A DNA stretch of 64,000 nucleotides, taken from assembly GCA_000002435.2 (NCBI GenBank), contig CM018793.1. One strand, written 5' to 3'. Of the stretch, positions 1 through 64,000 are shown piece by piece (positions within the stretch are counted from its first letter, which is position 1; the number at the start of each line of letters is the position of its first letter). The notes under the pieces were generated by a model. That model saw only the letters and a list, made by a program, of their open reading frames with translations. It had not been told where the DNA came from and did no database searches. Source of the DNA: Giardia intestinalis. Lineage: Eukaryota. The position numbers were made by a program, and so were the translations under genes.

Positions 1-60
1 CTGTCTCTAGCCACTCTTGCAAATTCACTGTCATTTTTTAAAGGGAAAATCTCACCATCT

Positions 61-3000
61 TTGATGACAAGTTTTATAACGCAATCACCCGGTATACATA
101 AAGCATCCAAGGTGCTTTTTCTATTGGAGCGCATTCTCGGCCCGCAGGATGACGAGGAGCTGTACTTAGCCATCACTGATGTTTTGGCTGCACTTAATAA
201 GGAGAGCAAAGACATCGGGGTGTCCTATTTGGTCAACGTATTTGGTGATGTTGATCCAGATGCCGCTGCTCTTATTGGTGACCTTTTAGATGCAGCTTTT
301 GAATGCCAGATTGAGCTTGCTGAATTACTGGATCAAGGTATGATAAATCGTGAAAAAAACCAGAAGAAACAGTGCCCTCCGGATGCTCATCTGTCCAGCA
401 TCCTATGCAATGAGGTTCGTCAGTATTTTTCTGATTTTCTAACCTCAGACACGCTTCCTCATGGACAACTCTCCTTACCGGGGCCAATTTCTAATAAGCT
501 TACTGGGAGTGATGAGTGTGCGCTAGTAGCGCTACCACCACCTGAGCCGACTGTCACGGCGTATGGGAATCGCACTGAGTACTCCCTGCTTTGGGAGACT
601 AAGCATGCAAATGAGACTGTTTCTATTACTTCTGTGCTTGTTCGTTTACAGATGGATCTAGCATTTGGACGTGTCTATGGCTCTATTACCACCTTCAACA
701 GCGTCCAGATGCGAGTAGTCGATCCCATTTTCAACGGGGGCAACACCCTCGTGGCAGCACCTACCGGAGCCGGAAAGACAAACATTGCCCTTTGGGCTAT
801 GATATGTTTGCTCCATACTTCTCGTTACAAGTGCCGGCCGGCCCAATTGGTTGTTTACGTGGCCCCTCTCAAGGCGCTTGTGCATGAGATTCTCTCACAA
901 TTGGAATCATCCTTCCAGCGACTTCCTAAGGAATACACTGCTACAATTTGTGAGTATACTGGAGAAGAGTCCATTTCTCTGAATACTATATCTTCTTTGC
1001 TTCATTGCCCACAGACAACCACAGCATTGGTAATTCTAGTTGCCACTCCAGAGAAGTTGGATGTGTTTACTTCCAAACTAACTGGAGAGGATTTCCAGCT
1101 GATTCGGAATCGCCTGGCTCTTATTGTTTTTGATGAATTGCATCTAATAGGTGATCACACCCGTGGGAGTGTGATTGAGGAATTGGTGCTTCGCTTTCAT
1201 AGACATTACCAGGAGGCTATGCTGCTAGCTCTGTCAGCAACGATTCCAAATGTCCAACAGATAGCAGATTTTCTTCGATGCGCATCAAGTAACACTCTTG
1301 CATTTGACTCGTCGTACAGAGCTGTTTCTCTGCAAGTAACAGTTTGTGAGTTGCATTATAAGCATTCTGAAGAGTCGTATTTACGTACAACGAGAGAGGG
1401 ATTTTTGCATAGCATCATTCCAAAGCAGCTATCCAAGGGAAGCATACTTTTATTTACACATACAAGACGTGATGCGGAACGATTAGCAATACAGCTACAG
1501 GCTAAGTTAGACACTACCAATTACTCTAACGCCTACGCGGAAAAATCTAGAAACAAGAGGCTCTATAGTCTTTTATCAACAAACTCGGCAGTATTGTTTC
1601 ACCACGCCGGGCTTACTCGCACAGATAGGTACCTAGTTGAGGAGCTCTTCGCTGAGAAAAAGATCTCTATCCTGGTGTCAACTGCGACTCTTGCCTGGGG
1701 GGTCAATATGCCAGCTCACACGGTTATTATTCTTGGTACAAAGGTATATGCTGACTCTTGCTGGGAAGACCTCTCTTTTGCAGATATTTTGCAAATGGCT
1801 GGAAGAGCTGGACGACCCTCCTTCGACACCAATGGTGAGTGCTTCATTATCCCATCAGCAAATGATGCCTATCGCTGTCTGACTATCTTTAGTAATAGAT
1901 TTAATATAGAATCATCTTTTTTAACGTCTCATACAGCACTTGAGAAGCTCTCAAAGCTAATTATAACAGAAGCATTTCTTTCTGCTCATGTGTTTGTAGA
2001 TGAACTAGTTCAGATTGTTCAGTCTTCACTGTTTGCAGTGCAACTGTTTGAAAGGCTTCCTAATTCACTGAATGGATCACAAATCATTACTGATATTGTG
2101 AGTACACTACTAGATTGCTGTTGCGATGTAAGTTTGTTAGAAAAAAAGCTTGACGACTCATGTCCTCATCTACTTCAATATCATCCTACACCCTTGGCAC
2201 AGCTGTGCGTCAAATATTATGTTTCGCCCTTTACTATCGTTCGATCCAATGCTGTTTTATCGCAGTCCCCAATCGACTCTATACAGCAGGCTTTATTGTT
2301 GATCGCAATGTCTCACGAATATGCTTCTATATTCGTAAGAGCAGATGAGGGATTTGAACTGACATCGTTAGAAGAGTATACTCCTATTAGATATCCGCCC
2401 TTTGTCACAAACCAGGGGCTCGGTAAGATCTGTCTTCTTTTGCAAGTCTACATTTCTACTGGGCCTTGTTATGGCACAACATCAGTTGCATTTAGTAGTC
2501 TTTCACTTATGTCCGACTATGCTAGCATTATCGCGTCTGCCCCAAGAATCACAGGATGCCTTAGAGAACTTGCGTGCCTTCTCATCCAAAGCAAATCTCA
2601 CCAGGCTCTAACCAGGCTGTATTGTATGCTTCAGTCTCGATGCTGGCCTGCGTTTCTATTTGTGCGAGAAGTTCTGAGCAATCCTTTATTCAAATTCGAT
2701 TTTCTCTCACCAGAGTACATACTGTGGATAGAACAATTAGAGTTAAAACAATTCAGTCCAAATGTTCTTCGCAGATTGACAGTAGACCAGCTTTCTCAGA
2801 TAATTGTTTCTCCAGATGATAGAACCCCACTCGATAAACGGCAGCTATCTCATCTACGCACAGCTATTGTAGGATACCCGATCCTCAGAGGTAAGATTGT
2901 AACCCTATGTCAGTTAGACCCTAAGCACTACGAGGTCCGGTTTCACTGTTGTCTTATCGGAAGCCAGACTATTCTTCGTTGCTCAGAGCAAACGTTTTCG

Positions 3001-4770
3001 TTACATTGTGCAATAGAGGCCGAAGAGAAGACGCTCAAGGCAATCTCTCTATCCATACAGCTCAATGAGGAACTAGATGTAACATTACGCTTCAGCGCTA
3101 CTGCCGAACTATGGGTGTGCAATATGCACCTTTATCTTGAAGAGCTTTTATTTGCCACGTCCTCTATACGTATTGATTTGGTAAGCGCAGACCCTAATAA
3201 GAGTTTAGTAGCAGGTGTGTCCATTAAGGAATGCAGTGGTAATGAGATATCAGCTATAACTGCTCATGTTGAGACCACAATTGCAAACCTGGGACGCGCT
3301 TCAGGCCTGAGCTCAGGATCCGATTCTGTTTTCATTGCAGGGAACTGTCTCTATCTACAGCAGGCGGAGATGCTCAGCAGCATTCTGTCTTTCATACGGG
3401 ACGTCTCAGCAAGTTATAAAGTAGATGCTTTAATTGTAGGCAGTGTCGGTGGGATCAGCGGACAACTTGCAAGGGAAAATAATATACCGTATATGAATAC
3501 GTGTACAGTTTACAAAGAAATTGACAAACTGTTTACAAGGCCTACAGCAATCATAATTCCGTCCATCGCAGAGCTAGCAGAGCCTATAGGCTATGTATTG
3601 GAGCTGCTTCTGATGAAGCTTATAAGAAAGGATACCAATCTACCTATCTTAGTCATTTCCTTTTCCATCGCTCTGGCTGATCATTCAATCGTCGCTTTGT
3701 CTCTCTTTCTTAATTCTAAGTCGTTTGTTATCAACGGGCCAGATAATTTGTTCACACAAACCGTTCCGTCACATGCTTACACTGTTTCGCCTAGCACTCT
3801 GTGCGATGATCCTAGCAGCGTACACAATGTATACGAAGCACTGCACATAGTCGATGATGATCCCGAAGTAAGCATGTTGACGCCCTTCTTTTTGTGCCAG
3901 TTTCTGATGATGTGCGCCACAACAGGAACAATATACATAACCAGGAACGAATGTATCACATCTGCCACCAAAGGAACCAACATTCAATATCTGAAATCCC
4001 AGTTACACACGGCTGATGGCCTCTTCATGCTGATTTCTGAACACTCTCAGGACTTCTATGACAAAGGATTTGATTACATAGCCGAAAGTATCATAACGAC
4101 CGACATTTCGCAGTCGTATCTTTACTTTTCCTTTTCAATTCTTCCTGGACAATATCTCAATTACAAAACTATGGTGAACTATCATCCTAAACCAGAAAAA
4201 GAAGATCTTCTTCGCGAGGAAGACGCCATGCTGGACAGGCTTTCCGATTGGATAAGTGAAGAGCTTATTGCACTAGAAAAGAATGCTACTGCCCTGTTTC
4301 GTGCCTGGAAAGATGATAGTCATGGTATGGATTGTAGCTTCAATACCCTCAACAGCTTCAGCTGTCTATCTATGGTAACAACCCGGCTTTGCATTGTGCT
4401 TGACGCAGATAGAGAGCAACTAGCTAAATCATCGTGGTTTTTGGCACTCTCGCAATCTATCCACAACTTAAGTTTGCTGTTGCTGTGTGCCTCAGGGGTC
4501 TACGGTAATGAATTGACTAATTATATTCAATATGAAAAGGCACTATCCTCACAAAAAGATCTCGACATTGAAAAAGCTATTCTAAAGATTTTAGCAAGCA
4601 TGGTGGATGCTTGTGCAGAGTCGAGGGTATATGCCCTACTAGTTGCGCTTACTTCGCTCGCCCTTCGGGTTCATAAAAGCGGAGATCAAGCGGTCCTCGA
4701 GGACACCATTCTATCAGGACAGTTGGAGAGGCTTCTTCGCAACACACTGCTTATAGATCTACATACGTGA
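61..4770 (+). CDS. Ski2-like DExH-box RNA/DNA helicase with Sec63-type C-terminal region (Brr2 / Mer3-HFM1 subfamily), single helicase cassette
   Basis: Walker A 'APTGAGKTNIALWAMI', DExH box 'FDELHLIGDHTRGSVIEEL', SAT 'LALSATIPN', family-diagnostic 'FHHAGLTRTDRYLVEELFAEKKISILVSTATLAWGVNMPAHTVIILGT' and 'QMAGRAGRPSF'; 1569 aa uninterrupted ORF; stops present upstream of the first ATG. Confidence 0.8.
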   Translation: MMTSFITQSPGIHKASKVLFLLERILGPQDDEELYLAITDVLAALNKESKDIGVSYLVNVFGDVDPDAAALIGDLLDAAFECQIELAELLDQGMINREKNQKKQCPPDAHLSSILCNEVRQYFSDFLTSDTLPHGQLSLPGPISNKLTGSDECALVALPPPEPTVTAYGNRTEYSLLWETKHANETVSITSVLVRLQMDLAFGRVYGSITTFNSVQMRVVDPIFNGGNTLVAAPTGAGKTNIALWAMICLLHTSRYKCRPAQLVVYVAPLKALVHEILSQLESSFQRLPKEYTATICEYTGEESISLNTISSLLHCPQTTTALVILVATPEKLDVFTSKLTGEDFQLIRNRLALIVFDELHLIGDHTRGSVIEELVLRFHRHYQEAMLLALSATIPNVQQIADFLRCASSNTLAFDSSYRAVSLQVTVCELHYKHSEESYLRTTREGFLHSIIPKQLSKGSILLFTHTRRDAERLAIQLQAKLDTTNYSNAYAEKSRNKRLYSLLSTNSAVLFHHAGLTRTDRYLVEELFAEKKISILVSTATLAWGVNMPAHTVIILGTKVYADSCWEDLSFADILQMAGRAGRPSFDTNGECFIIPSANDAYRCLTIFSNRFNIESSFLTSHTALEKLSKLIITEAFLSAHVFVDELVQIVQSSLFAVQLFERLPNSLNGSQIITDIVSTLLDCCCDVSLLEKKLDDSCPHLLQYHPTPLAQLCVKYYVSPFTIVRSNAVLSQSPIDSIQQALLLIAMSHEYASIFVRADEGFELTSLEEYTPIRYPPFVTNQGLGKICLLLQVYISTGPCYGTTSVAFSSLSLMSDYASIIASAPRITGCLRELACLLIQSKSHQALTRLYCMLQSRCWPAFLFVREVLSNPLFKFDFLSPEYILWIEQLELKQFSPNVLRRLTVDQLSQIIVSPDDRTPLDKRQLSHLRTAIVGYPILRGKIVTLCQLDPKHYEVRFHCCLIGSQTILRCSEQTFSLHCAIEAEEKTLKAISLSIQLNEELDVTLRFSATAELWVCNMHLYLEELLFATSSIRIDLVSADPNKSLVAGVSIKECSGNEISAITAHVETTIANLGRASGLSSGSDSVFIAGNCLYLQQAEMLSSILSFIRDVSASYKVDALIVGSVGGISGQLARENNIPYMNTCTVYKEIDKLFTRPTAIIIPSIAELAEPIGYVLELLLMKLIRKDTNLPILVISFSIALADHSIVALSLFLNSKSFVINGPDNLFTQTVPSHAYTVSPSTLCDDPSSVHNVYEALHIVDDDPEVSMLTPFFLCQFLMMCATTGTIYITRNECITSATKGTNIQYLKSQLHTADGLFMLISEHSQDFYDKGFDYIAESIITTDISQSYLYFSFSILPGQYLNYKTMVNYHPKPEKEDLLREEDAMLDRLSDWISEELIALEKNATALFRAWKDDSHGMDCSFNTLNSFSCLSMVTTRLCIVLDADREQLAKSSWFLALSQSIHNLSLLLLCASGVYGNELTNYIQYEKALSSQKDLDIEKAILKILASMVDACAESRVYALLVALTSLALRVHKSGDQAVLEDTILSGQLERLLRNTLLIDLHT

Positions 4771-4795
4771 ATAAAATACGACATGCAAATATTAA

Positions 4796-7093
4796 ATGAG
4801 ATTTCAAAAGATTAACTCTGCATTCTTTGAACTAAAAAAGGCCCCCTTTGAAATGGACCGTGTACAGATAGCAGACGGATGCGCTTTTATTCATCCGTCG
4901 CCTCTAGATACTATTAGTCATGTAGCTCTCGACGAGGAGAGGGAACTGAATCCATCCATCCCGGTCTTGAAGTTGGTCCGGAAAGCTTTCAAAAGGTTTT
5001 CTGATAAACCTTACCTCGGGTATCGTGCTGGCCTGGCCACGTGCGTTAAGGAGGTAACCGACAAGTATACCTACATGACCTATGGCGAGGCAGACTCCTA
5101 CGTGACCGAGCTCGCCAAGGTCCTGGCAAAGCTTGGTATTGGGAAAGGCGACCGCGTTGGCATCTTTGCACGCAACTCCCCCCTCTGGCTGCTTTTCGAC
5201 TTCGCGTGCACGGCCGTGGGCGCAGTGGTCGTCCCTATCTACGACACCCTTGGGGCCGCCAAGACATCGTACTGCATCAACCACGCAGAGGTTCGCCTTC
5301 TGGTCACTCAGACAGAGCTACTCCCACTGGTTCTCGGAATATGGCCATCGTGCCCGGAGCTGCAGCGCGTCCTAATTATCGATACAAGCATATCAGAACT
5401 AGATGACCAAACTATGAACAATTGCTTGCATAAGGCTGTGCCCTCATATATAGAGGCACAGCAGTCTGACGGGGCTTCCCTCGGAATTGACCTATCCAAG
5501 CTTTACGTGGCTGGGAAAGCAGATGACTCTGTTTACAAATTCAATGTGCTCTCTACTGTTACGTCCCAGCTGGGAGCCTTATCTGATGCCACTGATGTTC
5601 GTATGGCTAATGCGAACATCAATGACTCAAATACTCACATAGCCGAGGTAATTAACGAAATCTTGGAAAAAACACAGATTAAGGAATCGCCAGGCAAAAT
5701 ATCTTTTTTGAAGAACATGCTGGATGAAGTGAAGGGCCTTGACTACAAAGGGGACTATGAGGCAAGCGTGGATGAGGTGCACACTATCCTATATACCTCT
5801 GGATCGTCTGGAAACCCTAAGGGAGTGACACACACCCACAGTACAATACAAGGGTCTTACACCATGGTATATGGATTTCTTCCATATGTATCTAGGGACG
5901 GTGGTCAAATGGTAACTATGTCCTATCTTCCTCTCGGCCATATATACGAATCTGCTGGAGAGATACTTTTTACCGTCCGGGGGTACAAGATAGCATACTA
6001 TAGTGGTAACACAAAGAACCTAACCACGGACATCAAGCTGGCCAAGCCGACGATTCTACTGGCCGTTCCGCGGGTGCTCCAGAAGATCTACAACGCCGTG
6101 ATGGCGAAGGTTGAGGCGTCGCTTGTCAAGAAGGCTGTCTTCTGTCTAGCATGCAAGGTGAAGGAGTACACGGAGGGGTCCTGGATTAAGACGGGAACAC
6201 TCCCCTGGCTCGACAACGTCGTCTTCAAGGACATTAAAGCCGCCCTCGGGGGCCACCTCGAGCTCATCGTCAGCGGATCCTCTGCTCTCCCCCAGGAGGT
6301 GTGGCGATTCATGCGTCTCTGCACCGGTGCTCGGATCACATGTGGATATGGCTTGACAGAGACGTGTGCTTCTGGTCTTTGTCAACTTCCTCACATGCCT
6401 TATGTGGGATCGCCGACAGGAAGCCTTGTGCCATTCATGCAAGCTAAGCTCATTGACAAGAGCGACACCTGCGAGCTCTCGCTGAAGACTCACCGTGTTG
6501 GGGAGCTTCTCCTGAAAGGTCCCGGCATTGCGAAGGAGTACTACAAGATGCCGGAGAGCCCTCTACGGGACGCGGACGGCTACTTCCACACGGGAGATCT
6601 GATGAGGCTCAACGATGACGGTTCCCTCACATTTGTCCGCCGCATAAACATGGTTGTGAAGTCTCTCATGGGCGAATTCATTGACATATGCGCAGTTGAG
6701 GACGCCATGGAGAAGAGCCCACTCTTTGCAAGCGTCTTCGTGCATGCTCAGAGTGACAAGTCGTTCCCGATTTGCGTTGCTGTCTTGGACAAGACTGCGC
6801 TTGCTCACCGTCTGAAGTGTAGCACTGATGATGTGGAGAAGGCCGAGTACGCAGCTGCAACCAAGAAGATTCTTGAGGCCGAGGCAGCATCCTTTGTCAA
6901 GCGCGTTGGGCTAAAAGGATATTGTGTCCCCAAGTGTTTCAGGTGGCTCTTTGATATCGATTGGAGCACGGACCAAGATCTCATGACTCCGTCCCTGAAG
7001 AAGCAGCATCGCTTCTTTGCGAAGCGCTACGCTGCGGAGATTGCAAGCATGTGGGAGGAGCTAGAAGGCTCTGAGCGTGCTCTGGCAAAGTAG
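4796..7093 (+). CDS. Long-chain fatty-acid--CoA ligase (acyl-CoA synthetase, AMP-binding family); true start possibly the internal ATG at 4853
   Basis: AMP-binding signature 'YTSGSSGNPKGV', 'GYGLTETCA', 'HTGDLMRLNDDGSLTFVRRINMVVK'; 765 aa ORF. Confidence 0.85.
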   Translation: MRFQKINSAFFELKKAPFEMDRVQIADGCAFIHPSPLDTISHVALDEERELNPSIPVLKLVRKAFKRFSDKPYLGYRAGLATCVKEVTDKYTYMTYGEADSYVTELAKVLAKLGIGKGDRVGIFARNSPLWLLFDFACTAVGAVVVPIYDTLGAAKTSYCINHAEVRLLVTQTELLPLVLGIWPSCPELQRVLIIDTSISELDDQTMNNCLHKAVPSYIEAQQSDGASLGIDLSKLYVAGKADDSVYKFNVLSTVTSQLGALSDATDVRMANANINDSNTHIAEVINEILEKTQIKESPGKISFLKNMLDEVKGLDYKGDYEASVDEVHTILYTSGSSGNPKGVTHTHSTIQGSYTMVYGFLPYVSRDGGQMVTMSYLPLGHIYESAGEILFTVRGYKIAYYSGNTKNLTTDIKLAKPTILLAVPRVLQKIYNAVMAKVEASLVKKAVFCLACKVKEYTEGSWIKTGTLPWLDNVVFKDIKAALGGHLELIVSGSSALPQEVWRFMRLCTGARITCGYGLTETCASGLCQLPHMPYVGSPTGSLVPFMQAKLIDKSDTCELSLKTHRVGELLLKGPGIAKEYYKMPESPLRDADGYFHTGDLMRLNDDGSLTFVRRINMVVKSLMGEFIDICAVEDAMEKSPLFASVFVHAQSDKSFPICVAVLDKTALAHRLKCSTDDVEKAEYAAATKKILEAEAASFVKRVGLKGYCVPKCFRWLFDIDWSTDQDLMTPSLKKQHRFFAKRYAAEIASMWEELEGSERALAK

Positions 7094-7363
7094 CGTTGGA
7101 AACTGATATGATTTCTTGTTGTGAATTGGATTTGTCGATAGGCACAACCATAACTCCATGCTTATCATACTCTATTAGATCGACAAGCGTTGACAGTGCG
7201 TCTTCAAAGTACTGAAGTGTAAGATCCCTGTAGCCGTGAGACGAAGCTTCACAGATTGTTTGAATTCTTGCTGCATTGAGAGAAAGTAATGTGTTGCGCC
7301 GGACCACGTTCATTATGTTTTTATGACATACTGAAAACTACCATTCACTGGTTTAAAGGAAAG

Positions 7364-7957
7364 CTATGCTTGGGAAGATAGTCTTTGTTTATACTCAGTA
7401 AAGGTCATATGCTCAACGCTGGATTCGAAGCGCGTGCATGTTATCCTCTTTAGTACATCAGCCGTTACGTCTCTGACATAAGACCCTCCCTTATGGAGAA
7501 GATGCAGCAAGGTTGTAGACTGATCCCATCCTTGCTCCTCAGCAACGCACGGAAGGAAGACAGAGGAGCGTCCCTCGTAGATAATTGTTATCCCGTGCTT
7601 CCCCACCACCCAATCCAGAGGGTCGCAAGGGGTAAAGCGGACTAAAAGGGAGACATCCACAAGTAGATCACCTTTGTCAAATTCCCCTGCTGTCACAGGA
7701 GAAAATCGTGTATCCTCCAAAGCAGCCACGCATGCATACTTAGGAATTCCTTGCTGAATCTTCAACGGGGTAAGACAGCCGATGCACCCCCTGAGATCTG
7801 GGTCTCCTGTGCGCAAAGCCGTGTGCCATGTTACAAAGAGCGGACACTCAACGTCCGGTATCAGATGATTCACAGCTCTGGGGGCGCGGCCATGGACCTT
7901 GTCATCAAGGCTTTGGAAGGCTGCAAAACACATGTCCTTGGTCGCTGCTAGAGACAT
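7364..7957 (-). CDS. AMMECR1-domain protein
   Basis: Conserved AMMECR1 core 'LRGCIGCLTPL...ALEDTRFSPV'; 197 aa ORF. Confidence 0.7.
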   Translation of the reverse strand: MSLAATKDMCFAAFQSLDDKVHGRAPRAVNHLIPDVECPLFVTWHTALRTGDPDLRGCIGCLTPLKIQQGIPKYACVAALEDTRFSPVTAGEFDKGDLLVDVSLLVRFTPCDPLDWVVGKHGITIIYEGRSSVFLPCVAEEQGWDQSTTLLHLLHKGGSYVRDVTADVLKRITCTRFESSVEHMTFTEYKQRLSSQA

Positions 7958-7974
7958 ATTTACTAGTTTTTACC

Positions 7975-10284
7975 TTAGTTTGTTGGAGGGACAAAGGTTC
8001 CACGAAGCTCCACAATGCGGTTGAAAACCAAGTGCTTTGCTGTACTGCTGGTATCTACAATAAAATACCCGCTGCGTTCAAATTGGTAACGCTTAGGAGA
8101 GGTGTTATTTTTGGCCTGCTCAGCGACATATCTGGGCACACGTGCCCTTGGACACACGACCATACTATTCGGATTAACGTCGTCTATCCAATCTCCTTCA
8201 ACCTCATATGGATTTGCGGACTTAAATAACTTGTCAAAAAGGCGTACTTCTGCCACTCTGCTTCCCGTCTCCGAAACCCAGTGAATGTGCGTCAACTGTT
8301 TCTTCTCTGCCTTGAGCCTCTTGGAAGCTTCTTCCTTCTTTTCTGGACACCAAGAGTGCGTGCAATACAGGACCAACTCAGTATCCCCGCCTTTGAGAGT
8401 TCGTCTCTCAAAGTGATCAACAAGAAGCAGTGGTCCATAGCGAAGACCTACTGGTTGCCCTGGTGCTAGTCGGAAGAAGTCAGGAGTATTGTTCTCGCAA
8501 AAGTCCTCTGCATCTATGTAGAGGATGCGCTCCAATTTAATTTCCTCAGTACCCATTTCACTATTCTTCGGGTGCAAGCTGTAGGAAATGGGTACGGTAT
8601 CCAGAGGGTCAGATCCAAAGTCAAGAAGCTCCACGCGAATAGGCGAAGTAACTGCCATAGTTCGCTCAGCAATGGGATCCAGCTCCAAACGAAGAACATG
8701 TTCTAGAAGGTGGTAGTCTATTGTCTGTGCGTTACGAGAAATGCCTACCACCTGACAGAAGGTATTGATGGAGCTCGGTGTATATCCACGACGCCTAAGG
8801 CCATCCAAAGTGAGTAACCTGGGGTCATCCCACCCCATAACAATCTTCTTGTCAACGAGGGTGAGCAAGCGCCTCTTGCTCATGACATTATAGGTTATGT
8901 TGAGCCGTGAGAATTCCCATTGCATAGGCCTATAACCTACATCAAATCCATCAGACGTGCGGAAATCATGGACATTGTGCGTGACCCAGTCGTACGATTC
9001 TCGACGAATGCCGAACTCCAGAGTGCATAGTGAATGTGTAATGTGCTCAAATGCGTCGATAAGACAATGAGAGAAATCATAGGATGGATAGATACACCAG
9101 GCGCTACCGGTCAATGGATGTCTGCAGTATTTGATACGATAGGCGATGGGATCGCGCATATTTGGATTATCTGACTGCATATCTATCTTAAGGCGTAGCG
9201 TGTACTGTGATTCCTTATACAGCCCGCACTTCATTCCTTCAAAGATTCGAAGATTCTCCTGGATTGATCGTTTTCTCCCAGGTGGGTCTAGACGCTCTTC
9301 TCGATACTTAGCAACCTCTTCCACAGTTTGATCGCAGACGTAGGCTTTGCCTTGGCGTACAAGCTCCACAGCAACATCATAAAGGCGCTGGAAATAGTCG
9401 GAGGTATGTGTGAATTTGAAGGGCTTGTGACCCAGCCACTCGATACTAGCTAAGATAGAGTCAATATACTCCTTGGACTCCGCCTCTGGATTGGTATCAT
9501 CCATACGAAGATAGGTCTTTCCGTTATTAAGAAGAGCATAGTTGAAGGAAATGAACATGGCCTTTGCGTGGCCCAGATGCAAGTATCCATTCGGCTCAGG
9601 GGGAAAGCGCGTGAGAACACTGACGCCAAGGTTCTTGAGAAAGTCTTTATGCTGCCACTTATACTTGAGAAGCTGCTCGTAGCGATTCTGCTTTGGAATA
9701 GCTGACAGGACCTGTGCAATGGGAGGGACGTGGATGGATCCAGTCGGAGGGGAATCTTTAGACTGGGCGGCTTCTGATGTTTTCGTAGTGATAGCATCTT
9801 CCTCACAACTATGTGCAGTTATCCTCATTTCCTCAAGCTCAGCGAATTTCTCGGTGGCGAGGTTGAGAAGAAAGTCGTGCTCGGCCCATGGAAGGTCTCT
9901 TCCCATTAATGAAACAAGCTGGTAAGGATTCTTTATGCTGTCCGGCTTTGCCAATGCCTTGTCCAAGGCGCTGGATATCTCCTTCTCTGTGTAGGTGACC
10001 CCAATCCCGCAGGCCTTGTCGAACTCTACTTCATTGATGGTTGGAGATTGATTGCTGGCCAGGTATGCGATAGCAGCGTTGAGCTGCTTGGTAGAGAAGC
10101 CGCTCATTACCTTGGAAAGTAGAAAAGAACGGTGTGCCAAACGATCTTGGGGAACCTTTTTAACTAGTATATTGAGGCATTCAATGGTTGATGAAGAGTA
10201 CTCGGCGTTGGGGTCGATCCCCAGAGACTCGCACGTCTTGCTGAAGGCAGACTTCTTCTCATGCATAATAAAATTTAAAATCAA
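7975..10284 (-). CDS. Class I aminoacyl-tRNA synthetase, glutaminyl-tRNA synthetase type (Gln/Glu family)
   Basis: HIGH motif in 'FPPEPNGYLHLGHAKA', KMSKS-type motif 'VMSKR', N-terminal extension; 769 aa ORF. Confidence 0.8.
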   Translation of the reverse strand: MILNFIMHEKKSAFSKTCESLGIDPNAEYSSSTIECLNILVKKVPQDRLAHRSFLLSKVMSGFSTKQLNAAIAYLASNQSPTINEVEFDKACGIGVTYTEKEISSALDKALAKPDSIKNPYQLVSLMGRDLPWAEHDFLLNLATEKFAELEEMRITAHSCEEDAITTKTSEAAQSKDSPPTGSIHVPPIAQVLSAIPKQNRYEQLLKYKWQHKDFLKNLGVSVLTRFPPEPNGYLHLGHAKAMFISFNYALLNNGKTYLRMDDTNPEAESKEYIDSILASIEWLGHKPFKFTHTSDYFQRLYDVAVELVRQGKAYVCDQTVEEVAKYREERLDPPGRKRSIQENLRIFEGMKCGLYKESQYTLRLKIDMQSDNPNMRDPIAYRIKYCRHPLTGSAWCIYPSYDFSHCLIDAFEHITHSLCTLEFGIRRESYDWVTHNVHDFRTSDGFDVGYRPMQWEFSRLNITYNVMSKRRLLTLVDKKIVMGWDDPRLLTLDGLRRRGYTPSSINTFCQVVGISRNAQTIDYHLLEHVLRLELDPIAERTMAVTSPIRVELLDFGSDPLDTVPISYSLHPKNSEMGTEEIKLERILYIDAEDFCENNTPDFFRLAPGQPVGLRYGPLLLVDHFERRTLKGGDTELVLYCTHSWCPEKKEEASKRLKAEKKQLTHIHWVSETGSRVAEVRLFDKLFKSANPYEVEGDWIDDVNPNSMVVCPRARVPRYVAEQAKNNTSPKRYQFERSGYFIVDTSSTAKHLVFNRIVELRGTFVPPTN

Positions 10285-10679
10285 TTATGGTGTCTCCATG
10301 CAGCACGTTGACGGATGCACAGAACAAGAAGCTGGCGATGCTGGTCAACGTGCGTGAGCAGCGAAGAAAATCCTATCTTCTTGACCTTCTTAGTGGTATG
10401 GTGCTTGAAAACAAGCTTTACTCTTCGATAAGTAACTAGAATACAAGATGCAGTAATTATACAGCCAATAAGTAATTCACTTATATGTAACTATTCATCA
10501 CGTGGTTAACTTTTAATAGAAAAACATACCAATACTAAAATTATAAATCCTGATCATAGACCATCATGAACCAGCATATCCTGCCTTACGTAATGTATGG
10601 TTTCAGTGATCTGATTAAATGAAATATTCATATTTATTAGTTAAGCGAGTGTAAAACCTGAAGGACTTTTATAAAAGTA
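10285..10679. promoter_or_regulatory. AT-rich divergent intergenic spacer between the tRNA synthetase (minus) and cysteine protease (plus) start codons
   Basis: About 395 bp with no ORF and AT-rich composition, flanked by two outward-facing start codons; Giardia promoters are short AT-rich initiator regions (established knowledge). Confidence 0.4.
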
Positions 10680-12236
10680 GTGATGTGGTTGTCCTATTTT
10701 CTGGTGATCTTTTTGCTTGAACTCTTTGTCGGCCAGAATGAAGGTGTCGATAGTCCACATAAGGACACGGCTCTCTTTGACGAGTTTAACGCACACTTTG
10801 CTCACTTCTACAGGTCCGCTGAGGAGTATGAGACGGCGCTGGAGCACTTTCACAAGAATCTGGCTCTTCTCGGGGCTGACCACGCGCAGAACCTCAGTCA
10901 CCTCCGCGACATTCTCGAGCGCACGGAGGGGTCAGTTAAATACGGCCTCAACCCCACTCTTAACCGCGATATCAGCCAGAATGGGTACGTGCCGATTGAT
11001 CCTGCTGACATGATTGATCTAAGCACCCCCTGGCGCCGGTTCTCCTTCTCGGTCAAGCGGCTCTTGCTCAAACTTAGTCGCTCTACGTCTGGGGGCCTTG
11101 AAAATGATGATGATTACTGCAAAAAGAACTTTCGTCTTCGTGATAACCCGCTACGTACATTCTCCTCGCCTCCTCTTTCAGTGGATCTGCGAGAACTTGG
11201 TTTGATCGATCTAGCTAGAAATCAGGGTTTTTGCGGCTGTTGCTGGGCAATGGCTTCTGCTGCGCTTTACGAAATATCAGTTCGCTCAACAAGGAACTAC
11301 TTTCAGTCTGACTCTGCCGTTGATGGCGCTTTCAAGGATCCTCACTTCAAAGCTTCAGAGCAGTACATTATGAACAAGTCATATCAATCCAATAATTATT
11401 GTCAAGGTGGCAATTATGTAACAGTTTCTCGCGACTATGCTGTCCACCAGGAGCTGGATACGCTTGAGTCTCTAACTAATTTCCCTTTTGAATCCTTCCA
11501 ACTGACTACTAATCCTGACAATATAAAAAGAGATGCACAAATGAAAGTCAAGAACGCATTTGTCCCTGGTAATACGGTAACTGTGGCTAGTTGTCCAGCA
11601 GCTATTTTCCGCGTTTATGACAGTGGTGCTGCCGACAGTGATTTCAAGAGCTCCGTCAAGGTTGCAAAGTCTCTCCTTGCGCGTGGAATCCCTATTGTTA
11701 TTACTATGAGTACTGTCGCCAATGGGAAAGAAGAGACGCAGAAGGCCATGCAATCCTACAAGTCAGGTATCCTTGACGTTCCTTGCACCAACAACGTTAT
11801 AGACCACCAGGTGATAATAGTGGGCTATGGAAGAAAGAATGGGGTTGACGTTTGGGTTGTTCGCAACTCCTGGGGTGAACGCTGGGGCAGCAAAGGGCAC
11901 TTCTATGCTCCAATTGGGAAGAACTCACTGTGCACCGAACAGCAAATGTACACAGAAATACCAAGATATTTTCCTCTGAATAAAAAGGCTGCAGATCAGT
12001 TGTATGCTAATAGAGCGTCTTCGCTTAAAGACAATGTCTGGGACAATATTCTTCAACGAGGGAATGAGAACTCTTTAGATGTCGACCCAGTCCGCAACTC
12101 TATATCTTCGAAGAGTGGATCTATTATAATAGCACTTGTGTTCATTCCAATTGTCGTTGCAATTGTCGCTTTGACTTCATATATCTTGTGCAACAACAAA
12201 AAGAAGAAGCACTCCCAGAGGGGTGTTAATATCTGA
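10680..12236 (+). CDS. Papain-family (C1) cathepsin-like cysteine protease with N-terminal signal peptide and predicted C-terminal transmembrane anchor
   Basis: Catalytic Cys context 'NQGFCGCCWAMASAAL', catalytic His 'VIDHQVIIVGYG', 'NSWGERWGSKGHFY'; signal peptide 'MMWLSYFLVIFLLELFVG'; C-terminal hydrophobic 'IIIALVFIPIVVAIVALTSYIL' plus basic tail 'KKKKHSQRGVNI'. Confidence 0.8.
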   Translation: MMWLSYFLVIFLLELFVGQNEGVDSPHKDTALFDEFNAHFAHFYRSAEEYETALEHFHKNLALLGADHAQNLSHLRDILERTEGSVKYGLNPTLNRDISQNGYVPIDPADMIDLSTPWRRFSFSVKRLLLKLSRSTSGGLENDDDYCKKNFRLRDNPLRTFSSPPLSVDLRELGLIDLARNQGFCGCCWAMASAALYEISVRSTRNYFQSDSAVDGAFKDPHFKASEQYIMNKSYQSNNYCQGGNYVTVSRDYAVHQELDTLESLTNFPFESFQLTTNPDNIKRDAQMKVKNAFVPGNTVTVASCPAAIFRVYDSGAADSDFKSSVKVAKSLLARGIPIVITMSTVANGKEETQKAMQSYKSGILDVPCTNNVIDHQVIIVGYGRKNGVDVWVVRNSWGERWGSKGHFYAPIGKNSLCTEQQMYTEIPRYFPLNKKAADQLYANRASSLKDNVWDNILQRGNENSLDVDPVRNSISSKSGSIIIALVFIPIVVAIVALTSYILCNNKKKKHSQRGVNI

Positions 12237-12957
12237 TTACTTCTATGATGGTACTAACGAGGGTTCTTTTCTATAGCCTCGGATAGCCACGGTGTATTTT
12301 CCACGTCTCTTCTATTGTATAAATTAGCAGTAAATTTTATCTAGATGATATTCATGGTTCTCTATTTGGGGTTGACGGAGAGCGTGGAGACCCTACTCTT
12401 CTTCTTCCATGCAAACAATGTCATAACATAGAAGTAACGTCATCACGGCGTAGGAGCCACCCAGAAGACTCCCGCGCCGGGTCAGAGCAGAGATGGGTGC
12501 TTCTACGAGGCTGTGGTCCTGCTGGGAGGCACGACTCTCCGGGCACGGAGCACACGATAGCCATCTCACGGCATTAAGCCAGCTGTGGCCTGGCATCGTC
12601 CATCCGTTCATCGCCGCAGACGATCCCCAAGCAGATGTTATCGATATATGAATCGTTCCCGGCCCCCGCTGCCAGACGGCGAGACACTTGGCCGTGGACG
12701 CGCTTGCAGACGGCCCTACGCTAACGGACACACGGGCGGCAGGCAGGGGTGCATCTGGGGTGTCGGAGCCCGGAGAGCACACTCACGCCCCTGGTAAGTG
12801 GCGAACGTACACATACAGAACTCCCTCGTCTCGCAGTGTGTCACGTCCTGTGAAAAAGCGGGTGGTCGCTGCCCCTCCTGCGGGCCTCCACAGGCACGCA
12901 TCACAACAGCCTCGGTGTGGAGTGCAGCAAGCACAAGGATGGCTGTGCCCAGAATAG

Positions 12958-14748
12958 GTGCGCCCCTGGCCAAGTCCGATGAACGGAACGCGCACGGCGT
13001 ACTCCGAGAGCGCTTCCTCTGTGTGCATCCTGGACAGCACCGCGGCTCGGTCCACTGCGTCGAGTGCAGGGGCTCGGGCTCGGAGGCGAACGCGCTCCTG
13101 CTCTACGAGGTGGACACGAGTGCAGCGTGGTAGGGGCGGGCGGTGTGTGCTCGCCAACCCGGGCAGCGGTGCGACCGAGGGATCTCACAGCTGCAGCAGC
13201 GGCTACTGCACGTCATGCCACAAGACGCATCTGTTCTGTAAGTATGGATGCTACAGCCGACACAGTTCGACTGGATTTGCCATATGCGCGGGGGCGAACC
13301 AGTGCGAGCTAGACAACGTGACGATCTGCACAGAATGCGTGAACACGTCGCATGCACCCAAGAATGGGGGGTGCACCTTCGTCGGGGAAAGCGCCTCCAG
13401 AAGCCTGTTTTCTGACTGCACGAAAGATGCAAGCAGAGGGTTGTGCACAGGTTGCTCCAGCACCGGGAAGTCTTTCTTGTTCTATGGCGGCTGCTATGAC
13501 AGAAACTCCCACGTTGGTTCAAAGCTCTGTCTGGAAGCAGCGGGCGGAGTGTGTAAGCAATGGCGTAGCAATTTTAACTTCACCTTCTCTAAAGCTGAGG
13601 GGGCCGACCGATACCTGTGCGGTGATACCAGCAGTGGTGTGCGTGGCTGCGCTACATGCGGGTACAATAACGGTGTGACGTGTACGCGGTGCTCGACGGG
13701 ATACCTCGGGGTGGATGGGAGGTCCTGCAGTGAGAGCTGCAGCGGAGACACTCGGGGGGCGTGCACGAAGGTAACAGAAGGGAGCGAATCAACTGAAGTG
13801 TCGTGTCGATGCGTCTGCAAGCCGACGTTCTACAGCAGCTCCGGAACGTGCATATCATGTACGGACTCATGTGCTGTCTGCAAGGATGGCACACTAACCG
13901 GCTGCCAGCAGTGCAGCCCCGGCAAGATCCTGAACTTCTCGATTGCCTCCAGCGAGAGCGCAGACTGCGTTAGCCAGTGTTCTGTTGGTAGTGAGTGTGC
14001 AGAGTGCGGCATCACCATCGACGGCAGCAGGTACTGCACGCGCTGCAAGGACGCAAGCACGTATCCGTTCAACGGGGTGTGTATTCTGAACACACAAAGG
14101 GACGCGTACTGCACCAGCAAGGCAAATGGCGTCTGCACCACCTGTTCCTCAGGCGCCTTCCTGATGAACGGGGGCTGCTACACAACGGAGCACTATCCGG
14201 GAAGCACTATCTGTGGTAAGCAGTCAAACGGAAAGTGTGAGAAGACCAAGGAGGGGTACGGGATATCGCCCGATGGAAAGCTGCTGGAGTGCGATCCGAC
14301 ATGTCTGGCGTGCACTGCCCCTGGCCCCGGCCGCTGCACCAGGTGCCCCTCTGGAGCGCTCCTGAAGAGGGCCTCGGGTGCCGCCACCGGGAGCTGCGTC
14401 GACCCCAATGCCTGTGTAGACGGGTACTATGCAGACGGAGACGCGTGCCTGCCCTGCGCCACTCCGGGGTGCAAGACCTGCGGGCATGCCTCCTTCTGCA
14501 CAGAGTGCGCGGGGGAGCTCTTCGTGACCCTGGACGGGCGGTCGTGCCTGGGGGAGTGCACCGGGGACAAGGTAGTAGGAGAGGTGCCCGGCGGCGTGCG
14601 GAGGTGCTGGTGCGAACGGGGCTTCTACAGCCATGGTCCAAGGGTCGTACGAATAAACCCACCTCCCCGCTCTTGTGTGAAGACGGGGACGAACCAGGCC
14701 CGCTCGACCTCGGTGACCGGTAGTCCTTCCTCTCCCCAGTCGGTCTGA
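12958..14748 (+). pseudogene. VSP-like high-cysteine protein gene, probably decayed: no signal peptide in frame, stop immediately before the expected TM/CRGKA region
   Basis: Many CXXC motifs and VSP-type 'GGCY' motifs ('FLFYGGCYDRNSH', 'FLMNGGCYTTEHY'). The first ~70 aa are Arg/Ser-rich out-of-frame-looking sequence. The ORF ends '...TNQARSTSVTGSPSSPQSV*', which resembles the pre-TM 'ANKSSGLSTGAIAG' segment of the intact VSP at 54560-56836, but no TM or CRGKA follows in any frame. The VSP poly(A) motif is absent. Confidence 0.5.
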
Positions 14749-15835
14749 GCTATCCGGCAAGGATCAAGAGTATCGGCTGGACGAGGCCCATAGGGGGCAT
14801 CGGGTGACTGGCTCGGACCCATCCGGCAGGCCTCGTCCGTGCCTGTTCCTGACCTAACAACTTGCTGCCCGCTGCAGGTGCTGAGAGCAACCCATCTCTA
14901 GGGCCTCCGCCCTCTCATACAACAGTCCATTCGGGGATGCCCCCGTGTCCATCACTCTGTGCTGGCTGGCACACGTCTGTGGCCGGGATGTCTGTTCTCC
15001 CCGAGAGCTAGCATGGGCGGGAGACATACTGAGATACATATGCGCCCTCTGTCTGTCTCTCCTCATAAATCTAGTATCACCATCTGTGGTCTTAGGACAC
15101 TACAGTATAATTACAATTGCTCTAGAATAATCCTTGTGACTCGCCCCGCCGTCTATCATATATGTTGTAAAGATATCTGATAATCAAGATACTCTGCATT
15201 ATATAGAGAACCCGAAAGTACGGAGTATGACACCTATAGAGCGCTGCTATATAGTTATTTACTTCCTTCAGGGTTATGTGGCAATGGACATCAAATTCTA
15301 TGCTTGGCTATGATCTTTGACGCTTTAAACATCTATATCTAGTTCTCTAGCGTATCCCTTAACAATTCTTTAGTGAACCTCCATGGAAGCTACTTCCTAA
15401 CCACGACGAGTTCTGAATGTCGCAACTAAAGAGTAATTGTCGGTCTCCAAGGCCCCATCTCTATCTCCAACTATACTATAGAGGCCATCAAGTGGTGCAT
15501 AAAAGGCTCTGACATAAACGGCTAAAACCATTACTCAATGAGTAGTGTAACTATTTGTTTATAAAGATGCAAAGATTGGCATTCTGTTAATACTATGTAA
15601 GAAGTAAACACTAAAGACTGAAGATGTCCTAGTTCATAGTATGCTTTACTAGTACTAGCCTTGAATAAATGATATGAAAATACCTTTGATAGGATTGCTT
15701 GGCAAAATTTAGAAAAATGAGTCTTCCCACTTTTTGTAGTTACGTCTGTGTAAAATCCGATACACTTCATGAACACGCCGATGGTTACGAAAATGAAAAG
15801 AATTTAGAGCCAAAAAAGAGAAGTAGAGACTCTTT

Positions 15836-16711
15836 ATGCTCCTAATATCACCGGGAGTACTCTGCATAGATCAGGATAAGATGTGCACCTTACCGACATT
15901 GGCTAAGTCTAATGACATGGTACAGTGTGCTGCCTCTTTCCAAACTTACACTATGACTCATTGTCCTGAATTATCGTGGCGTTGGATTTTGGTCACTGCA
16001 TCTGGACAGGATAAGAGCTATAACGGTGCGAGCTCGGACCATGTGATTACCTTAAAAACTAGTGCAGAGAATACACAAGACCCCTCTGCTATAAACGTTT
16101 CTTCCCACGGAAGTATCATTTTAAACCATCTTGATAACTTGTTTGCGCAAGATACTATCCCAACACGGCCATCCTTTATCATCCTGCTAGAGAGCAGTGG
16201 CCGTCCTATCTCCTTAGCTTTTCTCTCCGATTGCAGAGACTTTCTTGCTGAACGAGCTGTTCCATACTGGCTTTCCTGTCCCCTGGAGAGCTTGTTTACA
16301 AAGTCTACTGATGACTCTGATGAGCTTGCCTACAGATTGAAAGGGGATGCCGCTCTCGTCTTACGGCATATGAATATAGTTTCTGTAACGGAAGAGTCGT
16401 TAGCTGTGGTTGCTGACTCATGGGCAGATGACACCGGAGAGAATCGAGAATCAAAGCTAAGGCTTTGTCTCAGTCTAATTACTCCAGGTGAAAGGAGCGC
16501 TGTTCTGTATGTTTCTAAGGATATGCTAGGAATCTGTTTTGGAGAGCCAGACTCTGAAGAAGCAACTGTCAAATTGGTTCCATGCCTATTTGAGGCTAGC
16601 GGAGGATACTCCTCTATCACTCCCGTTGAGATGCTAATCCGGTTCTGTGCCCTTCTAGAGCGCGGAATGAATTTCCAAACCGCCCTAGCAAGCATAGTGG
16701 CACAGGTATAA
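15836..16711 (+). CDS. Hypothetical protein
   Basis: 291 aa ORF, no recognisable motif. Confidence 0.4.
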   Translation: MLLISPGVLCIDQDKMCTLPTLAKSNDMVQCAASFQTYTMTHCPELSWRWILVTASGQDKSYNGASSDHVITLKTSAENTQDPSAINVSSHGSIILNHLDNLFAQDTIPTRPSFIILLESSGRPISLAFLSDCRDFLAERAVPYWLSCPLESLFTKSTDDSDELAYRLKGDAALVLRHMNIVSVTEESLAVVADSWADDTGENRESKLRLCLSLITPGERSAVLYVSKDMLGICFGEPDSEEATVKLVPCLFEASGGYSSITPVEMLIRFCALLERGMNFQTALASIVAQV

Positions 16712-16776
16712 GCAAAGTCCTTGATGAATGATTTACTTCATCCTTGATTGGCAGTACGCTAGCAGAGTGCACGGAA

Positions 16777-17298
16777 TCATTGTGGAACGTGAGGAGCTCT
16801 GTCCTGGAAGCGTGCTGTCCTTGCTGCGCGCTTCACATGAACGTAGGGACAAGGGTGGGGGAACCTAACGCCCTTCTGGGTAAACATAGCCACCTTCTCG
16901 CGGCGGACATCTTCGTCGGCAACCTCCTTCACATTGATAATCTGAATATCATGGTAGCGCGCACGGCACTGTCCAGCCATCTCAGAGTAAACCTTGTCCA
17001 TCGCTCTAGCGCTCGTGGTCTCACGCACCTCGCGATACATGTTATGCTGGCCTACACGGGAACGATAGCGCAAGAGAACACCGAAGTTCTTAACAAAATC
17101 CCCATTCTCCTCAATGTGCTGGCAGTCAAGGATCTCTCCGTGCGTGCGCTTGATCTTCTTCAGAGACTTCAAGTGGTACCAGAAGCGGCTCTTTGCTACG
17201 ATCTCGTTGGGGGCGTAGATTGTCATGCGGAAGACCTCCGGTTCTGGGAATTTCTCCGAAGGAAGCCTGCGGCCGTAGACGATATACTTCTGCATCAT
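16777..17298 (-). CDS. RPL18A: 60S ribosomal protein L18a (eL20); ORF extends to 17394 but the conserved N-terminus begins at the internal Met (MMQKYIVYGRRLP)
   Basis: Strong similarity by eye to yeast Rpl20: 'YIVYGRRLPSEKFPEPEVFRMTIYAPNEIVAKSRFWYHL', 'NFGVLLRYRSRVGQHNMYRE'. Confidence 0.85.
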   Translation of the reverse strand: MMQKYIVYGRRLPSEKFPEPEVFRMTIYAPNEIVAKSRFWYHLKSLKKIKRTHGEILDCQHIEENGDFVKNFGVLLRYRSRVGQHNMYREVRETTSARAMDKVYSEMAGQCRARYHDIQIINVKEVADEDVRREKVAMFTQKGVRFPHPCPYVHVKRAARTARFQDRAPHVPQ

Positions 17299-17384
17299 CC
17301 CTCTGGTCTCGGCCCGGCTTTTTAGAGCGTCCACAAATTCACTTTGAAATTGTTTTAATACTTGATAGAACAGAAGCACTGTCC

Positions 17385-18875
17385 ATGCGTCCAACCAGGA
17401 CCCGCGGACTCATGCAGGCACCTCAGGCTTCTGCACGCCAGGCTACCTCAGGAACCCGCGTCTCAGGCATAAACCGTCCAGTTAGTGTGCGACAAGGATA
17501 CAGTCGTCCAAGCTCTTATAACGACGCATTTCAAGCGGCTAATGTAGCTCTGCAGAAGGCATACTCTAGAGACTTAACTGCGCAAGTTTGTTTAGAAATT
17601 GAGAAGATTATTTCTGACTGTACAGACGACTGTGATGCTCTAGATGGTCTCGTGTCCGCTCTAACTGCAAAATCAGCGCGTACGGGCACTAGGATGGAGC
17701 GGACAATAACATGCCAGAGCCTTTGTGCGATAGCGTCTAGGTTAGGGAAGCTTAGTGGGCTCATGTGGCCGAAGATTCTGCGGTACATAAATAAGGAGCT
17801 ACAATTGCGGGATGTCTTTGAGGTAGACAGTCACTATATGGCAAGTCTTGCGGCAGTGTGTGGTGCATACACAAAGCATGTTCTGGAGCCTACAGATATC
17901 GCTGTGTTGGTTTCGTTATTAAAAGATCTGATTGAGAAAGTGCCACCAATTAATAAAGCAGCAGGAATAATGGCACTCTCTAGAGTGGTAGAGGAGATGC
18001 ACTCCCGTGCACTCTTTGATCCAATGGAACACGGCATACACATCTCTGAGTATATTTGTCAACTAGCGCAGAAAATAAAGAAAGATCCGGACGATCAAGC
18101 TCTATTACAGTCATGTCTTTTGCTGCATGCAGTCGTCCAAATAAGTCCAGATATAATCAGCGTGCCTCCTATTGCTAGAAAAGTGACTACATTTGTCACA
18201 GATGGTTGTAAGCACAAAAATTGGAGAATTAGGGAGACTTCACTGCGGATTCTTGAATCTGAAGACCTCCTAAACAATCTCCCCTCTACCCTAGTTAGCT
18301 CAATTATAAAAGTAGCAGAAGAATGTAGATATGATAGAATTGAAGCTGTACGCACAGCTGCACGCTTGCTAATAGGGCAGCTCAAGATCGAGTTGCCAAA
18401 ACGTCGCCCACAAAGTGCAGCAGCAATGTACACTCAATCACACGAGGCACGTCCAAGGTCAGCTTTCACGAAACGGCTACTGCTGGGTAGGCCATCTAAT
18501 AATAATACACTTGTGCCATGGGTTGATGCACGGGACAAAGTCGGGATCACTGTGACTACCCCTAACTACGGAACACAGACAAGTAAGGCATATACGTATA
18601 TCCCCATTAACCCCACAGCTATTGCCCCTCCATTTCGAGAGTCTCGTGGACCTGGCCTTGCTCTGTCTTCAACGTCCTCAACTTTGACAGATAAGATTGC
18701 ATCGGATGACAGTGACTCGTGTGATAAATCTCGGTGTCTACTGAAACTAGTAGGAAAACCACATTCATATACGAATCGTTCTTCTTCTACCACCGAGTCT
18801 GACCACTCCTTGAAGGTACAGACAGCGATCTATTGCAAGAGGCCAGACAGTACTGTCGAGTCATCTTCACATTAG
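17385..18875 (+). CDS. Hypothetical protein, divergently transcribed from RPL18A; ORF opens at 17193 but that overlaps the RPL18A start, and ATG at 17385 follows an AT-rich initiator-like stretch
   Basis: Long ORF; 86-bp AT-rich spacer between the two divergent start codons. Confidence 0.5.
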   Translation: MRPTRTRGLMQAPQASARQATSGTRVSGINRPVSVRQGYSRPSSYNDAFQAANVALQKAYSRDLTAQVCLEIEKIISDCTDDCDALDGLVSALTAKSARTGTRMERTITCQSLCAIASRLGKLSGLMWPKILRYINKELQLRDVFEVDSHYMASLAAVCGAYTKHVLEPTDIAVLVSLLKDLIEKVPPINKAAGIMALSRVVEEMHSRALFDPMEHGIHISEYICQLAQKIKKDPDDQALLQSCLLLHAVVQISPDIISVPPIARKVTTFVTDGCKHKNWRIRETSLRILESEDLLNNLPSTLVSSIIKVAEECRYDRIEAVRTAARLLIGQLKIELPKRRPQSAAAMYTQSHEARPRSAFTKRLLLGRPSNNNTLVPWVDARDKVGITVTTPNYGTQTSKAYTYIPINPTAIAPPFRESRGPGLALSSTSSTLTDKIASDDSDSCDKSRCLLKLVGKPHSYTNRSSSTTESDHSLKVQTAIYCKRPDSTVESSSH

Positions 18876-18882
18876 CTATGAA

Positions 18883-20169
18883 TTACGGACTAAGTCCATT
18901 CGGTATGTGCATCTCAATAGGTATTGCCTGGTTGAATAAATATCCATAAAATCCGTGGTCCACAAGCCCAACTTCGTCTGGTAAAAACTCTCCTAGGTCG
19001 TGGGGCGATATTTCTGAAGCCAAGATTCTTTTATTTGTTTCCCCTGCTTGTTCATATGTGGTACATACTGTCTGGGCATATTCGCTCTCCTCTACTATAC
19101 TCAGCTCCCCACTTATTTGTGGCAACACACATCTTCCATCTCTGATGTGTACCGACTGCAGAAGGATGATCTTTCCAGGTACATACAAGTCTGCATCAGT
19201 GTACACGCTTCGGGATAGCTCTCTGGTTGTTATCTTCTTTCCTCGCTCTTTGTCTTCAGCAAGTATCTCCAGACGCTTGAGAAAGGTTTTTATTGAGTGC
19301 AAGCTAAGCCTAGAAATAGTATCGAAATCATAGACGTAATTGGTGGCCCATGACCGTGCATCATTGGCAAAACTCAGACCAGCCATAGCCGGGCAGCCGA
19401 AGCCAAGAGCCTTTAGATTGCTTGAGTTGTAAACTTCTGGATGGATTGAGATAAGATGGTGGCCCAGAGCCATGGCTACCCCTGCCCCCAGGCTGTGTCC
19501 GGTTATTATCAACTTGTAAGATTTGGCAGCATGATTCTTCTTGTAGTTCTGGAGTATAGGGTGAACGTTCTCGGCGACCCAGAGTGCTGCTTTTTGCATG
19601 CCTGCATGAAGAGTAACCCCGCTTTCCAATTCCGTTGATATAGCATCCAGGTTGAGAACTAAATCCCCTTTATTAACTGTGCCTCGAATGACCAAGAAAA
19701 AGCACGCTAAGGTCCTCTGTACAAGCAGTGCCCAGCCAGGCTGGTATGCCCGCGTACCCTTCATATTCGACGCCAGGTACTCCGCGTCTGCTATGTCTAC
19801 CAGCTCTGTCACCCGCTCACACTCCCACTTCGTCATTTGCCGGGAGTACTTCAAATGGGGAGCAGGCATATAGGTGGCCAACATACCCATTAACCTAACA
19901 ATGTATGGGGCGCTCTCGTCAAAAAAGCGATTAAACTCAGGTCCATATATCTTGCAGGAGAGCGTGCTGCAAAGTCTAACGAGGTTGAAGTCTATAAGCT
20001 CTTCTGTGCATTGGGAAAGGATGGGCACAATCTCTCGTGCTGGCAAAGCACCGTAACGGAACAGCCCCCTGATGTGTTTTTTCCGAGACTGTCCAATTGT
20101 GTTTTTCAGGACAATGATCATTGGCCATAAGGGCGTATGCCCGAACCCTAACATTTTACTTAAGAACAT
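18883..20169 (-). CDS. Class 3 (fungal-type / DAG-lipase-like) lipase
   Basis: Nucleophile elbow 'LIITGHSLGAGVAMALGHHL' (GHSLG); 428 aa ORF. Confidence 0.7.
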   Translation of the reverse strand: MFLSKMLGFGHTPLWPMIIVLKNTIGQSRKKHIRGLFRYGALPAREIVPILSQCTEELIDFNLVRLCSTLSCKIYGPEFNRFFDESAPYIVRLMGMLATYMPAPHLKYSRQMTKWECERVTELVDIADAEYLASNMKGTRAYQPGWALLVQRTLACFFLVIRGTVNKGDLVLNLDAISTELESGVTLHAGMQKAALWVAENVHPILQNYKKNHAAKSYKLIITGHSLGAGVAMALGHHLISIHPEVYNSSNLKALGFGCPAMAGLSFANDARSWATNYVYDFDTISRLSLHSIKTFLKRLEILAEDKERGKKITTRELSRSVYTDADLYVPGKIILLQSVHIRDGRCVLPQISGELSIVEESEYAQTVCTTYEQAGETNKRILASEISPHDLGEFLPDEVGLVDHGFYGYLFNQAIPIEMHIPNGLSP

Positions 20170-20275
20170 GGTTCACAACCTTGCGAAGAATATGAGATTT
20201 ATATTAGTTTTGGTTTGGAAGATACTTAAATCGACGATGAATAAAAACTGACTAGTCACACAGTTACTACCAGTT

Positions 20276-21148
20276 TCAGATGTTCAATGGGAACACTTTC
20301 TTATGTCCATTTTTAACATGTATACTTTCTAACAGCCTTCCAACTTTTTCATACTGTAATTGTGCGTCACGTGACACGGTCTCCAGTGTCTTCTTTAATT
20401 CTGCGTCCTTCTCTAGGGATACATAAAGCTCCACAAAGTCATAACTTGCACCTATTTCCTCCTCATCTGTTTGACCTTCCCAAAGGTCAGCACTGGGCGG
20501 TGCATCCAAAATAGATTCAGGGAGACCTAGGTACCTGCCAACTGCAAACACCTCACTCTTATGCAAATCGTGAATCAGTTGGATGTCTGAAACGCCATCT
20601 CCTGCCTTAGAAAAGTAGTAGAGAAAGCCGTCCTCATCATAGTTTCCTGTCCCCACGACTACAGATGGCGTGCCCTCCTGAGAAAGAAGTTGCGCTACGT
20701 AGAAGGCGGCAGGCGTCCGCATATACGACTTAAGGTTACCTCTTGCAAACTCCTTGCCCCTAATACCGCAAGCGTCTTCTACTAGCGATGTCAGTGACAT
20801 AAAGATGTCTGTCTGATCAACCGTTACTATCTCTCCATAGCTGGACAGCTCATAGGCACGATTCTGGATCGATGCTGTTGACAAAATAGGCTGAGCCAGC
20901 CCAAGGACTCTAGTGATAGGGGACTTTTCTGCGGCCTTCGAACGAGCAAGCAAAGCAAAAGTGACGGCAGAATCAATGCCTCCAGAGAGATTCACGATAC
21001 ATCCTGCAATTCCTGTTTTCCTTGCATACTCATTCAATGCATCTACCTTCTTGGCAACCCATACGCTAGGGCTGAATGCCCTCTTTTTTCGGACGCCCGC
21101 AAGTAGCTCTCGAAGCTCTGGGTGCATCTCCTCGGCCATTTTCCTCAA
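20276..21148 (-). CDS. NH3-dependent NAD+ synthetase (NadE-type, PP-loop ATP pyrophosphatase; no glutaminase domain)
   Basis: PP-loop 'VNLSGGIDSAVTFALLA'; 290 aa, matching the size of bacterial NadE. Confidence 0.8.
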   Translation of the reverse strand: MRKMAEEMHPELRELLAGVRKKRAFSPSVWVAKKVDALNEYARKTGIAGCIVNLSGGIDSAVTFALLARSKAAEKSPITRVLGLAQPILSTASIQNRAYELSSYGEIVTVDQTDIFMSLTSLVEDACGIRGKEFARGNLKSYMRTPAAFYVAQLLSQEGTPSVVVGTGNYDEDGFLYYFSKAGDGVSDIQLIHDLHKSEVFAVGRYLGLPESILDAPPSADLWEGQTDEEEIGASYDFVELYVSLEKDAELKKTLETVSRDAQLQYEKVGRLLESIHVKNGHKKVFPLNI

Positions 21149-21205
21149 ACGGATTTTTTGTCTTTGTCAACAGTCACACCCTACTGCCCTCATCTCTCTC
21201 CTCTA

Positions 21206-22414
21206 CTATAGGTTATCATTGGACCTGTGAGAAATAACAGCATCAATGGACTCTGCAATCATTTGACGTACTTGTCCAACAGTTGGACGATTGTGATCTT
21301 GTGAAAGGGACCGCTCGGCATTGAGTTGTGCTTGAGTTCGCCTTTGCATGGCTTGGAAATCAAGATGGTCTACCTTTCGGATAATGTCTGCCTCTATGTT
21401 AGATAGGCGAGAACCAAAAGATTGTATTTCGCGGAGTATTTGACTGTAGGTCTTAGTGGTTTCCTCAGGACCATCTGAACGCAGCAATTTGACATCTGCC
21501 ATGGCAGCGTCTGCCGATGCACAGGCTTTAGATATGGTGGCCGTATTGGCCCTCACCAGTACTTCTAGCTCGCTGATTTGCTCCTGAAGCTTATCCATTA
21601 CTACAGAAACGCTCGTGCGAATAGTTTCTTCGAGTGCTTGCTGCTGAGCGATAATTTTCAATTCTATCTTAGACATGCGACTCAGTATACCATCGTCTGC
21701 AGATACTTCTTGCTTAAATTGATTGAAGGTCTCTGCTTTTAGGTAGGGATCGAGAATTGCAGGCAACCTGGTGATATCTACCTTTGCAAGCAATGCGTCT
21801 GACACGCTCTCTGCATCTGCCTTCTCACTCATAACATCAGCAAGGGATTCCTGGAGAGAGGTAACCATGCCGGCAATCTCTTCAAAGCGCTGCTTTATTG
21901 TTGCTATGACAGTGCGCTTGTTCGCCTTGCTTTGTAGTGCCTCTTCGATGGAGCTGATCTTGGCATAGATAGGGGACAGCTCCAGCGCAATTTGCTCTGC
22001 CAGTGCAACACTTAAACCGCCTTTGGAGACTCTATCCTTTGGAGAAAAGTCTTGGAGGGATTCTTGCAATTCGGAGAGTAACTGTTGCTTTAGCTGATTT
22101 ATAAACGGAGCCGTCGGCTGCCAGAGATTGTTTAATACCTGTGTGATTGATGCTTTCAGTGTGTCGTAGTCTCTGCTAGTAGGATAGTTAGCAAGCAGCT
22201 GAGTGGTTTTCAGGAGCTGTTCTCGCAGAAGAGCGTTCTCTGATTGCAGGTTCGCGCACTTTTTCTCTACCTCCGTGCACTTCACCTCCAGTAGAGAAAT
22301 GCTCGAACGTATCTGCTGTAGCTCCTTTGTAACTATGTCTGGGATGTTGTAAAAGGGATCTTCACGAGCATGAGCCATGCTGCACGCCGAAGGAACGCTC
22401 TTTTTTAATCCCAC
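21206..22414 (-). CDS. Coiled-coil protein (hypothetical, possibly cytoskeletal)
   Basis: 402 aa; heptad-like, Leu/Glu/Gln/Lys-rich sequence throughout ('LEVKCTEVEKKCANLQSENALLREQLLKTTQLL'). Confidence 0.45.
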   Translation of the reverse strand: MGLKKSVPSACSMAHAREDPFYNIPDIVTKELQQIRSSISLLEVKCTEVEKKCANLQSENALLREQLLKTTQLLANYPTSRDYDTLKASITQVLNNLWQPTAPFINQLKQQLLSELQESLQDFSPKDRVSKGGLSVALAEQIALELSPIYAKISSIEEALQSKANKRTVIATIKQRFEEIAGMVTSLQESLADVMSEKADAESVSDALLAKVDITRLPAILDPYLKAETFNQFKQEVSADDGILSRMSKIELKIIAQQQALEETIRTSVSVVMDKLQEQISELEVLVRANTATISKACASADAAMADVKLLRSDGPEETTKTYSQILREIQSFGSRLSNIEADIIRKVDHLDFQAMQRRTQAQLNAERSLSQDHNRPTVGQVRQMIAESIDAVISHRSNDNL

Positions 22415-22471
22415 AACCAGCCCCTCCCAGAAGTAGGCTGCAAGGAAATGCCAGTCAATAAATTCACAGGG

Positions 22472-23224
22472 TCACGCGGCTGTGCCAGCGGAGAGCTTAG
22501 ACTTCTTCCCCAGATCGCGTGTGCTATGCCGCTCTACATGCACGCGGTACGTGTCGCCCGTCGTTTTAATTCCGACTATGATGTTGCGTTCTCCGTACTT
22601 GCTACATGCCATCGCTGTAAAAAGAGCAGCCACAACAGTCTGAAGAACAAAGGACCAAGAGGCAAGGACACACATGACGACACCAATAAAAGTGTTTGTA
22701 CTGTTGGTAACGACGCTTCCGTTGTTGTCAAACACAGCGAAAAGAGGCTTCTTTGCGGGTCCTTCCCCATCGAGGCCCATCTTGACCAGTTTGTCGATGA
22801 AGTTGGTAAATGAGGAAATGTCGACATCCTCTGGGACGAGAGAAATAACAAAGCTGAGAGTCTCCTTTGGCCGGCATATGATGTAGTAGACAGAAATAAG
22901 GAAGGAGAGTCCGAAAAAGACAAGATGCGAAATAATCCATCCGGATTTGAAGGCCAGATTCAAACGAAGCCGAGTCATCTCCACAATGTAGAGATATAGA
23001 AATCCAATAGGGATGGCGAAGATAGCGATGATATCGAGGATCTCTGATTGAAATGTAAAGCTCTTGGTGATGACGCCCTGGATGTCATATGTATAATTCC
23101 CAAAACCCAAGAAGAAGACCAGGGTGGTACAGGCAATAACGACAATGCACGCAAAAGAGCCAACTCTAGTGCTAGATGGTATCGTTAGCAAGACACGAGT
23201 AACTGCCATTTTTTGACGCCCCAA
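22472..23224 (-). CDS. Hypothetical multi-pass membrane protein
   Basis: 250 aa with about 5-6 hydrophobic segments. Confidence 0.4.
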   Translation of the reverse strand: MGRQKMAVTRVLLTIPSSTRVGSFACIVVIACTTLVFFLGFGNYTYDIQGVITKSFTFQSEILDIIAIFAIPIGFLYLYIVEMTRLRLNLAFKSGWIISHLVFFGLSFLISVYYIICRPKETLSFVISLVPEDVDISSFTNFIDKLVKMGLDGEGPAKKPLFAVFDNNGSVVTNSTNTFIGVVMCVLASWSFVLQTVVAALFTAMACSKYGERNIIVGIKTTGDTYRVHVERHSTRDLGKKSKLSAGTAA

Positions 23225-23559
23225 TTATTCGCCACACGCACACGTCACTCGGAACTGTGTGCAAGTCTTATTTGTTTTTCGATTCATATACTGCCCTCCC
23301 TTATTAACTAACAATCCTAGCAGCTTTATTCGCGTTCTGTATCATTGTCAGACAGGTTTATAATGTATGCCGTTTATAATAGAATCTTATCAGCATGTTG
23401 AGCAGCACTTGTTCTGGATAGGGAGTATCATCAATTGTCCCATGTTCCTCTTTGATGGGTACCAATGGGTACATCCCCTGTCGCTACTTTGCAAGTTTTC
23501 ACTTTGTCTCAGATTCACACTTTAGAGGTAAGCTTTCTAAGGTCATAAAGTAGCGCCAC

Positions 23560-25998
23560 TCAGTTCTTCTTTCGGAAAACGAAAAACCAAACCAGCACAG
23601 CCGCCACACCGCCGACGACAAGGACCACGCCGATGGCGATGCCAGAGATGGCCCCCGACGAGAGGGCGGACTTTTTGGAGGTGTTGTCGTACTCCAGACA
23701 TATGGGTGTGGCTGCACCCTCTGGAACCACGCAGAGGCTGCACTTGGAGATCACCTTGTGACACGCCTTGCACGTGCTCTCGGAGAAGTAGTACCCGGCC
23801 AGGCAGTCGAAGCATGCCTCCCCATGAGGACAGGTGGCGCAGCCCTTGGAGCACGCCTTGCACGCCCCCTTCTCCAGGTAGAACCCGCTGTTGCAGGCGC
23901 TGCAGACCCCACCGCTACACGTTGCACAGTTCGTCGGGCATGTAAGGAGCGTTCCGTTGTACGTTATCCCGTACCCGGCCACGGTGCTATCACACCAGCC
24001 GTCGCTCGCCTTCGTGCAGACAGTCTTCCCGGGGAGGAGCGTGGAGGTGTAGCACCCCCCGTTGAGGCTGAAGGAGTTCGAGCTGCAGAGAGCACATCTA
24101 CCGGCGGCGACATTCGCGCACGCGATGCCAGCCGCCCGCGAGCTGGAGGAGGTGCACGCCCCGTTGTTGGGGTACTCCGTGCTCTTGACACAGCGCGAGC
24201 AGTAGCTGGTCCCGCCCACCGTGAGCCCGCACTCTGCGCAGCTGCTGTCCTGCACGCACTGCGGGACGCACGATCCCTTGGCACCGTCGCTGTACTCCAA
24301 CCGCTTCCTGACAGGGCAGGAGGTGCAGTCATCGGATGCCGGTCCGCTGCACGTGGCGCACTCAGAGCTACACGGCTTGCATCCTCCCGAGCCCTCGACG
24401 TAGAACCCGTCCCTGCACGTCTTGCACTTGGATTCCGACTCGCAGACTGCGCAGTTGCCGAGCGTGCACGCCACGCACCTCGAGACGCCGCCCACGGTGG
24501 CCTTGTAGTACCCGGCGGAGCCCAAGCAGTCCTTCACGCACAGACCGTGGAGGTCGAGGCTGTTGTCATCGGTACACTTTGTGCACACGTCTCTGTCCTC
24601 GCACGTGTCGCAGTTGGGGTCCTTGCACTTGGTCGCCACGCACTGACTGCCGGAGAGTGTGTAGCCATACTTGCACCTCTTACAGCTCGACTCGTCGCAC
24701 TCAGCGCAGTTCTCCACCGCGCACCCGACGCACTTCCCGTCCTTCAGATAGGACCCGTCATCGCATGTGCAGATGTGGATCGAGGATGAGGACCCCTGTA
24801 TGCCCTTCTGCCCCTTGGGACAGCTGGCCAGGCAGCTCCTCTTATCCAGGCTCAGGTAGAGGTCGCGGCACTCCAGACACTGAAGACCACTGTCCTTCAT
24901 CTCACACCTTTGGCATCCCTCTATTCCCCCGTTGGCTGAGTCCCCGCAGCGCCAGCATCCGTTGTTCTTGGTGAACACCTCTTTGGTTGAACTGTTACAT
25001 GTGGTGCAAACGTTGCCCTGCATTGCTTGACAAATCTGAGATTCTATTCGACCCGAAACATCTTTAAATAAGTAGCATCCACCATAAAACAAGAAGTATT
25101 GCCTTTTGCCCTCATTCTTACAAGACGTACACCTTCCCGATTCAGGATCCTTTACGCAAATGTCTTCAAACTCAGTTATTGATAGACAGAGGCCATTCAG
25201 AGGTATTTCTAACGGGTTGGTGCAGCGAGAGCATAGAGCTTGCCCAGACATCTCCATGATATTCTCCGGTAGACAGATGCTGTTGCTTATTGGAGTATCT
25301 CTGGCATAACAAGCATAAAAGCTCCAAATGTGTGTTTCGGGACAGTATCCACAAAGACCATTGCTTGCACCTTCAGTGATGTGCTTACATCGATAATCAT
25401 ACGAGCATGTATTTTTGTGGTCTGAACATTGGTAGCAATTTGGGACCACTTCTTGCTTTATCCTTGAAGAGTTACAAACTAGACACCCATATATCCCACT
25501 ATATCCACCAAAACCCACAGTGTCTCCGCATGAGATGCATCGCTCGGGAGCGCTAGTGTTGGGGTTGGTGAGGACTGCAGATGGGCGCATTCCGTTTGCT
25601 TTTGCACATTCTACACATATCCCCTTTTCTGCTCGTTCACAAATGAACTTTGTCCAGTCTTGAGATAAATTATAGCACCCACCGTAAAAGACAAAATGGT
25701 CATCGCCGCACTTAGTGCACCATCCGCCTGTTTGAGATTTAGCACAGCCAGACCGAGTAGCCTTGGAATCTCCAGCCAGAACACACTTGCCATCAATCGG
25801 TACGTATCCAGACTCGCATTCTGTACAAAGAAATTGCGAGATTACACCCAATATGCAACTATTTGGAAGGCAATTTGGTATTTTACCTTCGCAGAAGTAT
25901 CCAAACCCATTGCGATATATAGGTGCCTCTTCAGAGAAGAACTCTGCCAGAAGACAGACCAATAGCAGAACTGATAAAGATCGTGACATGCTGAGCAT
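23560..25998 (-). CDS. High-cysteine membrane protein (HCMP; VSP-like ectodomain, type I membrane protein with short KKN cytoplasmic tail)
   Basis: Signal peptide 'MLSMSRSLSVLLLVCLLA'; dense CXXC/CXC motifs and VSP-type 'GGCY' motifs; C-terminal TM 'IAIGVVLVVGGVAAVLVWFFVF' followed by 'RKKN' rather than CRGKA. Confidence 0.8.
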   Translation of the reverse strand: MLSMSRSLSVLLLVCLLAEFFSEEAPIYRNGFGYFCEGKIPNCLPNSCILGVISQFLCTECESGYVPIDGKCVLAGDSKATRSGCAKSQTGGWCTKCGDDHFVFYGGCYNLSQDWTKFICERAEKGICVECAKANGMRPSAVLTNPNTSAPERCISCGDTVGFGGYSGIYGCLVCNSSRIKQEVVPNCYQCSDHKNTCSYDYRCKHITEGASNGLCGYCPETHIWSFYACYARDTPISNSICLPENIMEMSGQALCSRCTNPLEIPLNGLCLSITEFEDICVKDPESGRCTSCKNEGKRQYFLFYGGCYLFKDVSGRIESQICQAMQGNVCTTCNSSTKEVFTKNNGCWRCGDSANGGIEGCQRCEMKDSGLQCLECRDLYLSLDKRSCLASCPKGQKGIQGSSSSIHICTCDDGSYLKDGKCVGCAVENCAECDESSCKRCKYGYTLSGSQCVATKCKDPNCDTCEDRDVCTKCTDDNSLDLHGLCVKDCLGSAGYYKATVGGVSRCVACTLGNCAVCESESKCKTCRDGFYVEGSGGCKPCSSECATCSGPASDDCTSCPVRKRLEYSDGAKGSCVPQCVQDSSCAECGLTVGGTSYCSRCVKSTEYPNNGACTSSSSRAAGIACANVAAGRCALCSSNSFSLNGGCYTSTLLPGKTVCTKASDGWCDSTVAGYGITYNGTLLTCPTNCATCSGGVCSACNSGFYLEKGACKACSKGCATCPHGEACFDCLAGYYFSESTCKACHKVISKCSLCVVPEGAATPICLEYDNTSKKSALSSGAISGIAIGVVLVVGGVAAVLVWFFVFRKKN

Positions 25999-27569
25999 TA
26001 TTATTTATCAAATACCTATAGAATTTACATGCAATGAAGTAAGCAGGTTATTGGGAAACCAGTTTCAGAAACAAGATTATTGAATCAACCTCCCTCACGA
26101 TCCCTGGAAGAAGAGCATGGGCGCGTTATTTGTAGAAAAACTCACTCTACTTACACGAATCACTCGGTTACACGACAGCCTAGACATAGACTGTCTAAGC
26201 TCCACAACAAAAGACGTCATTCTATTCTGCCTGTATTCATTGTTAAAGAGACTACTTACGCTACAGTATTGGCATATTGATGTCCTGGTGCTCCCGCAAG
26301 GTCTACGGTGCAGAGGGCTCCTCAGTGGAGATGCACTGGACGAACGCGTCTGGCACATAATGTATCTCACCAAGGGCTCTTCAGCTTCATGAACACCATT
26401 TCGGGTCGTGAGTGGGCACCTGTGGGCAGGCTCTTAGGGAGCTGCATGGCTTCAGGTAGTTGTCCATTCTATGACCTGGACAAGTCACGCGCCAAGGGCC
26501 AGCACTAACACCTCTGATAAGTAGGGTGCTATGAGGATAGCACTCCAAGGTCCGCTGGATGTCTGGGAGCACCAGCTCGCCAGAAGGCATCATTTGCCAG
26601 CACAGGCTATCCAGGTCTTCTTTTCTGAAAGGGATCGTGGCCATGGGGTTGTGTCTTTCTGCCCACCGGTGCCTCATTGTCCACAAGGCCCTCAATGCTT
26701 GAAGCATCGAGCCCAGAAGATGTCCAGTCATCAGAGTGCTGGCCCCTGCAATGACCGTTCGAGACTCTTCAGCGCAGATCCAGTGTCGGGAGAATCTTCA
26801 TCTCTTTCCAGAGGCACAGCACATCCAGCGAATCGTCGTCTGAGGCCTTCCCTGCACCCACTCAACAGTCTCTATAGAGGGGCCTGACACGTGACCCTCT
26901 GCAGGCTGTGCTGATTAAGGGTGCTGCTATTGCGTGATGGCATGGTCCTCCTCTCCCTTACCTGTAGGTGAGACAGCCGATCACTACCAGCCTTTCGTAC
27001 CCGCTGACGTGCACGGCACAGCAAGACCATTGACTGCATGCTACCGTGTTCACCTATGAACCGGGCGTGGGCAGAGCAGGGTGTCGCGGTCTGGTGGTGC
27101 CCAGAAGCTATGCAGAGGCAATGGGCCTTCGGTAGAGATGGCCTCAGGTAGAAGCTCGGTTGCACAGATGGAATGCAAGGTGGAGCACAATAGAATCCAT
27201 GTAACTTCTCGCAGAGTATGTATCTGGCTTTCGGACGCTAATAATGACGCCACTTTTGTACTCATTTGTATGAAGAAGTACATTGGTTGTGCTTCTATGT
27301 TTCAGTTACACAAAGACAAAGCATAAGAGCTGCCAGATGGCCATCACTACTCTGTAGCTAAAGAATGAAGTATACGATGCTTCCATATGGGCCCTTACGG
27401 GTATGCATACTGTCAATCTATCGACTAATATGTCGTGCTGTTGCATGTCATGGAAGCGATGCCAGATGATCATCTTGCAAACAATCAAGTATGATATTGC
27501 GGTAAAATATACGGAGAAGAGTCACGTTTCGTAATGACAGCCAACAGCTGCATACTATTGAATTTACAA

Positions 27570-28391
27570 TCAGGACTTCTTCTCCAGTCCGAATGACTTC
27601 TTCATCCACGAGAAGGTGCTAAACTTGGGTGTTGCAGGGACTGTGAGCTTTTTAGCAGACTTTGCCGGCACAAAAGGGTGCTCAACCTTATGCCATTCAC
27701 GAGCCCGAAAGCGGTTCTTTTCATACTCTTCCTTCAGATCCCTGAGCTCATTTTCATGTATCACCCGTTTTCTTTCCTCCTCTTCGCGCTTTTCTTGTTC
27801 CATCTTCTTCTTCACAAAATCGTCAAATGCTTGCCTTTTCACTGCCTGCATAGCTGTGTGTAAACGAACGTGGTGGGCCTCGCGCAAGTTCTGAGTTTGT
27901 ACGTTGTGGTGGCACTCGTCAGTGACAGACTCGTCACCGTTGTACGGATCAACTAGTGGCATTGATTTCTTTGCAATGAAAGGGACACGTATGCTACGCA
28001 TAAATCTCATAAAGTAGTTGCTTGATGCTTGGGGTCGTACGTGCTTGCTTCGACGATGATCCTGTTGCTTCCAGGCCGCAAACGCTTCGCGTTGCTCGTC
28101 AGTGTAGAAGTCCTTCGGGAGCTGAATAGGTTTATCAAATGAGTGCACCTTGTTAGCATTGCTGAGCCGGCTCTTTTGCACTCCACTTCGGGCTCGAAGC
28201 TCGTGGCTAATATTCAAAGCCAGCTTATCATCTGCTGTATCTTTGTGCTCTGCAAGGTTTTGCATGACCTTGCGCCGCATGCTCCTTGCAAGTTTCCACG
28301 ATTCGTTCATTTCCCTAATCTCTGAAAGTCGCCCCATGGAGACCGGTGCGACGCCTGCTCCCTGCCTGGGCATTTCAGTTTTCCATGGCAC
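27570..28391 (-). CDS. Hypothetical basic/charged protein
   Basis: 273 aa ORF; Lys/Arg/Glu-rich ('KKKMEQEKREEEERKRVIHENELRDLKEEYEK'). Confidence 0.4.
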   Translation of the reverse strand: MPWKTEMPRQGAGVAPVSMGRLSEIREMNESWKLARSMRRKVMQNLAEHKDTADDKLALNISHELRARSGVQKSRLSNANKVHSFDKPIQLPKDFYTDEQREAFAAWKQQDHRRSKHVRPQASSNYFMRFMRSIRVPFIAKKSMPLVDPYNGDESVTDECHHNVQTQNLREAHHVRLHTAMQAVKRQAFDDFVKKKMEQEKREEEERKRVIHENELRDLKEEYEKNRFRAREWHKVEHPFVPAKSAKKLTVPATPKFSTFSWMKKSFGLEKKS

Positions 28392-28439
28392 AAAAAAAAC
28401 GAGAGCGCAAAATCTCTGAGCAAAACTTTAAACTAAATT

Positions 28440-30413
28440 TTGATGAGTAGGAACACCACGTACCGTCTCATGTCGCAGACCAATGTAGACCCCAAGGACA
28501 TACCATTCATGCCGGGCACTGCATTTCCAGATCCTCACCGCACAAATTTCCCCGTGTCTCATTCTCTTGACATGGACCATAGGATCAAGACTCACGACGA
28601 CGAGAAGGCTCTTGCCGCACCAACAGGTCTAACGTCGGCATACACAGCTACTCTTGCTCCTATTGATTACGATGAGCGACGGGCTCTCCGCACAACTTGG
28701 ACGATGCGTCAACCCGCGGACTATCTTCAGTGGGGAGAGGGTCACACAAAGTCGATGACTGTTCGGGGTGAGTTTCTTCGCACAACTCGAGGGGCAATTG
28801 GATGCAGGACTAACTCATTAAATGCACTGATGGCATCGGGAGTACGACCGGATGCGACTCTTCTTCCGCGCACCCATGAAGAGGAGCGCCAGTTTGCTAG
28901 AAGCATACCAAAGTTCAAGCCTGAGCACGCTGTCCTCGACAGAGTGGTAATGCGCTTTTTCGCCTGGTTTATGGAAGATGTCTTTGAGTCCCAGTCCGAA
29001 AAGCGTCGTATCAGACACGTCTTTATTGACTACTACCTTGCGGACCGGACAATCCAGATTCAGGAACGCCCAGTCAAGAACTCTGGTATTCCACAGGGAG
29101 ACCTTGTTAAACGCCACCGCATTCCCCGTGATCACCGCGACGCATCTGCCGGATTTCTTAGCCTCGAGGATCTTCGTGTGGGTGACGCAGTCTGCATCTA
29201 TTCAAAGGTGTTTTACATCTATGGATGCAACGACTCCACGCGTCAGTTCCTGGAGTGCCAAGCCGCTCCGGGAGAAGTGATTCCACCGAACCTCCCCCCA
29301 GAAAGCATTCCTCAGGATCCTTATCTTGCAGAGCGTCAAGCCACTGAGATAGCGGTCATGCGCAAGACGCATGTCACACAGCACGTCCCCGAAGAGAAGC
29401 TGGCCAAGTTTCTGCGTCATGATCGTGAGGTGCTTCGCTTCTATGCTATTTGGGACAATAGGCACTTGGTCTACGGTGAGCTTCGCCAACTCATAATTCA
29501 TTTCTTCCTGGCAGATGATACCGTAGAGGTTTTGGAAGTCTTGCCACAGAATTCTGGCCGTGATCCATTCCCAGCCTTTCTTCGCAGGCAAAAGGTTCCG
29601 AAGCAGCACACGATGACGCAGTTCGCCGAGCATTCCCTCGTCACCAACGAGTTCTTCGGGGCCAGGGACTTCCGGATTGGGTCAGTGGTCTCAATCTACG
29701 GACGTCCTGTATATATTTATGACTGCGACAATTACACCCGCGAATACATGGTCAGGGAACTGGGTTATCCGCCTCAGGCCGTTCAGCCCATTAATAAGCA
29801 AGAGCTCATAGGCACTCCCGCGCAGCAGATGTCACTTACACAGCCTGCTAATCTCATGGGTAAAACACGAGCAGACATGTCTGCGCTCTTCCCAGCTGAT
29901 ATCCACCATATCGGGGCTGATGTGGATACCGTCGGCAGCTGCATCTCCATCCATCCGGATGCCCCACGCACGGACGTTCTTCGGTGGATCAAGTTTGGCA
30001 ATCTTTGCCTGAGGTTCCTTGCCAAGTTTGCCCCCTGTGATTGTAACAAACCCGTCCACATCACTCAGGCTGACAGGCAGTTTGTTATTTCTTATTTCTT
30101 TAGCGACGGCACTGTTTCTGTTTTTGAGCCGACTGAGACCACAACTCCTGGTTTTGGGTACAAGTTCCTGGAGCGCTCCCGGATCGTGAACGAAGCCGCC
30201 ACCGAGGCCCAAGACCTCGCAGGCACCGGGCTCCAAAGCAAAAAGAAGATCTACATAGACTTTACTGATCTTGATGTAGGAAAAGTGGTGGTTCTTAACG
30301 CACATTGCTTTGAAATTGTAGAGGCAGATGAGCGAACAAAGCGTATCGTGGAGGCATTGCGACAAGTGGACAACGACCTGAACAGATTTGATCCCAAGCC
30401 TTTCTTTGACTAA
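28440..30413 (+). CDS. Rib72/EFHC1-like flagellar protofilament-ribbon protein with three DM10 domains
   Basis: Three DM10-type repeats: 'RHVFIDYYLADRTIQIQERPVKNSGIPQGDLVKRHRIP', 'LIIHFFLADDTVEVLEVLPQNSGRDPFPAFLRRQKVP', 'FVISYFFSDGTVSVFEPTETTTPGFGYKFLERSRI', each followed by '...YIYxCdxxTR'-type segments; no EF-hand apparent at the C-terminus. Confidence 0.75.
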   Translation: MMSRNTTYRLMSQTNVDPKDIPFMPGTAFPDPHRTNFPVSHSLDMDHRIKTHDDEKALAAPTGLTSAYTATLAPIDYDERRALRTTWTMRQPADYLQWGEGHTKSMTVRGEFLRTTRGAIGCRTNSLNALMASGVRPDATLLPRTHEEERQFARSIPKFKPEHAVLDRVVMRFFAWFMEDVFESQSEKRRIRHVFIDYYLADRTIQIQERPVKNSGIPQGDLVKRHRIPRDHRDASAGFLSLEDLRVGDAVCIYSKVFYIYGCNDSTRQFLECQAAPGEVIPPNLPPESIPQDPYLAERQATEIAVMRKTHVTQHVPEEKLAKFLRHDREVLRFYAIWDNRHLVYGELRQLIIHFFLADDTVEVLEVLPQNSGRDPFPAFLRRQKVPKQHTMTQFAEHSLVTNEFFGARDFRIGSVVSIYGRPVYIYDCDNYTREYMVRELGYPPQAVQPINKQELIGTPAQQMSLTQPANLMGKTRADMSALFPADIHHIGADVDTVGSCISIHPDAPRTDVLRWIKFGNLCLRFLAKFAPCDCNKPVHITQADRQFVISYFFSDGTVSVFEPTETTTPGFGYKFLERSRIVNEAATEAQDLAGTGLQSKKKIYIDFTDLDVGKVVVLNAHCFEIVEADERTKRIVEALRQVDNDLNRFDPKPFFD

Positions 30414-30483
30414 GTCATTATGGTTACTTAAGTAAAGAACTTGCATAGTCTGTATTGAGTGATGTAATGTGCAGCAACCGCGA

Positions 30484-32793
30484 CTAATCTCCGCTGTTTG
30501 CTGGTGCAAAGATGGATCTTATGCACCTTGTACAGCAGTTTGGCGGCTTCTGTGGCGTGTTCTCCTCTGTTTCAAGATACTCAAACGTTCCTGTGACCCA
30601 TTGGTTTAAATGCTCCTTGCCTTCCTCGACCTTGTAGCTCTTGCGTAAAAGACATATCATATTAGGTGTGATGTCCTGACCCATTGCTGCCCAAATAATT
30701 CTATCGAGATTACTGGCAAAAAGGATTGTCAGAACAATTATCACAATTGGAAAATAGTTTGAGAAGTCCATGCCCATGATGGGTATCGCACTCATTTGAG
30801 CCATAACTGTTCCGTACGCAGTGTCAAACTGAATGTTGAGCAAGAGCATCAGATTCCACCCCAAAGGAAATATATACGTTGGCACCCGAGCGATGATGAA
30901 CAGAAGAGACATAATGTCTGTGGAGTGCTTCACAAGACGATAGATATTGAAAAACCGAAGGTTGAGCAGGGCGCATTGAAGATATGCAACCAAAAGTCCA
31001 AAGATAGCATAGACAAGAACTAATCTGGCACTAGCAGAGCTCGTATCAGTGACATAATTGTAGAGAACCAGCAAGGGGGAATGGGCTGCAAATGCCTCTA
31101 TGGGAGACATCAGCTCAGACAGGACTAGAACGACCGAAAAGAATACAAAGATCATGGCTACCAGCATCAACAAAAGCGAGCGAAAATACTTAATGTACAA
31201 GAAACTCATCTTTCCTAAGCACCTACTCCCCAGCACCTTAGCCCAATACGGGTTAAGGTTTGGCTGACCCATCAGATCATGTAGAGTACTGCCTTTTTTA
31301 CGGCAATTAACGAGCATTTCATAATAGTTTCTCTGCACAACCAGATACTCCATTGCACCATGCTCACGCATAGCATTCCAGTACAAGAACTTCAACTTGA
31401 AGTTGGACTTTTCAACAAGCTTTAAGCCCTGGACAACAGAGGTAGTGATGGTCCTCCGTGGTCCTCCATGACAGTTACAGCTGCAGAAGGGCATGTCCAC
31501 CGTCGTGGGGCCGCTCGGAAACTTCACCAACCGCCCAGCCAACTTTACTTCTGGTGTACAGTAGTCCGAGACAGGCCTCTCTGTTGGGCTTTCTACGAGG
31601 TGCGCGTCAGTCGCGGAAGATGTGTTCTCGGCCTCTGTCTTTCCACCAAGAAACTTAGATGAAGACATCTCAATAGAATCTTCTGTGAGAGCGCTGGACC
31701 CTCGTTGCTGAGAATTGGCACTAGCCCCTGATAAGCGTGAGAACTGTGTTGATGTCCTGCATTCAACTATGGTTTTTTCTTTAACCTCATGGAACAAATT
31801 GCAAGTAGAATCTGACTTGATGTTGGAATGATGACTCCTTGGTGGGAGGGGAACGTTTTTCATTTGGCGGGTGTTGTTCTGAACACCGGAACTGGAAGAG
31901 ACCTGATCTGGAAGAACAGGGGCACTCTGATACAACTTATTGGACTCACAATTGGACGAATACAAAACCTTTGCCGAAGATGGCACTTTAGCAGAACCCC
32001 TTCCAGTAACAGTTGCTTTTTCCACCAACGCATCCAGCTTCTCGTTTGGGACCAACTGCATCGCAACAAGGCGCTGACTATAAACATACATGTGATTCGA
32101 GCGAGGAATAATGGACAGGCCCACATTTTGGTTGCTCCTCTGAAAGAGAATGCTTTTGTATATCTTGCGGATATTGCGTGCGGTCTTGAACGCATCATAG
32201 TAAACCTGATACAGCCTAAGAGTAGGAAAGGCAGCCATAATAAGTCTCCTGGGCACGTCGACGATGCCATAGGCCAGCAAGATGACTATCTGGAATGTTC
32301 CAAACGTGTTAATAAGAGATATCAATAGCGTGTAGAGGACATTCATGGTGAATTTTCTGGTAGCTATCAGCACGACAACCACAATAATTGCAGGGATGCC
32401 TATAAGCAGGTAGATGGTCAGGGTGCGAAGCATCCCATGACCCAGCCGGCCCCAGAAGTTCCAGTGGCCAGACTTGAGGAGCTGCTTATAGAGAAAGATC
32501 ACAGCCCAGTTGAAGGCCAGCCAGCCAAAGTACAGAAACTTCCAGAGGCCTACCATGGGGCCAGTGGAGAAGGCTGATGACTCAGAAGATACCATAGAAC
32601 TGGACTCAGCTATGTCCGGCGGAAAGCCAAGGAAAGCGGTCATTCCAAAAACTAGGGCGGTACCCACAATGATGTAATCTAAAAGATTGATAGTTGAAGA
32701 ATTTGGGAACAACTTAAATACTATTCCCGTATATGTTAGAGCTGCTGCAGTAAAGAAAAGAATAACAAGTATAGCCAATTCAGAATAATCCAT
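30484..32793 (-). CDS. Multi-pass membrane protein with 5 TM + long hydrophilic loop + 4 TM topology (LMBR1-like)
   Basis: 769 aa; N-terminal cluster of 5 hydrophobic helices, ~300-aa hydrophilic loop, C-terminal cluster of 4 helices. Confidence 0.4.
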   Translation of the reverse strand: MDYSELAILVILFFTAAALTYTGIVFKLFPNSSTINLLDYIIVGTALVFGMTAFLGFPPDIAESSSMVSSESSAFSTGPMVGLWKFLYFGWLAFNWAVIFLYKQLLKSGHWNFWGRLGHGMLRTLTIYLLIGIPAIIVVVVLIATRKFTMNVLYTLLISLINTFGTFQIVILLAYGIVDVPRRLIMAAFPTLRLYQVYYDAFKTARNIRKIYKSILFQRSNQNVGLSIIPRSNHMYVYSQRLVAMQLVPNEKLDALVEKATVTGRGSAKVPSSAKVLYSSNCESNKLYQSAPVLPDQVSSSSGVQNNTRQMKNVPLPPRSHHSNIKSDSTCNLFHEVKEKTIVECRTSTQFSRLSGASANSQQRGSSALTEDSIEMSSSKFLGGKTEAENTSSATDAHLVESPTERPVSDYCTPEVKLAGRLVKFPSGPTTVDMPFCSCNCHGGPRRTITTSVVQGLKLVEKSNFKLKFLYWNAMREHGAMEYLVVQRNYYEMLVNCRKKGSTLHDLMGQPNLNPYWAKVLGSRCLGKMSFLYIKYFRSLLLMLVAMIFVFFSVVLVLSELMSPIEAFAAHSPLLVLYNYVTDTSSASARLVLVYAIFGLLVAYLQCALLNLRFFNIYRLVKHSTDIMSLLFIIARVPTYIFPLGWNLMLLLNIQFDTAYGTVMAQMSAIPIMGMDFSNYFPIVIIVLTILFASNLDRIIWAAMGQDITPNMICLLRKSYKVEEGKEHLNQWVTGTFEYLETEENTPQKPPNCCTRCIRSIFAPANSGD

Positions 32794-32939
32794 GGGAATA
32801 CCGTGCCAAAATCGACAATTTGATAGACTGTGTCAACAGGATAGACAGCCAAGACCAGATGCCCAGCTTTTATTTTTAACTCCGAACTTTTTGGGCCTGA
32901 ATCAGCGTGTCGGAATGGAAGTACATGGTAGTTCAAGCG

Positions 32940-33572
32940 TTACCTAAGGAGATATTCGCCGTAGCAGCAGTCCTTTTCCTCACCGTTGTGTGAAAGGTAG
33001 ATCCACACGACAAAGTCTACTATGCCAGCAGGTTCGTGTAATGTGCTGGCTAATTGCTGAAAAGTTTTCAGAATGAACCCGCTGTCGCTATTGTGAAAGA
33101 GACGCTGAAATAACCTCTTCATGTGAACATCGGGCTTTGCGGCGGAACAAAGACCTATGTTTCTCGCCAGTTGCCAGCAAGTCGTAGGCCCGATCATAGG
33201 AAGCTTTGTCAGATCTCGGGGCTCTTTCCAAGTGCGAGAAACAAGTCGGTACTTCTCTGCTCCGGCTGGGCCCGAGAACTGCATGAAGGTTTCCCTAATG
33301 GCGGCACATTTTCTCTGGTTCCTGAACACCTCCTCGAGAGGAGTTATGACAACTCCTGTTGAAAAGTTCAAGCATGATAATATCTTCTTCGTGTATTCTG
33401 AGGCAACTCTGGCACGAAATCCACTTGCAAGGACAGTGTAGACATATTCCTCAAAAAACACCTCTGGGTCCTCCGTCAAATTAGTTTTTGTCCGCAGCCG
33501 CTCCACATCCATGCTGTGAGTCTTCTCTGCAAAGACCTTGGCGTGGGTATAGAGAGTGTGAAGGTCCTCCAT
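32940..33572 (-). CDS. HhH-GPD superfamily DNA-glycosylase-like protein; ORF extends to 33635, start assigned to the internal Met preceded by an AT-rich initiator
   Basis: Helix-hairpin-helix 'LTKLPMIGPTTCWQLARNIGL' followed by an Asp-containing 'KPDVHMKRL' segment. Confidence 0.4.
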   Translation of the reverse strand: MEDLHTLYTHAKVFAEKTHSMDVERLRTKTNLTEDPEVFFEEYVYTVLASGFRARVASEYTKKILSCLNFSTGVVITPLEEVFRNQRKCAAIRETFMQFSGPAGAEKYRLVSRTWKEPRDLTKLPMIGPTTCWQLARNIGLCSAAKPDVHMKRLFQRLFHNSDSGFILKTFQQLASTLHEPAGIVDFVVWIYLSHNGEEKDCCYGEYLLR

Positions 33573-33596
33573 TCCTACTCTAAAAAGAAATTGACA

Positions 33597-34583
33597 ATGG
33601 ACGTTATAGACAAAGCATATGAGAGCCTGACCCAAGTACGCGAGCCAGGGATGGCTGTTGATCTAGATGTTAGTGACATCCGTACTATTGTGGAGAGGGG
33701 GTGCGCCGTCCTTAATGCGCAGCCAAATGTCTTGTACATAAAATCCAACATATACATCGTAGGAGATACACACGGACAGCTCCACGATATTCTCAATTAC
33801 TTTAATGTTCTGGGCTCTCCACTGACAAAGAATTATCTGTTTTTGGGAGACGTCGTGGACAGAGGATACCAGAGTGTAGAATGCCTCCTTCTCATGCTTG
33901 TGTGCAAAATAAAGCGGCCAAATAACTTCTTTATAATCCGCGGAAACCACGAAACAACAGATCTACAGCCAAATGGCCGTGGCGCCAGTCTCAAAGAGGA
34001 GTGCGACGAACGCTATAGCGAAGAGCCAGATCTTGTGTTCAATCTGCTGATGCGGGCCATGGACTCGTTACCCCTTGTTGCAATCATCGGCCGGCGCATC
34101 CTGTGTGTGCATGGGTGTTTGGCATCAAACTTCTCTCTCGAGAAGCTCAAGGAGCAGAAGCTCCCCTTCAGCCTGAACAGCCTCACCGATGAGATGCGTG
34201 ACATCGTCACAAACCTTCTTTGGAGTGATCCTTTTGAGTATACAGACAAGCAGGACTCGTTTCCAGTCAAGAATGTGGCAAAAATAGGAGGCTCTACTAT
34301 CACTGCATATGAAAATCCTAAGAGGGGGTCCGGCGAAAAGACACCTGATGAGCTGTCTTGCAGCATTTTGGACAAGTACGGTTTTGACATATTAGTCCGG
34401 GGCCACGAGTGCTTCCATGACGGGATGAGCACCTCTGTCTCTGGGCGCGTCTTCACGGTGTTTGGGGCAACACACTATCATAAGAACGTCAAGGACATTA
34501 CAGCTTCTGCGGTTATGCAGGTCTCAAAGGACATGAAAATTAGCTTTGTTCAATTCTTTGAGGAAAATACGCGCACTTGCTAG
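33597..34583 (+). CDS. PPP-family serine/threonine protein phosphatase (calcineurin-like metallophosphatase); ORF opens at 33516, start assigned to internal ATG after 'taaaaagaaattgaca'
   Basis: 'GDTHGQ', 'LGDVVDRG', 'RGNHE', 'LLWSDP', 'VRGHE' motifs. Confidence 0.8.
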   Translation: MDVIDKAYESLTQVREPGMAVDLDVSDIRTIVERGCAVLNAQPNVLYIKSNIYIVGDTHGQLHDILNYFNVLGSPLTKNYLFLGDVVDRGYQSVECLLLMLVCKIKRPNNFFIIRGNHETTDLQPNGRGASLKEECDERYSEEPDLVFNLLMRAMDSLPLVAIIGRRILCVHGCLASNFSLEKLKEQKLPFSLNSLTDEMRDIVTNLLWSDPFEYTDKQDSFPVKNVAKIGGSTITAYENPKRGSGEKTPDELSCSILDKYGFDILVRGHECFHDGMSTSVSGRVFTVFGATHYHKNVKDITASAVMQVSKDMKISFVQFFEENTRTC

Positions 34584-34644
34584 CCTATCTAGTGCAATCT
34601 ACTGTAGTAAATATACCTTGGGATTTACTAAGGTGGCCAAATGA

Positions 34645-35349
34645 TTGAGACTGAAAATTCAAATGCTGCTTGTCTTTGATGTTGACGGCACTCTCATCGA
34701 CAACGTTCACGTCTTTGTCTCCTGCATTAACGGTATCTTGGGTAGGCACGGTTACCCTTCATTTTCTCAGGAGCACATCACGTCTGTCATAGGGTGGGGA
34801 TGCGAGCATACTATTAAGGCACTCCTTCCAGACGTAGATGAAAGCACACAACTCCAGCTGGCCAGAGAGTATCGTGAAGAGATCAAGGCCATACAATCTG
34901 AACCTCAAGAGCTCTTCAATGGCGCCTTTGATGTGATGATGCGCTTGACCAAGATTGCTCAAAGAACCAGGGATTCAAGTTGCCAGGCCCTTAAGCTGGC
35001 AATTTTATCGAACAAGGAACATGACGCAACTCTCATCGTTGCCGATAAGGCATTCTCAGCCTTCTCGTTCGATGTTATCCTTGGAGCCGAGAAATCCCGT
35101 CGGTCCAAACCGCATCCCGATGGTCTGCTCGACATCATGCAACGCTGTTGTGCCACGCCAGAAGACACGTTGATGATTGGAGACATGACGGTCGATATTC
35201 AAGCCGGAGTTGCTGCAGGCGTCAGGACGATTGCATGTACATGGGGCTTCCACGGCACGGACATCTTGGCTGCTGAGAATCCTACCTACCTCGTCAACTC
35301 ATGGCAGGAGCTTGAGGAGCTTTTACTGAGGCTTATAAACAATTCTTGA
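34645..35349 (+). CDS. HAD-superfamily hydrolase (phosphoglycolate-phosphatase-like); likely start at 34663 (MLLVFDVDGT)
   Basis: HAD motif I 'FDVDGTLID', motif IV 'IGDMTVDIQAGVAAG'. Confidence 0.65.
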   Translation: MRLKIQMLLVFDVDGTLIDNVHVFVSCINGILGRHGYPSFSQEHITSVIGWGCEHTIKALLPDVDESTQLQLAREYREEIKAIQSEPQELFNGAFDVMMRLTKIAQRTRDSSCQALKLAILSNKEHDATLIVADKAFSAFSFDVILGAEKSRRSKPHPDGLLDIMQRCCATPEDTLMIGDMTVDIQAGVAAGVRTIACTWGFHGTDILAAENPTYLVNSWQELEELLLRLINNS

Positions 35350-35354
35350 TGCAT

Positions 35355-36518
35355 TTACATAACACGAGATTGGATTGTAGGAATGTCCAGCTCACCTGCT
35401 AGATTGCTCTGAAAGAGCGTCTCCACACCGCTCTGATCAAGGTCCTGACCAAGTAAAATAGACAATTTGGTGTAAGCAGCCTCTGGAGTCATAGTGTATG
35501 CTGAAATTACACCGGCACGGCGCATGGCCCCGCCAGTCTCATAGAGACCGAGATCCACCATGCCCCAAAATGTCTGCGTAGCATCCACGATTACCAAACC
35601 TCTTGCATGAAGAGTTTCTAGAGCGGCGATAAACTCTGGATCAGAGGATGGACCGTTCCCAGATCCAAACGCTAGAAGTACCAGCCCTTTCTTTCCGACG
35701 GCTGTTGCAAGCAAGTCGTTGCCAGAAACTCCCGGATAAATGTGTACAATTCCAACAGCTGAGGAAACTGCGTCCTGCACAGTTGGCTTTTGATCACTGT
35801 CTGCCCTGCGAATCTTCTCCGTGTTGACAAAAACACTGACTCCCATGATAGCTAGTGGCGGGTAGGCTCCCGAGTCAAAAGCATTCAACTGCCAAGAGGA
35901 GTACTTCTGTGCCCTATTGCCTCTGTAGAGCTTTCCAGCAAAGAACAACCCAACCTCGGGAATGTCATACCATCCAGCTAACAGAATTGAGCCCAACAAG
36001 TTGAAGACACCGTCATTATATGTTTCAGCAAGAGGTATCTGGGATCCCGTTAGTATGACAGGCTTTGACAGGTTTGGAAGAAGAAAGGACAGCGCAGATG
36101 CTGTGTATGAAAGGGTATCAGTTCCATGGATGACTACAAATCCAGTGTAGTTGTCATATGCATCTGCAATGTCACGTGCTATCAATAGCCAGTCTTCTGG
36201 CCTCATATTGGATGAGTCCAGCAGTACATCATATTCACGTATGGTAAAGAGAGGCACGTCATCGGCCGAGAAGCATGGAAGAGAGGCAACAACTTCTTCC
36301 AGGTATCCTGGAGTTGGAACATACTCCCCAGTCTCATCCTTAGTCATTCCAATGGTTCCCCCGACATAGAGGCAAAGAACGTGGGGTCGTAATCCGACAC
36401 CTCTGTTCACATGCCAAGGGGCGTCCACTGAACCACTTGCTGTCGAAGCAGTAATAAGCTGAAGTATAAAAATGGTAACAGCAGTCAGAGAGCTCATTAT
36501 CCTTTGCACCTTCACCAC
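35355..36518 (-). CDS. L-asparaginase (bacterial type II-like) with N-terminal signal peptide
   Basis: Asparaginase signatures 'YVGGTIGM' and 'VVIHGTDTLSYTASALSFLL'; N-terminal hydrophobic 'MSSLTAVTIFILQLITASTASG'. Confidence 0.8.
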   Translation of the reverse strand: MVKVQRIMSSLTAVTIFILQLITASTASGSVDAPWHVNRGVGLRPHVLCLYVGGTIGMTKDETGEYVPTPGYLEEVVASLPCFSADDVPLFTIREYDVLLDSSNMRPEDWLLIARDIADAYDNYTGFVVIHGTDTLSYTASALSFLLPNLSKPVILTGSQIPLAETYNDGVFNLLGSILLAGWYDIPEVGLFFAGKLYRGNRAQKYSSWQLNAFDSGAYPPLAIMGVSVFVNTEKIRRADSDQKPTVQDAVSSAVGIVHIYPGVSGNDLLATAVGKKGLVLLAFGSGNGPSSDPEFIAALETLHARGLVIVDATQTFWGMVDLGLYETGGAMRRAGVISAYTMTPEAAYTKLSILLGQDLDQSGVETLFQSNLAGELDIPTIQSRVM

Positions 36519-36789
36519 CAGTCAAATTATTTCTCTAGGCAATGCTTTTATGTTAACACAGCCAAGAACAGAGTGTTTTCTATCCTAATGTCAAACACTT
36601 TCAACGAAATCCGGTACATGTCCCCATATAGGTCTTGGCGATAAGTTGTGCGCAGTAACACGTAATGATACACCACCCAATTTAGTCTCTGAGTGGCTGG
36701 GAGTCGCCAAACAAGATTGTCTAAGGCATTCTAGTAGAAGTGTTTAGAAGTCCTGCAGATCCTTTGGCATCCTGTACAAACTATTATGA

Positions 36790-37398
<609 letters not shown>

Positions 37399-37560
37399 GG
37401 GCTCATATGTTTGCAGAGCGTGTCGTTTTGTATCCTCCTGTATTAAGTTCTGGCGCCTCCTCTTGCGGGAAGAGAGTAAACGGGTTAGTTAGCCTCAGTT
37501 GCCTTCATTGCCCGTCGCTGTCGGCTAAATTGACTCCGGGGCCTTCGGTGCATAGCGCGG

Positions 37561-38022
37561 TTACTCTACAGCTACAGAAACAGAGAGCATGACCTTCGGG
37601 CCATCCACCTGGGTAATGGTCACATTGCCCAGTAGGCCAAGAGAATCTATTGCACCTGAAATGCACCCCTCAATAAATGCACAATAGAAGGTGAGTAAAT
37701 TGTCTTTTTGCATAACAAGCTTATAGCTCGCAAGAGGCAATTCTGCTCCCTCAAAGAGTGTCTCAATATCTTTAATGGTAGGATTTCCAAGGAACGTTCT
37801 GGTTTCTGGCCCAAACAGCGCTTCCCAAATAAACGCAATAAAAGAAACTTGCATCTTGGAGTCGCTGAGCTGTTGTGGAGGCAGAGTCTTGGTATATGCA
37901 CTGCCGGAGCGAAAACCAAGATTGAAGCCTAGTTGTTGCAATTTGAGTATAGCTTCAGGGCCTTTCAAGGAATTACTGTCTACTGTTCGCGTTAGGATGG
38001 AGTCTAAGAGCACGAAAATCAT
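37561..38022 (-). CDS. Bet3-family TRAPP complex subunit (TRAPPC3/5/6-like)
   Basis: Recalled Bet3-family features by eye: 'LQQLGFNLGFRSG', 'KMQVSFIAFIWEALFG', 'LLTFYCAFIEGCISGAIDSLGL'; 153 aa. Confidence 0.5.
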   Translation of the reverse strand: MIFVLLDSILTRTVDSNSLKGPEAILKLQQLGFNLGFRSGSAYTKTLPPQQLSDSKMQVSFIAFIWEALFGPETRTFLGNPTIKDIETLFEGAELPLASYKLVMQKDNLLTFYCAFIEGCISGAIDSLGLLGNVTITQVDGPKVMLSVSVAVE

Positions 38023-38075
38023 GTTCTAATTCGCAGGTGCTTTAGAAATTATCTAGCAAAAAAACACCCGAGGAC

Positions 38076-41000
38076 ATGCAATTTCTTTACCCTACTGCAA
38101 TTGTAGGGGGCACAGTTCAGTCAAACGCGCAAGTGGTCTTTCATGAGGTCGACCAGAGTGTCTTTATCTTTATGGTGACTAATTGCTACGTTTCGGTCTA
38201 CCATTACTCCACGGTTGACGAGAACCCTTCAGTCACTACTGCAGGCTTCTGTGTGCTATTGGAAACAAAGGAGTCTTGTAGAATCACAGCAATTGCTATA
38301 CAGGGTGAAACTTTATTTGCTGCCGCATCCTCTGGACTTACTAGAAACAGTGAACAAAAGGACGGCATTAATCCACTACACAGCCCTCTCAAGGAGGGGC
38401 ACTCCTCTAGCTATCTGTTTGCAGGGAGCGTTACACAATTAATGCGGCGATACACCACAGACCCTGGGACAGCTGGTATAGCCTTTCTAAGCCCATTACC
38501 GGCAGAGTTGACCCTTCGAATCAAGGAGCCAATCGTTCTTCTTAGAATTGTTGGATTAGCCACTCCAGATTCTCCCGACACTAGCATGCGACCTAGCAAT
38601 GCAGATGAGTCGCAATACAGCACCGTAATCGCCATTGTAACGCAGAGTGGGAAGTTCTACTACACTTATAATAACTCTCCAGAGATCTGTGCAGTAGCTC
38701 TGAAAGCCCCCTGCACTACCATCGTTGAGTGCCCAAGATCTACCAATATTTCGCAGCTATTTTTGGGCGGAGTGGGATATGTTGCAATGGTGAGTCCGTT
38801 TGATGGCGGGAGCGTACGGTATATCGATCTGAGCCAAATGTCAAAACAAGGAGATAGTACCCCAATTAACATCGTCTCCATCGTCAAGTATGGCCGATAC
38901 ATTTATGTCTTTTCCGATGATAGCCGCGTGCTGCAGGTTAAGCTTAGCGACGGAAAGGCTCTACGGACATTGAATCGACCTATTCATGTTTTTACAGTGC
39001 TCGGGGTAACGCAGAGCAGCGAGCTTTTCCACTGCTACGGCACTAATGGGGTCGTTCGCTTACTTACCTGTGATACTCTTAAGCTCTACCACAAGGTAAC
39101 CATTAGCTCTTTCAAGCACCTACACTACTACTCCTCTTCTTCAATTGTAGCTATGCATGTGTCCAAGTCTGGAATATGTTCTGTTTTAGAAGATAGCACG
39201 ATCGCCATTTACAAGCAAGAATCCCCCTCAGATGAGGCGCTCAAGAATCCGCGGAGCATGTTGCGATCGCGAGCAGGAGCACCCAGCAGTGGAGATGGAT
39301 GTGCCTCGGCAAACACCCACGCCCGTGATTCAAATACTCTTGTGCTAGCGAGCGTGTTCTATGGACATACTCCTTTTTCAGATAGCATATTCCTGGGAGA
39401 ATCTATCACGTACTCATATGCACAGACTCCAGGTAACCCCTGTTACCTGTCGATTCGTGGAGCAGAGTATGGGCAGGTGCACTTCTTCGATGTCTTCCCT
39501 CACTACATCAACTTCTTCTCTTTAGGTGAGCTTGTGATAGGCTTTTGCACAACAGCTGAAGCTACGCGGATAAAGCTATTGGCCAAGGCGGATCCTCTTT
39601 CCACTGTTTGCATGGTTATATATAGTATCAACGCGAGAAAGTTCATTCTCTCTTACTCCTTTAAGAAGTTTACCAAGGTGGATTTACTGACAGCAAGCTT
39701 TACTCCAGACGACAAGCTGCAGATATACTTTGTTGTTGACGGAAACATCTTCTATTTCCGGAATCTGGATGTGAAGCAATCAGCCTTTCACAATATTGTG
39801 CCTCTTTGTGCTAAGTTGCCGCACCTGAAAGCAGCGGACGCTTTTACTTCAATCATCACGCCTCAGGTGCCGAACTTCTGCTATTGCTTGACTAAAATGG
39901 GGTCTATCTACCAAGTGGCGTTTGGCACAGACATCAAGACGCATACGCGTACAATTTTCCAGCCCCCACAAGATGTCATAGATGTGTTTGGGGTACACAT
40001 AAGTCCAAATGGAAAGTATCTGCTAGTGGGTATCACCTCTATGATTGATTCCTCCCTCAAAAACTCTCCTACCGATTCCTATCTTCGGTCTGACGTCTTC
40101 ATAATTAATATAGACAGAGAGAGCACTAGAATATTGCTGAAGCAAAATATTGTTGAAACGCTGTCATTATCGGAGATACCGGAGGGTCCAAACGCATTGG
40201 CAGTCGGCTATCTCGGCCGTAACAGCGAGACTTTGCCAAGAAACGGCAAAAATACCTCCACTGGATTTGCTAATATGGTCAGTAATCAAGGGGATCTTTC
40301 AGACATGATTTATGCTGTATTCTTTAAATACAAAAGCCTTATTAGCATACGTTCTGTTATTCTCAATAAAAGAATTGCATTAGTTAATTCACTTCAACTT
40401 GACTCTTCTTTGCACAACCATCAGCTATATATTAACAATTATGGAAATCTTATCGTTTATGTAGCTAACGATAAGGCAATCGTTAAGTTTTCACCGCTGT
40501 CTGTAGCCGCGTTCCACTCATCATTGCAATTGCAGACCTCAGCCAGAAGTTCCACAGATGATGTTCCCTCATCCACTGACTTTGTATTTGGAGAGGGGAC
40601 ATACTTTGATGAGGCTGACTCCGGGATTCTACTTCCGAGGCCAATCTCTACAGAGCTCACGATAAAGCTAGAAGCAACATACACAGGTATAAACCCTGGA
40701 AAGCACGGTATAAGCGATCACATTCAGCCATCTGATAGACACTCTAATTGGGGAGCCGAATCTCTGGAATGCGCTCTTTCTGCACACAACCTTTCTACAA
40801 AAGGGAATGGACACACTGGTGATTCTCAAGAGCAGCAAGATACAATGCATAATGATTCCAAATATGCTTCCCTAAGTGAGGATTCCGACCTTTCAAACGC
40901 TGTGTTAGAGGCGTATGAGTACAATATGCAGACTGTGAACGCAAACCAAGCACCGAAGCTAACAGAAACAACCCTAGATAGTATATTTGAAAATGTAGAC

Positions 41001-42116
41001 ATCCTTGACGAGGAATCCGTACTGAAGAGGCTCGACTCTAAAGAAGCACGCCAAACCCTCTCCGAGTCCATTATTTTGACAATGAAGGATATCCTGTTGA
41101 GCAATGATTCATCACCGTTGGCGCCTGACAAAGGAAGCGCACAAAATACTCCGATTATGCCGTCTCTGGCCTCACCTCCAGGCTCTGCACGTCAGCATTC
41201 GCCCCCTTCCCAATTACCACCAATCACCCCTAAGGTAAAAGCCGCTATTTCTCCAGATGTTTCAGCACGTATAAAGGTAGGCAATCTAAAGCCTGTCATA
41301 ATTTTCAACGAAAATGTGGGTCAGATAACATCTGCTGCTCTTCCAGAGTCAAAGTTCGAAACAGCCTCATCAGTGCAGCACATCCCACAGGAAAAAAAGG
41401 AGGTGGAGGCAGGAAGTCTCCCTACGTCTCCAGCATCGAAGCCAGAGCCGGAACCAGAGCCATCCAAGGAAGCAAAGCCTATTGGTACGATCTTCTCACC
41501 CAGCGGGCATGATGAATTCAACAATACAATAAAGCCACCTGGTGATTCTAAAGCCGCCGGAGACGCGAAGAGAGTCATAGAGGCTATAGATTTGAGTATG
41601 TCTATCAAGAAATCATCTACGCTTTTGCAAAGCATATCTGCTGCACGCATGAATATAGCTGCCGCCTTGGCTGAACTAGAGAACTTACGGGAGCATTGTA
41701 GTGAAGACGAATATGCCAGTATTCTAACCTCTGCAGCGCCTCAGCTTCAAGAGGAGGCAAAGCACTTGAGCCACGTGCAATATAAAGTATCAACACTTGC
41801 AACACTCCATTCTTCGTCCTCTATGCTGACGTCATCTGCAGAAGCCTCCAAGGTCACACCCCACAGCCCGACGAACAGCGTATTATCCCAGTACATTGAC
41901 GCTGATGGCCACATACCTGCCAGTCAATTTGAGAGTATACTGGCTCAGTTTGGGAACAACCTGATTCAATCACTGAAGAGTTTGATTAGTCGGCCGAGCA
42001 TTGAGAGTGGTGAGGGAGCCCCTTCACAAAGCCAACAACCGCAGCCATTATCTGGTGCAGCTTTGGCGAGTGTCCTCCAGGTTCCTCTCTCACCAAAATA
42101 CCCTAGTAAATCTTAG
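38076..42116 (+). CDS. Large hypothetical protein (1346 aa); C-terminal third Ser/Pro-rich low complexity with coiled-coil-like stretches
   Basis: Single uninterrupted ORF; no motif recognised. Confidence 0.5.
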   Translation: MQFLYPTAIVGGTVQSNAQVVFHEVDQSVFIFMVTNCYVSVYHYSTVDENPSVTTAGFCVLLETKESCRITAIAIQGETLFAAASSGLTRNSEQKDGINPLHSPLKEGHSSSYLFAGSVTQLMRRYTTDPGTAGIAFLSPLPAELTLRIKEPIVLLRIVGLATPDSPDTSMRPSNADESQYSTVIAIVTQSGKFYYTYNNSPEICAVALKAPCTTIVECPRSTNISQLFLGGVGYVAMVSPFDGGSVRYIDLSQMSKQGDSTPINIVSIVKYGRYIYVFSDDSRVLQVKLSDGKALRTLNRPIHVFTVLGVTQSSELFHCYGTNGVVRLLTCDTLKLYHKVTISSFKHLHYYSSSSIVAMHVSKSGICSVLEDSTIAIYKQESPSDEALKNPRSMLRSRAGAPSSGDGCASANTHARDSNTLVLASVFYGHTPFSDSIFLGESITYSYAQTPGNPCYLSIRGAEYGQVHFFDVFPHYINFFSLGELVIGFCTTAEATRIKLLAKADPLSTVCMVIYSINARKFILSYSFKKFTKVDLLTASFTPDDKLQIYFVVDGNIFYFRNLDVKQSAFHNIVPLCAKLPHLKAADAFTSIITPQVPNFCYCLTKMGSIYQVAFGTDIKTHTRTIFQPPQDVIDVFGVHISPNGKYLLVGITSMIDSSLKNSPTDSYLRSDVFIINIDRESTRILLKQNIVETLSLSEIPEGPNALAVGYLGRNSETLPRNGKNTSTGFANMVSNQGDLSDMIYAVFFKYKSLISIRSVILNKRIALVNSLQLDSSLHNHQLYINNYGNLIVYVANDKAIVKFSPLSVAAFHSSLQLQTSARSSTDDVPSSTDFVFGEGTYFDEADSGILLPRPISTELTIKLEATYTGINPGKHGISDHIQPSDRHSNWGAESLECALSAHNLSTKGNGHTGDSQEQQDTMHNDSKYASLSEDSDLSNAVLEAYEYNMQTVNANQAPKLTETTLDSIFENVDILDEESVLKRLDSKEARQTLSESIILTMKDILLSNDSSPLAPDKGSAQNTPIMPSLASPPGSARQHSPPSQLPPITPKVKAAISPDVSARIKVGNLKPVIIFNENVGQITSAALPESKFETASSVQHIPQEKKEVEAGSLPTSPASKPEPEPEPSKEAKPIGTIFSPSGHDEFNNTIKPPGDSKAAGDAKRVIEAIDLSMSIKKSSTLLQSISAARMNIAAALAELENLREHCSEDEYASILTSAAPQLQEEAKHLSHVQYKVSTLATLHSSSSMLTSSAEASKVTPHSPTNSVLSQYIDADGHIPASQFESILAQFGNNLIQSLKSLISRPSIESGEGAPSQSQQPQPLSGAALASVLQVPLSPKYPSKS

Positions 42117-42147
42117 TACCAATCCTATGTAGTTATCTTTAAAAAAG

Positions 42148-42834
42148 ATGGACAACACTGCACAATACCTGAGAGAACTAACAGGGATTGAGGATCTCTC
42201 CATGGTCGAGTCTCTATCTCTTATTATAGACGTGTCAACTCAGTCGCTAGATCAGCTTTCTATGTTGTTGCCAAACTTGAAAGTCCTCAATGTAAGCCAT
42301 TCCGAAGTCACCATTTTAGACATATCTAGCGCATTCCCTAATTTGCGCGAGCTTATCCTCGATGAGTGCGAGCTCAGCGACCTTACTGGCATTTTCATGC
42401 TATCAAATTTAAAGAAGTTTAGGGCTCGGTCCAATTGTATCGAAGACTTGAGCCCTTTTTTAGAATGCTTTACCCTTGAGGTGATTGACCTTTGCCACAA
42501 CTCTATCTCAGACTTCAGTGCACTCTATAGCCTCACTCACCTGCCTCTTGTGAAACTGTTGGTTTCCGACAATCCTTTCTGGACACGTGCAAGCGATCAT
42601 CAAGCTATGGAACGCTGCTTACAAGAGCTTTTCCCTCGAGTTATGCAATTCTCATACCGTGAGCAAAGCCCAGAATCTCTATATGTTTCTCTGAGACTTG
42701 CAGCACCGACAGCCAAGCTGCTCAAGCATTCTAAATATGCCATAGGGACCAATGCACTTTTTAACTCGCCAAGCAGCCTTCTTCGGAGGAAGCGAAATAT
42801 TTCACAAGCGTGCCTTGTGTTTGACAGCCCATAA
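42148..42834 (+). CDS. Leucine-rich repeat protein (SDS22-like LRRs)
   Basis: Tandem ~22-aa 'LxxLxxLxLxxNxIxDL' repeats: 'LKVLNVSHSEVTILD', 'LRELILDECELSDLTG', 'LKKFRARSNCIEDLSP', 'LEVIDLCHNSISDFSAL'. Confidence 0.65.
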   Translation: MDNTAQYLRELTGIEDLSMVESLSLIIDVSTQSLDQLSMLLPNLKVLNVSHSEVTILDISSAFPNLRELILDECELSDLTGIFMLSNLKKFRARSNCIEDLSPFLECFTLEVIDLCHNSISDFSALYSLTHLPLVKLLVSDNPFWTRASDHQAMERCLQELFPRVMQFSYREQSPESLYVSLRLAAPTAKLLKHSKYAIGTNALFNSPSSLLRRKRNISQACLVFDSP

Positions 42835-42843
42835 CCCCAAAAA

Positions 42844-44649
42844 ATGCAACTGTCTGCCATTTCCTCTCCCAACATATCTCGTACCAGGATAGATACATCC
42901 ACCGCAGAGATGAATGATCTGCAGGTTGTATCTCAGCTTGCTGCCGTGCTGCCTGATGAAGGATCAATTATGGGCCCCACGTTATCGCGTGTTCCAAACG
43001 CGACGGTGCCGACTTACCAAGTTAGGACTCCCCTGCGCATGCCTCCTCACTCTGAGATGGATGTGAGCGTTACACTGATATCCGATAACGCATCCTCTTG
43101 CGTCTGTCGTACTGATGTAGCAGGAAATATAGAATGCTTTTTGCGCCCTCTTCTAGAGCATTTGCAAGGAAACGCATACGTTGCAAAGTTGTTTGTAAGA
43201 TCTCTTGACCTTGGTGAGGGACGCGCAACTGTGGAGATCTCTCGAATGTCGCCTGTTGCACAAATAATAATAGATATAGTAGTAACGAACGACATCAATG
43301 TCTCGCGTCTTAGTACAACTGAGTATAAGCCTGGAGAGTCTATGCATGTGTCCTTAAGGGACCAACCTGCTCCACCTTTGGCTTACAGACCTGACTTTGT
43401 TCCTCTCCATGTTCTGCATCCTCCTGAGCACGGCAATGTAGATGACACGCGTGCGCTGGATATTACAAGGCAAGAAGTTGCGGGGTTCTATGATAGTACT
43501 CTTCGCCCTGACGTTTGCCTCACGAATTCAAGCGATACGCAACTACTCGACCGCCTTGAAAGTGCATCAGCTAGTGCATACGGCAACATGTCATTGCATC
43601 ATCCCCACGTCAATGAGGGCAACTTTAGGCCTCCTTCTGGAGTTGACGTCTCTAATACTGTATATACCTGCCAAAACCACTTTCCTGATAGAGCAATTTT
43701 GGACCAGCCTATACCACCATCTGCCAACTTGGTGGACGTCCGACCCGTCAGTCCAATGCTTAGAGGCCAGCATGTAGAGTCGTTCACTGTCTCAAAAAAG
43801 AAGTATATCAGAGTCCTACCCTCAGATTGCCTCTTTGGCCCTGCAACCACTGTACACCCTCAAATGCGTACTATTAGAATTCGTAACATCTACTCGTCAG
43901 ATATACGTGTTGAGTGTGCTATCGCATCTCGATCTTTTGCTTCCGAGAAGCAAAGCATTTACCCAGAACTTGCTGTAGGATCAGGAGCATTTGAAATAGT
44001 TTCTCAGGCGGAGTTCCGTATACCCGCATCTGCAGATCAAACAAAGAACTTTAGAGAGATCTCAATCCGCTTTTCTCCTTCCCATATTAATACTATTCTT
44101 CATGCGGCGAAAGTCATCATAAATGTGGCACCCGATGTCCACAGCGACCAGCATGATAATCGTGCCTTTCAAATACCTCTTCTTGGCATAGCAGGGCGTC
44201 CATTTCTGACACTCATGGGGGATGACTTGTCTCGCCCCGATGCTCTTATTAAAATTGGTGACCAAGTATCTCTCCGATTGAAGAACGATGGCCTGGCCCC
44301 TGCTTTTGTCAAAACTGCAGCCATCGTTCAACCGAAGGTTCCAGACGCGTCTGGGTACCTTTCGCACACGGCGTCAGAGGCATACAAGACCATACCTGAC
44401 AGCTGTATTATTGCCCCAGGCTGCTCTAAAGATATCTTTATTACACGTACTGGTGTGAGTAATAAGAATTCTGAAGAAGAGGAAGTTATTGAGATTCGAT
44501 ATGGGCACGAAGGTCTTCGTTTGCTTGGAATGGCCTATGAAGGCCGCGGACCATGGGCTGAATTAATTAAACAGCTCCAACTCCGCGAGGACCCCCTTCG
44601 CATTATGGGACAGAATATCGAAAAACTGACCATTAGATTGAAGGTGTAA
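42844..44649 (+). CDS. Hypothetical protein
   Basis: 601 aa ORF, no recognised motif. Confidence 0.4.
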   Translation: MQLSAISSPNISRTRIDTSTAEMNDLQVVSQLAAVLPDEGSIMGPTLSRVPNATVPTYQVRTPLRMPPHSEMDVSVTLISDNASSCVCRTDVAGNIECFLRPLLEHLQGNAYVAKLFVRSLDLGEGRATVEISRMSPVAQIIIDIVVTNDINVSRLSTTEYKPGESMHVSLRDQPAPPLAYRPDFVPLHVLHPPEHGNVDDTRALDITRQEVAGFYDSTLRPDVCLTNSSDTQLLDRLESASASAYGNMSLHHPHVNEGNFRPPSGVDVSNTVYTCQNHFPDRAILDQPIPPSANLVDVRPVSPMLRGQHVESFTVSKKKYIRVLPSDCLFGPATTVHPQMRTIRIRNIYSSDIRVECAIASRSFASEKQSIYPELAVGSGAFEIVSQAEFRIPASADQTKNFREISIRFSPSHINTILHAAKVIINVAPDVHSDQHDNRAFQIPLLGIAGRPFLTLMGDDLSRPDALIKIGDQVSLRLKNDGLAPAFVKTAAIVQPKVPDASGYLSHTASEAYKTIPDSCIIAPGCSKDIFITRTGVSNKNSEEEEVIEIRYGHEGLRLLGMAYEGRGPWAELIKQLQLREDPLRIMGQNIEKLTIRLKV

Positions 44650-44889
44650 ACAGATATAAATCCCTCTATAGAATCACATAGTAACGTATGATACACTAAA
44701 GTATGCAAGAAGGCAGGTAGAAGGCGAGACGATTGTTTCTTGATCGCTGAGTCTTCATTAAACAATTCGCGGTACACCAAATGTAACCTAAAATAATGAA
44801 TCCAGTAAATGAAGATACTGAAGTATACATTCGGTGATCGTGACTATTCACGATAAACCTGAACAATAGCAAGAGGGGCCTTTATAGCG

Positions 44890-46119
44890 TCAGGAGATTG
44901 TTGCCAATCTTTGATAATTTCCATCAAAAAGAGCCAAGAGAAGGCGCTTAAAGTTACCTGTAGAGATACTTCGTAGCTCAGTACGTAAGGGCTTCTTGCT
45001 AAAGTGCTGGAATTCTTGTGCAACGTTGCTGATGTCTTCAAGGCAGGCCAAAAATGCCCGAAGCAGGCTCCTATCCCTGTATTCCCTAATAGTTCTGTAA
45101 ATGATCCATGCATAACACCGAGCGGGGTTGGTAACAAAGTAGTATCTCAGGCGTAAGGCATAGGATATAACGCCTGTGAATTCTTCTTCCAGGACCGTGT
45201 CCAACTCTGTTCCAGTTCTGGACTTATACTCGGCTGCAACTGCTCGGAGGTGTGCTGGAGACGAAAGAAACAGCATTTCATAAAAGGTCGCTTCCCTGTG
45301 TGCAAAGCCTTTGGTGGCCTCTAGAAGCTCATCTACAGACGCGTCGACCTGGGCCCTGAACTGAGTACTGGTGGTATCCAAATGATCTATGCTTGCAATA
45401 GTCGTCAGTGAAGAAGATTTTCCATGTGAATCATTCGGCTTTTCAGTGCACAGCGCATACATGCCACGATAAGATAAACTATATAAGCCGACACTAACGA
45501 GCTGGTGGAGAGCCGACTGTCTGCTGAGAAAACTGAGGACATCAACAAACATATCTAAACCGCCTGTAAGCATATTGTAGGCGTTCCTCATCCCCATTAT
45601 GTCGGCATCTGTCCGCGTGCAAAGAAGCTCAATGACCTCTAAAAAGTTAGGCAGGCTGGACTGGCTGTCTCTTGCCTTTGCAATTATGCCATCACTGTGG
45701 TAAAGAGAGCCGTACAGGCACTCTGCATCATACTTGTAGGGGTCTGTAAAGTAGCCTCGAAGAAGCTCTCCGTAGTAACAAGAAGAAGGAATGATTGATT
45801 CTCCGTCATCAGGTCCTCCTTCTTCATGCTCCAGCCCCTCATATATCGCAGCAATACCGTTGACGGAGGACGAACCATAGATGGACAAGTGACCAAAGCT
45901 TCGGTGGGAGAAGCCATGAGCTGTAAAGAAGAGCTCGCCAAAATAAGCTTGGTACTTGAGCGTCATATAGACTGCTTGCTGCCGCGAAAGAGACTTACTC
46001 AGAGAAATTATCATCTTATGGTCATGTCTAGTAATTGCATCTTTGAGTTGAGAAAGCTTATTAGTCATGTTAGAGATAGTACAGTTGCGAGACATCCCGC
46101 AATATAGTACTAAGGACAT
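44890..46119 (-). CDS. Annexin-like protein (alpha-giardin family candidate)
   Basis: Annexin-repeat-like segments, e.g. 'TKGFAHREATFYEMLFLSSPAHLRAVAAEYKSRTGTELDTVLEEEFTGVISYALRL' and 'ITRHDHKMIISLSKSLSRQQAVYMTLKYQAYFGELFFTAHGFS'; 409 aa. Confidence 0.45.
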   Translation of the reverse strand: MSLVLYCGMSRNCTISNMTNKLSQLKDAITRHDHKMIISLSKSLSRQQAVYMTLKYQAYFGELFFTAHGFSHRSFGHLSIYGSSSVNGIAAIYEGLEHEEGGPDDGESIIPSSCYYGELLRGYFTDPYKYDAECLYGSLYHSDGIIAKARDSQSSLPNFLEVIELLCTRTDADIMGMRNAYNMLTGGLDMFVDVLSFLSRQSALHQLVSVGLYSLSYRGMYALCTEKPNDSHGKSSSLTTIASIDHLDTTSTQFRAQVDASVDELLEATKGFAHREATFYEMLFLSSPAHLRAVAAEYKSRTGTELDTVLEEEFTGVISYALRLRYYFVTNPARCYAWIIYRTIREYRDRSLLRAFLACLEDISNVAQEFQHFSKKPLRTELRSISTGNFKRLLLALFDGNYQRLATIS

Positions 46120-46160
46120 GTAGCTCTAGCCTTAGCGGACACAACTTGATATAATTTTTC

Positions 46161-48524
46161 TTGATACAATTTTTAAGAGGCGAACGCCTTTTGTACATTA
46201 TGAGACTGCACTTGCTATTGTACGCCTTTATATCCATGATCTTGGCATCTATTACATACGGTAGCTCAGACATGACAGTGGACGGACCAGTTATGGCTCT
46301 AGCAAGTTTCAACGACAAGAGACTGATAGATTTGGTTTCTCTAACTTCTGATCGTAAGTGTATTACTATTCAAACTAATAAGGGCCCGGTACGTTTACCA
46401 AGCGGCCGACCAGCCAATTCAGACGTTACTCTCAGCTCTGAGGGTTATCCGTCTATTTGTCCACGCGATAATGATGATTCTGTGACACAGAATCTTATCA
46501 TTATCCAAATAAAGGTGTTAGACTTTAGCAGGAATGGACGCATGGATCTGCTGGTATCCTTAGCTCCTGATAGTTATAAAATTGACCGTAACAACAAACA
46601 GGTGGTCAACCTTCTGTATCTTCAGGTCGGCGAAGAGAAAAGCAAGTACTCACTAAACACCCTTCCCACTCTTTTCCCAGAAAATACTATAGACTTTTAT
46701 AAGCCCATCAGATTGATCAATACAGCAGAACCGCCAGTCCCTCTCATGATAAACGACAATGTGTATGCACCAGACTTGGTCTATGCAGAGAATAACACAA
46801 CACTGAAGGTACTCATCAATCAGCTGGCAGACTATACAATAGGAGACGATGGTAATATTTCACTATACCGCTGTCTAAATGATGCTAAGGTGGCTTCCGA
46901 TTGTTTTAGAGATGCAGTACTATATGATGAAAGCATGTCAACGATACAGGGTGCTGAGGTTTCTATCCCACTGGACATATCGCAAGTTGACCTCAGTGGA
47001 AACTGCAAGCCTGAGCTTGCACTGAAAATGGATGTTAAGTGCCACGACATAAGTCAAGATGCCGTCTTTATTGATCAGATAAGTAGACTTTCAAAGGTTT
47101 CTTCGGCTGTGCTCAAGCAACACCTCCCCTATGGACAGACTGACGTTTGCTCTGTTGTGCAGGTCTTCACTCTTAATTACTCCAGCACATCTCCCGTTAC
47201 CCTCTATACACCAAGCCCTGAGCATTCTATCTTTCTCGGAGTAGGCGTTGGCATGCTCACCTTTGTCGACATAAACAATAATGCAGCGATAGATATTGTC
47301 TTCACCATCTGTCGAGGACGTGAGACATCTGAATGCCTTTTAGAGAATAGCATTCACATCCTGCACAATAAGCAAATGTATGTTTGTGCGTCTTCCTCGA
47401 GCACACAAGGTCTTTGTCGCGGGAAAACAGACATGTGTTTGGATGACCCCAACTATGCCTTTAATAGCCGTGAGATGGACATTATCATATATCCCATAGC
47501 TAATATTAAAGAGCCGGACACCGAAGAAATAATCTCCTTAACTGCAAACACTATGGCCAGCCAGTTCAATGTTCCTCGTGTAGTGGCTATAGACTACCGA
47601 CTCCAACGCAAGCTATCGCTCATTGTTCCAGTGAAGGCAAACAACGAAAACACACTCCTTATCTTAGATCTAGAGCCATGCAGTGGAAGTACTAGTAAAA
47701 TGATGGACGCATGGGAAAATAAGCGCTATGATGAGCTTCTGCAGCTACATCAGAGCGCACTCAGAGAGACTGAGCATTGTCCAGATTACCTTCAGATAAG
47801 TTCTATTGCAGACTACCGCGTTTACCCCTCCTATGTCGATACTAATCTTCTCAACATAGAGAACACTAAGGGCGCCTACCTCGGTAACTTTGTTGATTTT
47901 GTTGGAAATGGCCATGCTAACCTGGTTGTCAACATTCCTAGTACATCGGTTTTCCTCCAGATTTCTCTGCCTCAGCAGATCACTGGCTTCTTTCTCAAAG
48001 TCAAGGGCTTGAATGATCTTTGCTTTGACTCTTGCAAGTCAGCAAATCCTAAATGGAAGAAATGTTATTACACAACTGCGGTACCTGGAGTTAGCTTCAA
48101 GTATGTTACTAGCGATACTTCTGCTGTTCCAGCTGCGGGGGCAGGATCGCAGTTCTGCACTATCGCGGCTAACCCGCTTATGCTCCCGCATATGTTCTGG
48201 GGCATTAGCGACGTTGCCCAGTACATCGACGTCCTCTTTGCCGGGAACATTTATTCAGGCAACGACAACTATATGTACTGGAGCGGAATTGTCCCCAATT
48301 CTTATGTAACCATATCGCAGTATCCTCCGAGCGCCGCGTCTCGGTGGGTTCTCAACTCGTTTCTCCCTGATGTCAGAGGAACCGAATCGTTTGTCATTGT
48401 CTTCGCCCTGGGAACCTTCCTCATCCTCCTCCTCGTCACAATCAGTCTCCACTGCTGCGAGCTGAAGCGCGACAAGCAGCTAGAAAGACAGTACTCCCAC
48501 AGCCTCTACCGATCAGAGCTTTAG
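46161..48524 (+). CDS. Type I membrane protein with FG-GAP / integrin-alpha-like beta-propeller repeats (ITFG1/TIP-like candidate)
   Basis: Signal peptide 'MRLHLLLYAFISMILASITYG'; repeated 'DxNxdGxxDl' motifs ('DFSRNGRMDLLV', 'DLSGNCKPELAL', 'DINNNAAIDIVF', 'DFVGNGHANLVV'); C-terminal TM 'FVIVFALGTFLILLLVTISL'. Confidence 0.45.
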   Translation: MIQFLRGERLLYIMRLHLLLYAFISMILASITYGSSDMTVDGPVMALASFNDKRLIDLVSLTSDRKCITIQTNKGPVRLPSGRPANSDVTLSSEGYPSICPRDNDDSVTQNLIIIQIKVLDFSRNGRMDLLVSLAPDSYKIDRNNKQVVNLLYLQVGEEKSKYSLNTLPTLFPENTIDFYKPIRLINTAEPPVPLMINDNVYAPDLVYAENNTTLKVLINQLADYTIGDDGNISLYRCLNDAKVASDCFRDAVLYDESMSTIQGAEVSIPLDISQVDLSGNCKPELALKMDVKCHDISQDAVFIDQISRLSKVSSAVLKQHLPYGQTDVCSVVQVFTLNYSSTSPVTLYTPSPEHSIFLGVGVGMLTFVDINNNAAIDIVFTICRGRETSECLLENSIHILHNKQMYVCASSSSTQGLCRGKTDMCLDDPNYAFNSREMDIIIYPIANIKEPDTEEIISLTANTMASQFNVPRVVAIDYRLQRKLSLIVPVKANNENTLLILDLEPCSGSTSKMMDAWENKRYDELLQLHQSALRETEHCPDYLQISSIADYRVYPSYVDTNLLNIENTKGAYLGNFVDFVGNGHANLVVNIPSTSVFLQISLPQQITGFFLKVKGLNDLCFDSCKSANPKWKKCYYTTAVPGVSFKYVTSDTSAVPAAGAGSQFCTIAANPLMLPHMFWGISDVAQYIDVLFAGNIYSGNDNYMYWSGIVPNSYVTISQYPPSAASRWVLNSFLPDVRGTESFVIVFALGTFLILLLVTISLHCCELKRDKQLERQYSHSLYRSEL

Positions 48525-48648
48525 CGCTCTGTACCGACATCAGTCGACCTTGCAGCCTCAATCCCTATGAGCAGATCGCTTAGTTCACTTGAAGGGAATT
48601 CGAGAGTATAGAAATAGACATAGGGACACAGTGCCACTGAAGACCAGG

Positions 48649-49602
48649 CTACTCCTGATCTACCTTGAGGGTCTCCTCAGGCACGTCAACCTCTGACGGG
48701 TCGTTGGTTGGCTCTGCAGTGAGGGCGTCTGGCTGAGTAAGGGCGGTGGCCTTGGTGCGGTCGTACAGCTTCTTGACGGCGGCGCAAGGGCAGCACTTGA
48801 GCACGCTGATGGCAACCGTGACCAGGACACCCACGGTAACCGTCAGGGCAAGGGGCCAAACTGTCCAGCCAATATCGTAATCCATTGCGACAGTGAACGT
48901 GCACGTGGGCGACCCTGCAGTAGTGGTACCGTCTAACTTCAAGGTAACTCCACTCACTATATTGCCATAGTTCTTCTCGAGTACGTCTTTAAGAGAAGAG
49001 ACAGTCATGGTGGTAACAGTAGTTGTTGATGAACTTGTCGATAGGTTCGATAATTTAACCGTTGCCATGAGGCGCTCGGCGGGGGGAGGGCCTGTGGGCA
49101 CTCCATTGAGCTTGGGCCAGTGTCGCCTAACCTTCTCTGTGACAAGATCGGCCCACGGCTTTGTTTCTGAGGTGGTAAACTTGCTGTTGACGAAGTTGAA
49201 GTCCATTAGGCAGCTGGCACCTTCTCCGTTTGTGCATGTGAATTTCTGGCCCGACTGCGTGTATACAAAGCTTGAGGCCTTTCCGCCGAAGACCGTGCTG
49301 GAAAATGCAGTGATAGCGTAGCTCTTGCTGTCTCCGGTTTCTGTGGTAATGGATGCGCCAGGAGGATTGGCCAGTTCGATTCCGAAGTGGCTCGTGTCAT
49401 CGAACCCGGCCTTTAGTATGTTGATCGAGTGCTTGTTTACCCTGACCGAGAACGTCAGGAGAACCGTTCGGGCACCGTTTGTCGTGGAGGTGCACGAGCC
49501 AGTGTATACCGTGTTGTAGCCTACCCGCTCACGGGGCTTGTGTGCTGGAAACGCCCCTGCCAGCAGGGCCTGGAAGAGGATGAGAGCAAATACCCCGGCC
49601 AT
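48649..49602 (-). CDS. Hypothetical type I membrane protein, Thr/Ser-rich ectodomain
   Basis: Signal peptide 'MAGVFALILFQALLAGAFP', 'STSSSTTTVTTMTVSS', C-terminal TM 'WPLALTVTVGVLVTVAISVL' plus 'KCCPCAAVKK' tail. Confidence 0.5.
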   Translation of the reverse strand: MAGVFALILFQALLAGAFPAHKPRERVGYNTVYTGSCTSTTNGARTVLLTFSVRVNKHSINILKAGFDDTSHFGIELANPPGASITTETGDSKSYAITAFSSTVFGGKASSFVYTQSGQKFTCTNGEGASCLMDFNFVNSKFTTSETKPWADLVTEKVRRHWPKLNGVPTGPPPAERLMATVKLSNLSTSSSTTTVTTMTVSSLKDVLEKNYGNIVSGVTLKLDGTTTAGSPTCTFTVAMDYDIGWTVWPLALTVTVGVLVTVAISVLKCCPCAAVKKLYDRTKATALTQPDALTAEPTNDPSEVDVPEETLKVDQE

Positions 49603-49618
49603 TTGTTAATATTTGCGT

Positions 49619-50800
49619 CTAATTTACACCGTCCAAATCCGGCTCGGCAATGATGCCCTCGATGACCGTCAGCAGCGAGTCGGCTAGATAGCAGCGGTCT
49701 CCCAGCGACTCCACAGTGCTCAAGTGGAGCTCCCGCAGAAGGGGATAGGCTCCCAGGTCCTGCAGGCTTTTCTTTCCGTGATCGGTGTGGCAATACAGGA
49801 GCAAGCAATCGCTAAGGTTGGCACACGTCTCTTCGCTGGGAAACCTAAGCGACGAAAGGCTAGCCATGTGCGCCTGAATCCTCTCTGGCAGGGCAGCATG
49901 CTCTTCTGGAGTCAGCCCGGCTCCACGTGGCTCCGCTTTGGTCTCAAGGCTTCTCTCGCAAACAAGAGCTAGCAAGATATGTTCTACCAACGGCTCAAGC
50001 ATCTCGGCGGTCTGAGCCCGGTTCTCGGCCTGATCGGACCCAGTAGCGGACTGGTCAGCGGGTCGGAGCATCAAAAACATGTTGTGGAGGAGCTGGCTGT
50101 ACTGAAAGGATATCCCTGGATAATCAGCGGCTGTATCAACAATGTGGGCTCCAACAAGGTTCGCCGCGAGAGAGTCGACAAAGAGGTGCGCGACAGATGG
50201 AGCGTCCCCTGTGGCTGTGGCAATGTTGATCAGCAGGTAGAGCGATCGCTGAATGAGCGGAGCAGTGCCAACCGTTGCTTTAGTGAACGATATGTTAAAC
50301 ATGAGCCCTGCAGCATTTGGCAAGCTAGGAGACGTCAGCAGGGTCCTAGTTATCTCCAGACATCGAGTAAAATTTATCAGAATGGCAGCAAACACCGTGT
50401 GAATCCTATTCTCCGGTGTTAGACGCAGGAGGGCCATTAGAAGGTACTCTAAAAGAGGAGATAAAGACGGAGAGGCGGCGAGGGCGTCTAGAAACTCCTG
50501 GGCTCTGCTTGCAGCCAAAAAGACTTGCTGCGAGAGGAGAACCTCCGTGAGCTCCTCCTCCCGCTCTGGCGTGGACCTGGCCTTTGCAGACAGGGCATCG
50601 ATGACAGCAGGGGACGACAGGGCGGAGATTACGTCGGGGTCATCCGAGGCCCGTACCAGCGTCGTGAGCGTCTCTGCAGTTAACGACGGCGGCGTCCTTT
50701 TCAGCGCAGAAAGACAGGGATCCATGTTCAGGGAAATGTCCTCAGTTGCCGGGGGCTGGCTCTTTGCCCACAACAGTGGGGGATTTTTTGCTACCCCCAA
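49619..50800 (-). CDS. Hypothetical Leu-rich helical-repeat protein (possibly HGH1/DUF383-384-like)
   Basis: 393 aa; C-terminal 'LLLYCHTDHGKKSLQDLGAYPLLRELH' resembles the conserved HGH1 C-terminal motif as I recall it (weak). Confidence 0.3.
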   Translation of the reverse strand: MGVAKNPPLLWAKSQPPATEDISLNMDPCLSALKRTPPSLTAETLTTLVRASDDPDVISALSSPAVIDALSAKARSTPEREEELTEVLLSQQVFLAASRAQEFLDALAASPSLSPLLEYLLMALLRLTPENRIHTVFAAILINFTRCLEITRTLLTSPSLPNAAGLMFNISFTKATVGTAPLIQRSLYLLINIATATGDAPSVAHLFVDSLAANLVGAHIVDTAADYPGISFQYSQLLHNMFLMLRPADQSATGSDQAENRAQTAEMLEPLVEHILLALVCERSLETKAEPRGAGLTPEEHAALPERIQAHMASLSSLRFPSEETCANLSDCLLLYCHTDHGKKSLQDLGAYPLLRELHLSTVESLGDRCYLADSLLTVIEGIIAEPDLDGVN

Positions 50801-51444
50801 CCTGGGGTGTAAAGCAGCCGGACTTCACCGTGCACAGAATAGAGCCTATCTTGGCTGGGACTACTTCCGAGTCCACACCGGTGGCTTTCTGCCGTACAAC
50901 ACACCACATCATTGGAACAAGAAGGCGTTGTGACTGAGGGGCTCTGGGCTGCTTATCCAATGAAGGGGCGGCTTCCAAGCTCACTGGCGGGATATACCTA
51001 CGCTAGTGCACATTGTAGGCTACGCCAATGGAGCAGAGCTACGGCTCCGTCTGAACGGCCGCACATCCCGCTGTGCACCCCTGGATTAGCACTCGTGGCT
51101 ACACGTACTGAACAGAACATCCCCGCCAGCTCGCCTGTTCTGCTGATACTGTCAGGATCACCGATCCCTCCAACGTCCCAGTAAGCCGGCCATCCGATAC
51201 CGGCCAGGAAGCACAGATACATAGGACATCGGAGGATGCTCGAAATCTCCTGCTCTGGAATGGCTGTCGTCCTCCCCCTCTGGGTCTCTATTATAGTTGT
51301 ACTAGTAGTCCACTGGCGTCCAACTCAATAATCACACACTCATCAAGCTAGTAACATCCAGAACAAGCCCTCTATAGATTCCTGCTAGTGTAACTGCCAC
51401 GTGGTTGGAAGCGCACTACTAGAGGCTGGCCATTTACTATAGGG

Positions 51445-54042
51445 CTACTTTGTAAGGATGGCCACTATCTCCTCATAGCCTTTCTTCCTGGCCATGTCGA
51501 GGGGTGTCTCTGTACATGCACAAGTTAAATGGGGTTCTGTATTGTACTGGGTTCTTCTAACATCTCCTTCCTTCTCTGCAAGAAGTCTTACACACTCTAT
51601 GTTGTTATTATCTATTGCCCATATAAGAGCAGTCCAGCCGTACTTATCATGCATCCCCGCCTCCCTGCCCAGAAGTAGCTTGACACATTCTGGATGATTA
51701 TTACGTACTGCACCCATGAGAGCAGTTCTACCCTTATTGTCCTGCATGCCCCCCTCCTCACTCAAGAGTAATCTAATACATTCTAGATGACCGTTATATG
51801 CAGCAAGGATGAGAGCAGTCTGACCGTCACTGTCTTTCATTCCACTTTCGTGAGCTACTAGCTGTCTCACCGCTTCTGTGTATCCATATATTGCCGCTCT
51901 CATAAGTGCTGTTCCTTCGTATATTTCCCATTTATCTATTTTGACATATTCTGCTTTTCGTCCTTTTTGAAGAGATATAAGTGTTTTCAGCACCTCTACA
52001 TCGTTTGTATCTGCCGCCCGCATAAGAGCCGTAGTACCTCTGCCATCTGTTGGGCTGAGAATCTCTACGACGTCCTCGTAGCCCGCTTGTGCAGCAAGCG
52101 TCAGAGCTGTATCGCCATCATCATTCTTCTTTTCCTTGTCAGAGAGCTGATTCCTGACTGTTTCAATGTCTCCAATGAAGGAAGCACACATGAGTTGGGT
52201 CCAGGATGAAGCCTCGTATTCACGAAGAATCATAGCAGTGTCTGTACGGTCATTATTGAGAGCATGCACGAACGCTGTGTTCCCACTGCTATCCTTTATT
52301 CCTTTCTGGATTGGTATAAGCAGTTTTACCATCTCAGTATCTCCTCTGGCTGCTGCCCTCATGAGTGCCGTGATATCATCTTTATCTGTAGGATCGTCGT
52401 GCTCTACGAGGATCTCAACGAGTTCTGGATGTCCATTCTTAAGAGCGTAGTATAAGGCGTTGTGATTCTGCTTATCCTTTATTCCCTTTTCGTGACCAAG
52501 AAGGATTTTTACCATTTCAAGATTCCCCTTTTGTGCGGCAACCATTAAGGCAGTTTTGCCTTCATTGTCAGCCAGACCCTTTTCATGTGAGGCCAGAAGG
52601 GATGCAACTTCTGCATGGCCTTTCTCTGCGGCGATCATCAAAGCAGTTTGATTATTCTTGTTTGTCTCTCTACACTCGTGAAGAATGAGAATCCTGGTTA
52701 CCTCAGGATGGTTGTTGTATGAGGCGTGCATGAGCGCAGTCCAGCCGTTCTTGTCCTGGAGGCCGTTTTCCTCCCCAACAAGCAACTCGACGGGATCAAC
52801 GTGCCCCTGCTGGGCCGCGTGCATGAGGGCCGTCATCCCCTGTGCGTCACGCTGACCAACGCCGAGTCTTTCTTCAAGCAGCATCCAGACGGTCTCCGTG
52901 CTATTCGTATGCGCGGCACGCATCAGCCTTGGCAGCAAAAAGAGGCTGGACTGAGGGTCAGTCGTGTTCATCCTGTCACTGAACTGTGCAAGCCTATTCT
53001 CCAGTGCCTTAATCATAGCTAGATGTTCCTTACTTTGGTCTTCAAGTGCGTCGATCTTAGTAGATTTAATCTTAACATCCTCTTCCAGCAGCGCGATCCT
53101 GGCGTTAGCGCCATTCAGCGCAGCCTCCAAGGATCCGCACTTATACTTCAGCATCACGCACTGACCTCCCAACTCACCAACTGGGATGTCGAATGTAGCG
53201 AGCGTCTCGTGCAGCTCCCTGGCCGTCGGCCTCCTCTCTGGCTCCAATACGAATATCCGCTCCAGAACACTCTTTATGAAGCCATCAGTGACACCGCTCA
53301 GGTCCGGCCTCCACCCATCGATGAAGACCTCTGCCGGCTCCTTGCCCCCCAAGAAGTCCGGTCTCCTCAGAGTTACTAATTCATAAATGATGACCCCGAG
53401 GCTCCATACGTCGGAGGCAGGGCTGGCCTCGTTGTGGAGGAGCACCTCGGGGGCAACGTATGCCATTATTCCTATGAGAGTGCTCCCACTCCACAGGGCG
53501 TCCCTGCAGAGGCCGAAGTCGGCGATGACGAAGCGCTCTCCGTCTGCGTTGATAAATATATTGGCAGGCCTGAGGTCGCGGTGGACGAGGCCTCTAGTGT
53601 TTGCTCCATTGACGCTGTGGAGGTAGGCGAGGGCGGCGGTGAGCTGTTTCATGACAGAGAGAATCACGCCGGCAGACACGGGGATCTTCCTTCGCTTGTG
53701 CTCAGTGAGGAGGCGCTCAAGGGTCTTGTCGTGCCGGTCCGTGACGACGTAGAAGAAGCTTTCGTCTTCGACAACTTGATGGTACTTGATGACTCCCGGG
53801 TGAAAGAGGGTAAAAAGAGCGGCCAGCTCAAGCTTGATAGTATCCACGCTGCTCCTATCCAAGCCTTCAAGCAAGATCTCCTTCACGGCGAGACTCGGAT
53901 AACCTTCGAGGGAGTAGACTACACCTGTGGCATCTCTTCCTAGCACGCCATTCAGCCGCTCGTGGAGCTCCTTAAAGGTGAACGGTGGGATGGTGGGAGT
54001 CACTGCAGAAAGACTGAATGCGTTATTGCCATTGTCGGCCAT
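51445..54042 (-). CDS. NEK-type protein kinase with a coiled-coil linker and a long C-terminal ankyrin-repeat array
   Basis: Kinase catalytic loop 'LVHRDLRPANIF', 'IADFGL', 'YVAPEVL'; degenerate Gly-loop 'LGRDATGVVY'; about 14 ankyrin repeats ('TALMHAAQQGHVDPVELLV', 'TALMIAAEKGHAEVASLL', 'TALMRAAARGDTEMVKLL' ...). Confidence 0.75.
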   Translation of the reverse strand: MADNGNNAFSLSAVTPTIPPFTFKELHERLNGVLGRDATGVVYSLEGYPSLAVKEILLEGLDRSSVDTIKLELAALFTLFHPGVIKYHQVVEDESFFYVVTDRHDKTLERLLTEHKRRKIPVSAGVILSVMKQLTAALAYLHSVNGANTRGLVHRDLRPANIFINADGERFVIADFGLCRDALWSGSTLIGIMAYVAPEVLLHNEASPASDVWSLGVIIYELVTLRRPDFLGGKEPAEVFIDGWRPDLSGVTDGFIKSVLERIFVLEPERRPTARELHETLATFDIPVGELGGQCVMLKYKCGSLEAALNGANARIALLEEDVKIKSTKIDALEDQSKEHLAMIKALENRLAQFSDRMNTTDPQSSLFLLPRLMRAAHTNSTETVWMLLEERLGVGQRDAQGMTALMHAAQQGHVDPVELLVGEENGLQDKNGWTALMHASYNNHPEVTRILILHECRETNKNNQTALMIAAEKGHAEVASLLASHEKGLADNEGKTALMVAAQKGNLEMVKILLGHEKGIKDKQNHNALYYALKNGHPELVEILVEHDDPTDKDDITALMRAAARGDTEMVKLLIPIQKGIKDSSGNTAFVHALNNDRTDTAMILREYEASSWTQLMCASFIGDIETVRNQLSDKEKKNDDGDTALTLAAQAGYEDVVEILSPTDGRGTTALMRAADTNDVEVLKTLISLQKGRKAEYVKIDKWEIYEGTALMRAAIYGYTEAVRQLVAHESGMKDSDGQTALILAAYNGHLECIRLLLSEEGGMQDNKGRTALMGAVRNNHPECVKLLLGREAGMHDKYGWTALIWAIDNNNIECVRLLAEKEGDVRRTQYNTEPHLTCACTETPLDMARKKGYEEIVAILTK

Positions 54043-54545
54043 GACAGTTTATTTTCAAAAATAAGACCAAGCGATTGGATTGAACGAGTGATTGGGCCGC
54101 ACCCTCAGAGGCTACAAGAGAGCACAGGCATCTGCCAGCCTCACTTCTCGAATCTGTGTTCACGACAGCAGACACGTCGTCCCATACACTGTGGAGCGCC
54201 CTTGCATGCGCTGGCATGGCGTCCCTGTCTGTCCTGGCCCGTTCGCGACTATCACGCATTACTAGTACTCTGCGCCAGCTCTCTCGACTGTGTAGTCATG
54301 GCAATTCCACGTGTGCACAGGCCATCTAGCAGCACTCGCCCGCGTCCTCTGCTCCTCCGCCACTCATCCACGCGGGCCATGCAGGGTCTAGTGGCCCTTC
54401 CAGCGCTGGCCACGTTGGTGCTCTCTTCTGATGCTGCATGCCCTACAGGATCACCCGTGCTCACCATATTCCTAGAACCCATCACGCACCAGGGGGCTCC
54501 CTCGCAATTGGTGCCCAGAAAGTCGCGAGCAGGATTCATCGGCGC

Positions 54546-54562
54546 GTTTACTACCTAAGTCA
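54546..54562 (-). promoter_or_regulatory. Conserved VSP extended polyadenylation signal (ACTTAGGTAGTAAAC, matching the ACTYAGRTAGTRAAY consensus) overlapping the TGA stop
   Basis: Minus-strand sequence '...GGG AAG GCA TGA CTTAGGTAGTAAAC' read directly from the window. Confidence 0.7.
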
Positions 54563-56836
54563 TGCCTTCCCTCTGCATATGAACCACCAGCAGAGGAAGC
54601 CCACAAGGCCAGCCACGACGACCACCACGGCGACGGAGATACCTGCTATGGCCCCCGTGGAGAGCCCGCTACTCTTGTTGGCGCCAGAGGACACACACTT
54701 GTCACCCTCCAGACTGTAGTCGTCCCCGCACTGACCGCACTTGTTCTCCTCGCTGCACCTGACGCACCCGTCGATACTGCAGGGGATGCACTTCGTTCCG
54801 TCTGTGTTCGGTCTCTGGTCTTTACTGGTACAGGCCTCGCACTTGCCGCCTGCTCCACAGTGCGAGCATCCGTCAATGGTACATGTGAAGCACCCGCTCC
54901 CAGCCAGGTTGGGTTTATTATTGCCGCTACACGCTGTGCACGTGGCAGGGGCCATGCCAGGAGCCTCTAGCGCTGCTGGGGCCGTGCATGCTGTGCAGCC
55001 ATATACCCCCACATATGCCTTAGCGGTGCTGCCAGCCCCTATCACTGTGCCAAGGGGGTTCTCGCAGGCCAGGACAGACTGATCAGTATTGGATGCCCCC
55101 GGGACCAGGAAGTACCGGCTGTTCTCGCTGGGGGCGGTGCACCTCCCTCCCTCGGCAGTCTTGCACATGTGGCTGCCAGGAGCCTTCTGAGTACTGTAGC
55201 AGCCGCCCATGTACAGGAAGTACCCGGCAGCACACTGGGTGCAGACGCCATTGGCACAGGTGTTGTCACCCTTAGTTCCTGTGCAGACGCCATCGATGGG
55301 GAACGTGGCGGGGTCTCCGCACAGCGAGCAGTACTGGGAGAACGCCCCGGCGCTGTCAACGACGACCGCCCCGCAGGCCCCAGACGTCCCCCCGCAGGCC
55401 GTGGGGTCCTCGCAGGCCTTTGTGCACTTCACCGGATTGGTTCCCTCCTTGCGATAGTTGGGCTTACAGGAGTTGCAGGTCAACGAGCCAGCGAAGGTGC
55501 ACGTTGCACACCCATCGACTCCATCTGTCGGGTTATCACAGGGGACGCATGTGCCGGGGGAAGTGCCCCCTCTCAAGAAGAACCCGGTCTTGCAGGTTTG
55601 GCATTTGGTCTTGTCAGCTTTCTCAGAGCAGGTTGCGCAGTTCTCGCCACAGGCGTCACATGTGAAGCCGCTGTTGGTGTTCTTGATGTACCCCTCCAGG
55701 CACTCTGTGCAGGTCGGCGGTGTGGCGCCAGTCCTCGAGCACTTCTTACAGCCGACGATGCCCTGGTTCTTCTTCTCTTGCTCTGTCACTGTGTCGCTGC
55801 ATAGAATACACGCTGTTGCGTCGTCTTTCATGAATAGCCCACTATCGGTGGCTTTGCAGCCGTCGTCTGTCTTTTCCACGCACGTCGTCGTCCCGTCGGC
55901 AGCAGTTCTTACCAGCTTCCCGTTACAATCGGTGCACCTCGGCTTTCCCGTGGCGTCACTATATTCGCATGCCGCGCACCCAGCTATGTCAGTAGCGCAG
56001 GCCTTGCACTCGTCTGCTTTTGGGTCTGCATAGCTATCACTACCACATCCACCAGCCTCTACACACTCAGTGCCCTTCAGGAACTTCCCCCCAAGGCAGG
56101 CGGTGCACTGGGTCGGCGTAGCAGACTCACACGTCAAACAGCCGGGTCCGCATTGCACACATGCACCATCCTTCGTAGCGTACCCTCCTTGGCATGCAGT
56201 GCACGTGGCAGCCCCTGTACCGCCACCTGGCGCCGTGCATGTGTAGCAGCCCGCCACCCCCGTGACTCCGTCTCGCGGAGTGACGTCTGAGCAAAGCACG
56301 CACTCGTTGCCAGGGGCTACTGGGCTGGCCGGGTTCTGGAATAGATACACAGCGTCTGCCTTGCAGGTGGTGCACACCCCCTTGTCGGCCGCCGTGCAGA
56401 TCTCAGACCACTGGCTCGTCTTGTAGCACCCGCCCATGAAGAGGAAGTACCCGTCCCCGCACTTTCCGCAGGCAGTATCCGAGCCCGCCAACGCGGTCCC
56501 GTCTGCCCTGGTGCACCCGGCCGCCGCGGCCTGGGGGGAGCCGGGGGGCCAGCAGAAGCCGCCGACCGGGACGCCCCCGGCCCTGCACTCGGTGCAGATC
56601 TCGGAGTACCCGACCGTCTCGCACTTGTCGGTCTGGCAGCTCGCGGCATGGTCTCCGTCTGGCTGATAGGCCGCCGCGAGTGTGACTGCAAGCGTGGTTC
56701 CTACACACAGCAGTGGGTATCGCCTCAGAGGGCCCGCCTCCGCCACCTGCTGTGTACCGAATGTTGTGCTTGCAATGGGGAGTGCATGTTGAGATGTGGT
56801 CGATAGGCGCCCTGCAGACCCTGTGGTGGGCGGCAC
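54560..56836 (-). CDS. Variant-specific surface protein (VSP) with canonical TM-CRGKA C-terminus; atypical 5' end (no ATG adjacent to the signal peptide)
   Basis: C-terminus 'ISVAVVVVVAGLVGFLCWWFICRGKA*'; many CXXC and 'GGCY' motifs; stop codon embedded in the VSP extended poly(A) signal. Confidence 0.85.
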   Translation of the reverse strand: MPPTTGSAGRLSTTSQHALPIASTTFGTQQVAEAGPLRRYPLLCVGTTLAVTLAAAYQPDGDHAASCQTDKCETVGYSEICTECRAGGVPVGGFCWPPGSPQAAAAGCTRADGTALAGSDTACGKCGDGYFLFMGGCYKTSQWSEICTAADKGVCTTCKADAVYLFQNPASPVAPGNECVLCSDVTPRDGVTGVAGCYTCTAPGGGTGAATCTACQGGYATKDGACVQCGPGCLTCESATPTQCTACLGGKFLKGTECVEAGGCGSDSYADPKADECKACATDIAGCAACEYSDATGKPRCTDCNGKLVRTAADGTTTCVEKTDDGCKATDSGLFMKDDATACILCSDTVTEQEKKNQGIVGCKKCSRTGATPPTCTECLEGYIKNTNSGFTCDACGENCATCSEKADKTKCQTCKTGFFLRGGTSPGTCVPCDNPTDGVDGCATCTFAGSLTCNSCKPNYRKEGTNPVKCTKACEDPTACGGTSGACGAVVVDSAGAFSQYCSLCGDPATFPIDGVCTGTKGDNTCANGVCTQCAAGYFLYMGGCYSTQKAPGSHMCKTAEGGRCTAPSENSRYFLVPGASNTDQSVLACENPLGTVIGAGSTAKAYVGVYGCTACTAPAALEAPGMAPATCTACSGNNKPNLAGSGCFTCTIDGCSHCGAGGKCEACTSKDQRPNTDGTKCIPCSIDGCVRCSEENKCGQCGDDYSLEGDKCVSSGANKSSGLSTGAIAGISVAVVVVVAGLVGFLCWWFICRGKA
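56241..56654 (-). repeat. Inverted repeat copy A (VSP 5' coding region), identical to 63587-64000
   Basis: Reverse complement of 63601-63750 matches 56501-56650 base-for-base; the two ends also match; identity breaks exactly at 56654/63587. Confidence 0.85.
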
Positions 56837-57192
56837 TCGGCCTTCCTAGAAGCTATGCTCCCAGTAGATGGCTACAGTGAGCAAGCCCTGACTCGTCTGG
56901 CTTCAGTTCCGTACGTAGTTTATTGCTCAGTCGATTGTGAACAGCCCTTGAGGCCCGGTGCCCTAATCCGGTATTGGGGATCTGACTATGTAACACGCCA
57001 CTGAAGTAGAGTGGGTGTTTCCAAAAGCGCGTGACTTGATGCAACTCTCCAGTGCATCGGTTCGCCCTACCACGGGGGATAGCCGGGGCTGGCCTGGACA
57101 GGGCTTTTCTCTCGTACCGATCAGTTCACAGGTTTCCTTCTTATGTTTACAACATACTAATAAATAAGCCAAGCCAGTCCTAGGCACACCGC

Positions 57193-60100
57193 ATGCTGAT
57201 TCTCCTGTGTGCTGCTGCATGTCTCGCCGAGGCGTGCGGGACAGGACCTGCATGTGTTAACGGAGACTGCGCCTACGGGGACGGAGCACACTTCTGCCAG
57301 TGCAGGCGGGGCTGGGCGGGGGCTGCGTGCGATGCTCCCCGTGCAGGGTTCTGCAGGGTAACTACTAATACTGGCAAGGCGTCTACAGACAGGGCCGTCA
57401 ACTACGCCTGCCTCGTGAACGGGACGGAGTGCACAGGGTCGAGCAAGTGCACCTACTACGCGGGGGCGTACTCGTGCGACCCCTGTCCCGATGGCTTCGT
57501 GTCCTACGAGGGCGAGTGCCTGCCGAGGGGCTGCTTCAACACCGACGACTTCTCAAACCAGGAGGCAACGAAGGCCCCCTGCAACGGCCGCGGCCGCTGC
57601 CTCCTGAAGGACCCCGGGCTGGCCGGGCTGAGTGCTGACGACTACGCGTGCGACTGCTACCCGATCTACCGCGGGGGCCTCTGCCAGTCGTGCGACGACG
57701 CCAACGCGATCGCTACAGAAAGCTCTTCGTCTGACGCCCTCCCTACGTGCAATGCGCGGGCCTGCCAGGACTCGGATGGCATCGTGTGCTCAGGCCAGGG
57801 AACGTGCACCCTCGACGTGGGCCTCGATCGCGAATCGTACCGCTACCGCTGCAAGTGCAATGATGGCTACACACGCGTTGGGCACAGGTGCGTCAGGACG
57901 GAGTGCGTGGCCACGATTGACGGGTCCCCGGTCGTCTGCGGGGGCTTCGGGAAGTGCACAGATGAAGGAAACAACGGGGTGTTCAGATGTGTTTGCGATT
58001 CGGATGCAGTCCAGGTCGATAAGTTTTGCACATATTCCGCGTGCACAGACGAGTCCCGCTCAAAGATCTGTGGCGGAGTGGGCGCGTGTGTGCGCAATGG
58101 CGCTGGCTATAGTTGCGATTGCCGAGGGCTTGCCACGGGCGACCTCTGCGATACTTGCACTGACAAGTCTGCTAAGATAAATGGCACCTGTGTTCCAGTG
58201 GGGTGCCTCACTTCAAACAACCAGGAATCATGCAAGAACGGAGGAACATGTGTCAAGTCCAACGGCGAGTACCACTGCCGCTGCCCGGACATGCTCTTGC
58301 CGTCGACGGAGAGTGCACGTCCCCCGCGTGCATGGACGAGGAACTGGGGAAGGTCTGCTCGGGGCACGGCACGTGCAAGACGGACGATCTACGAAATATA
58401 CAATGCACTTGTGATCAGGACTATACCTACATCGCTCCGGGGCGTTGCATCTTGAGCACTTTGGTAGATAGCCCTGCCACGGTTTGCAGTGACCATGGAC
58501 GCATTGTCGTTAGTGCTGAGGCTCCTGATACGATGACGTGCCAGTGTTCGCCTATCCACACAGGAGCTAAGTGCGCAGAATGTGATCAACAGAACGCGCA
58601 AATGATTGGCGAGAAATGTATTGCAAAGAAGTGCATTGTGCAGCAACAGCCACCGGATCCACAGCCCAGTCTGCGCACGGCTACTGCTCAGGATATCTGC
58701 GGGAACACAGGCACGTACACCACTTATGGTGATCCGAGCAATCCGTTCATCACATGCGTCCCTAAAGATGCTGATAGTGGAAATGTCTCCGCCTACAACG
58801 GCACCTTCTCTGCTAAACCTGGATGTGTATTTATCAGTAAGATAGACAAGACAAGAAGATTCTTTTGTGGATTCCTTGAGAATATAACAGAAAACCTGTC
58901 AACTGGTAACTTGCCTACGTGCGCTAAACCTTCCGAAAAACCCGATCTGCCTGAAACATGTACTCACTGTCCAACTGACTTTCACCTTGTACACTTTGGG
59001 GAAAACAATAGCACATGTATGCACAAGAGTTGTCACGATGGCAAATCCAGTCATATGTGGTACAATTACTGCGGCGGCGTGGGAGACTGTATTCAGAAGA
59101 AGGATAAAAGCGGATACGAGTGTGATTGTGGGACTGCTGCTAAATGGGATCCAAATTTGAAGGCGTGTGTTACTGATGCATGCAAGCTCAACAAGAGTCT
59201 TGCTGGCCCCTATGCACCAGACTACTGTATTCCTCAGTCTACCTTTACACTCGAATGCACTGTCGGACGGGACGCAACGTGGCAGTGTAATTGCACTGGG
59301 GACTATGTTACGTACAACAAGACGTGCATTTCAAAGAGTAAGAACGCTGATCCAAAGACTCAGCGAGCAAGGGGACTCTGTGGCGGCCCCGGGGCGGGAT
59401 ATATAGACAGTACTGGAACCTGCGTCTGCAGCAATGGCTTCCTCAAGATCGGTGACATGTGCTACAGCTACGACTGCCTGCCAGTTGGCATATCAGATAA
59501 CATAAGGAATCCGGATATCAACGTGCTTGTCTGCTCCGGAAAGGGGGTCTGCGCATACAACCAGCTGACTGGCCGGTACGGCTGCGAGTGCAGCGACGGA
59601 CTGGAGGCCTTCGGGGGCTACTGCACTCATCCAGGATGCGCCGGAAAGGTAATGCATAACGGAGAAATTAAGTATGTTGAGTGCAAAATCTACGATGGAA
59701 CAACTGGAGATTGTACAAACGATAAGGGCACATATTCCTGCAAGTGTACTACTCCGTATAGATCTGTCAATGGGATCTGTGTTCATCAGCGTTGCGTATC
59801 GTATGATAACGTCTATTGCGGAGGAGATGTCCTGGCTGCATGCGTGCAGGGGAGTAATTACTATTACGGGTGTGTCTGCTCCGAAGGCTATGAGAGGGGC
59901 CAGCTCAATTCGGAATGCATTCCAAGTAAGTGTGTTTACAGAAGGCTGCTGAGTGATCCCACTATTGCATGCAATGGGTTAGGAACATGTGGCGGAGAAG
60001 GATCTTTGTTGAAGAATAGGCGGTGTGAGTGCAAGTCTGGTGCTAAGCTAGTCACACTTAGAGATGTGAATGGGGAGTTGAGAGAAACATGTATATTAAG

Positions 60101-62249
60101 TGAGTGCATTTCTAGTGAGGACGGAGTGGAACCGCCGATTATCTGTGGAGGACTAGGCAGTTGTGGGTCCACAGGATGCGTATGCGATCTGGGGACAAAG
60201 TTATTTAAAAAGGCTTGCTTTGGCATCAACTGCTTTATTAACACCGTAGATGATAGCGGACAACTTGTTGAGTCTGTGTGCGGTGGCGAGACCGTTGGGG
60301 TGTGCACAAAGATAGCGTCGCACGGCGATCGTCGAGACTACGCTTGTAAGTGCAAGGACCCGAAGCCTGACGAGTATGAAGAACTTGATGGGTTCTGTCT
60401 ACCAAAAGCTTGCATATTTGAAATCACAACCTTGACTAATCAGCAGGTGAGGACGATGTGCGGTGGAAAGCAGTTTGGAACATGCGTTCTTAATGCTACT
60501 CAATCATCCAAGTCATACTGTAAGTGCATAAATCGATATGACATTATTCAAATAACAAATGGAAAGTGTATGAAGAAAACCTGTCTTAGCGACTCTCTTT
60601 CTGGAGGTCCGGAGGGATACGTTGAATGTTCTGGACATGGGAAGTGTATAGGGGATCATATTGTGGGGTACTCGTGCAATTGTGACGAAAATTATCAAAC
60701 GGTTGCAGACGATCGCCGTTATTTGTGCGTACCAGCTGTCTGTGTTGTATCAGAGACAAATTCCAGTACTATATGCAACGGAAGAGGGACCTGTCAGTTC
60801 AAGACAGACCCAGGAAAGTGCGAGTGTAGGCCTGGGTATGATGGTACCAAATGTGAGACGTGTGCAAATGGCTACAAGGAACACACAGATGCACAGTGCT
60901 ACCTCAATGGCTGTCCGGCAGACAATTGTGGCACGGAGGAAAATACTAGCGTAGGGGCTTGCCAATTTAGCGGAAACAGTTTTGCTTGCGTCTGCGTCAA
61001 CTCGAGCTTCGTCGTTGACAGTGCTAGCAAGAAGTGCCGAAAATCCAGATGCGTTTGGTCGGATCCATACGATCAGACAGAAAAAACGTGCTATGGCATG
61101 GGTACGTGCAATGATAACGGCGAGGACACTGGGGCGTGTGTTTGCAACCCCGGGACAACCCTAGTCGGGACAAACATCTGTGTTTATAGCCAGTGCATCT
61201 CGGATGGAAGCGACCCCAAAGCAATATGCAAGGGGCGCGGGACATGCGTAGAGGGCCCTGTCGCCGGGACAGGACTGTGCAGATGCGACAGCAGCAGATA
61301 CCGCACAGACAAGAAGACCGGCCAGTGCTTTGTCAAGGAGTGCTTCGGGGCACACGAGAGCATCCTGGCCGAGGTCTGCGATGGCGGTGGAACATGCAGT
61401 GAAGACACTAAAAAGTGCAACTGTAGCGTAGACGGCTTCCAGAGCCTCGACGGCCAGAACGGCTGCGTGCACAGCAGCTGCGTCTCGTCGAACAACAAGC
61501 TTTGTAGCGGCTTTGGGGCCTGCGAGAAGACCGGTGACACCTACGGCTGCCTGTGCGCAAGTTACTATACTCTGGTCGACAAAGACTGCATCCCCACAAG
61601 GTGTCTCAAGGACGGGAAAGTCTGCAACGGCGGCGGCACGTGCTCCGGCGAGGGATCCTCTGCGACCTGTAGCTGCAACCAGGGCTGGGCTTCGCTGAAT
61701 AACCTCTGCTACCCGGCAGCCTGCGTTTCCAGTGGGACGCTCTGCGGGGGGAATGGCAACTGTCCACTTTCCACAGATAGTACATGCGAGTGCAAGTATG
61801 GGTATGAAAGTGTTCTTGACCAGCTCTGTATCAGCAGCCAGTGCGTCCAGCGCGGCACCGACGGCACCGTGACGATCTGCGGGGGCAACGGCAGGTGCGT
61901 GTCTGAGAACGGCGTGACTCCCAGCTGCGTGTGCAACGAGGGCTTCTCTCTCACAAGCGACTTCGTCTGCGGAGTCCCTGCTCCATCCAACAAGTCATCA
62001 AGTACCATAACGATTGCAGTCGTGGTCGTCGTCCTCCTCGTCCTCGTTGCAGTGGCCGGCTTCCTCGTCTGGTGGTTCGTGATACGGCCCAGGAAGAGCG
62101 GTGAGTTGAGGGAGCGCGCCCCGCGGAAAGGCCCTAGCTTTAGTGGCTCGCAAAAGCTCAAGAAGCAAGCAAGCTCCAAGGCGTCGCTCCACGCCACTGC
62201 GCCCCTACTGAGCCGGTCATCTCATGCCGGTTCTAGTGTCCAGCTCTAG
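57193..62249 (+). CDS. Large EGF-like high-cysteine membrane protein (HCMP), interrupted by a single frameshift near 58291-58305 (ORFs 57193-58455 and 58203-62249)
   Basis: Signal peptide 'MLILLCAAACLAEACG'; EGF-like Cys spacing continues seamlessly across frames ('YHCRCPDML|AVDGECTSPACMDEE'); C-terminal TM 'ITIAVVVVVLLVLVAVAGFLVWWFVI' with basic cytoplasmic tail. Confidence 0.65.
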
Positions 62250-63534
62250 TTCGCCGCCATCCATGCAAGATATTACAGCATGCACGAGTTGGCCCTCCAA
62301 AACTGTAAATCTGGGTATAAGACTCACTCAGCTCGAGTAGAGGAATCATCTACTGAGAGTAATTGTCCCTCGCCTGAAGCGTGTCCAGACGTCTCACGGG
62401 CAGCAAGCCTGGCCCTCTGAGGGTGGGGTGGTTGTAGGTAGCAAGCAGGGACTCTCCTCCACTGGTGCAAAGGGACGACCAGGGGCCCCGTGCGGTCGTC
62501 GGTGCCCGTGCCTCCGTGTCTCGTGCAGCGCAAGCTGGAGATCAGACCAGCCCGGCGACCAGTGCAGAGCCCGACAAGTGCAAGGCGGTGGGCGTGGGTG
62601 TCATCCAGCAATCAGAGGGATACCACAGCGAGAGGACAGGGGCACATACGGACACCACCCACCCGGTCCCCATCAGGAGCCCCCTATCAGTCCTCTTCTA
62701 CCCACTAGCTGGACCGGGACCCAGGGACTGCAACTGTAGGAGCGCTGCCCGGGACACAGCCGGACGGACACCGAGGGGCCCAGCCAACGGGGAGCCCCGA
62801 TGGCAGCAGTTGTGATAAATGGGAGCATCTAAAAGGACAGCGGCCAGAGCCTCACCCACCGTGAAGCGAGGGACCTCTAGCAAACCACACGAGCCTGTGA
62901 GAAGGCCAGGGCTTTAGACGCACACTCTCAGATAGCGCACGTCCCCGCGGAGCAACCGAGGAAGGCAAAAGACTCTGGATACAATACTAGAGAGAAGCCC
63001 CTGTTTGCTGTCTACAACCAACTCTCGCCCTCAGACTGGCCAGGAATTGAACGAGAAGTTATTCGTGAGACTCCTAGATCACGCTCAGATGGGGGCTTAG
63101 CAGCACAGTATAAACGGATATCAGTGTCTAGGGGAGCAGCCTGTTTGGCGTTGGCCGACTTAGTCTTGAGCAGAGCCATCCTCTCTAAGACGACCTGTAT
63201 AAAGAGTGAGAGCAATAGCAAAGCATCAGGATAGTGATCGCCAGTTGGGTGCGGTAGAACACGTGATAGTTACGGGTGTCACATACAAGAAGGCTGTGGG
63301 CACTATGGTAGAGGACAGCACTCAATACTCCAGAGCTGGATGCCACTGCGCCCTAAGTACTGGTAGAGATGCGATCTGACAGTCAGCACTCTCCACTGGG
63401 CACGTATTGGACAGCCTTTTGAGATGGAAGTTGATGATAATCGAGATTGACTGGTAACTCTAAAAACAGAGCTTGTTCACCAGAAGAGTGCGCTGCCACC
63501 AGCAGAGCTTTATCACCATCTGTGTCGCACTATA

Positions 63535-64000
63535 ATGTTGCTGATTGCATTGCACCTTGCGACAAGCATACTCGCGGCGCCTTGCCAGCCAGACGGAGAC
63601 CATGCCGCGAGCTGCCAGACCGACAAGTGCGAGACGGTCGGGTACTCCGAGATCTGCACCGAGTGCAGGGCCGGGGGCGTCCCGGTCGGCGGCTTCTGCT
63701 GGCCCCCCGGCTCCCCCCAGGCCGCGGCGGCCGGGTGCACCAGGGCAGACGGGACCGCGTTGGCGGGCTCGGATACTGCCTGCGGAAAGTGCGGGGACGG
63801 GTACTTCCTCTTCATGGGCGGGTGCTACAAGACGAGCCAGTGGTCTGAGATCTGCACGGCGGCCGACAAGGGGGTGTGCACCACCTGCAAGGCAGACGCT
63901 GTGTATCTATTCCAGAACCCGGCCAGCCCAGTAGCCCCTGGCAACGAGTGCGTGCTTTGCTCAGACGTCACTCCGCGAGACGGAGTCACGGGGGTGGCGG
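63535..64000 (+). CDS. VSP gene, 5' portion (runs off the window end); canonical start and signal peptide 'MLLIALHLATSILAAPCQPDGDHAASCQ...'
   Basis: Frame traced by hand from ATG at 63535. The mature N-terminal ~140 aa are identical to the minus-strand VSP at 56241-56654. Confidence 0.7.
   Translation, partial: MLLIALHLATSILAAPCQPDGDHAASCQTDKCETVGYSEICTECRAGGVPVGGFCWPPGSPQAAAAGCTRADGTALAGSDTACGKCGDGYFLFMGGCYKTSQWSEICTAADKGVCTTCKADAVYLFQNPASPVAPGNECVLCSDVTPRDGVTGVA
63587..64000 (+). repeat. Inverted repeat copy B (VSP 5' coding region); extends at least to the window end
   Basis: See copy A; identical translated ORFs 56403-56708(-) and 63447-63848(+) in the ORF track independently confirm it. 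Confidence 0.85.

Follow-up and report, generated by a model that had tools for sequence, protein, structure and literature searches.

The analyzed window is a 64,000-nt stretch of chromosome 5 in the new reference assembly of Giardia duodenalis WB. With a probability of roughly 80%, the feature studied here is the inner edge of a palindrome-like inverted segmental duplication of about 19.2 kb on this chromosome, consisting of two arms of about 6.18 kb. The sequences compared show directly the repeat, how far it extends in protein comparisons, both of its boundaries and an asymmetry between the 5' ends of the two VSP copies. Each arm would carry a 72-codon stub of an HGH1 homologue, a complete gene for an 865-aa NEK kinase and the body of a VSP together with its 3' flank. 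Duplications of this class have already been published (Adam 2010, PMC2996952; Xu 2020, PMC7000408), and the locus is an unlisted and atypical member of the class. The features are as follows.

49619-50725, minus strand: HGH1 homologue GL50803_00137679 (368 aa, KAE8305954.1), an exact protein match with a single chromosome 5 accession
50509-56684: left arm, about 6176 nt, with the 5' stub region of the HGH1 homologue, the NEK kinase, and the VSP 3' flank and body
51445-54042, minus strand: NEK kinase with ankyrin repeats, 865 aa, in both arms; Pfam Pkinase and Ank matches
54458-54559, minus strand: VSP 3' flank, with an AGTAAA poly(A) signal at 54547-54552
54560-56665, minus strand: body of the minus VSP, 701 codons plus stop, ending in CRGKA
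56666-56716, minus strand: decayed 5' end of the minus copy, homologous to the signal-peptide coding region, with CCA at the ATG position and no Inr
56685-63566: unique spacer between the arms, 6882 nt
57193-62249, plus strand: disrupted EGF-like HCMP gene, annotated as GL50803_00113268 (420 aa, 57193-58455) and a 1238-aa HCMP (58533-62249)
62250-63534, plus strand: region upstream of the plus VSP, without detectable coding similarity
63533-63539, plus strand: VSP initiator TAatgTT, which encloses the ATG of the plus copy; read from the sequence
63535-64000, plus strand: 5' part of the plus VSP (KAE8305958.1 / XP_001705332.2, 718 aa), with a predicted stop at 65691, outside the window
63567-64000: visible part of the right arm, perfect from 63586, with a predicted end at about 69742

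A base-by-base walk identified a perfect inverted run of 415 nt between 56251-56665 on the minus strand and 63586-64000 on the plus strand, the right side stopping at the window end. A match of this length cannot arise by chance. The original prediction of a perfect inverted repeat of at least 414 bp was thus correct in substance, with minus-arm coordinates that were 10 nt off: the proposed interval 56241-56654 gives 111 of 414 matches, as compared to 414 of 414 when moved to 56251-56664. A repeat search returned arms at 56251-56684 and 63567-64000 (434 nt, 99%); the next 19 nt inward of the perfect run match at 14 positions, and weaker homology reaches 56684/63567. No other repeat of at least 60 nt was found in the 64-kb window. 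The inner boundary falls at about codons 12-18 of the VSP coding sequence, where the 5' ends of the two copies are still recognizably homologous yet diverged.

The two VSP copies are oriented head-to-head (<- ->) and the plus copy starts at the ATG at 63535, both as first proposed. The annotated plus VSP (P0122, KAE8305958.1) begins with the 155 aa encoded on the plus strand of the window. Comparison of the full-length proteins showed that its residues 18-718 are identical to the minus copy (701/701) up to the stop codon, in agreement with the expectation that the repeat passes the window end. Both copies terminate in ...GLVGFLCWWFICRGKA, with the transmembrane segment and CRGKA ending of a VSP. 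The body contains 12.1% Cys and 31 CXXC motifs, as for a Cys-rich VSP ectodomain (about 12% Cys, many CXXC), and matches Pfam VSP PF03302 with 135 bits against a cutoff of 31.4.

The 5' ends of the copies differ. The plus copy has an ATG, an Inr (the VSP initiator consensus is PyAatgTT; PMC2996952) and a putative signal peptide, read from the sequence as MLLIALHLATSILA, whereas the minus copy has no in-frame ATG, Inr or signal peptide and is thus a ψVSP by the criteria of Xu 2020 (PMC7000408). The right (plus) copy is the sole member of the pair predicted to be competent for expression, and the supposed pair of VSPs contains only one intact gene. The minus-strand interval 54560-56836 is only a stop-to-stop open reading frame, in which no in-frame ATG precedes the repeat. 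An ENA sequence (L001) and DH (L002) have the same start-less 5' end, which is thereby conserved in three sequences. An apparent ATG for the minus copy in another isolate was rejected, as P0126 owes its first M to a GTG that a prokaryotic gene finder called as a start; the DNA reads GTG or GCG in three sequences. A metagenome scan gave 0 matches to the 5' end of the plus copy. In the 1.3 kb upstream of the plus VSP, blastx against the fetched proteins matched only the VSP N-terminus, with no ψRT or other coding remnant. Only in the new WB assembly is the plus-type 5' end seen joined to this VSP body, at the right inner junction.

The repeat between the VSPs is real and not VSP-specific, being part of a multigene arm of about 6.2 kb that runs leftward through the 865-aa NEK kinase to about 50509. 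The identical NEK protein (P0149) is annotated twice in WB, as KAE8305955.1 and KAE8305959.1, at positions flanking the locus (865/865 residues); past 64000 the identity of the right arm rests on proteins and duplicated accessions, and may therefore conceal synonymous or intergenic differences. The WB accessions are ordered as 5954 (HGH1 homologue), 5955 (NEK865), 5956 and 5957 (HCMP pieces), 5958 (VSP) and 5959 (the identical NEK865).

The promoter side and the first 72 codons of the HGH1 homologue are located within the arm, and the remainder of the gene is unique left flank. In the 2007 Sanger assembly, a 74-aa stub ORF (P0233, XP_001705328.1) is equal to the HGH1 homologue for 72 codons and departs from it thereafter, at about 50509. 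The stub lies two accessions from the NEK kinase XP_001705330.1, and the full gene (XP_001704974.1) is found elsewhere in that assembly. Thus, the presence of both stub and full gene in the 2007 data indicates two distinct outer junctions in an independent data set. The outer boundary is located about 4.05 kb past the VSP stop codon. The inner boundary has the appearance of an endpoint of homologous recombination, and the outer boundary is an abrupt break inside another gene.

The 5-kb EGF-like HCMP gene proposed to lie between the copies is real, although it is split by a 1-nt frameshift. A 1-nt deletion after 58296 breaks the reading frame into ORFs at 57193-58455 and 58203-62249. The gene has EGF matches and is at least 90% related to the intact paralogues P0157 (1685 aa) and P0159 (1687 aa). 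HCMPs are recognized by a signal peptide, EGF-like Cys-rich repeats, a C-terminal transmembrane segment and an intact ORF of about 1685 aa, and with its broken frame the gene in the spacer falls outside this definition.

Assemblies from other isolates break at the arm boundaries. In DH (A2), contig 153 corresponds end to end to window positions 56681-50534 and abuts contig 52 gaplessly at 50533|50534, the break at 50534 being 25 nt from the outer boundary in WB. An A2-like ENA metagenome contig (L006) stops at 50514, no more than 5 nt from the same boundary. From these break points we infer that both arms are present in A2 isolates. The divergence between WB and DH is 5.3% in the VSP body, 1.1% in the NEK gene and 1.7% in the unique flank, as compared to 0 between the visible WB arms.

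The complete identity of the visible 415 nt and of 1566 aligned residues would also be expected from an inverted duplication that happened once and very recently in the WB (A1) lineage, with arms too young to have diverged and without arm-to-arm conversion, and the two arms are seen directly in no sequence from another isolate. However, the exactly abutting DH contigs at both arm boundaries and the nearby end of the metagenome contig are expected if A2 also has two near-identical arms, which makes a one-off event unlikely. The shared break points, together with a WB-DH divergence of 1-5% against identical WB arms, rather suggest an old duplication that has been homogenized by arm-to-arm gene conversion. 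The comparison of 0% between arms with 1.1-5.3% between WB and DH takes the sharing by DH from the contig breaks only.

We infer the mechanism, the side from which the copy was made, the age of the duplication and its ongoing conversion, the origin by a process resembling break-induced replication and its direction being read from the boundary anatomy alone. The event, either break-induced-replication-like or a conversion over a long tract, would have been initiated by homologous recombination within two inverted, related VSPs. P0122 and P0002 are mosaic, with 95-100% at the ends and 30-55% in the centre, which shows segmental exchange within the subfamily. Copying would have run from left to right, taking the VSP body together with the NEK gene and a further 0.9 kb, and would have stopped within the HGH1-homologue gene at a junction without homology. 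Since the full HGH1-homologue gene adjoins the left arm only, the right arm would be the copy. The duplication would apparently be older than the A1/A2 split, and its arms may have been kept identical since then by recurrent arm-to-arm gene conversion. The original prediction of a segmental inverted duplication or conversion product is in line with these data, as is that of a plausible substrate for local inversion: recombination between the arms could flip the spacer. The proposed diversification of the VSP repertoire finds no such support, because inversion of the spacer between identical arms leaves the VSP product as it is, so that the structure homogenizes the copies instead of diversifying them. 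The gene order in the 2007 assembly (stub, NEK, VSP, HCMP 5' end) corresponds to the flipped isomer, a path that the perfect repeat may have made arbitrary.

Large palindromes maintained by arm-to-arm gene conversion are represented by the ampliconic palindromes of primate Y chromosomes and by plastid inverted repeats. The Giardia locus is similar in having effectively identical arms on the kilobase scale, a unique spacer and, with the duplication taken as shared by DH, a divergence between arms below that between lineages. It differs in being much smaller, in that conversion is deduced and in that selection for upkeep is not in evidence.

The locus might instead be a standard identical inverted VSP pair, that is, a VSP-centred duplication with two functional genes. 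Such pairs were described in Giardia WB by Adam et al. 2010 (BMC Genomics 11:424, PMC2996952), with vsp1267 as the prototype, and consist of complete identical ORFs with 2190-3847 bp of non-coding sequence between them and with identity ending 139-729 bp outside the ORFs. Like these pairs, the present copies are inverted and head-to-head a few kilobases apart, have identical bodies and abrupt divergence points, and terminate short-read and Sanger contigs. However, two complete identical ORFs are not found here, as identity begins inside the coding sequence, from codon 18 only, and one copy has no start. The spacer of 6.9 kb contains a 5-kb frameshifted HCMP gene in place of 2-4 kb of non-coding sequence, and instead of ending shortly outside the coding regions, the arm has its inner end within the coding sequence and runs on through another gene for 4 kb past the stop codon. 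The locus is in neither published table (Adam 2010; Xu 2020), and an entry for the left copy was not identified in the Adam 2010 supplement. A standard pair is therefore quite improbable.

The segmental multigene duplications of Xu et al. 2020 (Sci Data 7:38, PMC7000408) are defined by >95% identity over >2 kb and extend up to about 20 kb. With 415/415 nt, 701/701 aa for the VSP and 865/865 aa for the NEK kinase, the locus falls within this definition, its right arm being partly visible. According to that study, 6.9% of the WB genome is duplicated, in duplications of up to 20 kb that are enriched in gene-family members, and WB contains <- -> VSP pairs with a gene between them (ψRT or NEK). The present pair is not in Table 2 of Xu 2020, which contains pairs of intact VSPs only, whereas one partner here is a ψVSP; none of the listed cases has an HCMP between the copies, unlike this locus.

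An assembly artefact, either a false palindrome from a chimeric long read or the collapse or over-polishing of two diverged copies, is highly improbable. Only the PacBio-based assembly contains the second NEK copy and the right inner junction, about 20 kb is near the limit resolvable by the reads of Xu 2020 (PMC7000408), and short-read polishing of a long-read assembly can falsely homogenize repeats. However, the 2007 Sanger assembly independently holds both outer junctions, with the full HGH1 homologue and the 74-aa stub by the NEK gene; the two junctions of the unique spacer differ from each other and make biological sense; and the contigs of other isolates, assembled from short reads or 454 data, end precisely at these boundaries. 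A functional hairpin, in which read-through over both arms would produce long dsRNA for the RNAi pathway implicated in VSP silencing, is extremely improbable, as nothing but the geometry of long inverted arms with perfect identity speaks for it, the arms are 6.9 kb apart, and a duplication explains the structure fully.

The locus provides a Giardia inverted duplication with a boundary inside a VSP gene, in which an intact VSP and a start-less copy share one identical body, and thereby a testable model for the seeding of multigene duplications by VSP-family homology and for sequence exchange between ψVSPs and VSPs. The current picture of Giardia genome architecture is unchanged by the result. 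In practice, reads that derive from the VSP, the NEK kinase or the HGH1-homologue stub will map to more than one place, and care is needed in calling expression, SNPs and structural variants over about 50.5-69.7 kb, where the duplicated NEK kinase and the ψVSP could pass for heterozygosity or misassembly.

The left copy belongs to a multicopy module in which an HCMP is positioned head-to-head with a ψVSP, and at least three such modules are present on chromosome 5. In DH contig 44 (L002), an HCMP is head-to-head with a VSP that has the minus-type 5' end, and the NEK gene that comes next encodes 638 aa instead of 865 aa; the similarity to this paralogous VSP module stops at 54458. The possibility that L002 is the flipped-spacer isomer was ruled out because WB has an orthologous second locus, KAE8306008-6013 (S17, DRC1, Nup, hypothetical 6139, NEK638 and an HCMP of 1685 aa), which identifies L002 as a paralogous module. 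A 65-kb ENA scaffold (L005) with a 90%-identical NEK fragment represents a divergent paralogous context and is uninformative on the right arm.

The start-less ψVSP bodies of these modules might conceivably serve as archival donors that are pasted behind Inr-bearing VSP 5' ends by recombination, a speculation that we consider rather doubtful. Recombination would begin in the conserved 5' coding region, here carrying along the downstream NEK gene, and flip-flop inversion and arm conversion would hold donor and acceptor coupled. Pseudogene-templated conversion of antigen genes occurs in Trypanosoma VSG, Borrelia vlsE and Neisseria pilE/pilS, where, as here, start-less silent copies and expression-competent copies of a surface antigen share a converted body. 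The two Giardia bodies are identical and thus give no sign of conversion that changes the expressed antigen. Unlike in those systems, VSP switching in Giardia is regarded as epigenetic or post-transcriptional; donor use, if true, would represent DNA-level, pseudogene-templated renewal of the VSP repertoire, although switching is regarded as purely epigenetic.

The origin of the window was determined from several of its ORFs, which are exact matches to reference proteins KAE8305950-5959 of WB clone C6, encoded on a chromosome of 4,018,654 bp. The window thus corresponds to chromosome 5 of the 2020 PacBio assembly of Giardia WB (Xu et al. 2020; PMC7000408). A repeat search of the 64-kb window returned a single inverted pair, at 56251-56684 and 63567-64000 (434 nt, 99% identity), and no second repeat of at least 60 nt. 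In a base-by-base comparison, 415 nt match perfectly between 56251-56665 and 63586-64000, with the match cut by the window end; inward of it there are 19 nt with 5 mismatches, and then weak similarity only. The original prediction of a perfect inverted repeat of at least 414 bp was accurate with regard to the identity (414/414 after a shift), whereas the coordinates of the minus arm were 10 nt off (111/414 without the shift). The features of the locus are as follows:

49619-50725, HGH1 homologue (KAE8305954.1), the next gene leftward
50509-56684, left arm
51445-54042, minus strand, NEK865, an 865-aa NEK kinase
54560-56836, minus strand, VSP ORF (minus copy)
between the arms, spacer of 6882 nt with the EGF-like high-cysteine membrane protein (HCMP) gene
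63535-64000, plus strand, visible part of the second VSP (plus copy), which should end at 65691
63567-69742, right arm, predicted beyond 64000

The repeat had also been proposed to continue past the window end, and this was borne out at the protein level. The first 155 residues of KAE8305958.1 (XP_001705332.2, 718 aa) are exactly those encoded by the visible part of the plus copy, and its residues 18-718 are matched by the minus copy at 701/701 positions, through the stop codon. The repeat therefore spans the whole VSP body. NEK865 is represented by two WB accessions, KAE8305955.1 and KAE8305959.1, which flank 5956 (a 420-aa HCMP fragment), 5957 (HCMP, 1238 aa) and 5958 (VSP), and thus the kinase is also duplicated, in mirror position. 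The HGH1 homologue has one chromosome 5 accession only. In the 2007 Sanger assembly, a 74-aa ORF (XP_001705328.1), numbered two accessions away from the NEK gene (XP_001705330.1), is identical to the HGH1 homologue up to codon 72 and then reads MD*, as compared to SRAQ... in the full gene. The divergence after codon 72 places the outer boundary at approximately 50509, and the stub and the full gene represent two distinct outer junctions, in data obtained independently of the PacBio assembly. Each arm is accordingly about 6176 nt long, with nucleotide identity predicted beyond 64000, and the entire structure covers approximately 19.2 kb.

The minus-strand ORF ends with ...FLCWWFICRGKA, the hallmark tail of Giardia VSPs, and all matches in a protein search were Giardia duodenalis VSPs; Pfam, the cysteine content and the CXXC counts also support this identity. 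Several of the homologues (P0072, P0085 and P0089) carry source names that are obviously wrong, namely NAD synthase, dynein light chain and queuine tRNA-ribosyltransferase, probably because annotation was transferred in error or gene models were fused. In the plus copy, the initiator TAatgTT stands at 63533-63539, matching the published VSP consensus PyAatgTT (PMC2996952), followed by the signal peptide MLLIALHLATSILA. No coding similarity was found in the 1.3 kb upstream of this gene. In the minus copy the 5' codons are decayed, with CCA in place of ATG and PLLCVGTTLAVTLAAAY where the plus copy has MLLIALHLATSILAAPC, and no in-frame ATG was found upstream. The start-less 5' end was also observed in an A2-like metagenome scaffold (L001) and at a paralogous locus in contig 44 (L002) of the assemblage A2 isolate DH. 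The minus copy is a VSP pseudogene according to the criteria of Xu et al. 2020 (PMC7000408), and has kept the AGTAAA signal 8 nt past the stop codon. At 56666-56684, a site that borders the perfectly identical tract, the WB minus copy carries substitutions of its own, GCGGCCTATCAG as compared to GCGCCTTGCCAG in the WB plus copy, L001 and L002, which change APC to AAY, with loss of the first cysteine.

The spacer HCMP is a copy of two intact paralogues of about 1685 aa (P0157 and P0159) located elsewhere on chromosome 5. Relative to the DH paralogue and the intact WB paralogues, it has lost 1 nt after position 58296 (CTC[A]TTG), and for this reason its annotation is split into a hypothetical protein of 420 aa and an HCMP of 1238 aa. 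The deletion at 58296/58297 lies outside any homopolymer, which argues that it is probably a genuine pseudogenising mutation rather than a long-read error.

A spacer flipped between isolates was suggested by DH contig 44, which is collinear with window 61507-54458 (HCMP, minus-type 5' region, VSP and 102 nt of 3' flank) and beyond this stretch carries a NEK gene of 638 aa and further genes. Accession comparison ruled this out, since WB carries the same gene series at a second locus, KAE8306008-6013, and the DH contig thus represents a paralogous module of an HCMP head-to-head with a VSP pseudogene. A third such HCMP module in WB is KAE8305808/5809. Altogether, chromosome 5 has at least three paralogous modules, including KAE8305808/5809 and KAE8306012/6013, that combine an EGF-like HCMP with either a NEK kinase or a kinase fragment. 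In the DH module (L002:1424-8555), the VSP (P0001) is start-less and N-terminally frameshifted, head-to-head with an HCMP that is shortened (1463 aa) and whose C-terminus is unrelated. No similarity to the window was seen in the first 1.5 kb of this contig (L002:1-1508). The shortened HCMP and this segment point either to a rearrangement specific to DH or to a chimeric assembly. A more divergent Giardia is represented by a 65-kb ENA metagenome scaffold (L005), in which an approximately 90% identical NEK865-like fragment (9874-11161) lies about 2.2 kb from 218 nt (13335-13552) with 86% identity to window 62426-62646, upstream of the plus VSP; the relative orientation differs.

Along its entire 6154 nt, DH contig 153 matches window 56681-50534, and DH contig 52 begins at 50533, so that the two contigs adjoin with neither gap nor overlap. 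Collapse of a repeat is expected to produce such breaks at its boundaries. An A2-like SPAdes contig from an independent source (L006) stops at 50514. These break points suggest that A2 shares the duplication. Between WB and DH, the VSP body has diverged by 5.3%, the intergenic region that separates VSP and NEK by 6.8%, NEK itself by 1.1% and the unique flank by 1.7%, as compared to 0 differences between the visible parts of the WB arms. If A2 has the duplication, the arms have been homogenised within lineages, that is, by concerted evolution through arm-to-arm conversion. Between KAE8305958.1 and its WB paralogue P0002, identity is 95-100% in the first ~200 aa and in the last ~280 aa, and 30-55% in the central ~160 aa, a mosaic that clearly shows segmental exchange at work in this VSP subfamily.

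The inner boundary falls where both VSP 5' coding regions remain homologous; at the outer boundary the arm breaks off abruptly within an unrelated gene. Because the full HGH1 homologue adjoins the left arm only, the NEK-plus-stub portion of the right arm would be the derived copy; the right copy still has its resident intact 5' end. In the simplest model, a recombination event, either BIR-like or with a long conversion tract, would have started within inverted related VSPs, duplicated the VSP body together with NEK and a further 0.9 kb, and terminated by a non-homologous join, with recurrent arm-to-arm conversion afterwards. If the spacer were flipped, the VSP product would be unchanged, since the arms are identical. 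In the 2007 WB assembly, the stub, NEK865, a partial VSP and an HCMP 5' fragment are consecutive (XP_001705328, 5330, 5332 and 5333). This is the linkage expected for a spacer inverted relative to the new assembly, and could come from a genuine isomer or from an arbitrary assembly path across a perfect repeat.

Adam et al. 2010 described 14 identical inverted vsp pairs with non-coding spacers of 2190-3847 bp, in which identity stops 139-729 bp beyond the ORFs; the authors noted that contigs end at such pairs and that others had probably been overlooked (PMC2996952). The present pair departs from three defining features of this class. Xu et al. 2020, who defined VSP pseudogenes, listed 19 duplicated pairs among intact VSPs and reported duplication of 6.9% of the genome and multigene duplications of up to 20 kb (PMC7000408), a general category into which the present locus fits. 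The pair is in neither the Adam 2010 nor the Xu 2020 table. The structure is real and well explained, and is an atypical, unlisted example of a known duplication type.

The palindrome adjoins a block of three genes at 46200-50725 (KAE8305952-5954), which encode a TIP C2-domain protein (774 aa), a hypothetical protein (317 aa) and the HGH1 homologue (368 aa). A different WB chromosome, of 2.76 Mb, carries paralogues of all three with at least 90% identity and unchanged gene order (KAE8303757-3755), and both copies of the block were also found in DH. The block is a separate, interchromosomal segmental duplication.

Follow-up and report, generated by a model that had tools for sequence, protein, structure and literature searches.

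The 64,000-nucleotide window of Giardia intestinalis WB (contig CM018793.1) analysed here contains, in its right-hand part, two VSP genes lying on opposite strands on either side of an HCMP EGF-like gene (Table 1). The two VSPs belong to a head-to-head inverted repeat, in which positions 56251-56684 match 63567-64000 with 99% identity over 434 nt, the right arm being cut by the end of the window and the arms being separated by a spacer of 6882 nt. The spacer gene is represented by two protein records, GL50803_00113268 (420 aa) and KAE8305957.1 (1238 aa), the former of which, labelled 'hypothetical protein', is the N-terminal part of this frameshifted HCMP gene. Next to the minus-strand VSP lies a NEK kinase gene (51445-54042), whose product corresponds to two WB accessions, KAE8305955.1 and KAE8305959.1, one on each side of the unit, which indicates that the downstream kinase has been duplicated as well. 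Each arm probably measures about 6.15 kb, the outer end of the left arm near 50534 being placed by the length of one DH contig, and arm identity beyond the 434 nt visible on the right being taken from protein records. No further copy of either 5' region was found above chance level within the window.

Table 1. Features of the inverted VSP pair and its spacer (positions in the window)
Feature	Position	Strand	Basis or remark
Left arm of the inverted repeat, holding the VSP body, the NEK kinase gene and a further 0.9 kb or so	50534..56684		outer end placed indirectly
Giardia polyadenylation signal AGTAAAC	54546..54552	-	7 nt past the TGA stop of the minus VSP
Full-length VSP pseudogene (psiVSP), from former start (now CTG) to CRGKA tail and TGA	54560..56713	-	Pfam; comparison with P0120
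Inner junction zone of the inverted repeat, within signal-peptide codons	56665..56684		base-by-base arm comparison; DH and ENA DNA
Degenerate initiator element and start, CActgCT for VSP Inr CAatgTT	56709..56715	-	alignment with P15 ortholog
Native 5' intergenic region, common to the divergent HCMP-EGF gene	56714..57192		DH, ENA and P15 alignment
HCMP EGF-like spacer gene, split in two by a frameshift near 58284	57193..62249	+	protein records
Intact partner VSP P0120, beginning only: about 270 nt of its own 5' flank, Inr, ATG, leader	63264..64000	+	colinear with P15 P0003

The plus-strand gene corresponds to the annotated VSP P0120 (KAE8305958.1 / XP_001705332.2 of Giardia intestinalis WB). 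It opens with ATG-LLIALHLATSILAAPCQ, the VSP leader that the preliminary description had recognised; its ATG at 63535 is embedded in the Inr TAatgTT (63533-63539) and followed by the leader MLLIALHLATSILAAPC, with the right arm starting at 63567. The minus-strand gene comprises 717 codons with 31 CXXC motifs and 12% Cys, and its product matches the Pfam VSP family PF03302 with an E-value of 1.3e-38 (133 bits, cut-off 31.4). From the Gln that is codon 18 of P0120 to the CRGKA end it is identical to P0120 at 701 of 701 residues, including the C-terminal transmembrane domain and the tail that closes the protein (...GISVAVVVVVAGLVGFLCWWFICRGKA*). The Giardia polyadenylation signal follows the consensus AGTPuAAPy, and the copy behind the minus VSP (AGTAAAC, 54552-54546) is intact, as had been claimed. 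The minus copy accordingly displays the transmembrane domain with CRGKA, the CXXC/PF03302 body and the poly(A) signal of a VSP gene, and lacks an ATG within an Inr followed by a signal peptide.

Base-by-base comparison of the two copies shows 415 of 415 identical nucleotides from 56665, in the CAG (Gln) codon before PDGDH, down to 56251. On the other side of 56665 there are 4 mismatches within a 9-nt patch (56674-56666), beyond which both copies share the 10 identical nucleotides ACTCGCGGCG (56681-56672), and farther 5' they match at chance level. Arm identity is lost at 56665-56684, so the repeat boundary does fall within signal-peptide codons; the further assertion that identity ends exactly before QPDGDH holds for the perfect match from 56665 inwards, but the edge itself, with its mismatch patch and shared decanucleotide, is not sharp. 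The first 16-17 codons consequently differ between the two genes: the strand upstream of the minus junction encodes ...GPLRRYPLLCVGTTLAVTLAAAYQ, and the copy-specific leader peptides read (M/L)LCVGTTLAVTLAAAYQPDGDH and MLLIALHLATSILAAPCQPDGDH. Over the 16 residues after the former start, the minus leader has a mean Kyte-Doolittle value of 1.84, against 1.96 in the plus leader. In isolate DH and in an ENA metagenome contig, all 19 nt that precede the Gln codon agree with the canonical leader, which places the ancestral junction at about 56681/56682, 16 nt further 5' in these sequences than in WB. One DH contig (L004, 6154 bp) begins precisely at the equivalent of 56681 and matches the window from 56681 to 50534 at 96.6%. 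It looks like a contig into which both repeat copies have been collapsed, and its break exactly at the junction suggests that in DH, too, the arm continues 5' in two different ways.

In Giardia, mRNAs typically carry almost no 5' leader and are translated from the first AUG. In the minus VSP the former ATG is CTG (56713-56711), and there is no in-frame ATG between a TAG at 56848-56846 and position 56437. The ATG at 56437 (FLF-M-GGCYK) is the first in frame, lies 76 codons past the junction Gln codon, and is followed by a non-hydrophobic peptide (mean Kyte-Doolittle -0.08). The reported want of an ATG near the hydrophobic segment is hence borne out. The in-frame ATG formerly placed at 56836 proved to be GTG on the minus strand (the plus strand reads 'cac' at 56834-56836), in a frame that the TAG closes. 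ATGs at 56787 and 56649 are both out of frame with the VSP. The FRAMESHIFTED start at 56787 was considered and rejected, as its frame closes after about 20 codons. An intron supplying an upstream start was likewise rejected by inspection: the ACACAG at 56757-56752 is not accompanied by the CTRAC branch motif, and splicing there would leave a long non-hydrophobic N-terminus. The TAG, the GTG at 56836 and the out-of-frame ATG at 56787 all lie in the intergenic region towards the HCMP gene. The start-less copy itself, inverted and 6.9 kb from the expressible VSP, adjoins the promoter region of the HCMP gene.

The origin of this arrangement can be traced by comparison with isolate P15 (assemblage E), whose locus L005 is colinear with window positions 62366 to 55875 (75.8% identity over 6629 nt, leader included) and has the same succession of an HCMP-EGF gene, an intergenic region, a VSP (P0006) and a NEK-type kinase gene. 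This colinearity takes in the minus leader, the 446 bp of its 5' flank and the divergently transcribed HCMP-EGF gene. The P15 VSP begins with MLCVGVTLAVAL and starts in the context CCCAatgTTG, with a perfect Inr (CAatgTT); its ATG aligns with the WB CTG at 56713-56711, and the leaders are identical at 34 of 42 nucleotides (start context CCCAATGTTGTGTGTAGGA in P15 and CCCACTGCTGTGTGTAGGA in WB; initiator alignment CCCAATGTTG against CCCACTGCTG). WB, two loci of DH (A2; L001 and L002) and an ENA metagenome contig (L003, spanning window 57388..53459) all read CCCActgCTG at this place. The intergenic region aligns nearly base for base among these assemblage A and metagenome sequences, and is homologous, with indels, to that of P15 L005. 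A further protein search based on the leader region recovered one new metagenome fragment (P0139), which has a Met-less leader like that of the minus VSP, and no assemblage B ortholog. The exact alignment of the P15 start with the WB CTG indicates loss by point mutation; the native start would therefore have been destroyed by an A-to-C change, together with a T-to-C change in the Inr, the ATG being taken as ancestral on functional logic (a perfect Inr before a signal peptide in P15) from a comparison of assemblages A and E. The presence of the CTG CTG leader in L001, L002 and L003, and of the Met-less leader in the protein P0139, further implies that the loss predates both the A1/A2 split and the duplication of the module.

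The plus copy has a different ancestry in its 5' part. Its flank, leader and body are colinear with another P15 VSP, P0003 (L006 5774-6474 against window 63264-63999), and the match of the minus copy to L006 is confined to the part inside the junction (6033 against 56684). Within the shared body, identity over residues 18-77 is 58% with P0003 and 60% with P0006; an attempt to assign the body to one of the two P15 lineages was abandoned, sliding-window identities to them being too alike.

Between the WB arms there are no differences over 415 nt and over 701+865 aa (1566/1566), whereas the left arm differs from the corresponding DH contig by 3.4%. Had the arms drifted independently since the split, about 14 differences per 415 nt would be expected. 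Homogenisation of the arms by gene conversion is the most likely explanation of this contrast between 415/415 nt and 1566/1566 aa within WB and 96.6% between WB and DH, the presence of a second arm in DH being deduced from the contig break. A recent duplication, rather than ongoing conversion, would also yield identical arms if that break has another cause. Conversion between arms is known to keep the palindromes of the human Y chromosome near-identical while orthologous arms diverge, an analogy only, as organism and scale are different and there is no sign here that conversion preserves function.

We consider it likely, from all these comparisons, that the minus gene is a psiVSP, forming one arm of a large head-to-head inverted duplication and having lost its start by mutation. 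Its leader and 5' flank are native to the locus and orthologous to those of P15 P0006, the initiator and start having changed from CAatgTT to CActgCT in the assemblage A lineage, so that neither AUG nor Inr is left. In the plus copy, the leader and some 270 nt of flank belong to a different, P0003-like VSP lineage, with TAatgTT intact. Beyond the repeat edge each copy retains its own leader and promoter region, while conversion between the arms would keep the start-less copy open and identical to its partner, with the conversion tract ending in the conserved leader/CQPDGDH region. The minus VSP would most likely be a conversion recipient or a co-evolving copy. The loss of AUG and Inr suggests that it is probably silent and not translated into a VSP, and its earlier description as possibly silent is in keeping with the lack of a usable ATG.

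The preliminary description had instead taken the 5' end of the minus VSP to have been swapped for unrelated sequence at a recombination or duplication breakpoint, perhaps in a recent intermediate. Although arm identity does stop within the leader, with only 3-8 of 20 matches farther 5', we find this very unlikely, and the comparisons contradict it. The leader and intergenic region 5' of the breakpoint are native, colinear with the P15 locus and have the P15 start codon aligned in register, and it is the plus copy, not the minus, that sits in a context unlike that of its P15 relative. Against a recent event or an intermediate speaks the occurrence of the arrangement in WB, at two DH loci and in two metagenome sequences; an ATG-less leader found at two paralogous DH loci, in a metagenome contig and in a metagenome protein is old and fixed. 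The earlier observation is largely real, then, and partly confirmed, with its interpretation partly supported.

It is very unlikely, in our estimation, that the gene works as a VSP from a near-cognate start, CUG at 56713 or 56710 or GUG at 56746, with a normal signal peptide. The minus leader equals real VSP leaders in hydrophobicity; the ORF, transmembrane domain, CRGKA tail and poly(A) signal are all intact; and the leader is free of indels in the four aligned assemblage A DNA copies and alike in P0139. An intact ORF is, however, accounted for by conversion from the partner, the GTG at 56746 is replaced by GCG in DH L001, and a title-level literature search returned no report of non-AUG initiation in Giardia. 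Moreover, the Inr, with the consensus PyAatgTT and reportedly necessary for VSP promoter activity (PMC2996952), is changed at two positions in the minus gene but present in 135 of 136 complete WB VSPs (bioRxiv 10.1101/2022.03.07.483299). An artefact, whether from a wrong join within a collapsed repeat or from a miscalled base in the start codon, can be practically discounted. Assemblies are known to break at identical inverted VSP pairs (PMC2996952), the DH contigs break at the junction, and DH P0001 has a likely homopolymer frameshift; but the junction and the CTG recur in independent assemblies (DH L001 and L002, ENA L003), the P0139 leader is Met-less too, and the WB reference was assembled from PacBio long reads (Xu et al. 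2020, PMC7000408).

Both elements of the locus have published counterparts. Adam et al. 2010 (PMC2996952) described identical inverted pairs, 14 in number (vsp1267 pair), as well as ATG-less vsp pseudogenes, and Xu et al. 2020 (PMC7000408) counted 19 pairs and 208 psiVSPs in WB, the latter defined by the lack of a proper start codon or signal peptide; their table of duplicated pairs (Table 2) does not contain the present one. As in those pairs, one VSP occurs twice in inverted orientation with identical bodies and an abrupt end of identity, and short-read assemblies are disrupted. In the published cases, however, both genes are complete and identity extends 139-729 nt beyond the ORFs, whereas here it starts at codon 18, with its edge some 30-50 nt inside the ORF, and one copy only has a start codon. 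Published spacers measure 2.2-3.8 kb (Adam 2010) or, for the most part, 2.5-3.9 kb (Xu 2020); the present one is 6.9 kb long and contains an HCMP gene, and each arm here carries a NEK kinase gene.

Like pseudoVSPs (PMC7000408; bioRxiv 10.1101/2022.03.07.483299), the minus gene has a CRGKA tail, no proper start or signal peptide, and no protein record. The only protein record in the pair is that of the plus copy: the GenBank accessions KAE8305955 (NEK) and KAE8305956 (the next gene) are consecutive, with none for the minus VSP between them, and an exact-sequence look-up in the protein collection found neither the version starting at 56437 nor that starting at 56746 (GTG). This fits the published pseudoVSP class, to which the gene, having no ATG before its leader and no protein record, is assigned by the definition of Xu 2020. 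The pVSPs described so far are mostly fragments, carry frameshifts or sit downstream in arrays, whereas the minus VSP is full length and uninterrupted and, from codon 18 on, matches an intact gene without a difference; its lesion comes down to single-base changes in a still recognisable leader. In the pVSP arrays of Giardia muris, put forward as a conversion reservoir (PMC7641422), start-less copies are tied to intact VSPs by conversion, as proposed here, but lie in long telomeric arrays and are regarded as fragment donors, in contrast to the single palindrome partner seen in WB.

A role for the start-less arm, to which we give a slim chance, would be as a source of antisense or hairpin RNA feeding the proposed VSP-silencing RNAi/miRNA pathway, or as a conversion template for the live gene. 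The RNA would come from transcription through the start-less copy or from read-through across the palindrome; Giardia promoters reportedly fire bidirectionally. If so, the arm would be a dedicated cis-linked silencer of its partner VSP or, alternatively, a protected template repairing or re-diversifying it by conversion.

On the preferred reading, that of a psiVSP in an inverted duplication, the minus gene belongs to an already known class of VSP pseudogenes; the finding is an ordinary one with a tidy evolutionary explanation, and leaves the current understanding of antigenic variation unchanged. It bears on annotation, in that gene models starting from internal Mets (old WB) or from GTG (DH, metagenome) are artefacts. 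It bears also on transcript studies: the bodies are identical and only the 16-17 leader codons and the flanks differ, so short reads of the body, be they RNA-seq or small RNA, do not reveal their copy of origin. The leader/CQPDGDH region is, moreover, a place where VSP recombination tracts can stop. The locus illustrates cleanly how the antigen repertoire of Giardia decays and is remodelled: two base changes appear to have removed initiator and start, while the 2.1-kb body has stayed letter-perfect, probably through its place in a palindrome whose other arm carries a live gene.

The minus-strand ORF at 54560-56836 matches the Pfam VSP domain (PF03302, E=1.3e-38), has Giardia VSPs as its nearest database relatives and ends in ...FICRGKA, with the poly(A) signal AGTAAAC, noted as intact in the preliminary description, 7 nt past its TGA stop. 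Its plus-strand partner was identified by cluster look-up as the WB (assemblage A1) protein KAE8305958.1/XP_001705332.2 (P0120, 718 aa), and from Gln codon 18 to the C-terminus the two products are identical at 701 of 701 positions. The minus copy has indeed lost its canonical start: a TAG at 56848-56846 closes its frame, and between this stop and 56437 (FLF-M-GGCYK) there is no in-frame ATG. No ATG lies nearby except those at 56787 and 56649, both out of frame, and the codon at 56836, formerly described as an in-frame ATG, reads GTG; apart from this mis-read codon, the original observation is real. The former ATG is CTG at 56713-56711, within a VSP initiator element (Inr) that reads CActgCT instead of CAatgTT, and the 16 residues past it are hydrophobic to the same degree as genuine VSP leaders.

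The earlier proposal that the 5' end of this gene had been replaced is contradicted by locus L005 of P15 (assemblage E), in which an HCMP-EGF gene on the opposite strand, a 498 bp intergenic region, the VSP P0006 and a NEK-type kinase gene follow one another. L005 4316-10842 is colinear with window 62366-55875 (75.8% over 6629 nt), and this alignment extends from the HCMP gene across the full intergenic region and the leader into about 840 nt of the VSP body. The N-terminus of P0006, MLCVGVTLAVAL..., resembles the ...LLCVGTTLAVTL... of the minus copy, the leaders being identical at 34/42 nt, and P15 CCCA ATG TTG TGT GTA GGA, with a perfect initiator CAatgTT, aligns with WB CCCA CTG CTG TGT GTA GGA. 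The minus copy thus has its ancestral 5' end, in which the start has decayed through point mutation. No inverted partner was found within the 10 kb fetched on each side of the P15 locus, and the palindrome is therefore seen in assemblage A only.

In the plus copy, the leader MLLIALHLATSILAAPC, the Inr TAatgTT and a 5' flank of about 270 nt (63264-63534) are all colinear with another P15 VSP, P0003 (L006 5774-6474 aligned to window 63264-63999). The match of the minus copy to L006 begins only at the junction (6033 vs 56684) and runs inwards. Hence the two copies combine leaders and promoter regions from different VSP lineages with one common body, whose donor is not singled out by sliding-window identity against the P0003 and P0006 lineages. 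The other neighbours of P0003 are absent from the window, and a stretch of about 1 kb (62250-63263, +) that separates the HCMP stop from the P0003-flank homology has no match in L005, L006 or elsewhere in the window. Retrotransposon remnants have been reported between VSP pairs whose members are divergently oriented (Xu 2020, PMC7000408; bioRxiv 10.1101/2022.03.07.483299).

A repeat search of the window recovered a single inverted repeat of 434 nt at 99% identity, a length that represents its visible part only, as the right arm stops at the window end; 6882 nt separate the arms. Compared base by base and in register, they agree at 415/415 positions between 56251 and 56665, the latter belonging to the Gln codon that precedes PDGDH. 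Next comes a 9-nt patch with 4 mismatches (56674-56666), then 10 identical bases, ACTCGCGGCG, at 56681-56672, 5' of which the arms match at the chance level of 3-8/20. The breakpoint accordingly lies within signal-peptide codons, as had been claimed, but occupies a 20-nt zone rather than one codon. The mismatch cluster (GCC TAT vs CCT TGC; AAAYQ vs AAPCQ) is private to the WB minus copy, in which it changes a conserved Cys at the leader end to Tyr; the canonical bases are found in DH L001, L002 and L004, in the ENA contig L003 and in the WB plus copy. The cluster could mark another end-point of conversion, or else a small patch that was templated.

Coordinates and records of the features of the locus and of related ATG-less leaders
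Feature	Window position (strand)	Record	Remark
NEK	51445-54042 (-)	KAE8305955	first in contig order
Minus VSP	54560-56713 (-)	no protein record	between KAE8305955 and KAE8305956
Left repeat arm, part paired within the window	56251-56684
HCMP EGF-like gene, whole	57193-62249 (+)
GL50803_00113268		KAE8305956
HCMP		KAE8305957
Plus VSP	from 63535 (+)	KAE8305958
Right repeat arm, part within the window	63567-64000
Identical NEK		KAE8305959	last in contig order
ATG-less leader, DH L001		ESU36544	93% to window
ATG-less leader, DH L002		ESU37500	87% to window
ATG-less leader, metagenome contig L003	57388..53459		95.4%
ATG-less leader, metagenome protein		P0139	protein level only

The 865-aa NEK 3' of the minus VSP is represented by two WB accessions of identical sequence, KAE8305955.1 and KAE8305959.1, which lie on either side of the VSP-HCMP-VSP unit; the inverted duplication therefore takes in several genes, with at least 5.2 kb per arm. 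A DH contig of 6154 bp, L004, has its first base precisely at the junction, corresponds to window 56681..50534 (96.6%) and reads as a collapsed repeat, from which the arms are probably about 6.15 kb long, with an outer end near 50534. The duplication appears to be older than the A1/A2 split, because the junction is where DH contigs break, and in L003 the alternative leader is joined to an L004-type body (P0124 vs P0119, 99.3% identical). The WB arms show 0 differences in 415 nt and in 1566 aa, WB and DH differ by 3.4%, and the junction in DH and ENA is shifted 16 nt in the 5' direction relative to WB. As the simplest account, we infer that arm-to-arm gene conversion would keep the WB arms identical, with the conserved leader/CQPDGDH region as the place where its tracts end.

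The ATG-less leader recurs, with the same 446-bp flank and the adjoining HCMP gene, at two paralogous DH (A2) loci and on metagenome contig L003, and is also found in metagenome protein P0139. An in-frame ATG is absent from all three DNA loci (L001, L002 and L003): the initial 'M' or 'V' of the L002 and L003 gene models is GTG, the matching codon in L001 is GCG, and the L001 model (P0001) has its start at a probable homopolymer error, which puts it in a shifted frame. This recurrence rules out both an assembly artefact and the recent recombination intermediate that had been considered; the lesion is old.

Several annotations in this family merit comment. The P0001 model (ESU36544) opens in the wrong frame, VCRNHACSRTRG..., and the C6 run of WB (window 56538-56533) has one C fewer in L001, which is likely a homopolymer sequencing error and not biology. 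The WB VSP P0002, from a paralogous locus outside the window (KAE8305807-809), has a canonical leader in its current model, the older one (XP_001707628.1, P0126) starting at an internal MGGCYK. The nearest DH relative of P0002 is P0125 (L002), which has the ATG-less leader and an adjoining HCMP gene. In the spacer, the HCMP gene has a frameshift near 58284 and is annotated as two genes, GL50803_00113268 (420 aa, 'hypothetical protein') and KAE8305957.1 (1238 aa). With intact paralogs of 1685 and 1687 aa as tblastn queries, frame 1 takes residues 1-392 and frame 3 takes residues 365-1687; identity to the paralogs is only 84-87% for the N part and 95-99% for the C part, which looks like a mosaic or conversion junction coincident with the frameshift. 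The P15 ortholog is likewise split (274 + 1321 aa). Certain Giardia duodenalis matches to VSP queries (P0067, P0078, P0081, also P0140) are named 'NAD synthase', 'Dynein light chain', 'Queuine tRNA-ribosyltransferase' and 'DnaJ-type Zn finger domain protein'; since PF03302 is present in the first three, their names look like transfer errors.

The Inr motif is reported to be required for vsp promoter activity (Adam 2010, PMC2996952) and is carried by 135/136 complete WB VSPs (bioRxiv 10.1101/2022.03.07.483299). Judged from its sequence, the minus copy is most likely not expressed as a VSP, because it has neither AUG nor Inr. Initiation at CUG or GUG is improbable: it finds no support, and among the titles listed by a literature search none reports it in Giardia. 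The protein collection contains neither a 56437-start nor a 56746-start version of the ORF.

The locus combines two known features of WB, namely identical inverted VSP pairs (Adam 2010; Xu 2020) and psiVSPs (Xu 2020; bioRxiv 10.1101/2022.03.07.483299). Under the latter heading Xu 2020 annotated 208 VSPs without a proper start codon or signal peptide; 'partially duplicated' VSPs are also noted in the bioRxiv study. This 718-aa, 6.9-kb pair is absent among the 19 duplicated VSP pairs tabulated in Xu 2020. The described inverted pairs diverge 139-729 nt outside the ORF, whereas here the inner divergence point lies inside it, the 6.9 kb spacer bears a gene, each arm includes a NEK gene and one member is dead. 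What sets the minus copy apart from typical psiVSPs is its full length, the lack of interruptions, its identity to a live gene and a lesion identifiable at the base level.
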